A stretch of DNA of 64,000 nt from Folioceros fuciformis (taxonomy: Eukaryota): positions 27,769-91,768 of the forward strand of contig JBNGIO010006164.1 of assembly GCA_049999805.1 (NCBI GenBank), read 5' to 3'. Below are positions 1 to 64,000 of the stretch, one piece after another. The first letter of the stretch is position 1. Every line of letters starts with the position of its first letter. A model generated the notes under the pieces. That model made no database searches and was not told the DNA's origin. It was given only the letters and a program-made list of their open reading frames with translations. The position numbers and the translations under genes are program-made.

Positions 1-3000
1 GCCCTACTCTCCCGCCACGGGATGCAATTGGCTCCCAGTCTGCCTCGCTGCTGCTTCCTGCGCGTCCATGGCTCCTGCAACATAAGGTCCTCCTGTTGCG
101 AGCACTCTTCCCCTTTGCTGGTCTTGCTGCTGCCGCACCACCAGAGACAGCTGCAACCTTTCCGCTGCGTTTGCTTCCTTTGACTTGCCACACACAAGCA
201 CTCGTCCCTGGCCCGCCCTGCCCGATCCCACCGCGCCACTCAACAGCTTCCCCGAGAAGCTGCCGATCTCGAGACGGAGTCGCACCAAGCCGTGTGCCGA
301 TGCGAGCCGATTTACACACCTGACTCACCTACTGCTTGTTAGTCAGCTTGCGCATGTGCAACCAATTCGTGTCACCCCTTTTTCGCTCTATCTACTGTAT
401 CTAAACGACTGAAAACAAACTGATATTTGCAAACCATCTACCCTCGCGCCTCGGGCGTATGTACACTGTATATAGCCAGGCATTTATACTCAGACCCATA
501 TTCGTCTTCGAAATACGGATGCTATTTGCATTAGCATAGAACTTAATTGCTCTGATTTATTTTGGTTTTCTCGATTAATTTTACTATGTATTCTTAATAG
601 AAGAAGGAACTTAATTGGTCATCTCTATCAAACAATCAATAAGTATAATTATTTTTATTTATTTATGAATAGAAATAACTAGAATAATTATAAATCTTTT
701 CATTATCTTTACTGTTATCAATTATTATCTAATATTGATATCATTGAAGATTTATATCCCCAAGTTCTTAAATTAATTTAAGTAATTATAAAAATAAATC
801 TAATAAATTTATATGCCACATCTTAACACATCTCCTAATAAGGGTATGCCAAGGCTATATTTCTTTTCCATGTTCTTTCTTTGAAAATATATAATATATA
901 TATATATATATATAGTTGTTCCAAACTATTTATTTATATATAATATTTTTAATTAATATATCATTCACTTTGCTCTAATTCTTCAATAATTGTCATCCCC
1001 TCAACTTCCAGCATAGGTGAGAACAATTAGCAACGAGTTTTGATTGCACTACAAAAGGCCTTGACAAATGTGATTTTTCAAACAACATCAAGCACGGCAG
1101 ATGTGGCTTCAACGGTCCCGGTGCTAAGTAGGCCATACCTTGTACCTGATTACGACATCTTGGGCGCGATAGGGAGTTACAAGCTAGGCAGAAGAGGGGC
1201 CTAGACCCTCATTCTTGGCTTTTCCCCATTATAGGTTGTTCCCTTGTCACGGGGTAGATGGAACTTCCACCTCTTTTTTTCTATAAAGTCTTCAAATTCC
1301 CCATAGGTGAGAACGTGGCGTAGGTGAAAGGTGAATTTTTGTGATGAGACGAAGTATTAGAATGTGCTCATAATATGAGAATATGTAAGGTGCTCAGAAT
1401 TTGATTCGAATCAATTTACTATAGCTCAGAATATGTAATGTGTACGGCGTTGAGGCTAGGGACCACAAGTGAGTCATGCCATCACAACGAGCCCTCGAGA
1501 GCGGGATGTGAAGCGCTAAGGCAAGAATGTCTGTGAGATAGTTTCCAATCCACCACTATGTGGCTAGCCATTCAAATGTCCACGGTGCAGGAATTTAGCT
1601 CTCGTGCTGGTACCAATTTGGATGGGATAACAAAAGTCTCTTCGACTCTAGTTGTGGCGTACGAGGGTTGTGTACTTCTCTTCAAATAACTACCGATCCA
1701 TCGCCATGTGGCTAACTATTCAATGCCTCAGGCCAAGAATTTGGTGCACAACTGTGCAACAAGATGACGAAGTTAAGGCAGAACCAGCAAGTCCCTTCAA
1801 GATGCTTGGGAAGCCACAAAGATGCAGCGTGAATCTGACACACACAATGAAAACTACCACGACATTGTTGCTACTGTCGAGCTCTGTTCCATGATGGAGT
1901 AACATTGCATCTTAGGGTGTCATCTCATCTGTGACTTGTGCAGCTGCTTGGCTTGCAATAAGGCAAGATCGCACACTGGCGCATGCTTTGCAGGTGCAAT
2001 TGAGGGCTTCACGTGATGTTGATATGTATTCCTAATTCCGGCCAACTATGCTCAAGTAACAGAAACTTTATGTTGCAGTGGCCTAAATCTTCTAGAATCT
2101 GTTGATGTAAGACAGTGGCGAATTGTGCCAAGTGTATGCTATGTGACCATCCCTTTGCCGAACCGAGACTAGACAAATAAATCCATCTTCTGGTTGTGCA
2201 TGAACGGAGCCAGAAGCAAACCATTATGTAAGGCTTTCATGATATATAGCACCATGTTTGAGGATGGCTTGTGAAAGGGCGAACTCCGCTTCAAGTACCC
2301 AGACTGGAGTCAAGTATTGTGATACACAGAATTGGCCTCGATGCTTCAAAACCCCGGAACTGCAATAGAAGGACCACCAATCAAATCATGTCTCTCGCTG
2401 CAAAAGGGGTAGATGTACACTTAGTGAAATGATAACTCACGTTGCGGGTACTCACCTCAGTCACTAAGTGACTCAATCTTGCGTCGGATCCCACTATTGA
2501 AGGTTCCACAACTCCTTTATTTCATGAATGAAAATCAAATTAATATAACATAGATTGTTTGCAAGATTACAGAGGTTTTAAAGATGGAGACCTATGTGAG
2601 GTCATCCTTCCTTAGGGCATAACTAACAAGGTTACTTACGAACTACATGCAATCTAATGGTCTATACCCCAAACCAAGCCCTCCCTCAAATCACAACTGC
2701 TTTGCAGTCCTTCCTAGTTGGTTTCTCATGTCCTTGGCCCCTCCTAGATTGTTTGTTGAGTGAGTTCTCCAATGTCGGAAATGTGGACAGTTGCAATCAA
2801 TGTTAAGAAACTTGTCATCCGTCTCCTTGACTTTCCCCACTAGTCTTTTGTCTGGAAACAAGATTTGTATTATCATGACACTTCCCTGCCCTTCCCCTTA
2901 TCCATATGTTGAACAACTGGAGGTCCCAATTGGAAGGATCCTTGTTTGTCAAAAAGTGAATGAAAAGGAAAAAAAGCCCCAAAAAAAGAAAAAAGAAGCA

Positions 3001-3142
3001 AAAACTTACCAAGCCACATATAGTTCTTTCTTAACAAAACTTAGCCACTGTCTCTAAATTTATTAGCTCACAAACAATTCTCATAAACATGGATTAATAT
3101 GACAACATAAATTCACATAGGATTTATTAGAGTAGACACATA

Positions 3143-3925
3143 TCATATATTGTTTATGAGCACAGCTTGTATTAAAGGTTGATAGTGCACTCCATGAAAT
3201 AAGACATTAAGGGGCATAGCCCAATTATTCTTGCTTATAACATTATCCTTCTCATTCTCCTTTTGTAGCTTCTGGGTATTTATATCTTCATTTTCACTTA
3301 CATGATTGAAGGTCTTCTTGCTACTATGCTTAATATTTTGTTCAGTGTTCCCATTACCAAACGCAAGATTATTTTCACCATTGTTGTCACTATCCAAGAA
3401 AGTCCAAATGCTATCATACTCATTATTTTCACTCTGCTCATCATCCAAGGGCTTTTGGCTACCATACTCACTACCATACTCTTGTATGACACTTAAGGTG
3501 TTATCTAGGCCTATTTTCCATATGTGAATAGGCCTTTGTAACCCAACACTTAACCATTGAGTCGCAAGTGCGTCTCCCCACAAGCCGATTTCGTTTTCAA
3601 GTTCATAGTTCTCATCGCTAATCAACAACTTAGATATTGATGCAGATGTTGATGCAGATAACCTCATTCTTCGAATATAAGTGGTCATATTATCAACACC
3701 AACACCATGTGTTTCTTGTAAGATCTCTGGAAGATATTGTTCTAGGTGACTACAAGCAAGAGGATCTTGTTTTTCAATCCTGTCTTCAAACTCATCCATC
3801 GCCAAATTTCTTAATTCCAAAGATGAGATTTCTCCATCTAAAAGATAGGCTATGGCATCGAACAAACAATCTCCAACTTCAAAATCAAAATCAAAGGGCA
3901 CGATAAAGTCAATAACTTCATCCAT
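3143..3925 (-). CDS. OTU-family cysteine protease (deubiquitinase-like), intronless
   Basis: 260 aa ORF with OTU motifs GDCLFDAIA (catalytic Cys), LRxxA helix, YIxRM, WGDAL and the C-terminal His loop FHGVHYQPL; ~65 aa acidic/Asn-rich insert before the His loop. Confidence 0.8.
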   Translation of the reverse strand: MDEVIDFIVPFDFDFEVGDCLFDAIAYLLDGEISSLELRNLAMDEFEDRIEKQDPLACSHLEQYLPEILQETHGVGVDNMTTYIRRMRLSASTSASISKLLISDENYELENEIGLWGDALATQWLSVGLQRPIHIWKIGLDNTLSVIQEYGSEYGSQKPLDDEQSENNEYDSIWTFLDSDNNGENNLAFGNGNTEQNIKHSSKKTFNHVSENEDINTQKLQKENEKDNVISKNNWAMPLNVLFHGVHYQPLIQAVLINNI

Positions 3926-4088
3926 TATATGGCCTACTTAAAACACTTTGCACAAACTAGAGCCTTTGTGAATATTGTTCACTATTGCATCACATATGGT
4001 ACTTGAGGTCAAAGATTAGAGGTCCAACATAACATTAGCTCTCTATCTTAACCTCTGCTGGTACCTTAGGTCTCAACTCACTCTCTCC

Positions 4089-4116
4089 TTTAGGGTTTAG
4101 GGTTTAGGGTTTAGGG
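4089..4116. repeat. (TTTAGGG)4 plant telomere-type repeat / telo-box cluster
   Basis: Four perfect TTTAGGG units read directly, ~165 bp upstream of the OTU start codon. Confidence 0.9.
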
Positions 4117-4747
4117 TTTTGTTCTCTTCAAAATAGCTTTCTTAGCTTGCACTCACTATAAGCTCTTAGAGACTAAGAGGTTGTTTTCGTAATTACTCTT
4201 GCAGGAGTGAGACCTTGGTGCTCACCTTTAAATAGGAAAGCATTGTGAGAAGGGTAAACAAACCTAGACAGTCCCAAAATACTTGCCAAATTAGGAGTCT
4301 ACATTGTCCACTCAATCTATTTGGAATCGTGATCAATAATGATATAAAGCTAGTCTCAATTCTATATTTATGGAGGCTATATTTATTTTTGGCACATAGT
4401 CAGTCTCTCTTTAGCTACTCTTATTATTGTCACCTTTTAAATTAGATATCAAGAAATGTACGCCTTCTATGCGGAATTCCCTATACGTTTTCTCGAGCTG
4501 CAACGACCATGCCGACGGATTCGCAGTGGTAAGCCTCCAGCACATTCAGTCCTAGAGTTTTGACGACAGCCTAGCTCGGGGCCGCCTGATCCCTTCCTCC
4601 CTCTCTTCCTCTCCTCCTTGGTAGTTGCCACAAGTCAAAATTCGGAGCTGACCTTGGTCTTCCAACTCCCGCTCCTTCCTATCATGTCTATCTACATTAC
4701 CTCCCCGGCCCGTCCTCATTCATATGTCACAACAAAGTGTGAGGACG

Positions 4748-5390
4748 CTACACGTATCCGGCATCCTGCGTACACTCCCTCAGGATTGAGTCGACTTCGT
4801 ACAACGATGCTTTGTAACACTTACAATGGAAATCTAGCTCCGCAGGATTTAGTGCCTTGTGGCGTTCTACTAGAAACCTGGCGTACATCTTCCAGTTCAC
4901 CACTTGTTGCATACTTTGGCCACCAGGTAAGCGTCCTCCACCATGTGATTCAGCAGTCCTCTTTGAACAATCTGTGAGTTCAGCTGCCTGCTGCCCTGCG
5001 CTTGTACAGGCCATCCGAAGGCAAGCAAAAGTAACATAGTTGGCCACAATCAGCCCCTCCTTCTCCACTTGTGTGTGCATACACAACAAGTGCGTCGTGT
5101 CCAAGGCCTTGGTGAGAGTACAAAGCGATCAGCTCCCGCCCATGTGATCCAATCCTTTGCGTCCATGGTGTCAAACAGCTCGTGGGAATCTTTCAGTTCG
5201 CCACATTTTGCTCACGCACATATATATACACCAGGCACCTACAGTTAACGAACAAGTTGGTAGGATACCACTCTGAAAAGAGAGAGGAGGCTAACGAACA
5301 AGTTGGTAGGGATACCACTCTGAAAAGAGAGAGAGAGTAGGCTAACGAACAAGTTGGTAGGGATACTACTCTGAAAAGAGAGAGAGAGAG
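4748..5390 (-). pseudogene. Degenerate PLS-class PPR fragment related to the 31.6-34.2 kb gene
   Basis: Translates to EKEGLIVANYVTFACLRMAC and SGIPTNLFV-like segments matching the intact PPR; frameshifted, no complete ORF. Confidence 0.75.
5243..5390. repeat. Three tandem ~45-50 bp units (ctaacgaacaagttggtagggataccactctgaaaaga(ga)n)
   Basis: Read directly; the unit is PPR-derived sequence joined to a variable GA tract. Confidence 0.8.
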
Positions 5391-5469
5391 GTCTGTCCTC
5401 TAAGGACGTCTTTCTTTCACCAACCTGTGTATATTATATTGTACTCTGCAATTCGCATTGGACGTGAGC

Positions 5470-7304
5470 ATGGCGTCCGGTGTTGCGACTGTCGACGAAG
5501 TGCAGAAGCAGGGATGGGTTGAGTTTGTCGCAGGCTTACTTATCGTTTTCCATGATTGGGTTGTGCAGAAGCCGCACACCTGGCATCTGCCGGCGCGGCT
5601 GAAGCTGCCCTCGCTTGCCGACTGTTCTTGCATTGTGACAGGCTCTACCAGCGGCATTGGCTTGAATGTGGCATGGTAGGTGACGTCGTGTCTGAATTGC
5701 CGATTTTGGTGTAATGGCTCTCACGCTCGGGATCGTTGGCAGGGAGCTGGCCAAGGCGGGGGCCGATGTCGTCATGGCTTGCCGCAACACTGCGGCTGCC
5801 CACGACCTGATCAGGGCATGGCAAGATGAGCAGGAGGAAGCAGGCGGCCCTCCTCTGCACCTTGAAGTACTTTCCTGTCCCCGATCTTGTGCAATGCTGA
5901 CAGTTGCAGGGTGTTCTTGTTGTGGTTTTGGTTTCCAGTAGTGTTCCTCATGACACTAGCTCATGTCTGCTGTTTCTGCTACCGTTTCCGCTGCTGCGCG
6001 TGTTGGCGATGGTGTGGTAAGCAGGTGATGAAGTTAGACCTTCTGTCGTTGGCTTCTGTGAAGTCCTTTGCTAGAGACTGGGAGGATCAGGGACGTTCTT
6101 TGCACCTTCTGGTTAACAATGCTGGCATCTTCTCTATGGGAGGTATTTCTCGTCCTGGTTCTTACCCTGCTTGATGTGAGACTGCTGCCAGTGTGCTGCA
6201 CGTAGTGCATGGTTTGCTGGAATTTCATGATCCTTGTGCCTTTGGTGACAGTGGCATAACGTGTGTTTGGCAGCCCCTATAAAGTACTCATCCGATGGCT
6301 TCGAGGAGCATCTCCAAGTCAACCATTTGGCACCTGCCCTCCTGTCTTTGCTGCTCATGCCATCACTGCTTAGAAGCGGTGGAGCCCGGATCGTGAATGT
6401 GAACTCTATTGTATGTCCCAGATTGAGCAGAGTTGAGATTTGCTCTCGGTCGCAAAACTTGCGAGTGGTGCTCACGTCCATAGTTCTTCCCAGATGCATG
6501 AAGTTGGCTTCAACTACACAGAAGACCTAAACTTTAGGAGCGGACGGAGGAGATATTCAAGTACATCAGCGTACAGCGGGAGTAAACTGACACAGGTTGG
6601 GCATCTATCTACTGAACCTGTACGACTGTTTACAGGATTTGGGTTGTTTATTGGAGAGTAACCAGCTGCAGTCTGCTCCTTCTCTGCAATGGCAGCTTCT
6701 ATTCAGTCGCGTATTACAAGGAAAACTGCGAGAAGACGCTGGGGTGCACGTCATTTCGATACATCCTGGAGACGTGTTGTCCAATGTGGTCAGCTCTGTG
6801 ACAGTATGAATGCCGAGCAACCACCATGCTCTCACACACTGACCTTTCACCTTTTCATCTGGGCAGATCCGAACTCTGCCAAGGCTGTCCCAGTTAGCTG
6901 CTAGGCTGCTGGGTCGCATATTTCTGTTCAGTCCCGCTGAAGGTCTGATGTACCACATGTTTTCACCGCAGCAGCGTCGTGTCCTGTTCACCTTTTGTTC
7001 TCTGGAACTCTTAAGCTGTGGTTGCCGTGGAACTTCGACATTAACTCAGTGTTCCATTTCACATCTTGCAGGAGCCAGAAGTGTTCTCTTTTGTTGCACG
7101 GATGGTCAAGTGGAGGAGTACGTGCGCACTCTGCGAAAACTTGATTTTCCCTATGCTCCTTATTATTCGTATGAATGCCGGCCTGCAACTCCTGGTCGGT
7201 ATGCAAGGGATAAAGAAGCTTCTCTCAGAATATGGGACGTGACTTTAGACATGCTTAATCTAACACAAAGTGACGTCCAGTTGTTATTTAGAGGCAAGGC
7301 CTGA
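5470..7304 (+). CDS. FEY: Short-chain dehydrogenase/reductase, FOREVER YOUNG-like (multi-exon)
   Basis: CIVTGSTSGIG, VVMACRN, LDLLSLASV, LVNNAG, HLQVNHLAPALLSLLL, YSGSKL (YxxxK) spread over exons separated by short GT-AG introns; resembles Arabidopsis FEY as recalled. Confidence 0.85.
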
Positions 7305-7511
7305 TTTTCACAAAGAAACAATGTACACTTCATTTTTTCTGAAAGAGCCTCAGTGGTCGTCTATCGATACAACGGTTCTTCGGGAACCAGATGAACTAAG
7401 TTGAGTATACTTCTACGAGATATCAATACAAAAATTGTCAAAACCAGGCAGTTAGCCTATCTCAGCCTCTTTTTTCAGATGAGAACAAAGCGACATTGAA
7501 CTCCCGATCAC

Positions 7512-8665
<1,154 letters not shown>

Positions 8666-9542
8666 TCAACGGAGGCAGCCAGGTACCGTCCGCGTCTGCC
8701 GCTACGCTCCGCACACACAGACCGCAGCAAGGTCGGCTATGGCGGACGCCCAGAGCTGTCAAGCCCCAAGGAAAAGCGCGGGAGATGTACCTTTCCCGCC
8801 AGGTTTTAGGGCAATGCAAGTCCGTTAACCTCATCGGTAGTTCATCGCGTCACACCCAGGAAAACTTAACGGCATCATTAGGTGCTAAAGCCTGTTTCCC
8901 ACCTAAGCCGAACCATGGCCCCTGTGCCAAAACCTTTGCTCTTGTACGTACCGACACGCTTACTGAGGAATCCAAAATCCCATTACCGTAAATCCAGCCT
9001 AAATTTTTCATTTTATAAAATTATTCATCAACTACACATACCTCATATTTCATAAAAAAGATTCTGATAAGATATATAAATCAATAAAAATATTATATAG
9101 CTTTTAAATTTCATTTAAATTATTCTTAGCTATCGAATATGGTTAGGCCAATGCACTTAGACTTATGCCCTTCGATGATTTTTTTCCCCTTTCTTCTTTC
9201 AAGGTGGATGATGATTTTTTATTTTTTTTTCATTCCTTACATAAAGGCTTCAATAAAAATGTCACTATGAGCATATTCCAGTGGACTTTGTTCGAAGCAA
9301 TGTTATAGGATCATATCTCAATTTTGCACAAATATATTTGAATTATGTCGGAGCACAACATATTTCCATTCGACGTGATGTTTCATTTTACTCGACTCTA
9401 ATCCTGCAAATGTGAGGTTCCAATAGCTACTCTACTCTAATCTTGCAAATGCGAGGTTCCNNNNNNNNNNGAGGTTCCAATAGCTACTCTACTCTAATCT
9501 TGCAAATGCGAGGTTCCAATAGCTTACATCACAATGATCTTC

Positions 9543-10058
9543 TCATTCCTTGGGTGGCCAATCTTTCAAATCGGGCACCAAATCCTCATTAGAGTATCGT
9601 ATAAAACAATCATCAGCATATGCGCTGCCTGACCTGAAACCCAAGCAAAGATGTTGGACTAATTCTCTACCAAGTGATCCGATACATTCTTGACAACTAT
9701 CAGCCGAGGAACATGTAGTTGATAATCTACAACCAACTCTGTAATGTATAACGTCGACACATATGTTGGGATTGTCCATATCCGGGATTGGAAAAATGCT
9801 TGTGTATCGAAAGTGGTCGGATGTTACACTGTTTGATTTGAGCTGCCATTGGTTCCATAAAGGTGTGATTTCATTTCTAATTTTTAGTACAGTTGTGATA
9901 AGATAAAAGTAATGAGCTCCCCTAATATCATATTCTTCAATGGAGTTGCCATTTCTACAAGTCCAAAAGAAAGCATCGCTTTTTGGATATGATTGTGTTG
10001 AATGAATGTGAAAAATAATGAGGAGAAAAACCATTGAAATTTTTCCTTGCAAAATCAT
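9543..10058 (-). CDS. Secreted single-domain DUF26/Gnk2 (stress-antifungal)-like protein
   Basis: Hydrophobic N-terminal signal peptide; GC...C..CxxC, later LC, and C-terminal CFIRYS typical of DUF26; intronless, AT-rich. Confidence 0.7.
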   Translation of the reverse strand: MILQGKISMVFLLIIFHIHSTQSYPKSDAFFWTCRNGNSIEEYDIRGAHYFYLITTVLKIRNEITPLWNQWQLKSNSVTSDHFRYTSIFPIPDMDNPNICVDVIHYRVGCRLSTTCSSADSCQECIGSLGRELVQHLCLGFRSGSAYADDCFIRYSNEDLVPDLKDWPPKE

Positions 10059-10444
10059 GGCAAGTGTTGAGATGTATGAAAAAAAATAATGGACTTATTT
10101 AACTCCTAATGGATAACCTAATGAAGCATAGGTTGTAATAATATGCTGCCAAAGTTTTTAGTATTTGCATAGCTCAACAAATTTTGAAATAATATTAATT
10201 TATGTAATAATCTTTTTGTATTGGTGACGGTAAGTTATACTCTAATTCTTATTTGATGTTGTGTTCATATCATTATTTTCTATTATTGAAAAAGAAATGG
10301 AAAGTCCCATCTACTCCAAAGATTGAAAGAACAATCTCAATAGAGCCACAAGCCAAAAAGAGTGCTAGCCACTTCGAACATCGGTTTCAAAAACTACCTA
10401 GTGTTCCTAATATGTCGGAATAATAAAAGGCGCTTGACTTGCAT

Positions 10445-10680
10445 TTGTTGCTATTGTAAAACCACATTAGCCAATGCTCTTCGCAAAGTAATAAATGTTG
10501 TTGTTGTAAAACGACATTGGTCAATGCTCTTTGCAAAGTAATAGATGTTGTTGTTCTAAAACAAGATTGGCCAATGCTCTTTGCAAAGTAATAAATATTG
10601 CTGTTCTAAAACCACGTTGGCCAATGCTCTTTGCAAAGTAAGAGATGTTCCTGCTCTAAAACCACATTGGCCAATAATCT
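10445..10680. repeat. 50-bp minisatellite, ~4.5 copies
   Basis: Unit accacattggccaatgctctttgcaaagtaatagatgttgttgttctaaa recurs at 10461, 10511, 10561, 10611, 10661. Confidence 0.9.
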
Positions 10681-10756
10681 TTAATAAAGAAATGCAAAGT
10701 AATAGAGACGCGATTCCCTTCCAGTTTCCTCCCTCGTTTCTTCCGTGGTTTTTAGA

Positions 10757-11458
10757 TGCTAGCGGTCCCAATATCACTCAAACTTCACTCCTCCTTTCGT
10801 CACGGCGATCATCACTATAGACGAAGACATAAGAGGCTCTCAGGACGACGACTGGAATCATGAAACCGGGCCCATGAAGCTACTCACCAGTGTCACCGAT
10901 CGTGCTCAGGTCCTTGCAGATGTGCGCAAACTCTGCCGACGGCATCTTCACGATTGCTTGATAGTTAGTTTCTGGAATTCTCAGATTTTCGCTGTTGATG
11001 TCCATCATCTTAATCTCGAAATCGCAGATCTTGCCCTGCGCTGCACAGGCGAAAACAAACCATCATCAATCCAAAATCAGGTCAGGTCAATCCAGGGAAG
11101 CACCAAACAAATGAGCAAAGGTGCAGGAGGGCGGGGGCAAAGACAGCAGTCCTCACAGGGACTCTGGAAGATGAAAGAAACACTGTCAGCGCCGCGATCG
11201 TCCACTTTGAGCGTGACGATATAGTCGTTCCCTGCACACTTGAGGATTTTGGCCATGTTGTTGAGGTTGATCCCCATGGAAAAATCACGGTCGCACCGCT
11301 AGTACTCGAAAGCCTCGGACCGGAGCAGCAGCGACACCAGAACCACATGGCTCGAGTTCGGTGGCCGAACAGTCGAAGTTGGCATAGGTTACCAGGTCCT
11401 TCATGGCTTCCAGGATCTTCCTTAGCAGGTTCCCCTGCATGAGATGCAGTTCCAACAT
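10757..11458 (-). pseudogene. PCNA: PCNA pseudogene (unprocessed tandem duplicate, 3'-truncated)
   Basis: Colinear with the 7512-8653 gene including introns; deletion across the FSLQAMD region, in-frame TAG (FEY*RC vs FEHYRC), last exon missing. Confidence 0.9.
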
Positions 11459-12122
11459 TGTGACATTCCCTCAACAGCGAGGAGGCAGCAGGGACCAAGC
11501 GTCGGATGCGTCTGCCGCAACGCTCCGCGCAGGAGACCACAGCAACGACGGCTATGGCGGACTCCCAGTGCTCTCCTATCAAGCACAGAACTAGGCTCAC
11601 CATGATCTCCATCAAAGCACTCGGTTGATCTCAACAAGGCAGCTTCTAACATCGGGATTATTGCGACCATCGATACATGAGAGTCCTCCAAGGCAGTTCT
11701 TGCTTAGCTGCTGTAACAAGCCTTTCCTCTCTCAGATTCCCAAGGCTGCATGATGCAGCAACACACACTACGGCGATTTCTTAATTAAATCGATCTCGAG
11801 TATGGGGAGACTGATTTCACGACATTGGTTTTTTTAAGATTTAATACGAGCCGTTGCCGTCCACGTTACCGTGCAGGAAGCGAGTGGTGGTCCGTGGATG
11901 TCATCCCTTTGTTGAACGGGAAAGACTCTTGGTTTTGCACAGAGCCTAGAGGCAGACCGACTCCCAGGGACGGTCCACTGTCAGTTTTGGATTTTGTGTT
12001 TGGCCAGGTGTCGGTTTCCTGGTGCATGGCAGTGGCATTGGCATTTGGGTTTGGGTCCACTTGATTTTAATTGACATCACGCGTCGCGCTCACAGGGAAG
12101 CGGAAGCGGAAGCGGGAAGATA

Positions 12123-15100
12123 ATGGCCGGGCCGGCGTTTGAAAATCTTGGTGTTGCCCCCAACAAACGCTCTGGCTTGGCTGCAGGCGTTTCCCTCCCT
12201 CTTCGCCTTGTGGCTTGTGCGCCTGGGTCTCACGCGCCGGCTCTTGCACGTGCTTCTTCGATTCGTGCGTTCTGGAAGGCCCAAGCCCAGGCCCACGCCC
12301 GCTCCTCGCCATCTGGTAATTCTTCTTCTGCTGCTGCTGCTTCTAGAAGCCTCCTGAGGCCGCGTCCTGTCCGGGAATGGTTGTGCGCTTCTGATGTTTG
12401 CAGCTCTCCTTGCGCATGCCTTGTGGGGCGCAGGATAGGTCGCTGAATGCGCCGGGTTCAAGCCTGAGGGATGTCGTGGAAGCTAAAGGCGCCAATTTCG
12501 CGGTTTTGTGACAGTTTCTGTGAGTGAAGCGTTTTTGTGTTGCGGTTCCTAGACTAGTACTGTGTGTGTGTGTGTGTGCTTCCTCTTGCATTTGCGCATG
12601 TTGCTGTGTGATCGAATGTTGGCGTGGTTAGACTGACTCGAGTACAGGCTTGACGGAAATGATAATTAGCTGGAACTGGAGTGGGAGTGGGGGTGATTGA
12701 TGCTGCAGTGGGGGAATGATAGGAACGAGAGTAAACGAACGGGTTTGATACGGAATGGAATTGTAATGAACCTTGCGCTGAATTGGACGTAAGGAAAATT
12801 TTGTAACCACGTTTTATGAAGAGGTGTCTGTGTCCGAGCGAACGTAAATGAATGTTGTCCCAGAATGAGGCTTTGAGAGTACTAGTCAGTCATGAGAATG
12901 GTGGGAAGGCATTGTACCTGGAGGCACTGGTACGCAGCGCTGCAGGACCTATGACCACGGAGTCATGGGTTGAGGGGCATGCATGATGTGGTCTGCTCTT
13001 CCCAGGGGTGGAACATTTTGGGGAGAAAGAGGTGGAAGTGCAGTTTCGTATGGGGGGCTCCGACACCACAGAATATGCGGGTCTATGGGATCTTGGCCAG
13101 CAGACGTTTGCACAGGCTGGGGATGAGAGTGGTGGCCTGCCTTGTGGGAGCCAGCACCGGTATGGGAATGACTGTGGCGACCACTTGGGGCAGCATGGTC
13201 AAGGGTATTCAGATTTGGAGGAGTTGGACCATGATGATGATGCGGAGGAGTGTGGTACCTATCTCAGCATGTGGAAGAAGAACCTCGGGTGCCATGATGT
13301 GTATTCCAGCTCCAGAACGTGTACAGGTTCTGATTCAAAAGCTCATGTGGCGAATGTTGATAGAGCAATTATTTCGCACGAAGACACACCAATCAAGCCT
13401 GGGGTCGGGCCTGGGAGCTATGCCAGAACATTCGAGGAGCTGCTGGAGCAGTCCTTGAAGGCACAAGAAAGTGCCAGTTCTGATGGAGGGTCAAACAAAA
13501 GTGAGGACTTGTTAGCTGCAGATATGGGGTTGTTGAGCAGATCAATGGCATCTGTTGAGGAGGATCATCCAGGGGCTCGAAAATTGTTGGACGTGCGAAA
13601 TATGCCAGAAGGTGATATTGCTCGGGTGAAAGGGCTGCTGGCGATAGATGAAGTGCAGGGAACATTGGAGAAGTTGCATGAAGAGGTCCTCACACTGTCA
13701 CGGGTAGTGGCCGCAGATGATAGATCTTCGTCTTGCTCTGCTTCTTCTGTAGAGGAATCACAAAGGCTCTTGATGGCATCATCACCTCTGTACAAAGGCT
13801 TGCAGAGAGGCAGGCGAACGGGGAAGACGATTCCGAATCAGTGCAGAATCGGTTGTCGACGACAAGCAGATAACCTGGAGGAGGAAATCCATTCAGCTGC
13901 TAATGCAGGTCTGGGGGAAAATAGTGCTCAAAGATGGAGTTGTAGAGAAAAGCACCGACGCGTGATTAATTCTTCTGGCCAGAACTTCGAGAAGCTTTCT
14001 AGGCTTCCCACTGGTCGAAAGAATCTAGCAGTCAGCTGGGAGGATCCAGGTCAGGCGGGGGTCATCCAACCAAGTGCGAGGTGTGCTAAAGAAGCCAAGC
14101 GGCCTAGGCCTGTAAAAGCAGCCCATCAGCAATCTGGCGAGGCTCAGATTCCATCTGGGGAAGGAATTTTGCAGCTGGTGTCCGACCACATCTTGCTTAG
14201 GTCGTCCTCCAATGGAGGAAGCGACCCTGCTTGCAGAAGATTGCATGCACATAGCGGGGACCTCAAAAGGAACCACCTGCCATTTGAAGAAAATGCGGAT
14301 CCGACTGTGGCGGTTAGACAAAGGGAGGTGAACTGGTGCCCTACACTGTCAGCTACTGTGGTAGCGGAGGTTAAGGATAAGGATGACGGAGATGAAATGG
14401 ATAAGACAACAGACGAAAATGGTGGAGGAAGGGCGCACAAACGACAGGGAACCAGCTACATTGTTTTTGATGGCGATGCTAGTCTTTCGAATGCTATAGA
14501 GACTGTTACTCAGGCTTGTAAATTTGGAAGGTTATTTGATACAGATCATGCTTCTGCTATACCTGGGGATGGAATATCAGTGAGTCAGCAAAATGGCACT
14601 GCTCGTTCTGTTGTCAGTGGAGCACCTCTTTGTGTTTCCAACTCCAATTTCGGGTTGCATAAGGCAAGTCAGAAGGATGTAGACAGCTGCCACGTCGCTG
14701 AGCCTCGAAGTATGACTGACCTGAATTCGAAGTTATCAAATCCTCTTTCTGAATCGAACTTACCGAATTTGACGATTGAGTGTCTGACTGGAGTGGTTTC
14801 TAGTGTAAAAGGGTCACAGGATGACATGATGTCTGATCCAGTGTCAAGCTGTGATGACGAAAGTCTTTCTGCAGCGGACAAAGAATCAATCGACAATGAG
14901 TCTGCTCCTTTGCTCTGTCGTATTGACTTACAAAGTCCGAGTTTAGAAGCTTGTAATGTTGATGGGCCTGATCAAGAGGTCGGAAACGAAGAGTGTAATA
15001 AAGGTGCTGTGAAGTTCGAGGACATCCTTGCATTGCTCAATTTGAGAATAAAGAAGGAAGATCCAAAAGATTTCTCTTTGTCTGAAGCAAATGAGAGTGC

Positions 15101-18100
15101 AGCTGTTGGTCATCTTGATGTGACAGCTTCACAGAAACCTAACTCTGGATGTGTGTCAAAGAGTTCTATTCAGATTGAAGGTTGTGGCACAGTTTCACCA
15201 GGACCTACTGTTGGTGGCTACGATTCCACAGAATTTGAGAATGGCTTTGTTTGTGAGGATGTGAGGAACCATCTTTCAGAGTCTCCTGGTGCTGAACAGC
15301 TGCTGTGTAGTCGTGTTGCAGCAGATGACGACAAACCACGTGAATGTGCTGGTGGTTCTACACGCCAACCTGACGACCGCCACATTTCTTATCTAGAATT
15401 TGACAGCTATCCATTCTATCCAATGGCTGTGGTGGATCATGATGAATCAGGTCAATATGCTCTCCCAAACCCAGGGCATTTCGAAAATTATCAGCATCTA
15501 TGGCTGCATAATCCTCATCAGTGTGCTGCTGACACTGACCTCAAGTTTTACATGCGTGCCACTGAGAAAGAGATAGCTAGAAAGAATCCTCATGATTGTG
15601 CTGTGAGGTGTGCAGCAAGTACAGGACCTGTGGATCACGGCTCTGGAACTCAGAGGGATGAAGCAGAACAAGTTTACTCGTCTGCAGAATTGGAGGACGA
15701 ACGGGCATTGAATCTTGAAGGTGGACTTCCCTTAAGGGCCTGCCTGGTGCCATTAAGAGAGCTTGTAAATCGTCCTCGGGAGCGCAGCCAAGTAGGAATG
15801 GATAGGCATAAAGCAGTTCTTTTGTACAAAAATCCTCTTTGGACGGATTCATCTCAAGACGTGACGGAGATGCTGGGAAGTGGTCATGTTCCTGGGGAAT
15901 CGGATGCTGAGCTGAAGGCAGATATGGCTAAGTATGTGTCAACAACCCACAGAAGTGATCGAAGAAAAGGCTGGAACGTGGATGGCAGTATTTCCATGAA
16001 TGCTCTTCGAATGGCTAGTCTTCTACCAGCTGATGAAGAATCGCCAGAGTCTCAAGATTGTGTTTCTGAGGAGCAGAATGGTCAACAATGGAGGAAGAAC
16101 GGTCCTCTTAATTGTGGGTCTGGCGGAACTTGTCAGGAAAGAACCTGTGAGGACTCGTATCATGGTTCTGAGGAGTTGTGGCTAAGTCAAAGTAGCTTGC
16201 AGGAAGGATATGCCTCAGAGTCACTAACTGCAAATGATAGGGGATCGGTGAAAGGAATATCTGATGTCTTGAGTGGGTCTAGCATGTCTGGAAGCCTCTC
16301 CTGCAATAATCCAATGGGTACAGTGTCTAGCAGATGTCCGGTCGATGCTCTGACTGAGCCTCCTGTTGTGACCAAGCAGGAGGAATTCCGTGCTCACCAG
16401 TTATCCGATATATGTGATGCATTTGATCCAGTTGATGAGTTGATTTCTGTTGTGGATCAGGATAATCGAGGAGAGAAAGCGGTTGCAAGTGAGAAGAAGA
16501 GCAGTGAGGGGTGGTTTTTGTCTCTTGATACTCCTGTTGGACAGGATGATGGGACAGCCAGAGACAGGCTAGAATCTGTCCGTCCTCTTTGGAGAGAGAG
16601 TGTGGGGAAGTCCAACAATCTTGTTAAAGTTGCCTATGGTCGCAAAATAAGGCCGCAGCGAAGTGGTTTGCCGCATCGGGAAAGAATCGTGGAGGGAAAA
16701 GGTGCAGAAAGTGTTGCAGAGGCAGAAACAGAAACATTGTGGGACACGAATTCTGGTGCCATGACTATTCATCAGTTCTCCAGGAATTATCAAGTAGATA
16801 ACACGGGAGGTAAACAGTCCACTAGGTCTGGCATGAAGCATAATGGTGTGCGGGATGTACGTGGGTGTAATGGTTCTAGCACCTTCAGCCCAAAGTCCGT
16901 CATGCAAGCTGGCCATATCTTGGAAGTTGAGAATGATTTTGGTGAGTCTGTGACAAAGGATAACCATCTGACAAAAGGATACAATTCGTCAAAGAAAGAT
17001 GAGTTGGCGAGCAAAGGTCCTCTGCCCGATCCCGAAGATCCGAACATGCTGTGCAACAAAGCACATGTACATTTCACCACCTGCGGCACCGGATGTGGAG
17101 GTTGTGACATCATAGGTGGATCACACTTGAAGAACAGCTGTGTAGGATCAGAAGTTGTTCACCAAGAGGAGCATGGCAGATTGTTGAGGCCGCCGAAGAG
17201 CAGCAACGTCAATCAAGGAGAAACCCATACAACTGTGGCTGGTGGCGAGGGTGTGGGCGAGACGGAAAAATTACTGGCGGCCCTTGAGCTAGAAGGTTTG
17301 ACTTACTGATACCAAAGAATGCTTCTGTATGGTGCAAAGGACACGATCTTGAACTAGTAGCATGCGTAACTGTGAACACGTTGCTATGTCATTGCATTGC
17401 CGACCAAGCTTCTGATTTTACCTACTGCAGAATTTCGTTTTTTGGAGAGGAGAGTGAGGAAGGAGGTTGAAGGAACCAAGTCCAAGGAATCAAGTTTGTG
17501 TAATCTGAACTCCGTAAGACCTGCTCCGAAGGCCGAGGTAGCAGATAGGCACTGGCCTCAAGCGTCAACTCTGGAAAGAAATGGCATAATTTTCCCTGAA
17601 GCAAACACTAATATCGAGCACTTTGAGGAACCTTCTCCTGGAGAATTGACAGCTCGGTTCGATGACAGGAGCACTTGGCGTGAGGAGGTTGATCAGGCGA
17701 ACACTTTGACGGCTTATCTTGCCATGCGTGCTCTGCACTGTGCACATGCTGCGCAGTTCCTGTGCTTACAGAAACTTATGTTTTGCGTGGCAGATGCAGG
17801 AAAAATCATGTTGTGAAGGCGTAAATGGGTGCTGTGCCACAAGTACAGCTGTTCCCGATGAAAGTCAAGATACTAAGCCATGTGCACCAGAACGAACGGC
17901 CACACAAAGGACAGAAGACCCTATGTCGAAACTAGTGCGCTCATACTTCCTTCCTGGCAAAACTCAGAAAGACAGTTCAAATACGACTCCTCCAGACGGG
18001 ATTAATGCGGAAAGTGGTGATGCCTTCGTCCAGAAGAAAGTCCAGGTTCTAGAAGCTGAAATTCTGAAGTTTCAAGCTGAGACCAAAAAAGCTCAAAGAC

Positions 18101-20547
18101 TTGCTAAGGTATCGTGTACTCAAAGCCCATTTCTCACAGCATTGTGGATGTTCCTTGCCATGTTTGGTTTTTCATTTTCTTCCATACGTCTCTCAGGAGT
18201 GTGACGAGAAGGCCTATCAGCTGGCCCAAGAAAAGGTTGCTTGGGAGCAGCAGAAGAGGAAAGACGCTCAAGCATTTGCAGAGTTCAAAGAAGAGCAGGT
18301 AATATTTTTTTGTTCCCCAGGCGCTACTCACGTACCTCCTTCTGGAGTGGCTACATTTCATGCGTATGCTGGCGCAGATGCGCAAGGTGAAGAAACATCA
18401 TCAGATGCTTGAGAAGTTATCCCAAGATCTTCTGCAGCTTCCTACAAAGAAGGAGCGAAATCAGATTGACGAGCTGAAGGCTGAGATGGCACAGATGAAG
18501 GAGGAAAGCTTGAAGAAAGAGAGTCGTTGGCGTCTGACGGTAGGAGGTTTGACGTTAAGCGGACCCGCTGAATCCATGTCCTACTTGCTGTGTTAATCCA
18601 ATTAAGTTCTACGATGAACTCAATTTCCAGTACCGTGACTACGCAGAACAAACGGCTGCGCGGGATAATAGACGAGCTCACTGGGCAAAGTCGCGAGCTA
18701 CAGGAGGAAGTAAAGCCCTTACCCCATTATCCTGCAGAGTAGCGTCGTACCTAGATTTGTTAGTTTAGTCAGTCTGTTACGTCCCAGCTTTCTTTCTCTA
18801 GATCTCTTGTTAGATCAGTGAGCTACTGTGATGAGCTGATCAGGTTTTTGGCATCGTCAGATCAAGAGATACGAGGAACGATTGCACAAGGAGTGGCAGG
18901 CGAAGGATGCTAGTTCCGCCTCGAAATCTGATAAAGGGACTTCTGTTGACTATAACATTATGTCAATCTCTATGCGAGAGAGCTCTCAGTATGTTGCACT
19001 GGACGAGTACACCTCCTATCACCAAATAATGGACTCATCGACTAGTCTGCAAACGTCAAGTGGGCTTCTTGAAACTAGGCACAGAAGGCAACCTTACCAT
19101 CTGGAGACACGGACAGGTTCAGGAGGTGGCGCACGTTCCGGGGCAATGATGGACAAGGTAATGCCACCTCAATCAAAGGATAGAGGAGGGATGGACGTGT
19201 CCGACGAAGCAAGAGTCAGTGGAGTGGAAAACGGGACCTCGTCCACAAAGTCGAAATTCCTTAGTGGCAAGGATAGATCAGGCCTTCCGAGCCGTGATGT
19301 TGGGATGTCAGGTATGGAAATGGAAGGTGGCAGATCCTCGCAAATCAAGGATTCCATGAAGAACACGTCTGGACAGTCAGAGTCCGCTCTCAGATCAACA
19401 GGCCTGCAGGGGGGACGAAGCGCATCACCTAATGACACGAATCGACGGCTTTATGGTGGGCGATACATGGAAACGTTGGCGACTAGAGTCACGACATTGG
19501 AAGAACCTCCCGCTGCTAACGGGCATCCTTCATTAGAACCGCAATTCCACGGTACTCTTAGCCCCTTTCTTCTCCTTCGCCGGGAATGTTCTGGTCACTG
19601 CTTATAAACTCGTGTTCCAGGTGTTGGAGTAGTGCAAAACTTGCAACACGCGGACGTCTGGCGACCAGATATAACCAGTGACGATGGAAGGTCATCGCCC
19701 AGTATTCCAGCGGCTGCGAGATCTGAGGTGGGCATTTTTGATGTATTCCTTCGTTTTCTTGCGTGAACGTCATGAAGTTCTGTGCTGATCGACTACGATC
19801 TTGGACCAGACAAACTTTTTTGCAATGATGATTCTTTACAAATTCGAAGTAGCACATCTAAAGGTTTACTATAATTTGAAGCGATCATTTGACCGTCTGC
19901 GGAGCATACTGGAGCTGTTGTAAAGGCTCCGCAAAGCTAACCAGCGTTAGAATAAGTCAAGAATTCTCTTTGCCAGGGACTGATGAATAGCGAGCCCATA
20001 CAATAGAGTGACAAGTATGCTGAAACCACAGTGTCAAAAGTCTTTGGTGCCGACTTCAGTTAAACCCGAGTAGGAGTGTTTACCTTACCCTTTTTTTTTA
20101 ATATGTTTCTTTGTTCAGGACAAGGTTTCACCTGACGACTGCGTATACTTTTCCAATGGCGACATCAAGAACACACTCCCCGATGGTAGCATAGAGTATT
20201 ATTACTCAGAAGTGGATACATGGCACACAACCAAGCCAAATGGTGTGGAGATTTTCTACTTCCCTGACTATCAGGTAGTGGTTGAGTCAAGTGCGTGCTC
20301 ATGCGGTCGGTCATCGTTTGTCCGTGAATTACCTTGGACTGCTATTCAGTCAGCAAGTGGCTAACTGAATTGGTAATGCTTGATGGTGGATGTGGTCCTT
20401 CATTTCCTGATCTATTGAATGTTACAATTGTCTACGCACTTGACCATCGTGCATCACCTGCTTACACAGGTGGAAGAGCACTGGCCAAATGGACAGAAGA
20501 AGATTATCTCACCAGATGGAACTTTTTACGTTATCGGAGCCTCGTAA
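12123..20547 (+). CDS. SAS4: Centriole assembly protein SAS-4 / CENP-J (CPAP) homologue, multi-exon with a ~4.3 kb exon
   Basis: Spliced ALELEEFRFLERR motif; coiled coil FAEFKEEQ...LPTKKERNQIDELK...KKESRWRLT; C-terminal TCP10/G-box YFSNGDIKNTLPDGSIEYYYSEVDTWHTTKPNGVEIFYFPDYQVEEHWPNGQKKIISPDG (20120-20547). First exon 12123-12438 is tentative (phase-compatible with the acceptor at 13005). Confidence 0.85.
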
Positions 20548-20746
20548 AACATATTATAGGCCTTGAACATCTGGATCAATCAATTAGGGTAGGGGTTGGA
20601 TCATCCAGTAGCAAGAGAAAGCCACCCAAACTGCTAATCCCATTTCAATTAGATTCATGAACGGTAACTAGATATTTGCCAAAATTCGCCCTCCTCAAAT
20701 CTTTCCTTCGTCGACCGAGGCATGGCCCAGAATACAATGTTCGGAA

Positions 20747-23098
20747 TCATACTCGATCAAGTGTAGCGCCCACTGATGGACCCCCTTTGCGGAAAACATA
20801 GAGATGTTCAATAGCCACACCTTCCAGTTTACGAGGAACTACACCGAGATCCTGAAAGCTCAAAGCTGTGACCACCCACACAGAGACATTGACACGAAAG
20901 TTAAACCGACTGAACTAGTGTTTTAATCCGAGATGCATATTGCAGACAACACTAAAACATACCTTCTGGCGATACAACGTAATCGTCTTCAAGCGACATC
21001 AGGTAATTACGATTGAACGTTGCCGGGTGCGGGATGGGAAAAGGAAGCCTCTTGAGCAGGACTTCCCGTGGAGTTGCAATTAACTGCCATAGAGCAATCA
21101 AAGAACCAGCGGTTAGGACCTTGAACATAAAGCAGGCAGATGCCATAGATGAAACCTGATACACGCACAACCGTTCCAAACTTGAAGAGCAGTGACAGTT
21201 TCTTTACATGGGCAATAAATGCTGGAACGTTGATGACCCGGGGTTTTTCACGAATTGTCTCGAACACAAGATCCACCTGTAGACAATACAAATCTCAAAT
21301 GAGATAGCCTGCACACAGGAGCTGCACCACAATTGGAAACACGAGTCAAAGCAACCTTCAAATTCAAAAAGGGACGTTGATCCTACAAGCTCTCTCATCG
21401 TGAATACTTCTGGTCCTCCAAGCTCATACGTCCTCCCCATACTTACTCCTTCATCCTTAACAGTTGAAACAACTGCTGCCGCAACATCTACCACATGCAC
21501 TGGCTGCAACCTGGTACATGAGAAATGAAGTCAGTTCAACACGCTGCAAGTTATTGGCTCCCAGACGCAGCCCTAACCAACAACTTCTAGAATCCTCGCT
21601 TTCGGGAAGTACTTTGTTTTGCCGCCTGATATTAGTGGCACCGCCGGCAGATTCTTCGCTTGGATAGCAATACGATTTAGGAGACGGTCTTCAGTCCCAA
21701 CCATAGGAGCGGTCCTAAGTACTGTAGCCTGCGGACAGACACCTGTCAGAGTCGCTACACATTATAGAGAGTCCATTGACCAGAAGACAGGAGTAAGCGT
21801 GGAACCTCAGGAAATTCCTTCAAAACTGCTTTCTCTCCAGCGGCCTTGGTCCTGTGAAGCTGGGCCGCTGCTGATGGAGAGGCACCCAAGCAAGAAACTT
21901 GGATGAATTTAGAAATGCCTCCATGTTCTTTGGATATCTGCACCCAGGTTCACCAAAACTAACGTTATTCTACAACCAAAAACCTTCTGAGCAAGGCTTC
22001 AACCAGCCAGAAGCTATACCCGTGCCAAGCGTCCTGCTGCGGCAATGTTGATATCTTCAAAACTGAAATTTCGAGTTTCATACTCCTTGCCTATCAACAC
22101 AACAGGAATGACGTCACTTAGATCAGCGGTGCCACGACCGAGGGAATGCCCAATGCCACGATCGCAGGAAAGGGTGGAATAGCTAAAATCACAGACCAAT
22201 TACATTGATGACCACATTTGACTTCGCGATTGCTGCTCTTATGGACTCTTCATCTCTTATGTCACATCGCATGGGAACAATCTGGATTCCCAAAGCATAC
22301 AAGAATTCAGCACACGAAGCAACCGAAGCAAAGCCGAGACCCTTTCCTCGATCAGCTAGCTCCTCACCTGCCCCAGATCTCCCATCACTTTCAGGTGCCG
22401 GAAGTCCTCATCCAACCCTCTGTAGGGAACCATAACCTGAGAACCAATACGGGCTGGAGTCCAAACCCGAATCAGATAACAAAGAAAAAGGCCCATGACG
22501 TAAATCCTCCAACAACATACACAAGCTCCGACACATTGCCGTCTTAAGTGCACGCAGCGCCAAGGTCATACCCAGCTGCTGCACGACATAGCGCCCCAGA
22601 AACCCTGTCGCTCCAAACACTGTGGCAACAACGCCGCTGAAGCAATGTAACTAGGTCAGGAAGAGGACAGGAGACGAATTCTCCAGCCATGTGGCATTGC
22701 CCTCCTCAGCCATGCACCAAAACGAGCTCAGCAGCAGCACTGTCAGACGACAGACCTTACAGACGACCGTCCGCCGGTGCCTCTGTGACGAGGTCTCACA
22801 GCCAAGGAAGAAGAGAATCGCACATCTGTGCCCACAAACGGTCCACAACCAAGCTAAGATCTCCAGCTTTGAAGGATCACAACCACCACACTCCTGCGGC
22901 GGGATCGCCAACAGGACGAACGCAGTAGCCGAGCAGACAAACAGAAACGAAAGCAGGTCAGGAATGCATGGCCGCATTGCTACCTGGAATGTCGAATTCC
23001 GCCGGCGCAGATGCATCCACCAGCTGATGCAGAGGCGGACTGGCTGGAGCTCGGGACACGCGGCCAAGCTGCGCTGCCCGCCGTGCTGCCTGCTGCAT
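20747..23098 (-). CDS. NDUFA9: Mitochondrial complex I 39-kDa subunit (multi-exon)
   Basis: GTGGRSSVS, VFGATGFLGRYVVQQL, GSQVMVPYRG, LKVMGDLGQ, KEYETRNFSF, QPVHVVDVAAA, YELGGPEV; ends RKGGPSVGATLDRV*. Confidence 0.93.
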
Positions 23099-23659
23099 GG
23101 CTGCCTCTCTTCCTCGGTCGCTCCAAGGCAATGCTGCCTGCTTTCTTCCGTGTGGAGTTCCCCGCCAGGAAGGCCCGGAATCATCCGCTAATTCACGTCC
23201 TACACTAAAGACTCCGAGTTTGTTGAACTTCGCCTTTCACGTTTCGCCATGTATGTACACACATGTAGTTCTAGGTGACATGCATACAAGATTAGTATGG
23301 ACCATGTCCATACAGCTACGCGGAGCACATTGCCACGTATGTACAACTTAGCGACAGAACTCGGGGCGTCGGGCATGGATAAATTGTTGGGTCTGGAGAC
23401 ATATTTGCTTGCTATGGTGCATGATGCGGCTACGCTCGGAGGTTAGAGTGATGCATCCACGGCTGAGGAGGCGGCGGAGGCTGCAGCCTCTGCAATGTGT
23501 GCCCATCCATGCTCTTCACATTGGGTTTTCCTGCCTCTTTATGTCCCTCTGCTGTGGGAATGGCGGATCTGATGGGTGTGGAAGAAGAATGCTGATCACA
23601 TTGTGTCACCAGGCACAATGGCCATGTGAAGACAGCTCTCCAGGCAGTGGGGCTGCATT

Positions 23660-26491
23660 ATGTTGGCTCAGCTCCGGATGTTAGTCTCCTTTTTTAGAAT
23701 CTCCGGCTGCTGCGGATGGAATGGAACGAATGTAGCTAGATCTGCTTCAAGCTTTTTGTTGGGGGCTATTGGAGAGAGGAGTCTTTGTACATTGGGGGGA
23801 TACAGGGATTGGCAGTTTGAGTCAGCCAGGGGCGTGGGAGCAGAGCAGAAAAGCAGGCGGCGCAGAGGAGGTGGCAACGATGGGGAGAGGGAGAGGGAGA
23901 AGGAGAAGAGGTTGACTTGTCCGGGAAAGGCTACGCTTGTGAGCAGGACTTTGGAGATGTTGAGACTATGGCAGAGAGAGCGCAGGCCTGGCAGTCCGTT
24001 GAGGTCTTTGGGGTTTGCGCTTACACCGGATCAAGTCACAGAAGTGCTGAAGCGCCAAAGGGATGTGGGCTTAGCTGTGGCATTCTTCACCTGGGCTGGG
24101 AATCAGGAGGGTTACAAGCACGACTCGTTCACGTACACTACCCTGGTGAAGCTGTTTGGGGAGGTGCAGGATTACGATAGCCTGTGGGGGACCCTACAGA
24201 GAATGCAGCTGGATAGGTGTGAGATGACCGATGTCACATGTAAGGTGGTGTTGCTGAGCTACTTTCGGGCAGGCAGGTGGAAACTGTTAGAGCAGGTGTT
24301 TGCAGGATTGTTGAGTTTAGGTTATTGCCCGACAGCGGCGTCGTATGGGATTCTGGTTGAGCTCTTGCTGCAGTGTGGTGAGTGTGATGCGGCCCTCTCA
24401 TGGTTGAGGAAAATGCTAGAGGTTGGGGTTGTGCCCCAAAAGAAAACCTACTCGAGCATTGTATGCACCTTTCTCAGGAAGGGAGACCTGCAGTTAGCAC
24501 AATCGCTTCTTCGGGAATTGGAGGAGAATGTCGGAACGCCCGCCGTGGGTGTGTATGAGACGCTGATTCAGGGTCTTGTGAAGGCAGCGAAGTATGAGGA
24601 GGCCAGTAAGTTGTTTGCAGCATTGAGGGAGAAGGAGTCGGTTCTGTCCGTGTATACGTATAACACAATGCTGAATGCATGTGGTAAAATGGGGCAGGTG
24701 GATGACGCCTGCAAGCTTTTTGTAGAGATGAAGGGAAATGGAGTGGACCTAAGTGCCGTAACTTTTAGCACGCTTATTGACATGCTCGTGAAGGCTGAGA
24801 GGCTGCATGAAGCTTGTGATCTTGCGAAAGAGATGGAAAGAAGAGGCTGCCTCTTGGACACAGTTGCCACCACCGCTTTGATAAGTGGTTTGGGAAAGGC
24901 AGGCCAAGTGGATGAAGCTTGGGCTCTTTTTCAGAAGATGAAAGAGCACGGCTGCGAGAAAAGCACAGTTACATACAATGCCCTTATGTATGGTCTGTTG
25001 AAAGATGGGAGGGTAGCTCAAGCATGGACATGTTTCTGTGAAATGAGACCAAATGGATGCCTTCCAGATTTGATCACCTACAACACTCTGGTTGGCGGGC
25101 TTGCAAACCTGGGGCAAGCTGACGAAGCCGTGAAAGTTTTTGAAGCAGCAAAAGTGGATGGAATGGTTCTCGATCTCATTTCATACAATAGTCTTCTGAA
25201 TGGACTCTGTAAGACAGGTCATGTCTTCCGAGCCCTGCAAATGTTCGAGGATATGAAGGAAAAAGCACTTTCTCCAAATCTCATAACCTTCAGGATCTTG
25301 ATTGCTGGGCTACTGGATGCAGGTGCGTTGGACGACGCCTGCCGCCTTTTTGAAGACATGAAAAGATTCGGTTGTTGTCCATCCACTTCTGTGTACAATA
25401 GTTTGATCGCAACCCTTGGAAAGGCAAACAGGATAGACCGCGCCTTCAGCCTTTTTGAGGAGATGGCAGAGACAGGCTGTGTCCCGGATGTTGCCACTTG
25501 CAACTCACTCATTAGCGGACTTGGAAGATCAGGCAAGATAGACCAGGCAGTAGATATCCTAGGCTACATGAGAAGGAATAATTTTGAACCAGACGCCGTG
25601 ACCTTCAACTGTCTCATTGACGGTTTGGGCATGGCAGGGAGGGTTGACCAAGCTAAACAACTATTTGCAGCTATGAAGCAGAGTGGCATCCACCCTGATG
25701 GCTTCACGTTCACGAGTATGGTGAACCAGCTGATGAGAGCAGGTCGACCAGACGAAGCTTTGAAATGTTTCGAAGAGGCTGCCCACGCCAATGTCGTCCT
25801 TCACAACTCCCTGATTGCTGGGCTGAGCAAGGCACAGGACATGTCCAAAGCTTGGAGGCTTTTCGGTGAGATGAAGGATGGTGGCCCAACACCGGATGCC
25901 TTCACCTATGGTGCCCTCATCCAGGCCCTGGGCAAGGCTGGGCAACTGCTCGAGGCCTGCACCTTGTTTGAGGAAATGAAACGAAAGGGCATCCCCCCGA
26001 CTCTGGTGAACTATGCGATCGTGGTGAACATTTTGAGCAAATCAGGAGACATGGATGGTGCCTATGACGTGCTGAAGGAGATGAAGAGCAACATGACACC
26101 GAATTTGGTCATCTTCAACACTCTAATCGATGGGCTTGGCAGACTGGGCCGGGTGTCCGAAGCCCAGCGGCTGCTGGATGCATTGCAAGACAGCCAGCAC
26201 GCCCCTGACATTACAACTTACACCTCCCTCATTGTCGGGTATGCTAGGATTGGAATGACTGACAAAGTCTGGCAGCTGTTTGGCAGGATGAAAGATGAGG
26301 GATGTACTCCATCTGTGGTGACGTACACCGCTCTAATCGATGCCTTTGGCAAGGCAGGCATGATGGAAAGAGCACAGCAACTGTGCCGAGAAATGGAATA
26401 CAGTGGTTGCACCCCGGATGTGTGGTTTCTGGACGTCGTATCCTCACACAACCTGGTGTACCCATGTGAATTGCAGCAGAAATTTGCCTGA
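23660..26491 (+). CDS. P-class pentatricopeptide repeat protein (about 20 motifs), single exon
   Basis: 943 aa ORF; AVAFFTWAGNQEGYKHDSFTY followed by tandem 35-aa repeats (TYNxLIxGLxKxGxxDxAxxLFxEM); no E/DYW domain. Confidence 0.95.
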   Translation: MLAQLRMLVSFFRISGCCGWNGTNVARSASSFLLGAIGERSLCTLGGYRDWQFESARGVGAEQKSRRRRGGGNDGEREREKEKRLTCPGKATLVSRTLEMLRLWQRERRPGSPLRSLGFALTPDQVTEVLKRQRDVGLAVAFFTWAGNQEGYKHDSFTYTTLVKLFGEVQDYDSLWGTLQRMQLDRCEMTDVTCKVVLLSYFRAGRWKLLEQVFAGLLSLGYCPTAASYGILVELLLQCGECDAALSWLRKMLEVGVVPQKKTYSSIVCTFLRKGDLQLAQSLLRELEENVGTPAVGVYETLIQGLVKAAKYEEASKLFAALREKESVLSVYTYNTMLNACGKMGQVDDACKLFVEMKGNGVDLSAVTFSTLIDMLVKAERLHEACDLAKEMERRGCLLDTVATTALISGLGKAGQVDEAWALFQKMKEHGCEKSTVTYNALMYGLLKDGRVAQAWTCFCEMRPNGCLPDLITYNTLVGGLANLGQADEAVKVFEAAKVDGMVLDLISYNSLLNGLCKTGHVFRALQMFEDMKEKALSPNLITFRILIAGLLDAGALDDACRLFEDMKRFGCCPSTSVYNSLIATLGKANRIDRAFSLFEEMAETGCVPDVATCNSLISGLGRSGKIDQAVDILGYMRRNNFEPDAVTFNCLIDGLGMAGRVDQAKQLFAAMKQSGIHPDGFTFTSMVNQLMRAGRPDEALKCFEEAAHANVVLHNSLIAGLSKAQDMSKAWRLFGEMKDGGPTPDAFTYGALIQALGKAGQLLEACTLFEEMKRKGIPPTLVNYAIVVNILSKSGDMDGAYDVLKEMKSNMTPNLVIFNTLIDGLGRLGRVSEAQRLLDALQDSQHAPDITTYTSLIVGYARIGMTDKVWQLFGRMKDEGCTPSVVTYTALIDAFGKAGMMERAQQLCREMEYSGCTPDVWFLDVVSSHNLVYPCELQQKFA

Positions 26492-27514
26492 ATTTCTCTC
26501 GTCTCGAAGCTTCTCCTTGCCCACCTTCAGGAATCCTAACCTCGGCTTAATAGGACAAAAGTAGACCCAAAAGTTTGATCTCTTCTGCACCCATTACCTC
26601 ATCTCTCCTCTTCCACTTCCACACGGGGCCCAGGTCGCTCACGATGCAACAATCAAACACATCACCACTCCAAGAAAAAACGTTGAGGGTTTTGATTAAC
26701 GGCCGTTAATCGACATAGAGCTGTTCATTTGATGAAGACTACTTGTTTTGATTTAAATTTTATCTCTTATATTATCATCATATGTTATTACCCTCCTGTT
26801 TTTTGGTTTGAAAATGTCTTTTAATTATATCACAGATAACTGGGGACAGACAAAGTTGTATACAGTACGTTGGAGTACCTGCCTAGTTCTTCCCTGAGGG
26901 GGTGAGACGTTCGCGACCCTGCGGTCGATCCACTACCGGGAAGCATTCGAGGTACCCGGAAGCTCCATAATTACTCCATGAGGATACCAATCCAGGCACG
27001 GTTGTGCAAGATTGTGTGAAGAAGTTGCGAATTCCGACAATGTTGTACCTTGCATGAAAGATTTCCCATGTGCCTTCTTCCTGTCCTGCCTCAAGCTCAA
27101 TGGTGTCGTTGTGGGAAGCCGGTATGTGTGCTGCCAAATGCAAGCATGCGATGAAAAGCAGTTTCGAGAGAGACGAGAGAAGAATTGTGCGGACACACGA
27201 TGTTTGTGTTAGTGACGAGCTGCAGAGATGAAAGGAGATTAGCGCATCCCGTTTGTGTTATCGTAAGACATGGAAGTAAACTGAGAATCGCAAGGGAGAA
27301 TCAAGCGCTGTGGTACCGAGCAGGAGATGGAGTACCTCAGTGTGGTGGCAGGTGAAGAAGATCAGGAACGGGACGAAGATTCGCGGAAAGGTTGGCGGGG
27401 CCGTGACGGTGGCGCAAAGTTGCCTCCAAGGATAAAATTCAGGCCAGGATTACTGACGTCTGATGCCAGACGCTGGCGGGTGAGCTCAAGGGAACGGGAG
27501 AGTGGATCGGAGCT

Positions 27515-29655
27515 ATGGCGCAGCTGGGAGCCGTGTCTTGCATTGCCGGCCCTGGCAGGTCGCCTAGAGTGTGCCACCTCTCCTCCTGCCTGTGGGGCGT
27601 TAGACTGGTTTCCTCCTCCTCTTCCTGCCCGGCCAACCTAAGTATTGCTCCTTGCCTCCTGCCCTTCGTACGCTGAGCTTTCTGCTTCCTCTAACATGCC
27701 TGCTGGGAGGCCGTACGTGCGGGGGGTCCTCACCTGCCTTCGGCCTGCCCGTGTAGCAGGTGCGAGATGGCCGGGCAGACACCACCTCCTTGTTGTGGCC
27801 CGGCGGAAGTCAGGATTCGCGGAGCTCTTTTCCAACAAGCGGTGTGTTATGTGTAGCCTAGTGGGGTGTGGGAGGGAATCCGGTCGTGGAGCTGGTGAGT
27901 GGGTGATGCTGAAGGAAGTAGGAATGGGGAATGGTTGTGCAGATTAGGTCAGGACCAGCAGCAGGAGCAGTCAGGGAGGTTGAGGCGCGGGCAAGTGTCG
28001 CCTCGCTTGCCTGTGCCCAAGCACATACAGAAACCGCCGTATGTCAATTCCCTAAGACCGCCGGCCATGTCGCACAAATTCCAGATTCACGATGCTGCCG
28101 GGGTTGCGGGCATGAGGGCTGCAGGGAAGCTTGCTGCTCGTGTGCTTGAGTACGCTGGAACCCTTGTCAAGGTTCGTGCTCGTGGTTGTTGGATGGTTTG
28201 GTGGCAGGGTTTGTGTTGTGTGTTTCGACCTCTGCCTGACCGCTTGGTTTTGCTGCAGCCAGGAGTTACAACAGATGAGATTGACAAAGCTGTGCATGCA
28301 ATGATCATCGAGAATGACGCGTACCCGTCTCCTCTTGGATATGGTGGCTTTCCGAAGAGTGTGTGTACTTCTGTGAACGAGTGCATCTGCCATGGTATAC
28401 CAGATTCTCGTCCGCTACAGGTGCTTGCCTCAACCTTGTACACTTGTGCTCTGTCAGGCATCGGGTCACCAGTCTTTCGACTTGTGCATTGTCAAATCCA
28501 CAGCAGAACCTGATGGCATGTGTTCTGGCTACTGACAGGATGGAGACATCGTCAACATCGACGTTACCGTCTACCTGAGTGTGAGTCCTCAGTGCCTCCA
28601 GAGGCTACTTTCATCGTTCTGTACTCATGTATTGACGCCAGTGGAGGTCCCCAGAAAATCCTGCTTCCACCTGTGCCACCTCTCTGTCTGTTCACATGAA
28701 ACTGATTCGTAGTCGAATGGTACACGTCGGAGATGAGTGGAAACCAGGAAACGTTCTGGAGCATTGGACAGCGATCCTGCACTCTAATTGATACTTACAA
28801 TCTTGGGGCATCCTGCAGGGCTATCATGGTGATACCTCAAAGACATTCTATTGCGGGAACGTGAGTGATGAAGCAAGACAACTGGTGGAGGTGGGTATTT
28901 TGTGTCCTGTACTTTAGTACACAGTCATCGGAAGTCATGCTTTGAGCCTCTCAACAATGTTGTTCTGATGACAGGTGACTCGGGAATGCCTGGAGAAGGC
29001 CATAGCTGTTTGCGGACCTGAAGTAGAGTTTAAGAAGATAGGGAACACCATTCAGTGAGTATCCATATGCACGTGATTGGAAACCAGTATGTCTCTACCC
29101 GCCCAGGTCAGGAGTCTAACTGGAGCCCTGTACGTCATTTGCGCCTGCAGGGACATCGCTGACAAGTATCGATACGGAGTTGTCGAGCATTTTGTTGGCC
29201 ACGGGGTTGGGCAGATTTTCCACTCAGCGCCAGCAATCCTGCATCACCGTAAGCCCCCTGACTGCAGTGAATTGTCCTGATATGCTGCCTCTTCCTCCCT
29301 TCTTTTCTTTTATGTGTCAATCTGACTTGACCCCAAATTTCTGCAGGCAACAACGACCCTGGTCGGATGGTAGTTGGGCAGACTTTCACGATAGGTGAGG
29401 AACACGATCCGACCGCCTATCTACCGGTCAGACCTTAATGCGCTCCACTTGCAATTTACTAAGCTAGCTGTTCTCACTTGTGATCGGTCCGTCCTTACCT
29501 GGAGCGCAGAGCCAATGTTGACAATCGGGAACATAGCTGACCGCATATGGGACGACAATTGGACTGTTGTGACTGTGGACGGAAGCCTTTCTGCACAGTT
29601 CGAGCACTCACTGCTCATTACCGAAGATGGGGTTGAGACGCTCACCAAATGTTGA
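27515..29655 (+). CDS. MAP1D: Organellar methionine aminopeptidase 1D (multi-exon)
   Basis: VSPRLPVPKHIQKPPYV, AYPSPLGYGGFPKSVCTSVNECICHGIPDSRPL, GYHGDTS, GHGVG, EPMLT, SAQFEH, LTKC*; start codon tentative. Confidence 0.92.
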
Positions 29656-30077
29656 TGTCGCTTTTGTGCTTGTAAACTATATCACATTCCTATGTACAGC
29701 CGACTGGAATTGGTTTAGTAGGCCTGCCATAGCCGCTACTAGATGGCTGTGACGTCACTTATGTATTGTCCCGCGCTGAATTGTTGCTGTAGTGAACTTG
29801 AGAACTCGGGACCTACAATTATTGAGTTTGCTTTAACTCGGAATCGCTTATCTACTAAACGTATCTGCGATGAAGTGAGTGTCGGGACATGATTGAAGAA
29901 CTTTAATCGCCGTGGTCAATCGCTTTCATTGGTGAACGAACTCGTCAAAAACACGATACAACGGAGGAGTAGGGTAGGGTGTAAGGCAGAAGCAGAAAAA
30001 CTCAAGAGCTAGCTTTCGAGCTGTTCCTCCAGTCTATGCTAAAGGAAATGGCAGGCTCCTGAAGAAACCCTGAAGAA

Positions 30078-31323
30078 TTACCGACGCTTTTTGCCAGCAT
30101 ACTTCTTCGACTTTGATGGAGTTATCAAGAGATAAGCGAAGAGACCAACAATGCTCAAAACCGTTAGAAGAGGTCCGTATGCGATGGCCGCTCTCTGCAC
30201 AAGCATGCCAAGTTGTTAGCCACCAAAGTATGCGTTGAGAGGCGCGCAGCACGATGCTGATGCTAAGTCTCTTGAAGAAAACCACGCAATCCCACCTTCA
30301 ACTGGTGTTCAGAACGAACGACGTTGGGGAAGGACACCACCACGTAGACATGAGTTAGAACTGCAGGAGTAAGTAAGGCGAGAAACGAATCCAAAAAGCT
30401 GCAGCCAGTACCACAAGTCCTACCAGATCAAGCTTGTTCTGGCGAGGCTTGTCAGATAACATGTCCAGCTCAAAGATCGGAGTAGACCATGCCTCCTGAG
30501 ATTATGTGAGGAGGAGCAGGGAGATCTTAGACAAGACAGTCACGACAAGTTAAGCACAAAACATTCAAACCTGCCAGCGAGCGGACATTCAACCTGTAAT
30601 TGTGACTTGGCTGTTACACGATACTTAATAACAGCTGGAGCACCTCTGAACAGTCCCTTAACCTTGGGCTCTAGGAGGAATTCATGAGACAGAAGACCAC
30701 CACTGTAACACAACAACCACCACTTATGAACAGAATCCTGAGCGCGCCCAGACACAACATGTTGCACAGCACCGCTACTCACGCATCCAACTTCTCCCAC
30801 GATTGCGAGAAGTTTCCACTGACGACGCTGAAGGACTCCGCCGGCCAGCTCTCGTCGTTCAAGACAACATCATATGCCGTGCTGCAACCCCAGCCAACGG
30901 TCAGGCCTCAGAATTCACCCCGACAGCACCCCGCCAGAGAGAGCTTCAACCCCAGATGCCAGCGGAACAGAGCACAGGAATTCCAGCGGATCAGCAGATC
31001 TGGACTGCAATCCTTGCATGCACGCAACCCGCGGCAGAAGGCGAGCTAAGCACACAGCGCCAGCAGTCAACGGAAATCTAGCTGACATGCGACATCTCCA
31101 GGCCCGACAGATGCAGCAGTGCTTACCTAGCGCCGGCGTTGAAGATGGTGATGCCAACAGAGACACGCTCGGACTTGGCCTTGCCCTTGCTGATGCGCGC
31201 AGTTTTATGCACCACCAGAAAAGCATTTTCTGGAGCACCGTCCACGGCCAGCTCCGGCAGCAGCAGAAGCAGCAGCAGCGCCAACACGGAGGCAGCAGCC
31301 GCCATCACCACACCTCGCCCCAT
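30078..31323 (-). CDS. SSR2: Translocon-associated protein beta subunit (TRAP-beta/SSR2), multi-exon
   Basis: Signal peptide, FLVVHK, TIFNAG, AYDVVLNDESWP, WEKLDA, PAVIKYR; C-terminal TM helix followed by TPSKSKKYAGKKRR*. Confidence 0.88.
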
Positions 31324-31605
31324 CACGCGTGCTGCGAAAAAGTCCCCGCTTTCGGATCCGGTGCTCTGAAATGGCACGACGTCGATAAACTCCCCTAAAA
31401 ACCAAAGTCTTTGGTTACCGAGAATCTGTGCTTACCTCTGCAATGCAATTGGCATACATAGCTGTTAATACGTCCACTACATGCATTATTATATGCAGAA
31501 GGGTATGTGTTCTTTCAGAGTGGCGTAGTTGCTCTGCCTCGGACGGGTTTTTTTTTAACTTGTTACCTCATCGAAGCTGTAGATGGCTGCCTAGAGTTAG
31601 AGTTG

Positions 31606-34188
31606 TCAAGGTCGGCCCTTGCAAGTGCAGCAACCATTTGCAAATCGATGCACACGGTAAGCATCCCTCACAACAATGTGTCTGTGTTCAAGCCTTGACA
31701 TGATCTCCGTGGAACTGTGGCAGTCACTGCACATCCGAAGATTCTTGGTCACCACCAGAGGTGTCCCACTCGGAGTGTTCAAAAGCCCAAACGCCAGAGC
31801 CAGTTTCTCAGCATGCCCACAGAGCTGATCCTCCTTTTCCGCTGCAGACAGTGGCTTCAACACCAGTTTCGTGTGAGGCACGTGGCCTCCTTCCTGCTTC
31901 AACCGTGCATTCGTGCTCTCCACCTTCAAGGCAATATCGTCTCGCTTTTCTCCCACCGCAAATGTATGCACCTGCTCTTTCACCTCAATGCTCGCCATTG
32001 CAGGCTTCTTGTTTGCTCCTGCGGCCATTCTCTGTGTCTCAATCCTCTTGACATCCGTCCACCTGCCTGCATCTGCGTACACATTGGCCATGAGAACGTA
32101 AGCAGAAGCCCGCTGAGGGTCCAGCCTGACGATGCTTTCAAAACACCACGTCGCCCTCTTGACGTCCCCGTGGCTCTTGCAGGCAGTTAACAAAGCCGTC
32201 AGGCCCACAAGATTGCATTGGCCTTCGCAGGATAGCAGCATCTTCTCGGCCTCATCTAGGTGGCCTGCACGCCCAAGGAGGTCGATCATGCAGTTGTGAT
32301 GCTCAGGGGTAGGAGTGATGCCATGCTCTTCAACCATGGAATCGAAGTACATGCGACCTTCGTCCACCAGTCCCTCATGGCTGCAGGCTACTAGAAGGCA
32401 AGAAAACGTTGCTTCGTTAGGCTGAATATCGGCAGCTAGCATCTGCTCAAAACAAGCCAGTGCCTTGGGACCTTCATCGCAAGCACCGTACCCGGATATC
32501 AGGGCATTCCATGTCACCACATCCTTGGTGGCCAGGCTGTCAAAGACCCGGCGTGCAACTTCCAGTTTGCCACATTTCGCATACATGTCCACCAGGCAGT
32601 TGCCCAACACTATGTTACCCAGGAGCCCTCTTTCCACCATCAGTGAGTGCAGCTGCCTGCCCTTCTGCAAGGCACCAGTGCTTGCACAGGCCTTCAGAAG
32701 GCAAGCAAAAGTGACATCGTTAGCCAGAATCAGGCCCTCCTGCTCCATTTGGTCGTACACCACAAGCGCCTCCTGTCCGAGCCCTTGCTGTGCATACCCG
32801 GCTATCAGGGCATTCCATGACACCACGTCCTTCGAGGACAAGCTTTCAAACACCCGGCGTGCAACTTCCACTTCACCACATTTGGCATACATGTCCACCA
32901 GGCAGTTGCCCAACACTACATCATCCATCAGTCCTCGTTCCACAATCTGCGAGTGCAACTGCCTGCCCCGCTGTAAGGCGCCAGCGCTCGCACACGCATT
33001 CAGAAGGCAAGCAAATGTGACATCGTTAGCCAAAAGCGGGCCTTCCTGCTCCATCTGTTCGTACACAAGAAGCGCCTCGTGTGCAAGACCTTGCTGGGCA
33101 TACCCAGCAATCAGGCTCGTCCATGTCACCACATTCTTTGTGTCCAAGCTGTCAAAAACCTGGCGTGCATCTCTCAATTCGCCACATTTTGCATACATGT
33201 CCACCAGGGATGTGCCAACGAACAAGTTAGTGGGAATGCCACTGTGCGACGCATCACAGTGCACTTTCCTGCCTGATTCCAAGTCAGCCGCCAATGCACA
33301 AGCTTGAAGGGCAGCTACAAAGACGTGAGCATCCCCCTTTACTCCTGACCTACGCATCTCATGGTACAGCTGTATTGCCTCATTCGGTTTCCCTTGTTTA
33401 GCATGTGCGGAGATGATGGAAGACCAGGTGAAAACATCTGGTCTGCCTATCCTGGTGAACACATCCATGGCCTCCTCTAACCTACCTCCGCATGCATACA
33501 TGCGCAAGATGTGGTTCCGCACGTATGCATTCGACTCGTACCCAAACTCAACACTGAGATCGTGAACTCTTCCCCCAAGAACCAAGTCCTTCTTAGTTGT
33601 ACACAGTTTTAGCACAGTGCAAAACAGAGACGGAGGAACAGCACAGCCTGTGCGCGCCACACATTCCAGGGCTTGCACAGCCTCAAAAAGCTTCCCCTCT
33701 CGACATAACTTGCTGACGGTTCCAGCCGTGACTTCCCACCTTGCACCCCCGCCAGGGTCAGGGTTACCCAAAGAGCTCAGGTTGGAAGACGAGCCACCCT
33801 GACCCATCTGCATATCCAAGGACACGAGCTGCTCATCAACCCAAGCTGGTTTGTACGTGTTGTCGTCTGACCACAGGACCTCGCCGGACCCCTTACGCCG
33901 GAAGTCAGGCGAACGGGAGCTCTTCTTATGTCGTCTGTTATCCCACCACCGGGTAGGTTCCCACCCATGCTCCTGCTGCAGGCCGCGACCATCTGTGGAA
34001 AACCCATCCCCACACACACATTGAGTCGGAAGTGGAAATGCTGGAGTCCTCACACTGCTGCACCTGGAGGCTTTGTTCGCCCGGGGCTGACAGCGTAGGA
34101 CGAGGTGAGCGGGAGCCCCTCGCAGAATCCCTGTACACACACCAAATTGTTGGATCCACAACGGGTCTGGTTCGCTAATTGTGGTCAT
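31606..34188 (-). CDS. PLS-class PPR protein with E domains and a DYW:KP ('GRP') deaminase-like domain; candidate U-to-C RNA editing factor
   Basis: 860 aa single ORF; PLS triplets; KKPAMASIEV in place of the PG box; HAEKLA, KNLRMCSDCH; ends CTCKGRP instead of DYW. Confidence 0.93.
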   Translation of the reverse strand: MTTISEPDPLWIQQFGVCTGILRGAPAHLVLRCQPRANKASRCSSVRTPAFPLPTQCVCGDGFSTDGRGLQQEHGWEPTRWWDNRRHKKSSRSPDFRRKGSGEVLWSDDNTYKPAWVDEQLVSLDMQMGQGGSSSNLSSLGNPDPGGGARWEVTAGTVSKLCREGKLFEAVQALECVARTGCAVPPSLFCTVLKLCTTKKDLVLGGRVHDLSVEFGYESNAYVRNHILRMYACGGRLEEAMDVFTRIGRPDVFTWSSIISAHAKQGKPNEAIQLYHEMRRSGVKGDAHVFVAALQACALAADLESGRKVHCDASHSGIPTNLFVGTSLVDMYAKCGELRDARQVFDSLDTKNVVTWTSLIAGYAQQGLAHEALLVYEQMEQEGPLLANDVTFACLLNACASAGALQRGRQLHSQIVERGLMDDVVLGNCLVDMYAKCGEVEVARRVFESLSSKDVVSWNALIAGYAQQGLGQEALVVYDQMEQEGLILANDVTFACLLKACASTGALQKGRQLHSLMVERGLLGNIVLGNCLVDMYAKCGKLEVARRVFDSLATKDVVTWNALISGYGACDEGPKALACFEQMLAADIQPNEATFSCLLVACSHEGLVDEGRMYFDSMVEEHGITPTPEHHNCMIDLLGRAGHLDEAEKMLLSCEGQCNLVGLTALLTACKSHGDVKRATWCFESIVRLDPQRASAYVLMANVYADAGRWTDVKRIETQRMAAGANKKPAMASIEVKEQVHTFAVGEKRDDIALKVESTNARLKQEGGHVPHTKLVLKPLSAAEKEDQLCGHAEKLALAFGLLNTPSGTPLVVTKNLRMCSDCHSSTEIMSRLEHRHIVVRDAYRVHRFANGCCTCKGRP

Positions 34189-34936
34189 CGTTCAGGCATC
34201 CCTGCTGGTAGCTGAGGCTACCGATGGCTTCTGGCAGGACCCCCACCAACCCGGAGGATGGTGAGATCATACCCTGCAAACAGCTTCACCGAGAAAGAGA
34301 ACACCCTACTTTCAAAGCACCGAACAGCAGAAATGGTAATCACGAATGCGTTGTCCTCAATTGCTTCGTTCCAGAGAAAAGATGAATTCATTCGATTCTG
34401 ATAGTGACAAGATATCAGTCGTCCGACTATGCTCCGTGTCCCGCCATTGGAGCGCTTTCTTATTCACTAACGTGTGGAAACGCTAATTCACAACACAGAA
34501 CACGCTAATTGACAACACAGAACCTTTGATTCAAATGCTCACTTCGCTACAAGCTTCTCGGTTATCATTGCACATTGAAAAACACTTAGTGCAATCACAG
34601 TTCATCAAGCACTTAGTGCATCACTATCATCAAGCTTTCTAGGCGAACTTTCAAAAGAATGTTCTTTTGAAAGTTCAAGCGATCATTCTTTCCTCCTCAC
34701 TATATACCTCCATTGGATATCCTATAATGCATCCAACTTTATAGGTTCACCCAAATAATATTTGATCTCCTCAAAATCGTTTTTTTAAAAGTCTGATTAT
34801 ACATAGCTCAAGCTACAGCCAAATTACAATACTTGCTCGCGTAGATGCGTAAGGTGTTAGTCTACATACTAACTCCTAAACTGCAGAGGTAAACAAACCA
34901 GAACTAGCGTGCAAGTGAGAGATCCCTCATCAATGG

Positions 34937-35700
34937 GTGGCTCACCGACCCCACGGGCAGGAGTGGTTTCACTGGCCATTATGCTCGAGGAATCCAGCTG
35001 ACTTCTACTCTGTTCGTCTGAACTTGTTGTGTGCAGGAATACGAATGCTCTCTGCAGTCACCAAGATCGGTTCCCAGATACGCCAAAGTAAAGCTTTCCT
35101 TGATACCGAGTCATGGCCGCCATAGACCATTGTTGTCCAATTTTGCCACAGGGTGAAGAGAGCCAGAGACCAGTCCACTCCCCACCACTGCTTTTGGACT
35201 AGAGGCTCTCCTGTCCGTTCGTCAAGCCCGAAAAGGGCGGTTTGCTCTGTAACCACAATGGTTCTCTCTGCGGGGAGGTTTTGAAGCCACTTGCCAACTT
35301 CAATCCAGACACCTTGCGCATAGTCGCACTGAAAGAAGATATGTTGGCTTTTGTGAGATGCGCCAACACTACAAAGTCTACACCATTCCTCCCCCGTGGC
35401 CACCAGCAACCCGTCCCAGCGATCTGCGTTAGGTAGACAAGCTTGGAAGAAACACCAGATGGTAACCCGCACCTTGGGGGGTACCCCAGTGGTCGACCAC
35501 AGGAGTTTAATCGTTGCCCTCTAGCGATCCTTGGAGAGCCTCAATCTCGAAGCCAATCGACTTCGCTAAGGAGATTTCTGTGCGCACACTAGTCGGAGTA
35601 GATGGTTGTTGAAGGAAAGTTGAAAAGTGATATCGTGTTCCCCTGCATCCTTCTAGAGCTCCCAGGCCACATATATAGATAAGGTCTCATCACTAATTCC
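34937..35700 (-). mobile_element. LINE ORF2 3' remnant (zf-RVT-like end)
   Basis: WCRLC...HIFFQCDYAQGVW and KALLWRIWE; homologous to 41431-41700. Confidence 0.75.
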
Positions 35701-35929
35701 CAATTCTCCTTCAATCAAAACCAACATCTTACAAGACTTTGTTGCAAAGGTTGCTTCTTGTGGACATGTTCTTCTTGGGTGAGCTAATGCCCCGCACGCC
35801 TAGCTCTGTAAAGCGTAGTTATCCCTCTCAGGCACACACCACCGATCATGCCTTCCTCCCTGCCTACATCCTCCAGAGGCCCTTCTGCATTCAAAGTCCT
35901 GTAAGATAGATTCCCACTGTCTTCTGTTA

Positions 35930-38900
35930 GTGATGACACGAGCACTGCCCAGTCGAAATCTAGGGGGGCTGCATCCTCCTCTTAGTCAGAGCCTCTCATC
36001 CTATCTTCCATGGGGTGGGCCCCTGGAGGAAAATATTGTACCCGGGGGTGCTGTGAGGTCCACACAAACCCTCTTTGTTGTTATAGCACTAGGATTCGAT
36101 CCCAAGGGAATGATTTGTGTCAAATAACACAGGTTTCTTCTAAAAGTCAGTTACTACCTAGGTTGGACTTCAACTACGCCAGCTCCGCTACCTACAGGTT
36201 GAACTACCCCTACCTCCGTCCCTGGACTACCTGACAGACCTACTCGGCTACTGGGGTGGGGGTCTCTACAACTACCGACCCTTCAACTACCGAGGTAGGG
36301 GCTCAACTACCGGTAGCCACTTGGGCTACCTTCGTCGTCTTTCAACTACCGGTAGCCGCTTTGGCTACCTCCGTGGTGGGTCCCACTTTCTTTCTCCTTC
36401 TCTTTCTCTCTTTAATTCGCTCCTTCTCTCTCCTCTACTTTGGGGTTACCCTCTAATACTTACTTTACCAGTCCTTGCCTTTCAAACCGCCAGCAGCTTA
36501 CCTCCAGTTGCGCCCACCTACGTACTCACAAACCTCCCCCCTTCCTCGTCAACCCTTCAGCGCCTCGACCGAAACGCACCACCGTCCGTCATACACACAT
36601 CGGCCCTCAGAGAGTCGCGAGGAGCCTTCTGGCAGTACAGTTCCCAACCTATTCACGTAACCCCCAAGCCTGAACTCAAGTCGTTTTGCTCTTGATTGCC
36701 TTTCAGCTACACACGCGCCAGGGTCTTGTTGGTGTTCGATCTTTCCAACTTAGCTACTCCTCTTTCATGGTTCTTCTTTCTCTCACACTTCCGGCACATG
36801 CCCTTGGTTCGCAGCGCCTCTCCGCGACGCCTCCAACATTTCCCTTTTTTTATTATAGTCTCCAGTCTCTTTCACTCTCACAGGGATCTCGGCAACTTTC
36901 ACCATGCAGCCATCTCGTGTTTCTGCCACCACTCTTCACCTCTCACATACACACTCCAGTCGCGTGGTAATGTCCTGACGACCGTTCAACGTCTTGCACT
37001 CACACTCGCTGCCTCTCTTGATCCCGCTGCATCGCTTGTTCACATTTTCTTGACTCCATACTCAGTCCTGCCTCTCCGGGACTTCTCCTATGGAATTAAG
37101 GAATGCTGAAACACCGGGGCTAAGGGAAGGGATACCCACTTCCACTCCGAACTCACGAATTCGGCCTCGGCGTCCTCACCACTCCACGTGATCGCCCCTG
37201 GGATAGATGGGGAGCTCGTCTCCTACTCGACGAGGTTCCACCTCCCGATTCGTCCCTTGGCTCGATCGCGGAGCATCCACCACCTGCACCCACACCCCCA
37301 GGTTGCTACATGTGCGTGCTTGCCTGGACCTCCTGTCCGGCAACGTCCATCGCTAGACTCCTGCAAGGTTGGGTGGTTGGGCTGATTTTTGCTAATTTCC
37401 CAGGCCTCAAGCTGGCCTCTTATACACGGTGGTGGCGGTCTTTCCCCTATAAAGTCTGTCAGGGGTCAGTCGGCGCTCTTAAATCCCAAGCGGCTCCGGT
37501 CCAAGTAAAAGCATTCCAAAAACAAACGCTATCCTAGCCTGCAATTACTATCGCCACTCTCCACACCGCTGGCGCCTTTCCCCCAGTTTGCACGCGTCTC
37601 CTCTCACTGGTCCCCCTCTTGCTCTCCTACCCCTCCGCTAATCGGGCAGATCTTCCCACAGGATGTCTACGTCACTACTACTGTTGGACCTTTCCAACGG
37701 CGGCACAAGTGGCCCCGCCGCTGAGAACCACTGTTCCCCCTTCTCCTCTGGTTATTGAGGATGGCAACATACTCTCGTTCTACCCATCGTTGGGCCTCTT
37801 CTTCCGTCAACTCCTCCGCAATTGCCTCCGCATAGCAATGGGGCAGGCTTGTCATCCACCAGCTGTAGCGATAAAGTCCCTTGTAGGTCCTCAGATGCCG
37901 GCCGTAGCCCCGCGTCCCTCCTTTGCCCATACGTACATACAGAAACAATTTAAGAACTCTGGCCCCTTCCACATAAAGACCTGGCACATAGGAAGCCTCC
38001 TCCTCATACTGCAGCACAACCCGACCTTCTGTCATAAAGGAGGTGCTTACCCCTTTCTCCCTTGGGCTACCGTGGGCTGTCTGTTCCCCATCTTTCTGGG
38101 GTACCTGAAGATCCTTCACTCGTCCAGCTGCTGCTTCCTCCGGCTCTGTCCTTCTGGTGCGGATCAATCTCCTGGAGCGCCTAGGCTCAAGCGCCTTTGC
38201 TATTCCTTCCTTGGTTCCAAGGCTGGTCCCTCGGCTACTCTGCGCTCAACCGGGCTACCGGAAACCATGGCGACTACTCGGCTACCGGTAGTCCGCTCGA
38301 TTACCGGTTCCCCTGCTCAACTACCGGTAGCCTCTTCAGCTACCGGGGTCGCCGTTTGACTTGGGCGCCCAACCTTACCCTTCCCCTTCACTCTCTCTCT
38401 GGCTTCATCTGGCTCCCGCTTGTACCTGTCAGCCAGCTTCCAGGCCTGTTCCACGGCTGCTATCTCTAGCTCTTGCGCCTTGGCCATCTCCTGTTGTATC
38501 TCTAGGTTAGTCTCATGGGCCTCCCTCACCTAAGCTAGTACAATCCCCTGTTGCTCCCTTAGCGCTTGGACCTCGGCCTTCGCATGGCGTACCTCTTCCT
38601 CAACCTGTGCCTTCTCTTTATCCATGACTCGTTGTCTCTCCTCCAGCTGTTGTCGCGCCGCCTCTGATTCTGCCAGTAGCCTCCGGGCTTCAGCCTCCTG
38701 CTGGCATGCCTTTGCTTCCTTCCCTTAGGCCTCGGCTTCTCGTTCCGCCTGCACACTCAGCCAGGTTAGTGCCCTAGCAGCCTGGTCTAAGGGATCTGCT
38801 TGGGCCTGTACCATCGCGGCAGTCAGCCCTGGCAGATCCACCTCCTGCGTTTTTCCAACAGTCATTCCCCTCGCCGTAATCTGCTTGCCTAGAAACTCCC

Positions 38901-40645
38901 TCAGCTTCTCCAGGTCTCCCACCTGCAGCCTATCCTTCTGAGGAATGCTCCTGAAAATTTCCTCCCATCCTGAAAAAGCTCCTTGCGCTGAAACGTGCCC
39001 TAATTCGCTCTCATGCCTGGGAGGAATTAACTCGGCGGCTAACGTCTGCTCCTGAGATCCCTCCAACCTTGCTTCATCCTGCCCCTACTCTTCCACTCCT
39101 TAATCCATAACCCCCTTATTAGCGAGCCCTTGTTCTACCTCCTGTTCTTATACAGCCTGCTCCTTGTGTTTGCCCTTTGGTTCGCTCCAGGGCTGTCTCT
39201 GGTGTCTCCGGCCTACTCCCTCCTCTCGTGCTCTGCCCGCTGACCCATCTCCTCTTGGCAAGGGTCCTCCCCTGAGCTGCTGCCCTCTTCTTAGGCCTGA
39301 CGGGAACCTCCCTCTCCGAGTTGTCCCCACTACCCGACACCCAACTGTTGGAGTCAGCCTTCACTGGTTCAGCAGGCTTCCATTTTACATCCATGATTGG
39401 CCTCCACATGTGCAGTGAAGCCAACACCTCCAATTCCGACACCAAGTTAGCATAACTATAAATATGCACTAGAAACGGGGAAGTCATCGAGGGCTGAGGA
39501 GAGGGCAGGGTCAAATTCTACCTCTCCTCGTCCATCCTAGCATACAGAATTTTTCCCCAATCAATCATGGTCCCCTTCACTACCTCATGCACACACAGGA
39601 GCATCTGGTCAGACAGATAATCCTGTTTGCGAACCTGGAGAAAACTAAGAAACCACCTGGCCAGACCCATCAACTGCGGGCTCGCCATGTTGCGAACCAA
39701 CCATCCATTAGCCTCCTTCTTCGTGCCTGGTTTGAGTAGTCCTTCAGCGTCTCCTGTACCCCCCCGTTTCCTCAGGGACTCCAGCACCAATCCTCCCTCT
39801 TCTCGCTGGTCACGACCATACACCCTCCTCACTAGCTCCAGGTTCCACCCCTGCTGTCTGCCTCTGATCCCCTTCTCACGGACAGGTTCTCTCATCCTCA
39901 GGGTGCACTCCCTGACCAACTGTGGCGCTGCGTGGTTCCACTTCTGGGTCATGAAACCCAGACCCAATTCATCCACCAGCCCTCCTGCTCCGACCTTCCA
40001 GTGTTCCATGTTGGGTCACAAGAGTAGGTCGATCCGGGGATCAGGAGGTTCCCCTTCCTGCTCGGGTACTCCAGGCAGCAGTTCAGGACATGACCTCATC
40101 CTGCCAATCTCCTCCTCGTGTTCCGGCTTCTGCGGTCCCTTCTCTCTCTCGCTGAGCACTCACTGCTTGCCTCGGCCCGTCTTGTTGCCTCAGCGTCTGC
40201 TTCCCCCTTCACGTTTCGAAGACTAACTTAATTCCCCTCCAGACTTCCCTTTAGGGTTTTTAAACTAGCCGTTTTCTTCTCTCACTATTGCCAGTTAGAC
40301 TACCACCAGTCGTCCTTTTCGCGACAGTTGCCCCACTAGCCACCGTCGCCCAGTCACCTCAACCCATCCTTTTTCCTAAATCCACAACTAGCTAGCCCCC
40401 TTCCCTCCTCATTTCTATTCCTTATTTGCAAAAAAGGGGGGGGTATATACAACCTCCTAAATGCCCCCGAACCACCAAGGCCCAAGGACACCCTCACTCA
40501 CTCACTTCCAGATCGTGGTCTTCAATATCCCAAACACCCAAAGACCAAGGCGATTTTTGGGTATGAATACCCCCATCTCATTCACATACTAAGCCGATTC
40601 GCTCGTTCCTTCACACAAAAAATCACAGCCTGCTCATTTTGTCAC
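35930..40645. mobile_element. Degenerate transposon-derived region, probably the 3' part of an LTR retrotransposon with antisense accessory ORFs
   Basis: Broken minus-strand ORFs (39518-40009 IDWGKILYARM then SPFLVHIY; coiled-coil segments 38317-39066); plus-strand purine tract aaaaaagggggggg at ~40430; no RT or integrase seen. Confidence 0.45.
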
Positions 40646-41230
40646 TCAAAATGGGAGTGTCGAAAGTTTTTTTCCTCTACAGCCCCCCACACGTGAATGC
40701 CCACCTGGGCCTGCTGTAATAGCGCCTACTTCACCTCCTCTGCCATCCCTTTCTGTAGCTATGCAACCATTAGTCTCACATGTCGAATTGGAGTCCCAAA
40801 CTCTGCACGAACTTCCTCCGTTGTTTTCCATCCTTTGTTTACACGGTTCCATAGGTGCTCGAGCTGCACAATGCCTCTTCTACCAAAGGAACCAAAAATA
40901 TGGGAACAGTACACTCTCGAAAGGAAGTCCTGTGACCAGAGCCCCTTGAACCCTTGGAGAGGGAGACCCAGCGTGTCGTCTCTATTCCTGGGTATGGCGG
41001 GTTGAAGGAGAGTCTTAACTTCCAAGAAGTTGCGCCATATTGAAGGAAAAAGTGGAGAACACTCTCTGGTGTCAAGTAAGGGTCTATCCGCCAATAAGTT
41101 GTCCATAGACCTCCACCCCCGGGCAACCGCTTGAGTTTGCTGCAAGTGTTGGGTTAACCAACTTTTCCAAGGGTAGCCAATTGGACCTTTTTTTGCGAAG
41201 AAAATAATTCCGATTAATATTGTCATCCTC
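40646..41230 (-). mobile_element. LINE ORF2 post-RT fragment
   Basis: YPWKSWL...SPLFPSIWRNF, Trp-rich segment typical of L1-type ORF2 C-terminal regions; frameshifted. Confidence 0.55.
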
Positions 41231-41430
41231 TTACAATACTAAGGGGACCCTACTCACGTATTTACAAAGCATGAGTACCATGGTCAGGAGGAAAAACCGA
41301 CCTCATGTCCAGACCTCAGGACATGACGTAGAAAATGCTCATCACCCTGACACTATCAGCCTGCTCAAACCATTCACCTACTAGGTCCATTTAGATTTAA
41401 ACCTCACATTCACCCGAAGACCATGGGAGC

Positions 41431-44400
41431 TCACCTTCCCCAAGGGCAGGCGTGATTCTTGTGTTCTTCATTCCCAGGAAATAGGAAGCTCGCCGACTTC
41501 CACTCTCTCCGCTTGAATCGTTTTTGATGGGACTGCCTCAGACTTTTTGCTGCAATCAATAAGTGCTCCCAAATGCGCCAGAGAAGAGCCTTAGATGAGG
41601 CCGGCACCGTTCCTCCATAGACCACGGAGGACTAGTTGACCCAAAGATGGAAAAGACAAGACCACAGTAACCCCCACCATTGCGAGTGAAGTAGAGCTTT
41701 GCCAAAGGTTGCATCCAACCCAAATAGGGCAATTTGTTCAGTGATCCTGAGGTTGGTGCCGGGAAGAATTCTTTGCAACCACCTGCCCACCTCACTTTAT
41801 ATCTCTTGGGCAAAGCTGCAGTGGAAGAACAAGTGCTTACTTTTGTTTGGGGCACCATAGGTACACAGTCGACACTAGTCTTCTCCCGTTGCAACCAGCA
41901 ACCTATCCCATCTATCCCTAAACCCACTCGTCCATGAAAGGCTTGATGCGGTTGGCCAGTACCTTGGCTATCACCTTGTACGTAGTTGTAAGCAATGTGA
42001 TTGGGCACCAATTGGAGATTGAAAGACTGGTGTCCTGCTTAGGCAGCAAGGTGATGACCCCCATGTTAAACCAACTCCCCACGCTACCCTCTTCCGAGAT
42101 CATGGCCACCGCCTTCATGAATAAAGGCTCCATAAACTCCCAGCCCCACAGCAAAAACTCTGGCGGGATACCATCATGCCCAAGGGATTTATTCCTCGGC
42201 ATCCCCTTCAACGCCTGAAGTACTTCATCCACAGTAATCAGCATATCCAACGCCCTGCGTTGAGCCTCAGACACCTTAGCCGAAAGTGATTCGTAGGAAG
42301 AAGACCACAGATGTTCCCACCCTGCCACCTTTCCCACACTCGAGAAAATTCCCACAAAGAAGAGGGCAATGAGCTTTTTTAAACCTTCCAATGACTCTTA
42401 CATCACTCCTTAGGCGTCTGGGAGAGCAGGAAGTCTCGCCCTGGGTCGATTAGCAGCCACCTTATCAAAGAAGAACTTGGATGGGCCGGGCCGTCCCCTT
42501 CCCTCACCCACTTGACCTTAGCCCATTTAAACCAGCCTCTGGCTCTGTCTTCTTCCAAATTGGCTAGAGCGCATTGCACCTTCGTTTGCCGGGCTTCTTC
42601 TTCCATTGTGAAGTCGCGCTCCTCCCCTGTCCTTTGCAACCAGCTTAGTTCCTCTCTCCAAAAGCACTCTTGTTGGCGCAATTCCTTCATTCCTTGGACC
42701 CCTCGCCTCCTCAAGTACCTGGTTGCTTCACTGTTAGCGCATATCAATTTGGAAACAACAGGTTCTGCCCCTTGCTCTATTCCTTGCCATATGTTTTTAA
42801 CCTCCTCGAACACTCCCTTTTCCTTGAGCAAGGACGTATTCATCCGAAAGTTTTGCGTATGGTTCCTTTGCCGCCCCAAGTCCGGCGCAAGCCTCAGGTG
42901 CAAGCTAATTGGGTGATGGTCAGAAAGGATCGTACCAGCGAGAATACTGTACTCCTGCACACAGGCCAACCACCCAGAGGGAATATAAAACCTGTCCAAC
43001 CTGCGCGCTCCCAAATCACGTTGTTGTTGGTTAGTCCAGCTGAACTTCAACGATTGCGGTTGACGATGCGCTGGGAGGGCCAGCCAAGGGTCCTGGATAG
43101 CCAAAACGGTATCTCTTAGTTCTTGCCAAGACATAAGCACCGACCGAATATCTACAGGCCTCTCCCCTCGGATATCTTCCCGTCTTTCAACAAAGTTGAA
43201 ATCCCCCGCTAGCATCCACGGGATCTGTTCATCCAGATGTGCCCCCAGTCTGCACCAGAGGTTGCTCCTATCAGAGCGAGCATTGGGGGCATAGATATTA
43301 CATATGCCGAGTGGGCCTTGAGGTGTTTGCAACACTAGCCACACAAACCTTCCCCCTTCATCTTGACCCGTTTCCAAGCTATTGTGGGTGTGTTCTGGAT
43401 GAACAATTATAGACACGCCCCCCCGGGTTGCTGATACTCGCTAAGTTGAGCGCTCCCTATTGTTTACATCTTTTGCTCTGGCTGCCACCCATTCTGTTCT
43501 ACCTGGAAGGAATAGCTTCTTCACTCTTTGGATATTGTTTGTAGAAAGTTTATGCTCCTGTAGGCAAACAAAATCCCAAGTAACCTCCTCTTCTAACAAG
43601 TGCTTCAGTCTCCTGCACTTCGAGGCCGTCTTTGACCAAGCCCCCAAGCCTCTCACATTCCATGAAATGATTCGTAGGTAAGGCCCCCTTTCATAGTTTT
43701 TTAGGGTGTCGATACCCATTTAACATGTCTTACTTGAGAATTTTCGAACCGCAGCAGGTTTGGGCACCCTAACCCCAGAGATGAGCCTAGATCGAGGCAG
43801 TTGATTGTTAGCTTTAAGGTCGAGGGACATTCTTTGAAGTCTTTTAGATTTTCGTATGGCAGGTGCACTCCTTCTACCCCCATCTCTTGTAAGCCTATCA
43901 GGATCTCCAACTGCCATATTCGGGGTCGAAATCCTATTTTTCTCCCATGGCACGTCTAGGGTCCACCTCCAGTTGGGAGAAAGCGGCATAGCTGGACCAC
44001 ATGCCTGTTTGAGGTGGATATCAGCACAATGTCGCTCACCCGTCTGATAAACCCCACTGAAGAACTCCACCTCCTTGCCTTCCTTACTGGCAAGCACCCC
44101 TCCGGAAGACAATGCTTCACTCGGGGCTTTTCCTTCCCCGAGTGAAGTTGCAGTACTAGAATAAGGATAGGAAGCAGCTCCCCCTCGTCTCTTAACTTAA
44201 CCAAGTACGAGTAAGTGTCCTGCATCTTCCTCGTAACCGTAAAGTGCACTGAGAAGTGTTGACCTTTCCGCTTGGCTGTTTTTTCTGACATCCGACTTCC
44301 CTGTCCCCGAATTGTTCTAGGATTCTCCTGCCCAGATGCGTAAACCCCTTGTTTTGCCATCTTACCCTGATCCCGACTCTTCTCCCAGGAACGTAATGGA

Positions 44401-47400
44401 GAGAGGCATCCTTCATCTCCAGAAAAAACCACTTTAACCTCATGCCAGACAGGCTCCCCCTCCTCCTCCTCGTCTGTACATGGGGTTGAGGTTGAGAACA
44501 AGTCGTCCTCAAAAATATAGACTGCGTTCTCACGCATGATAGGGCTTCCGCCCTTAGACAACGTCTTTGTCAAACCGATTGAGCCATTTTCTTCCTCCCT
44601 GGCACTCAATCGCTCTTCAGTGCTATAATTCCCTCCCCCTATCAAGGGATCCAACTTCTCATTATTTGAGCCCTTTCCTTGCATCCGGTATCCACCCCTC
44701 ATCCCTTCCACTACTTTGACCTTTTTTCCTTTCCGGGGAAGTTATGTCCATGGCCATCCGCTAAACCACCCTGTTCAGCGCTTTCCTTGCTTTGGCCACG
44801 GAAATCTGGTCCTGCCTCTTACACCTTGATATCGAATCATCCGAGATCCTGGTCCTCTTCCCTAGAGATGCCTTCGCATTTTTCTGTTTGGCTGGTATCC
44901 ACCCAGACATTGGCGCATTTAGCTCAGTTGGGGAAGCTGGAGGCGATTGTCCGACCGAATCCAGATCCCTAGCGGAACCAGGGTCCCACCTTTGCTCCAG
45001 TGTTTGGGCGGGGCGCCCCAACCCGTTGCCTAGTTGTTAAGATAACAAGCCCTGTCACACTTAGGGTTGTATGTATTTAATTTAGATTAAATATATTTAC
45101 TTAAAGTGAAACAACATGACTCCAGGTCATGAATATTTAAACATATTTCGTAATTGATATTTTATTCATCCAATTTTGGCAACAATCGTTTTTGCACAAT
45201 CACTAGCTATCCCTAGCTATCGGCTGATCTCCCGTCTCAGAGTTCTTCCCCAACACGTCGCCCACCATCGTATGCGAATTGCCGTGCTCTGAGCCCCAGC
45301 GCAGGTTCGAATGAGACAAAGTCTCCAAACCCTGTAAGGGAGAAGCCTGAGATAGTATTCCCGACGGGGCTCCACAGTTGGCTACAACTTCAGGATCGCC
45401 ACCCGTGAAAAAACCTTCCTCCTTCTCGACTCTGAGTGCCAGGGGCCTTTTTGCCTTGTTGCCTCCCGTTCGCCTCTTGTCAAAACGTCCGTCTCCTCAA
45501 AGCTTAGCCGTTACTCACAGGCTGAGTCCTCCCCCTGTCTTCCCACCGTATAGTCCCCACGAGTTGTATCAGCAGCTACCGCCTGGAGCAAGCCGTTGAG
45601 ACTGCCAGCCAGCACCTCCACCTCCCCCTGTAAAAACCCAGCTTGATCAACTTTGGCGCTGGAGATTAGCAAGTCTCCCGTTTTCCCCCGGCCTAACTGA
45701 TCGCACCCTGCAGCGCTTCCCACGACTGTATGTGCTCTAGATCTGGCTTGAGAGCAAAGTCCATAAGCCCCATGATCTTTTCCATTGTGTTGTCCACAGT
45801 CCCTCCTACTAACACCACCTTGTTCCTGCCCCGCCTCCAGAGCCAGGACTGATTCCACCCTCCAGCTCTCCCAAGAAAGATCCGCCCCTGCTTCATGACC
45901 TTGTTGGGAGGCAACGCCCGTACCCGCACCGGCGCTGTTAAGAACCAAAGGAAAGTGTTCACCCTCTGCCCACTACCTCATGAGCATTTGTAGAAGCTGC
46001 CTAGGATGTTCAACAGCACTGGCTCCCCCATCTGGTCGACTCGCCGCCATGCCCCCACCGCTCTCCTTCGTTTCATTAGCACCCACCGGATAGCCCCGCT
46101 GTATGTTCGTAACATGGGAATCCTCTTGCCTAGCCACACCCTCCCAACAGTTGGAGTCCAACTCCTGCTTCTCTCGAGGAACGGTTCCAGCCTTCTCCAT
46201 AGCTGAAGCAGCAGAGAGACTTTCCGGCCCCGACCCCCGGGAGCCAAACTACCTAGCTCCCAAGGACTGGGCGGTGGAACACCCCTGAGCCGAATTCTTT
46301 ACGCAACCTCCCCCCTCCGGTAACGCCTCAGCATCACCTTCATGAGTCACCTCTCCTCTGGCCGGCACTTCACCTAGAGAAAAAACCACCCCTCCTTGCT
46401 GGGCCAGCGGAACCACGTTACCCCCTGGACCCTCCTGAGAGGCCTGCTGTTGCTGCCAGAGTTGAAAGATCTCCCGCCTGCCCATCCTTTCCCCACCGAC
46501 AGGGCACTCATCCAGTGGCTTCCGAGGCCCTGCTCCAACCTGATTGGACTCCACTGCGTTACGCCACGCCTCCTGTGATACCCTGGTGTCGCCTTCCTGA
46601 GCCACCCTACCCCTTTCATGTAGCTCGTCCCCTGAGCGAATCTCTTCACCTTGCTGAGCCACATGAGCAACTTTTGCCTCTGGTCTTTCAAAACATTCGA
46701 GACTAATCTCTGCTCCAAGCACCTGCATGCACTCTGGGACGCTCACGCCGTCTTCAACACCCTCTTGGCGTGTCACCACCTCATCAAACTCCAGCCTAGC
46801 TCTACGCCTTGGGTGTTCCCCAGTCTTGGGATTCTGATACTCCCTCAGCGCTCCCCTGTGTGTGTCCAGCCTTGAGTGCCGCTCCGGTCTCTGCTTCTCA
46901 GGTATGCGAGACTGGCTCAACATTTGCTAGGTTGCCACCTTATCGTCCCTCCTTCCGTTAGGCTCACCACTTGTACCCCTGATCTTCTTAAACGGAACAC
47001 TGAGTCCTCTTGTTGGGGAGAGACTTACCCTCTGATTGGGCTCCACGTTACCAGGGTCCTCCTCCATAGGAATAGCACCTTCCACCACCAAATCTTCTTC
47101 CCATCTGAGTTCCCAGGTGCCTGGGAGTTTGATCGAGATTGGAGCCTTGAGAAGACCCAAAAAGCCAAGATGAGCCTTGAATACCACCCTGGATGCTAGT
47201 GTAACTCTACCTTTGCCAAACTTTTCATCCTTAATACAAGTCAGAACTTGAGCCTCCCCCAACCATTGCGACACGTTAACGTCTCAGTGTGTTGACATAT
47301 AAGATCGAGGAGCTATCCTCCAGCTTGTGACACACCATACTGTGCCTTGCTTCTGTAAGAGACCTTCTCACAACTTGTTCCTCAAACCCCAGGCCCGCCT

Positions 47401-48660
47401 GAAGCATGTCCTGTACCTTAAGCTTAACTGAATTCCAAAGCGCAGAAAACTGCTCTCCAGCCACTGACCCTATGTGGAAAGAGCGTGTGGGCACAGCCTT
47501 GAGCTCGCCCACCTTCGGCATCCAGTAGAAGTAAGTTTTCTCCACCTTCTTCCTCAAGAGCACGCACAATTTAATCTACGTGCTGCCAGCACCATCGCTC
47601 CCCGAGAAGAAATCTTGTTGCACTTTGCTTACCCATTTTTGCGCTCCAGGGTTAGTCCTCCAAAACTTCTTAGGAACACCTTTAAAACCCGGTAGTGGGC
47701 CTAAGGGCACTGTCTCAGCTTTGTCACTCCCACCTCCCTTTCCAGCCCGAATCGGACAATTCTGCTTCAGATAGTTATGCACACCACACACTCTGCACCT
47801 GATAGGCAAATCAGGATAATCGAAAAGCTGCGTGAAGCATTTGGTAGGTTCCTCCGCATCCCATACGACAACACCTTCCGGCAAAGCGAGAAGGCTATCT
47901 ACTCTTACCCTAAAGCGTGGCGGCTTACTGCTATTGAAGAAGTGAGAGTCCACCTTAGGCACTTCCACCACCCTGCCGATAAGCCCCAACATCTGGTGGA
48001 TCATTGGGACGAGTTGAACAGGCAAGGCCGGGAGACGCACCCATAAGAAATGTCGCTTGATTGTAGATCACATGATCGTATTCCCTGGAGACCAAGCTTC
48101 CACCAGCATCGGGATAGATCCTCGAAATGCCTCCGTTGTTTGCAGAGGGACTAGGCTCCATCTGCCTCGTCGCACTTAATCTGAAAAGAACCATCTGCCC
48201 TCAGGAAGACATACGTTGGTGGACAGCCCGTTACCTGTACCACCCAGTCTTCCAATTCCCCCACTGTAAGAGGACCTCCAGATAGCAGCCTTCCCACGAC
48301 CGAACTGGCAGCAAGATTGTCCTCCTCTTTTTGGAAAAATCTCGCTTCTGGGAGAACGTCCGCCAGGGGCCAAGCTGCAAACCTGAGCCTTCTTTTGCTG
48401 TTCCCGAGGCATACCTTGAGTGGTGCCCGCCCGAACTTGTCTCTGGGCAAAGTCCACCTCAGTTGTCCGTACCTCAGGTGTCCGTCCCTGCGAGTCTTCC
48501 TATCAACACCGCATTTTTCCCCCGCACCTGCTGTTTATTAGCACACAAACCGACCACTGCCGCCCATGTGCCACCTGCCGATCCCCCCATGGGGGGCTCA
48601 TCGCCTCCATTGGGCCACCGAACTAGCCCCTTCCGGGAGCCCCTCCATTTGTGCGTTGTC
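41431..48660 (-). mobile_element. L1/Tx1-type LINE, near full length but degenerate (ORF1 plus APE endonuclease, RT mostly deleted)
   Basis: ORF1 DUF4283-like region and knuckle DYPDLPIRCRVCGVHNYLKQNCP (47576-48040); ORF2 IISWNVRGL, LQEHK, NIYAPN, GDFNFV, RLDRFY, SDHHPI; RT start PGxDG-like and ITLLTTTYKVIAKVLANRIKP joined directly to the 3' end. Confidence 0.9.
45053..45519. mobile_element. Possible solo-LTR-like insertion in LINE ORF1
   Basis: 467-bp segment starting TGTCACAC and ending GTTACTCACA, with an AT-rich interior interrupting GC-richer LINE sequence; no target-site duplication found. Confidence 0.35.
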
Positions 48661-48764
48661 AAGATAGCACATTCCCCTCCATTTGTGCGTTGTCAAGATA
48701 GCACATTCNNNNNNNNNNAGATAGCACATTCCCCTCCATTTGTGCGTTGTCAAGATAGCACATT

Positions 48765-49850
48765 CAACCTGCAGCTTTCAGAACCCATTGCGCATGCAGA
48801 TCTTCATCTTCACGCGGGATCCTCATATGTCGCCACGCCACCTTATGGGAGGGGGAGCTCCTTAGACTTACTCCATAAGAAGTTGGAAATAATATGCTGC
48901 AACCTCGGCCGAGATGAACAAATAGTATCACATGGAAGCGGTCAAAAGGCGCAAACTAATTGCTTTCCTTATGAACCTGAGGCACGACGTAGTTATCAAT
49001 CTCCGCGTTCTCATCCTCTTCTTGGAATGGTAGGCCCAGGTACTTGTGTGACGATCCGGGTTGGACCCGCATAATGTGTTTGATACACTCGGGTGGCTCC
49101 CCCTGCATGTTAACGCACATCATCCTGGTCTTGCTCCAGTTCACGTTGCACCCTGATAGCTGACCAAATACCTGTACCTGGGAGAGTAAGGCTGTTAAGG
49201 ACGTCGTATCGGCAAATGAAAATAACAAGGTATAATCACCGAAGGCCGAGATACGCAGCTGCGAGCCATCCGGATTCTGAATGCCTTCAATCCTTGAGTC
49301 TTGCTTGACTACTCGCAAAAGAAAATCAGTGACAATTATGAATAGGAACGGGGCCAGAGGGCATCCTTGACGTACTGACCTCTTGATATCAAACCTGTTG
49401 GTAAAGGAGCCGTTCACAGAGACCATTGTTGCACCTATATCCTCGTAGAGAATTGCAATCCATCTGCAAAAGTTGTTACCTAGCCCAAAACTTCTCACAC
49501 ATCTCCAAAGGAAGTACCATTCAAATGAATCGTAAGCCTTATAGAAATCTAAGGAGATAAATACTGCCGGCTTGTGTTGAGATAGGGCATTAAACTTAGC
49601 CTCACGCAAAAGCAGCAAGTTATTTAGAATACACCTGTTTTGGATGAACCCCCGATGCTCCACCTCCAGCCAATCGTTCAAGAAGGGTTTGAGCCTGTTC
49701 GCTAAGACTTTGGCAATCACTTTGTAGGTGGTCGTAAGGAGGGTGATAGGTCGCCAATTAGTAATGGAAAGACTAGCATCTTGTTTGGGTAAAAGGGAAT
49801 GAGGCCTAGGTTAAACCATGGGCCCATACTACCTTCCTCAAAATCTCATC
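48765..49850 (-). mobile_element. 5'-truncated LINE RT fragment (second family member)
   Basis: NWRPITLLTTTYKVIAKVLANRLKP, LDFYKAYD, VRQGCPLAPFLF, SAFGDY (decayed FADD), KYLGLP, then FLW...KVAW. Confidence 0.9.
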
Positions 49851-49859
49851 ACAATACCA

Positions 49860-50310
49860 TTCTTGTGTCCATTTGTGAATCTACATTCTCAATCAAAAAC
49901 TCACATTCTTTCCTCTGATGCTTTTGCACCAAATTCAAAATCCTAATTAGCTCATAAAATAACACCGACCTATAATCTTACAAGCCCTTTCCCTTGCCTG
50001 CCATTCAATGCCCTTCACATTCCCAACCGGCTATTATTAGATCAATTTCTTCTTCCACTTGAAATTGTATCAATCCAATAAGTCTAACATCATGCGGCCA
50101 AGCAGAAAATGCTTGCTTCACAGCTTCAACCTTCAACTGTTCAGGATACTTTTTACATGATTTGAACACTCTTGCCTTCGCAATTGCCTGACAATCTTCA
50201 TCTGGATCACAATAAATGTAATGTCTAACCACATACCCAGTAGCCAACACAGCCTCCAAACCAGATGCAATTCTAGCAAACAGCTCAACCACAACCAATC
50301 CATACTTAGA
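49860..50310 (-). pseudogene. Retrotransposon-borne C5 DNA methyltransferase domain (motifs I-VI), truncated
   Basis: One frame: VVVELFARIASGLEAVL (I), YIYCDPD (II), HDVRLI (III), IDLIIAGWECEGH*MAGKGKGL*DYRSVLFYELIRIL (IV-V), FLIENV (VI). Confidence 0.85.
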
Positions 50311-53306
50311 CGAACTCAATGTTACAAGTTTATTACACACAGGTTCAAGTTTACAAATTGCTTCCTTTGTACAAGGTCGGATTTTATCATTTAGTTGAAA
50401 CTCAATCTGCCGTTTTTGAAGCTCTCTAAAAATTTCAGCTAATGCTCTACCAACATTTTCTCTCATTGCATCTTCTTCCACTCTGTTATGACTATATTCT
50501 TTTAAACATAACTTATCTATATGACGCTCAACCCACAACCTATCATCTTCATCTTTTTCATCCTATTCGTCCCAAGAAGTCATCATATTTACTACACACG
50601 CATCTTGCATGTCCTCCTGTAAATGCAACTTAAGTGGAATTATCGCTACTCTCATTCCTTCACCTTGTCGCCAACCCAGACGATAGTAAAACTGCTCTGT
50701 CCATAAATCCAATCCTCCTTCATACATGAACAAAGCCTTTGTCCCCAAAATGATATCAAAATTTCCAGATTTAACAATCAAGCATTTCATATCAATCACT
50801 GTCTCTTCTTCTGTTCCAAGCTTAAAACATAACTGCAATTTTTTCTGCATACTCTGACTCTAACTACAATTTTTCCTAGTCTCTCCCATCAATGCCTCCA
50901 AACCTCCATTGGCCAGCCTTATCTTTCATATTGTCTCCTGTATATCTCCCTTTCTCAATCCCATAGCATATGCCATGTTGAAATGAATCAATATAGGTTG
51001 CGCTCCCGAATCTATCAATACCTTTTCCGGCGCAAAACCTTGTATCAAAAATTCACATCCACCATTGCCCAGAAATGCAATTCCTGTCTAACTTTTGTTC
51101 TATCGTCATTATTTCGCATATTACTATCAAGACAAAGCGAAACTGTCTTGCTCAGCCTTTGACTTGCATCAGGCCATTCCACCATCACGTCCTGCAAAAG
51201 CTCTCGAATTTTTGCTTCGCTCACCTTGACGCCCAACTCCAACACACTTCGCATACAACCAATCACATCACTTTGAGACACCTGCGTTCTCTTACTCACT
51301 TGCTGTTCCGACACCTTCACTGCTCTGCCATGCATCTTCTCACCAAAATCTTTCATATCCACATCTAATACTTCAAATGATTGGGGATATTTCCAACCTG
51401 ACACCGCCGATCTTCCATGGTCCTTATGCTGACCCTCCAGTATTGTGTTGTATCTTTTCTGGACAGAATCTACTTCCAATGCATCTTCCATGTTCACCTC
51501 ACAAACAAATGCAAACATAAGCCTTCTCCTTCTCACCCAAATCCTTCCTTTTCTCCATTGTTTTAACTTCCTTGATCTTAACTCCGCCATTCTGGCCATT
51601 AGTTGCCTTCAACCTATCAATTTCAGCCTTCAAATCTGCTATATGCAACTCTAACAATTTATGAGACTTGTCAATCCAACCCAAATTATCTCCACTAGAT
51701 CCTCCAAACCTATTTCCTTCAACTCTTTGCACCTATCTCACATTCTTAACATTCTGTCCCTTAAAACCAAACTTTGTGGGCTTGAGAGATGGGTACTTTT
51801 GCCAACAAACTTTCTCCAAATGACCTTTCTTTCCACAATGTTTACAGCCTACATCCGTCTTAATTGAACACTCCATCATCACATGAGTATAACTCCCACA
51901 ACAAAAGCACTTTATCCCTTTTTCTGTCTCTACATTCATAACAGGTTTCATATACCTGTTGTCCACTCTTTACATGTTTGATTACTGTTGCCAAGTTGGT
52001 CTCCATTTAGGGAGATAATTATGTCGAGGAACTGTCACTGAAAATGCACCTCCCCTTCTGTTTGTGCCAACCTTTCTTCCCATAGCCTTTAGCAATGCCC
52101 TTGCCTAATCATGTTTCTCTGCAATTGGGAATACCTGATCCAACGTATATGTTTTACCATATAGTGTCGTTAATTCTCTAAATACATCCTACTTGATATC
52201 CTCATCCAAATTGCAAATATATTTAAAACAAATTTCCACCTTATTGTGCATCCCCGTATCTGTCCCCAGCTGGCTAGTTCGATTATAAAACATAAGTGTC
52301 GTTTCATCAGGTTTTCTTCTCAAATTTGCCAACTCTTCTATCTTCATGGCATTAACAGATGGAAATCTCATTTCCAATCGAATGAAAAATTCGTTTACTG
52401 GCTTAGCATGTTTACTGGTCACCACCAAATCCATGAAACTTCTCAGATAAAACTTGTAAGCATCTCCTCACAACAAGTTCCCTAACAAAGTAAATTCATA
52501 TCTAGGATTTAATTCAATGTTCTCACCTCCACACTCCTGCAACTTAACCATATAAAACATGCACATTAACTAGTTAATGAACACCGATGACTTGGGATGC
52601 CCTGAATACTTCTCACTCTTTGCAGGTAATACTACTCCCCCTCTGCCTTTTCTTTTCAACCCAAAAGTTTTCTCAGTCGACAAGTTTAACATTTGGCATT
52701 CTTTTCTTCTCACCAACTTTCCCATGTCATTTACTTCTCCTGGATGTCTTTGCACTTCCATAGGCTCCACGGTCCGGTTTTGTACATCCATAACAAGTTC
52801 TTTCAAACCCTCTTTCCTTGCACACATGCCTCCACTCTTCGTCAGACAGTTGTAGCCTTCCTTCCCTTACTTCTACCCCTACAGACATTTTATGTCTTAT
52901 CTATGTCCCCGTTAAGATATGCATTTCCAACTTCTCCCTCTATCTCTCTACCTGAAACACTCGCCCTATGCGAATTTTCTCCTTCCTCATCCAAGGCACT
53001 GCCTGAGATATAACTCCCCCCCAAACCCTTGACATTTCCTCCTTTACTATTCATCTTTGGCTGCCCAACCTTTTTCTTAAATCCTCTGTCTGAACTCTTA
53101 TCTTCCATTACTCTCTTTTTACCTCTCCCAACTTTTACACTATCAGTTTCACTTCTCGACTTAGACAGCACACCAGCCTGCTTAACACTCACCCACGTCA
53201 CCCTTACACCTTTGGTCATAAGTCTCCTCATGTTAAAAGTTCAGCACCAATTCAAATGAGAATTATCAGATAACTTTTACAGCTAATCAAGTTTTACACT
53301 GGTTTG

Positions 53307-53396
53307 TATCCAAACCAACACGGAAACAGTGTGGAATATACTAGCTCAAAATATCCAAACCAATACGAAAACAGTGTGGAATATACTAGCTCAAAA
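53307..53396. repeat. 45-bp tandem duplication
   Basis: tatccaaaccaa(c/t)acg(g/a)aaacagtgtggaatatactagctcaaaa occurs twice. Confidence 0.85.
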
Positions 53397-53660
53397 ATCA
53401 AAAACTGGACGCCTTGTAGCATTCCACACTAAGTTCACTTCTCCTTCTTTTCTTTCTAAAGACACCACTAAACTTTTCACATCCAAAAAGTATCTTCGAA
53501 GCACTATCAAATCATCACAGAATACTTTTAGTTGACTCCAACTACCCGGTCTTGAACACCCTATTATGAGGGACCACAAATATTATGAGGCTTCTTTCCT
53601 TTTGTTCTTCTTCCTCCTTGCTAAGCTCTTGATCCTCCTTGGAAATTTGCTCTTCGCTCG

Positions 53661-53806
53661 CCCAGCTCCTTTTTCTCTTATGCTTTCTCCAAATTGCTCT
53701 TCTTTAGTCCAATCTCCTCACCCAGTTGAGTTCCCAGCTCCTTTTTCTCTTATGCTTTCTTCAAATTGCTCTTCTTTAGTCCAATCTCCTCACCCAATTG
53801 AGTTCC
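53661..53806. repeat. 72-bp tandem duplication
   Basis: cccagctcctttttctcttatgctttct...cacccagttgagtt at 53661 and 53733. Confidence 0.85.
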
Positions 53807-54109
53807 TCCAACACAGCTTCTTCCACAGTTATTCCCCCAACATTTCACCAATTACATCCAGAAACAAGCTGATAATGATAAACTCGCTTATCGGCACTCT
53901 TCACGAACAAACTTTAATCACACTTCATTATAAGTTGTTTTCTCATTACACTCACTTCAGAACAACTTTAGCTGGATCAACTTAATCAAATTTTTTCACG
54001 CTACTGCATCCTCATCACTACTGCTACTCACCACTTCTATATCAGCCCAAGTTTAGCCTTTGAACCTTCTAAGCGAAAGATCCTCTTAGGGAAGATTCTT
54101 CCCAGACGC

Positions 54110-55445
54110 TTCCCCGTAAGGAGAATATTAGGGCACCCTCACCAACCTTTCATCTCGTGAAACCTCGTCAATAAGCTCTGCCTCTCCCCGCTTGGTAATT
54201 GGAACTTCTTTTGGGAGGCTCCTGTTTGTGGTAGTCCTTTACGCTCCTTGACTCTTCCTCGCCCTTCCGCTTGCTTCCAGCACCGCCTTGAGTTTGCACC
54301 TATTCTCCTCGTTTGAGTTGTTGGTACTACCGTGTTATGACCTATTCTCCTCGTTTGAGCTGTTGGTACTGCCGCGTTATGACCTATTCTCCTCGTTTGA
54401 GCTGTTGGTACTGCCGCGTTGTGACCTATTCTCCTCGTTTGAGGAGTTGGTACTGCCGCATTATGACCTATTCTCCTCGTTTGAGCTGTTGGTACTGCCG
54501 CGTTATGACCTATTCTCCTTGTTTGAGTTGTTGGTACTGCCGCGTTATGACCCGGTATGCCACATCCAGCTCTTTGCCCTTAAGAGTGCTAATAAGAGTA
54601 ATAGCTCCTTCCCCTCGCAACAACTTTGTGGAAATAATCTCCTCCAAAGAACGCCGTAGCTCCGCCTGCTCAGCTAGCAAATTCTTGAGTGTGATTGTAA
54701 GCTGAGCTCTCTTAGCAGCTCGCGCCGCGATTTCCCCCTTAAGCCTGTCCACAATCTCCTCCGCCTTAGCCCGTAGTTGAGCCAAGTCCTCTCTGGAGAA
54801 CTTGTGAGCCTCCACGAGATTCCACCGCAACTCGTTGTCAACCTTCAGGTCCTCGGCACTTGTCTCAGGCAACTCTTCTCTCCACCCTTCGCTTTCCACC
54901 TCCTCTTCCTCTCCTGCAGCCTTCCCTACGATTTCCTCGCCAAGTAGTTTTTCAACTGCCGCTGGTTCGCTGCCTGGCTTCTTCCCGGAATCGCTTTCCT
55001 CCTGCAACGAAGAGCTAAACATGAATAACTGCCCGCGTCTGGGCTTGGGCGCAAATACAGCTGCCTCCTCTGAATGATCCGTCGATGTCGAGCCCTCTCC
55101 TGCACCCAACACTATAGACAGTTGCTTCTCCTTCCCCGCGTGCGCGTCACTCCCCTCTTCTTTCTCGCCTTCTCTTTTGTCCACCCCGTCCTCTTCTACT
55201 ACCGCCCTTCCCTCCTCCTTTTCTTGGCACTCCTTAGAAGCTCCACCTGCTAACAAACCTGCTCTCTTGCTCTCAGCATACGTCATAACGTGGTAGCTGA
55301 AACGAGGAGAATAGGTGCAGCCTGAAGGCGGCGCTGGAAGCAAGCGGAAGGGCGAGGAAGAGCCAAGGAGCGTGGAGGACTACCACAAACGGGATCCTCC
55401 CAAAAGAAGTTCCTAGAAGGTCCAATATTCCCCTTAGGACGAGGC
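54110..55445. mobile_element. Foldback-like element with long imperfect inverted arms enclosing a Glu-rich ORF
   Basis: 54201-54340 is the near reverse complement of 55281-55413; outer match gtaaggagaatatt (~54116) / aatattcccctta (~55424); internal 277 aa ORF 54510-55343 (-). Confidence 0.7.
54298..54551. repeat. 42-bp minisatellite, 6 copies, grown from the inner end of the left inverted arm
   Basis: acctattctcctcgtttgagctgttggtactgccgcgttatg; period 42 at 54299, 54341, 54383, 54425, 54467, 54509. Confidence 0.95.
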
Positions 55446-55712
55446 GAGAGGTGGATCCGTACTGTCGTCCTTGTCCATGTCGCAGTTTGGACAGCGATGG
55501 AGTGAGGCAAGCCGATTTGCAACTGGACGGGCAGCAATGCCCGATGGGCGTGCACACTAGAGCTAAGACGTTCGTTCGACTTGTACAATCTCTCTTTACG
55601 ATGAGAGGCGGATCAGTGATAGCTATCATCTCCATGTCCTAGCAATTACATTTAACCTCAAAGACACAACAATGTTTTCTGGTGTACACGCTTCAACAGA
55701 TGTCCATTGTTC

Positions 55713-56830
55713 TCAAGGTCTCCCATTACTACAGATGCAACAACCATTTGCAAATCGATGAACATGGAATCCATCCCTTAAACAATGTGTCTCTGTTCAA
55801 CCCCTGACATTATCTCGGTGGAACTGTGGCAGTCACTACACATCCGTAGATTCTTCGTTACCATCAGAGGTGTGCCACTGGGAGTGCGCGTAAGACCAAA
55901 CGCCAGAGCTAGCTTCTCAGCAAGCCCACAGAGCTGATCCTCCGTTTCCATTTCAGACAGAGTACTGGTTGCAACACCAAATTTGTGTGAGGCACGTCCA
56001 CTAGACCGTTGCCTAACACAACGTTATCCAGCAGTCTTCTTCCGACAATGAGTGAGTGTAGCTGCCTGCCCTTCTATTAGGCATGGCACCAATGCTTGCA
56101 CAGGCCTTGAGAAGGCAGGCAAAAGTAACATGGTTGGCCAAAACCAGCCCTTCCTGCTCCATTTGTTCATGCAGAACAAGCGCCAAGCGCCTCACGTCCG
56201 AGCCCATGCTGCCAAAAACCTGGCGGGCATCCTTCAGTTTACCACATTTTGCATATCTAGATATGAAGGCATTCCATGTCGCCACATCCTTTGTGGCCAT
56301 GCTGTCGAAAACCTGGCGTGCACTACAACGCTCACTTCTCCATATTTTGCATACAAGACCACCAGGAAGTTGTTGAAAAACAAGTCGGAAGGAATGCCAC
56401 AGTGCAGCACATCATGGTGCACCTTTCTGCCAGATTCCAAGAGGGCGGCAAATGCAAATGCGCAAGCATGAAGCGCAGCGACCAAGAAATGACAGTTGGA
56501 TTGCACTCTAGAGCTACGCCTGTCATGTTACAGTCGTGTAGCCTCTTTCAGTTTGCCATGCTTAGCATGCGCAGAGATGATGAAAACCCACATCAAGGTA
56601 TTTGGTACTCCTGCTCATGGCGACCACCCTCTATGGCAAACCCGACCGCACCCCCACATTTCCTCTGAAGCGGAATCGCTGGACTCCTCACACTGCAGCA
56701 CCTGGAAGCTTCGCTGTTTACTGGGCATTGACTCCTAGTAGCGAGGTGGGTGGGAGCATCTCGTACAACTCCTAAACACTCGTCAACTTCTTGGGTCCAC
56801 AACGACTTTGGCTTCCATACTGTTATAGTG
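55713..56830 (-). pseudogene. PLS-DYW:KP (GRP) PPR pseudogene, internally deleted paralogue of 31606-34188
   Basis: Same N-terminal extension (ASRCCSVRSPAIPL), PPR pieces, DQLCGLAEKLALAFG, KNLRMCSDCHSS, ends GCCICSNGRP*; frameshifts and large deletions. Confidence 0.88.
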
Positions 56831-57482
56831 GAAGAAAATGAAGACTTCAAGCAACCATCGGTGTCAAATCCCAAGACTACCTCTCAAGTCTGCCTGCACG
56901 ACTCTCCTGCTTAGCCTGGCTCTATCTTTCTCAAGGCTAGCCTCTTGGGTGTGGTGCAGCCACCAGTCCACATGCTCTGGGTGCCATTTTGTGATGTCCA
57001 ATGCCACCAGAGATATCAAGAACTCCCAAAGGCTAACCACACGACCCCACGTTTCTCAACGCGTCCCCTCTCCCTGCCCATGTCGAGGTTTCTGTTATGC
57101 TGGCCATAGTCCAGGGTCCATGGCTATGTGAGCCCCCATAACATAATTTACTCCACATTTTCATATTCTACATAAAGACCATTTTATCAACTTATTCCAA
57201 AGAATATCTCTATATTCCTTCTCCTAAATCTATGTTGTAGGTTATCCTTATTATGATCCTGGCATATGCATATAGTCAAAAGAATCTATGAAATCTATTT
57301 GACTTGTAATATATATTACTATATATAACTATTATTTAATATTTTACGTTCACCTAAATATTAGTCTAGAGAAGACTAGAATCTAATTTAAGTTCATGTC
57401 AGTTCCTCATTTGAATTTAAAAGTTCCCCACATGGTATTCCAAACAAAAGTTCCACATTTCAATCCTTTCACCACAAGGATA

Positions 57483-58004
57483 ATGGTACAAACATGGTTC
57501 ATTTTAATTTTCTTCTTGTTCATTTGTGCAAAGAAAGGTAGCAACACTTTGCATGTTCTTGCAAGACAGGAGAAAAACATTTTGAGACAAGATGATTACA
57601 TCGAATTTGATCCATTCAATGAAAACACAAGGCAACGGCAAGACCATTCTTACTTACAGGCAGACCGATTCAAGTTTCTCTTAGCTGCTACTTGTGAAGT
57701 GAGAATAGAAGAATCGGGCCAGTATGTTTGGGACAACATTGAAGTAATATGGCGTTATGGAGACACAGAAGAGGGTTATGCATGTGATAAACTATACCTT
57801 ACAAGTAAAGGCACCATCATAGTTTATGGCAGGGACGGGATACTAAGGTGGTCCATACAACCTCCTAATCTTGTTATAAATGATTCTGATACCTTTTACT
57901 TGGAGTTGTCTTATGATGGAGTTTTAAGTATGTTTCAAGAAACCTACCAGGATAATGAACATATTGCAAAACTTGTTTGGAGCAATTATGGTACTATTAA
58001 TTAA
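57483..58004 (+). CDS. Secreted bulb-type (GNA/B-lectin fold) protein, divergent; ORF open from 57396
   Basis: Signal peptide MVQTWFILIFFLFIC; three repeats each ending in W (VIW, LRWS, LVWS); LxLxxxGxxxxY/F pattern; two Cys in B-lectin positions. Confidence 0.6.
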   Translation: MVQTWFILIFFLFICAKKGSNTLHVLARQEKNILRQDDYIEFDPFNENTRQRQDHSYLQADRFKFLLAATCEVRIEESGQYVWDNIEVIWRYGDTEEGYACDKLYLTSKGTIIVYGRDGILRWSIQPPNLVINDSDTFYLELSYDGVLSMFQETYQDNEHIAKLVWSNYGTIN

Positions 58005-58169
58005 TTCATGACACTGATTCGTGAATTAATGTGACCACGAATTCATTCACCATTCGGTTTACGTTTTGAAGTACAAGTTTTACTTTGAATGCTTCATAGA
58101 TTGTACTTGTATTATATAATAAATGTTATTTTCTATTATTGAATTAGAGGAACAGCCCGAGAGGGCCAA

Positions 58170-58505
58170 AATGGGTAATAGCCCCTTCGAACATCATTCT
58201 AAAAAAAAACTACCATAATGCTCCCAAAATGTTGTGATAAATGGGTACTAGTCCCCTTTGAACATTGTTCTCAAAAACTACTTAACGCTCCCAAAATGTT
58301 GTGATAAATGGGTACTAGCCCCCTTCGAACATCATTCTCAATAACTACCTAATGCTCCAAAAATGTTATGATAAATGGGTATTAGTCCCCTTCAAATATC
58401 ATTCTCAAAAACTACCTAATGCTCCCAAAGTGTTATAATAAATGAGTACTAGCCCCTTCGAACATCATTCTTGAAAACTACTTAATGTTCCCTAAATGTT
58501 GTGAT
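58170..58505. repeat. ~67-bp minisatellite, 5 copies
   Basis: atgggtactagcccccttcgaacatcattctcaaaaactacctaatgctcccaaaatgttgtgataa at ~58171, 58241, 58308, 58375, 58442. Confidence 0.9.
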
Positions 58506-59224
58506 GTGTAGTAAGTTTATTATTCATGAAAGTTATAAAACTTTATTTAAAAAACAATTATTATATATAATCTTGTGTATTAGAGTGTGCCTCAAGTACA
58601 CCTAGTACCCCCTTTTAGCACGTACAAACATATCCTTAGTGGGATGCGTTTTTACGAGTGTCGATGCATGTTTGCACAGACCAGCAAAAACTAACTTGTG
58701 AGCCAGAAATTAATATTAATATTAGAAATTTTACCTCGGGTTTGGTTGGATGATTGATCGCTCTCGTGTCAACAGATGGCCTATGCAAGAAATTTGTTGA
58801 TCCAGCGAGACCTCTCTGGTGCGTGGTTGGTTACCGGGTAGGGGTACTGTAGCGGCGCTGAAGCTGAAGTTTGTCTCCCCACCTGCTTTTGATGAGGAGC
58901 ACAAGACAAGGCTTGACTTGAGCAGGAGGAAAAAAACTGGTACACGTTGTACATATTTCCTTCCTTATGGCTGTGGTTGGCTTTTTTTTCCCCTTGCTGC
59001 CGTTAGGTCAGTTGGCGGGAGGCGCTGTTTCCCTGGATGCGGCAGCCCGGCTGGAAAGAAGGAGCAGTAGCTGAGCAGGGGGAGTGTCTTGTCCGGGCGG
59101 GCGACTGCTGAGAATCTGTACTGTAGGCGCCGGCAGTTCTCATTTGCACTGCGCGCCATCTCAAGCTCGGGCGCAAGCTGCGGGCTCTCCAAGAAGTACA
59201 ACATTGCAAGAAGTTGGGGTGAAG

Positions 59225-60493
59225 ATGGAGGCGCTACCGGTGGAAGTTATCGGCAACATTCTGTCTCGTCTTGCAGCTGCCAGGGATGTCACTATCGCGT
59301 CTGCAACCTGCCGGAAATGGAGGGATGCTGCACGCTACCATCTTCACAGGTTGTGCTTCCACCACTCGGACTGGACGGGGTACGAAGACATGTCGTCGGA
59401 AGAGCTGGAGGTCGTGATCACGCAGACTATCTTGCAAGTTACCTGTCTCCATGAGCTCTCAATCTGCTTTGAGAGCGAGCACACCTTCTCAGCAGCACCC
59501 GTGGTGGCCTGGTTGATGCACACGCGTAGCACCTTGCGCTTCCTCACCTACATGGTTTCCACGCAGGAGGTGGCAATTCTGGAAAGATGTGGAAGGCAGA
59601 GACTGGAGAGTCTGGTTATCGGCAGCACTTCTGTGGTTCCTGCTTTGCACCTCGGCTTTCCAAGGTTTCCTTCCCTGGTGTCCCTGACTCTGGAGCAGGT
59701 TTACATAGCGGCTTCAGATATCCCTTTGCTTCTCATGGCTTGTCCGGTACTAGAGTCATTTTCTCTCCTGAGTCTCAGGACAACCTCCGATCCTGAGCCG
59801 TGTGAGCTCAGAAGTGCCAGTCTCAAAGTTCTCGTCATCGAAGAACTCAGAGAGCGTATGGAGATAGTGGTGGATGCTGGGAATCTCGAAATCCTCTCCC
59901 TGAAAGAATTAGAGCTGGAAAGCTTGCAACTCGTCAGCAAGTGCAACCTTCGGATCCTCCGCCTTTGCAACGTGCATCTCTTGGAGTTGCAGATCGGCGT
60001 GAGGGACATGCTTGAAGTATTGGAAATCACCGACTCCACGGTCGGCTGGTCAAGGCTGTACGGCTTCATCTCGGAGGCTGTTAAGCTACGCAAGCTCAAA
60101 GTGTGGGGCCTACCAGAAGTCGGTGAAGAAGAGAGCATCAACCTGGAGGCCATTGCCATGGCGTGCTCCCAGCTCTACCTTCTGTCTTTGGGCTTCGACC
60201 TATCTGATGTTGTTCTTCCGCAGATCTCTTGTCAAAGCCCCGTAGTGTTTCCCAAGGTTGGTATGTTGGAAATCTCGTCTCCTTGTATAAATTCCAATTT
60301 TGCAAAATGGCTAGAGGGAATGGTGGACAGATGCCCAAGCCTGACCAGACTGATCGTGCATGGCATGCTCTCCAGCCAGCTCTCTGACGCCAAAGGCCAG
60401 GAAGATTATCAGGTGGTTGGGGATTTCACCACTCAAATTGTATCCCTAGCCAGGAAATGTCCTAACCTAGCCGTAGAAATCTGCTACACTTGA
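59225..60493 (+). CDS. F-box/LRR-repeat protein (At1g67190-like), single coding exon
   Basis: MEALPVEVIGNILSRLAAARDVTIASATCRKWR F-box followed by Leu-rich repeats. Confidence 0.9.
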   Translation: MEALPVEVIGNILSRLAAARDVTIASATCRKWRDAARYHLHRLCFHHSDWTGYEDMSSEELEVVITQTILQVTCLHELSICFESEHTFSAAPVVAWLMHTRSTLRFLTYMVSTQEVAILERCGRQRLESLVIGSTSVVPALHLGFPRFPSLVSLTLEQVYIAASDIPLLLMACPVLESFSLLSLRTTSDPEPCELRSASLKVLVIEELRERMEIVVDAGNLEILSLKELELESLQLVSKCNLRILRLCNVHLLELQIGVRDMLEVLEITDSTVGWSRLYGFISEAVKLRKLKVWGLPEVGEEESINLEAIAMACSQLYLLSLGFDLSDVVLPQISCQSPVVFPKVGMLEISSPCINSNFAKWLEGMVDRCPSLTRLIVHGMLSSQLSDAKGQEDYQVVGDFTTQIVSLARKCPNLAVEICYT

Positions 60494-60519
60494 CACTTCT
60501 TCCAGTCTAAATTTCTTTG

Positions 60520-61440
60520 GAGGGCAGAAACTGAAGAGTCCGGTCAAAAAGGCGTCACTTCCGTGATTGCTGGTTTGCAGCTCGGCTTTCTAAGGTTTGC
60601 TTCACGGGTTTCCCTCATTCACACTGCAGCAAGTTTACATAGCGGCGGCTTCAGACATATCATCGCTTGTCCAGTACTCGAGTTATTTTTTCCCCTCAAT
60701 GTGAGGACAACCTGCGATGCCGAGCTGTGTAATCTCAGAAGAGCCTGTCTCAAAGTTCCCATCATCGAAGACCTGACAGCGTGTGAATATTGTGGTGGAT
60801 GCTGGGAATCTGGTATTCCTACTTCTGAAACAATAAGGGCTGGAAGCGTGCAACTCGTCAGCAAGTGCAGCCTGTGGGTCATTGATGTTGCGACGTGCCT
60901 CTCTTGAAGTTGCAGACCGGCGTCAGGGTCATGCTTCAAGTGTTGGAAATCACCGACTCCAAGGTAGTGTGGTCAAGGCTGAACGGCAACATATCTCAGG
61001 TAGTTCAGCTTATGGAATCTCAACCTGGGGATTCCCGGAAGTCGGCGAAGACTGGATCATCAACCTGAGGCCATGGCAATGGTCCCAGCTCTACCTTCTA
61101 TCTTCGGGCTTCGGCGGCCGAAACCAGAAATAGAACATCGGACAGGCCGAAGCCCAGAGATGAAAGGACACGCCAAACTCTTCGACCTCTGATTTATCAG
61201 ATGGCGCGTTTCCAGGGATGTTTCTCTTTTTCCTATCGTGGTACCAAGGTTGGTACCGTGGATGGCTTCCCCTTGATGCAACTTTGATAAATGGTCGGAT
61301 GGAACGGTGGACTGGGCCAAACTGACCGTGCATGGTTTATTATCCAGCCAGCTATCCAATACCGAAAGTCATGAAGTTTATTTCAGGTGTGTAGGAAATA
61401 CACCATTCAAATTAAATCCCTAGCGACGGAGTGTGCTATC
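60520..61440 (+). pseudogene. Decayed tandem duplicate of the 3' two-thirds of the F-box/LRR gene
   Basis: Colinear similarity to ~59590-60490 (e.g. ctcggctttc..aggttt, tgcaactcgtcagcaagtgca, ggaaatcaccgactcca, cccagctctaccttct); frameshifted, lacks the F-box. Confidence 0.85.
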
Positions 61441-61611
61441 CTGGCTGGAGGGAGCCTGTCCCCCTCTTCAGTACCAAAAAGAAATTTAACTCACCACAGA
61501 CGTGACCAGTAGAACCCCAGTATGTGTGGCCACATAAATTTGCCTACCTATTTTAAACGTTACAATCTTCAATCCTACATAATTACTACAAGGATTTGGT
61601 TGCCCGGAGCA

Positions 61612-62928
61612 CTACAAGGGTGCGAGAGCGTTTATTCCTACCTCCTGGAACACATATAGCTGACCTTGCCCACCTCTATTTACTCGCAAGCTGTCATCTA
61701 CATACAACAGTTCCCACTGTGCGCTCTGCTGCAGCTCCCTCGGCAGAGCTATCCTAACCGGCGGCCATCCGGGTAGCGCATTTCCTAAGATCTCAGTGGG
61801 AACAATTTCGCACTGCTGGAAAGAAACCACAGACTCCCGGCCATCCTGCAGTGCCTCCCACCTGCCCTGGATTGCCACCCTCACCACACCTAGCGGGCCG
61901 AGGCTCACTTCCGCGGAGTTGAGGACCGAAGAAGAGGAGGAAGAGGGGGACGAGGACACCATCTGCCGAATGTTCCGCACCTCCACCCCGGCAATGCGCG
62001 GCACATCCTGCTGATCCCGGGCTACCTCAGCCTCGGAAACATATATGAGAAGCCAGTCCCCGGCCACATCCGAGCCCGCCCGGCCGCCATCCCCGAGCTC
62101 TGCCAGCTGCTGCACCAAGTCCCGGATCTGCTTCCTGACCCTAGCCCCCGGCCGCTCTGCGGGCCTTAGGGCCATGTCCCCGAGCGACTCCACCAGATTA
62201 ACCACATCCGCCTTGATTGCGATCCGCTGCAGCTCTCGCCTCACCAGCTCCGCCTTTGCAGCCGCCTCCAGACTTAGAGCCTCCGCGGCAGCTTCCCTAC
62301 CGCGCTCACCGTCCCGCTGCCTTCTCCGCATCTCGAAAGCCATGGGAATGGCCACCAGGGGCGTGAACACGAACCATCTCTCCCCGAGCGCCACCAGCGC
62401 CGAGAGTTCGTAGGCTGCGAACTGCTCGGCCGCGGCGGCTCCTGCCTCCACAAGACCCTCGGCCGTCTGGAAGAAATGGAAGGGGTTGAAGTCCAGCACC
62501 GAATTGGCCAAGTTCCGCAGGCGCCCAAACGCCTCCCGCCTCCATTCCTCTTGCAGCTCCTGGTCACCGCTGATGAACGCCTTCAGGTCCTTTTCAAGGA
62601 GCTCGGGACTCACCACCGTCTGGCCGCTCACCACCGTGGTGAACACCTTGTCCACCACCTTGAGCACAGAGTTTCCGCTCCCCGTCGACATCACCACCTC
62701 CGCCTGCCGGTACGGCATCGGGATCGGCCCCGCCTCCGCCGTTCCGCACGGGCAGGCTACAAGGTAGGCAGCCAGCGCCGCGCTCGCCATCGCCTTGCGC
62801 GACATAGCAGGCAGAAACGAGAGCGCGGCCGGTGCCGGCCGGGCAGGCGCCGGGGAGGCTGCCGCGTCGACGGCCTCTCCCCTGACACTGCAATGCGGCG
62901 GCGCCAAGCACCGGGCCGCCATCGCCAT
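61612..62928 (-). CDS. Plastid-targeted protein with C-terminal PAP/fibrillin domain
   Basis: Ala-rich transit-like N-terminus; IRDLVQQLAEL, VAGDWLLIYVS, and C-terminal LLYVDDSLRVNRGGQGQLYVF fibrillin signature; GC-rich, intronless. Confidence 0.75.
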   Translation of the reverse strand: MAMAARCLAPPHCSVRGEAVDAAASPAPARPAPAALSFLPAMSRKAMASAALAAYLVACPCGTAEAGPIPMPYRQAEVVMSTGSGNSVLKVVDKVFTTVVSGQTVVSPELLEKDLKAFISGDQELQEEWRREAFGRLRNLANSVLDFNPFHFFQTAEGLVEAGAAAAEQFAAYELSALVALGERWFVFTPLVAIPMAFEMRRRQRDGERGREAAAEALSLEAAAKAELVRRELQRIAIKADVVNLVESLGDMALRPAERPGARVRKQIRDLVQQLAELGDGGRAGSDVAGDWLLIYVSEAEVARDQQDVPRIAGVEVRNIRQMVSSSPSSSSSSVLNSAEVSLGPLGVVRVAIQGRWEALQDGRESVVSFQQCEIVPTEILGNALPGWPPVRIALPRELQQSAQWELLYVDDSLRVNRGGQGQLYVFQEVGINALAPL

Positions 62929-64000
62929 GATTCCTCGTCACAATTCGCTGCTGCTGTTGCTTCTCCCTCCTTGTTGGGGTCGCGTCGCCAGGTCCGTAAA
63001 GGACGCTCGTCGCACGACCAACCAACCCCGCCATCATCACCCCAAGCAAGCCAGGCCACGAAAACGCGTCCCAGCAACGTGGTGATCAACGGACCGCCAG
63101 CTCTTTACCGGCAATTAGCCGGTCGGCACTGTCACCTCGTACCGGTCTCGGTAGAATTGTCGACGCACCGTCTCCCAGCCGCTGTGCAGTGTGAACCCAC
63201 TCTTTTGAACCTGATCACATTTTCATAAGTGGTTGCAAGTGATCTTTCAAGAGTAAACTACACTGGAGTTTAAGTTACTGTAGGAAAACAATACCCTAAT
63301 ATATGAAATCATATTATATGACGTGATTTCATCTATTCTTATAATGAATGTCTTTGCATGTACAACTTATATCTCTTTGATCAAACTCTATTGAGAGTTT
63401 ACTAAATGTGGTGTCTCGTGTATGGCATTACACAAAAATTCCACATAGTTTAGGCTTTCATTGCATTGTAATAACTTGATAAATTTTCCATAAGTACCAA
63501 AGTAGTACATAATGATAAATAGGTTGAAAATTTTCAACCAAATTTGAATGGACTAAGAGATCATCTACGTCTCGAAAGCATTACAATGATTAGGGTTTAG
63601 GGTAATGTAGCTTGTGCCATTTGATTTTTATTTGCAGTTTATTGGAATAAAGTCTTACTGGTAGACATAATGAAGAGGATCAGGATAGGTTATTTTCCAT
63701 CTCCCTCATAAGAAGACCTATTTGAAATGAAATACAAAAGAGGGCAAGTCTTTGTGCCCTTTGCTATTACAATGTATGGGACCATAGGGCAAAGCCTTTT
63801 CTAAATTTCTTAAGGCATGTGTAAGAGTACTATATCTAAAGAATTCAGAGGGATTGGCATGCATGGATTGTGTCCATTGGGACGTCCTCTAACAAGGTAG
63901 TACCATATTTGGAGGGGTGGGATTGACAGCCAATCCCTCTCCTCTTGCAGGCATTGTAGCCAATCCTTAGCAGCCAATCCTTCTTCCTCTAATCCCTCTT

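Follow-up and report, generated by a model that had tools for sequence, protein, structure and literature searches.

Retroelements that carry a cytosine methyltransferase of their own have been described from dinoflagellates and from one charophyte alga only (de Mendoza et al. 2018, PMC5890265). The closest of these systems is KnitGypsy-Dnmt3 of Klebsormidium nitens, an LTR element of the Gypsy type with an unrearranged Dnmt3-type domain in its polyprotein ORF; that paper regards the acquisition of the DNMT as confined to the K. nitens lineage. SymbioDIRS-Dnmt3 of Symbiodinium encodes a Dnmt3-type enzyme which methylates CG de novo in yeast. Both this element and SymbioLINE-Dnmt are C5-MTase-bearing retroelements as well, but they belong to the tyrosine-recombinase DIRS and the LINE classes, respectively. 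Our literature search, which was mainly conducted outside subscription journals, brought up no land plant in which a retroelement is reported to carry a DNMT.

Here, we describe a locus within a window of 64,000 nucleotides, i.e., the whole stretch of DNA that was analysed. The segment at approximately 49,835-54,150 on the minus strand is very probably a dead, 3'-truncated copy of a Ty3/Gypsy-type element that bears a DNMT3-type C5-MTase in the Gag-Pol of its family, and it is located in a land-plant-like genome. All parts lie on the minus strand, where C5-MTase motifs I to VI follow a gag-like region, a pair of CCHC knuckles and a retropepsin (Table 1). This succession had been proposed in a first-pass annotation made from the sequence alone, and it was borne out by tblastn, by PF00145 and by a family profile.

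Table 1. Features of the element and its immediate surroundings, in window coordinates.
Feature	Position	Strand	Basis or remark
5' non-coding end (possible LTR or leader)	53,250-54,150	(-)	outer boundary approximate
Tandem repeat, 72 bp x 2	53,661-53,806		within 5' non-coding end
Tandem repeat, 45 bp x 2.2	53,307-53,403		within 5' non-coding end
Upstream ORF, 116 aa, Lys/Arg/Gly-rich	52,890-53,240	(-)	Pfam: none at E<=1
Gag-like region, degraded, in-frame stops	51,970-52,512	(-)	tblastn homology to gag of relatives
Two CCHC zinc knuckles, CX2CX4HX4C	51,909-51,868 and 51,846-51,805	(-)	read in ORF 51,733-51,969
Linker, knuckles to protease	51,088-51,732	(-)	family frame rich in stops; no Pfam family
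Retropepsin, degraded (LIDSGA...FDIILG; LIDSGA at ~51,021-51,004)	50,626-51,087	(-)	Pfam weak; tblastn
Protease-DNMT linker	50,356-50,625	(-)	homologous to linker of relatives
DNMT3-like C5-MTase, N-terminal part (motifs I-VI), truncated	49,834-50,355	(-)	PF00145 and family profile
LINE-1-type RT fragment, 5'-truncated, not the element's own	48,956-49,810	(-)	adjoins DNMT, marks truncation point

The gag-like region was recognised from its relatives. Residues 80-392 of the Closterium protein P0032 align to 52,512-51,511 (E 9e-14), residues 15-214 of P0046 to 52,401-51,781 (E 3e-12) and residues 1-205 of P0035 to 52,488-51,796 (E 3e-10); the ORF 52,189-52,467 in gag has no Pfam match. The knuckles score weakly in Pfam (zf-CCHC_5 E 0.23, zf-CCHC E 0.89). 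Residues 30-119 of P0015 align to 51,861-51,616, and relatives have zf-CCHC at the corresponding place. Over gag and CCHC, the proteins P0032, P0046, P0035 and P0015 are collinear with the window. Within the linker that follows, an open ORF of 187 aa (51,045-51,608) runs in a different frame from the family frame. Both Pfam matches of the retropepsin (PF13975 E 0.0062, PF13650 E 0.16) stay under the curated cut-offs. By tblastn, residues 1015-1144 of P0004 are placed at 51,066-50,626 (E 2e-14), and P0046 (residues 334-464) and P0045 (residues 798-907) align to the protease as well.

Protease and DNMT occupy one reading frame, and single tblastn alignments lead from the one into the other. This holds for residues 253-597 of P0015 (51,084-49,981, E 4e-45), residues 379-760 of Mesostigma P0021 (51,021-49,882, E 4e-29) and residues 482-824 of Closterium P0032 (51,021-49,852, E 7e-27); the alignments of P0003 and P0025 also span protease, linker and DNMT. 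Collinearity with the window into the DNMT begins at gag in P0032 and at the protease in P0021.

The upstream ORF had been counted as gag-like in the first-pass annotation, a reading we do not retain: no Pfam family was found, and no relative aligned to it in tblastn with the relatives' proteins. Further upstream, in the non-coding end, a C-poor composition (GC ~0.39, plus-strand GC skew -0.3 to -0.56) stops near 54,150, and the summed contig depth in DNA run X1 drops from 138 to 32 at ~53,714. A search of 36,000-64,000 for another copy of this stretch found none. A tRNA-Met primer-binding motif gave 6 matches where 5.33 are expected, none of them in the element. G-to-A hypermutation was ruled out as the source of the C-poor coding strand, in which G is high (28.6%). 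The region as a whole is a patchwork of nested repeat fragments, among them the LINE RT and the tandem repeats.

The longest uninterrupted ORF over the DNMT (50,005-50,562) has no Pfam match. Once stops are read through, the C5-MTase identity claimed for this stretch holds against the Pfam profile: the read-through peptide P0001, which comprises 254 codons with X in place of stops, matches PF00145 with 27.3 bits (curated cut-off 22, E 3.1e-6), motifs IV-VI being covered. With a family profile built without it, the DNMT stretch reaches 174.6 bits (E 1.9e-55) at profile positions 52-229 of 517. The homology is far above chance. The motifs run from I to VI in the ordinary order, whereas plant DRM has a rearranged one with VI-X before I-V. 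Unlike DNMT3A, the domain in the window exhibits the family marks ELFxxI..GLEA and GWEC.

The copy is a relic without function. That it is dead, as previously stated, follows from its stops, its lost invariant residues and a DNMT that is cut after motif VI. The number of stops had been put too low, at two in frame: the 254-codon read-through contains four, half of them between motifs I and VI and the other half right behind motif VI, and at least 13 lie in frame over all stretches homologous to relatives. Alignment A1 has 12 invariant columns, including G, W, C, Q and E, and three of the 12 are lost in the window, namely the Gly of motif I, the Gln that follows the catalytic Cys and a Ser that became a stop. 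Motifs VIII-X are missing, and the alignments of all relatives end at 49,813-49,981.

The RT which adjoins this end (PF00078, E 2.6e-32) has its best solved relatives in LINE-1 ORF2p, residues 525-785 (E 1.2e-26). We rejected it as the element's own RT, as it is LINE-1-like and the Gypsy RTs of the family do not match it. Family polyproteins match the window only at 49,813-52,512, apart from one weak match of 19 residues, and in this search Gypsy RT, RNase H and integrase were absent from the whole window. The element's 3' end is missing, no direct repeats that could represent an LTR pair flank the element in 36,000-64,000, and there is no target-site duplication in the window. For want of all these features, the copy itself cannot be classified by its RT.

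Relatives were collected by an exhaustive protein search with P0001 over 1.84 billion representatives, which yielded 744 proteins at E<=1e-3, of which 228 reach E<=1e-10, with a best value of 6.9e-30; a word-indexed search with P0001 for longer proteins gave no match. The nearest relatives are 40-53% identical. Two orders of domains are distinguished, CCHC-PR-DNMT-RT-RH-INT as class A and RT-RH-DNMT-INT as class B. Among 223 family proteins, 33 belong to class A and 86 to class B, 100 show the DNMT only and 4 are odd. The complete class A order was found by Pfam in P0045 and P0294, where the DNMT lies between protease and RT, the location that had been predicted for the window. K. nitens GAQ93235.1 (P0059) and Closterium NIES-68 GJP34393.1 (P0032) exhibit CCHC-PR-DNMT. 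Class A includes proteins from Klebsormidium nitens, Closterium spp. and Mesostigma viride. As the relatives, including those from these three streptophyte algae, share the gag/CCHC-PR-DNMT order, the DNMT belongs to the retroelement. The first-pass annotation had made its reading depend on two further points: the linkage of DNMT, gag and protease does recur elsewhere, namely in the relatives, and the DNMT is no lone host fragment, since it groups with the DNMTs of retroelements. A DIRS-type DNMT element was ruled out, as the window has a retropepsin and the full-length relatives carry rve and Integrase_H2C2, i.e., a DDE integrase.

Class B consists of green-algal Gypsy elements, with proteins from Chromochloris zofingiensis, Haematococcus lacustris and Cymbomonas tetramitiformis. 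Their DNMT3-like domain, with the marks ELFGGI..GLEA, GWECQ and AHRxR, is located between RNase H and integrase in the order RT-RNase H-DNMT-integrase-PHD, a PHD finger at the C-terminus being often present.

An unrooted tree with SH-like supports was computed from 162 sequences and 173 columns, with no host DNMT3 as outgroup. It places the window in a clade of 48 tips (support 0.84; 0.96 at the node one step out) that includes K. nitens P0059, Mesostigma P0285 and 16 Closterium proteins. The tips with callable order in this clade are 18 of class A and 0 of class B; class B proteins fall in the other part of the tree. The window groups with four proteins (0.90), and its identity to any species-assigned protein is 40% or less.

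The likeness to KnitGypsy-Dnmt3 rests on GAQ93235.1, presumably one of its published copies, which shares with the window the 48-tip clade and the order CCHC-protease-DNMT. It is 34% identical to the window DNMT over 198 columns (E 9e-22). The differences concern the host, an alga versus a land-plant-like genome, the state of the window copy, which is dead and truncated, and motif IV, with Pro-Cys in the K. nitens protein and Glu-Cys in the window. Moreover, the clade of the window also spans Mesostigma and Closterium, whereas PMC5890265 presents a gain specific to K. nitens. The relatives from Closterium spp. and Mesostigma viride resemble the window in their order gag/CCHC-protease-DNMT and in motif IV, which reads GWECQ; the window shares GWEC and has lost the following Gln. 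They are 25-40% identical to the window, and their hosts are streptophyte algae. No paper describing these elements was found in the literature searched, and they are named in database records only. The best Atlas cluster of P0032 has 57 members with Streptophyta as the commonest phylum, which is to be taken as a lead only. The Gypsy-DNMT3 family is thus much wider in the green lineage than published, with Mesostigma, Klebsormidium and Closterium as hosts and a rearranged form in chlorophytes.

By profile and by predicted fold, the family domain is DNMT3-like. The family profile matches DNMT3A at 1e-21, M.HhaI at 6e-9, tobacco DRM at 1e-7 and DRM2 at 4e-5, and the predicted structure of P0012 (pLDDT 80.5) attains a target TM-score of ~0.8 with the catalytic domains of DNMT3A, 3B and 3C. 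DNMT3A/3B/3C are thus the best profile and model match, and the motif AHRxRxxWxN of the motif VIII region is common to DNMT3A and the family. In contrast to host DNMT3 and plant DRM, the domain lacks PWWP, ADD and UBA partners and is embedded in a polyprotein, and its motif IV is GW(E/P)CQ versus GSPCN in DNMT3A. In C5-MTases, the catalytic Cys is nearly always preceded by Pro, but in most members of this family by Glu: ECQ occurs in 133 and PCQ in 56 of the 211 family proteins in which the motif was found. The K. nitens member has PCQ, so Glu-Cys is not universal. GWEC(Q) is the commonest family form of motif IV and not a product of decay, which is in good agreement with the earlier view of Glu-Cys as a distinguishing mark. 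These data thereby draw attention to Glu-Cys as a family-wide variant of the catalytic motif.

Distant members keep the catalytic Cys, the following Gln, the motif I glycines, the ENV Glu and AHRxR, a pattern that is expected of an active enzyme; DAxxxGSxAHRxR is present in 127 of 267 members. Intact members may be looked upon as putative enzymes that methylate their own cDNA. In such a member, the polyprotein would be packaged into the particle and then cleaved by the protease, the DNMT domain would remain beside the RT and would methylate the newly synthesised cDNA either ahead of integration or at that step, and the new copy would arrive already bearing the methylation mark of the host. We put this mechanism forward tentatively, with less than an even chance of being right. 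According to another explanation, the domain is in practice no DNA methyltransferase. It could instead be a non-catalytic module which binds DNA or chromatin and guides integration, comparable to the chromodomains of chromoviruses, or it could act on the RNA of the element. Glu in place of the near-universal Pro in the majority of members would suit such a role, as would the situation in class B, where integrase and a PHD finger at the C-terminus accompany the domain, which fits chromatin reading. In yeast, no de novo methylation by the DNMT of KnitGypsy-Dnmt3 was observed, a result which the authors call inconclusive (PMC5890265); human DNMT3B was likewise negative in this assay. As the catalytic residues named above are kept even in distant members, and DAxxxGSxAHRxR and PCQ persist in many others, we consider this explanation possible, but on the whole unlikely.

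The presence of the family in this genome could go back to horizontal transfer into a land plant from a streptophyte alga or another donor, and not to unbroken descent. A patchy distribution would fit a transfer, no land-plant protein is named as such among the listed relatives (86 + 57 proteins), and, according to an opinion piece (PMC6338049), land plants such as tracheophytes lack methylases encoded by transposons. Annotated repeat proteins of non-seed plants are few in the collections, and the missing land-plant names are therefore weak evidence. Moreover, the species-assigned proteins in the clade of the window represent Mesostigma, Klebsormidium and Closterium, three lineages deep within the streptophytes, as predicted by old vertical inheritance with losses. 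The window is nested in no single algal group, but stands with its four proteins, and the low identity to every species-assigned protein also speaks against a transfer, which we judge to be unlikely. Quite doubtful, taken in its full extent, is the further idea that an old green-plant Gypsy-DNMT3 lineage persisted through the transition to land, that some of its copies in this plant are still intact and transcribed, and that it supplies an enzyme which methylates its own cDNA or host DNA. If it were true, the plant would possess a de novo methylation activity that is encoded by no host gene.

To judge by the neighbouring genes (PPR, PPR-E-DYW, F-box/LRR and PAP_fibrillin), the genome that carries the element looks like that of a land plant; in the Atlas, the clusters closest to the DYW protein belong to Streptophyta. 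The PPR-E-DYW, F-box and fibrillin genes hence agree with the land plant that had been assumed as host. In run X1, the summed contig depth amounts to 94-370 over 49,718-53,713 versus 9-13 over 56,711-58,042, values that are sums over contigs and not a copy number. In the two DNA runs, X1 and X2, which are labelled with the same organism, the summed depth over the element region is 9-35 times that of the single-copy flank. This suggests that the element is a repeated family in the genome of the organism, although X1 and X2 may be the data behind the assembly and the depth evidence is then not independent.

It is very unlikely that the element is foreign to the land-plant genome, owing to algal contamination or a chimeric assembly join. 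A gap of 10 N at 48,709-48,718, situated 1.1 kb downstream and flanked by an exact 34-bp duplicate, might point to such a join, but on the upstream side no gap separates the element from a DYW-PPR fragment at 55,778-56,411, and an X1 contig spans the composition boundary (53,945-54,363) with zero differences. The raised depth in two DNA runs, even if these are possibly the assembly's own data, also disagrees with contamination. A one-off capture or chance neighbourhood, in which a host DNMT3 or DRM fragment came to lie beside an unrelated gag-protease remnant, is barely credible: nested repeat fragments in the region do make for chance neighbours, but the DNMT lies in the frame of the protease, single alignments with proteins from Mesostigma, Closterium and others cross protease, linker and DNMT, the motif order is not the rearranged one of DRM, and the marks of the domain are those of the family and not those of DNMT3A.

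A family known from green algae is hereby extended to what looks like a land-plant genome, where it appears as a repeated family. Consequently, it can be tested in a plant with tractable relatives what a silencing enzyme does for a silenced element. A further run, X3, which we guess to be RNA, shows no cover over 50,051-53,047 except for 1.23 in one bin, which has no bearing on expression; it covers the LINE region as well as a copy of 53,371-53,652 that has diverged.

The methyltransferase stretch METHYLTRANSFERASE noted in the first-pass annotation is confirmed and is not a chance likeness. Its longest open piece has by itself no Pfam match; P0001, the read-through peptide of the region with X at its four stops, reaches 27.3 bits against PF00145 (E 3.1e-6, motifs IV-VI; curated cut-off 22 bits) and 174.6 bits (E 1.9e-55, profile positions 52-229 of 517) against A1, a family DNMT profile of 14 relatives from which the window was left out. 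Among solved structures, P0001 weakly matches M.HaeIII and M.HhaI (E 0.002). Searched exhaustively by phmmer, 1.84 billion representative proteins contain 744 matches to P0001 at E<=1e-3, 228 of them at E<=1e-10 (best 6.9e-30). Among the best 150 of the 744 matches, the nearest relatives (P0002, P0003, P0004, P0005, P0010, P0014, P0015 and P0018; 37-53% identity) stem from Logan, ENA or JGI records.

The reading as a gag-protease-DNMT element is supported, with the corrections described below, since relatives share the order gag/CCHC, protease, DNMT. By tblastn, residues 80-392 of the Closterium protein P0032 match 52,512-51,511 (gag and knuckles), and residues 482-824 match 51,021-49,852 (protease through DNMT). 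Likewise, residues 379-760 of Mesostigma P0021 match 51,021-49,882, residues 253-597 of P0015 match 51,084-49,981 (E 4e-45), and in P0046, P0004 and P0045 gag or protease, then DNMT, were matched in order. As these relatives are collinear with the window, homology extends across the protease-DNMT linker, and neither a chance juxtaposition nor a single DNMT capture can explain the arrangement.

Features of the element and of its surroundings in the window
Feature	Position	Strand	Remark
P-type PPR protein, 953 aa	23630-26491	+	long uninterrupted gene
PPR-E-DYW protein, 861 aa	31606-34191	-	carries a complete DYW deaminase domain (E 2.4e-31)
C5-methyltransferase motifs I to VI	50,355-49,834	-	protease's frame
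Retropepsin with LIDSGA and FDIILG	51,087-50,626	-	
Linker, frame lost	between knuckles and retropepsin	-	
Two CX2CX4HX4C knuckles	51,909-51,868 and 51,846-51,805	-	read from ORF
Gag-like stretch	between 116-aa ORF and knuckles	-	tblastn of relatives
116-aa ORF	52,890-53,240	-	no Pfam family
Non-coding head with two short tandem repeats	5' end of element	-	
PPR-DYW gene fragment adjoining element	55778-56411	-	
F-box/LRR protein ORF	59075-60493		
PAP_fibrillin protein			in window

The DNMT-bearing Gypsy family turns out to be ancient and to occur broadly across the green lineage. Flanking domains were placed in 223 family proteins by jackhmmer, with portions of P0045 and P0007 as seeds. In 33 of these proteins (class A) the DNMT follows the protease and precedes RT, 86 show the order RT, RNase H, DNMT, integrase (class B), 100 carry a DNMT alone and four are odd. 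According to Pfam, P0045 (2,188 aa) and P0294 (2,138 aa) comprise zf-CCHC, aspartic protease, DNA_methylase, RVT_1, RNase H and integrase. P0007, P0028 and P0038 comprise RVT_1, RNase H, DNA_methylase (not reported for P0038), integrase and PHD. By source name, class A includes Klebsormidium nitens GAQ93235.1 (P0059) and Closterium sp. NIES-68 GJP34393.1 (P0032), the former CCHC-PR-DNMT by Pfam and the latter of the same layout, besides many further Closterium records and P0021 and P0285 from Mesostigma viride. Class B includes Chromochloris zofingiensis, Haematococcus lacustris and Cymbomonas tetramitiformis. In the chlorophyte class B elements (P0007, P0028, P0038 and others) this DNMT3-like domain comes after RNase H and before the integrase, which is followed by a PHD finger; no description of class B elements in print was found.

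Compared with solved structures, A1 fits DNMT3A best (E 1e-21, 80.6 bits), followed by DNMT3B and 3C (about 1e-19), M.HhaI (6e-9), tobacco DRM (1e-7) and DRM2 (4e-5). An AlphaFold model of the family member P0012, built from A1 (mean pLDDT 80.5, pTM 0.81), matches the catalytic domains of DNMT3A, 3B and 3C with target TM-scores of 0.78-0.82 across the whole target, so that intact family members possess the entire DNMT3-like fold. The alignment of the family reads ELFGGI..GLEA at motif I, AGW(E/P)CQ..S.AG.G.GL.D.RS.LF. at motif IV and ..EN(V) at motif VI; the motif VIII region reads DAA..GS.AHR.R..W.N, of which AHR.R..W.N is common to the family and DNMT3A, with ERE.A.G(F/Y) further on. In a pattern search of 267 family proteins, the catalytic cysteine lies in ECQ in 133, in PCQ in 56 and in another context in 22, while 56, mostly fragments, have no such motif. 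The GWEC variant singled out at first pass is therefore the commonest family form and not a sign of decay. Class A proteins with the motif show ECQ (29), PCQ (4) or another form (2); K. nitens P0059 has FPCQ, in contrast to GWEC in the window.

A DNMT tree including Klebsormidium had been proposed as a check, and it places the window and K. nitens P0059 in one clade of an unrooted tree. The input was the 173 columns of the domain part kept by the window, aligned to A1. After removal of exact duplicates and of rows whose gaps exceeded 25%, 162 of 169 rows were left for FastTree (LG+gamma). The 48-tip clade (SH-like support 0.84; 0.96 for the 49-tip node one step out) holds the window, P0059, Mesostigma P0285, 16 Closterium and 29 further proteins; among its tips with callable order, 18 are class A and none class B. 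Among the other 114 tips, which include Chromochloris and Cymbomonas, 70 are of class B and five are called A. Inside the clade the window groups with P0002, P0005, P0014 and P0018 (0.90). Long branches, of 1.7-3.3 substitutions per site, separate the window from the other tips. The tree was rooted on a class B protein for display only and is silent on the root, because it contains no host DNMT3 outgroup.

The window copy is inert, as had been stated. Two stops had been counted, which is too few: P0001 has four, and in the stretches homologous to relatives the family frame holds six in gag and knuckles (52,512-51,511) and seven from the protease to the DNMT end (51,087-49,848), 13 altogether; it is lost between 51,511 and 51,087. 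Nine of the 12 invariant A1 columns are kept; lost are a glycine of motif I, the glutamine following the catalytic cysteine, and a serine whose codon has become a stop. The assignment as C5-methyltransferase holds for motifs I to VI, present in the protease's frame; the domain is truncated after motif VI, and the DNMT alignments of all relatives end between 49,813 and 49,981 (tblastn). An RT adjoins it on the same strand (about 49,810 to 48,956; PF00078, E 2.6e-32) and is not the element's own. Its best solved match is LINE-1 ORF2p, residues 525-785 (E 1.2e-26), and it is a 5'-truncated LINE. The remainder of the element resumes nowhere in the 64-kb window: the relatives' RT, RNase H and integrase match nowhere in it (tblastn), and a search for an LTR pair around the element found none. 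The LINE-1-type fragment (48956-49810, minus strand) also occurs as a repeat in the runs of this organism (depth 150-350), and a weak Exo_endo_phos match at 42403-43440 (minus strand) suggests further LINE remains. On either side of a 10-N gap at 48,709-48,718 stands an identical 34-bp sequence (TRF period 34, 100% match), and the peptide reads identically there too (48640-48790); the gap has the look of a joining artefact of the assembly rather than of a biological feature.

The element (about 49,835-54,150) has a GC content of about 0.39 and a plus-strand GC skew of -0.3 to -0.56, as against about 0.5 and a weaker skew in the flanks. Its coding strand consists of 33.1% A, 11.1% C, 28.6% G and 27.2% T, with observed/expected ratios of 0.46 for CpG, 1.23 for TpG and 1.36 for CpA. 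The neighbouring 44000-48700 is also richer in G than in C on this strand, to a lesser degree. G-to-A hypermutation was ruled out as the source of the asymmetry.

Contigs of four runs labelled as this organism were placed on 48,719-58,700 at 80% likeness and their depths summed. Over 49,718-53,713 the sums are 94-370 in run X1 and 69-224 in X2, and over the apparently single-copy 56,711-58,042 they are 9-13 and 6-8; such sums do not give a copy number, and the assembly may have been built from X1 and X2 themselves. The depth indicates that the element belongs to a repeated family in this organism. At many sites every other contig differs from the window, one of them inside one of the two in-domain stops, which is thus private to the window copy. 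At the adjoining PPR-DYW fragment the contig depths add up to 2,200-3,700 in the DNA runs and to 5,500-12,900 in a run guessed to be RNA, and the contigs show many joints; this indicates that such genes form a very large family. Large families of E-DYW PPR editing factors are characteristic of land plants, and the nearest Atlas clusters of the window's DYW protein are all Streptophyta. In X4, from the same sample, G>A occurs at 736 places over 48719-58700 versus 230 in X1 and 201 in X2, often in all X4 contigs where X1 and X2 show none. By this signature X4 looks like a cytosine-conversion (bisulfite-type) library, and methylation data for the organism may therefore exist.

The architecture, the homology, the fold and the conservation of catalytic and SAM-site residues throughout the family are shown; the mode of action is inferred. 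In intact members, the position of the DNMT between protease and RT implies that it would be made within Gag-Pol, and its packaging alongside RT would be expected. That it methylates new cDNA, as suggested for retroelement DNMTs generally by de Mendoza et al. (PMC5890265), is the simplest reading and a tentative one. Counting against it are the Glu-Cys motif and the finding that the K. nitens domain produced no methylation in yeast, a result its authors consider inconclusive because human DNMT3B failed too (PMC5890265). The main alternative, a non-catalytic targeting or RNA-directed role of the domain, is judged somewhat less likely.

In the accessible text of PMC5890265, Dnmt3 domains in the Pol ORF of a K. 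nitens LTR Gypsy element are read as an independent gain in that lineage, alongside the DIRS and LINE elements of Symbiodinium; the available part of PMC12344493 restates this for 'streptophytes and dinoflagellates'. The window element belongs to a kind already known, Gypsy elements with a DNMT3 domain, in a new host group. The accessible portions of PMC10952607, PMC11982613 and PMC11194755, on hornwort and land-plant chromatin, make no mention of DNMT-bearing retroelements. A literature search, with most subscription journals and supplements outside it, yielded no report of one from a land plant, Closterium or Mesostigma. The finding bears on transposon and epigenome evolution rather than on the dead copy as such.

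Elsewhere in the window, a 42-bp tandem repeat (6.1 copies, 93% matches) spans 54298-54552, within 54139-54579, where a minus-strand ORF reads a repeated 14-residue peptide; the adjoining 289-aa ORF (54510-55379, minus strand) belongs to no Pfam family. A 1,440-aa open frame at 12987-17309 (plus strand), with positive GC skew, has a marginal CPAP tubulin-binding match (E 1.8e-4) as its sole Pfam match. Direct repeats at 59733-61010, in and beyond the F-box/LRR ORF (79-83% alike, spacing about 925 bp), probably reflect tandem duplication, either of LRR units or of the gene.
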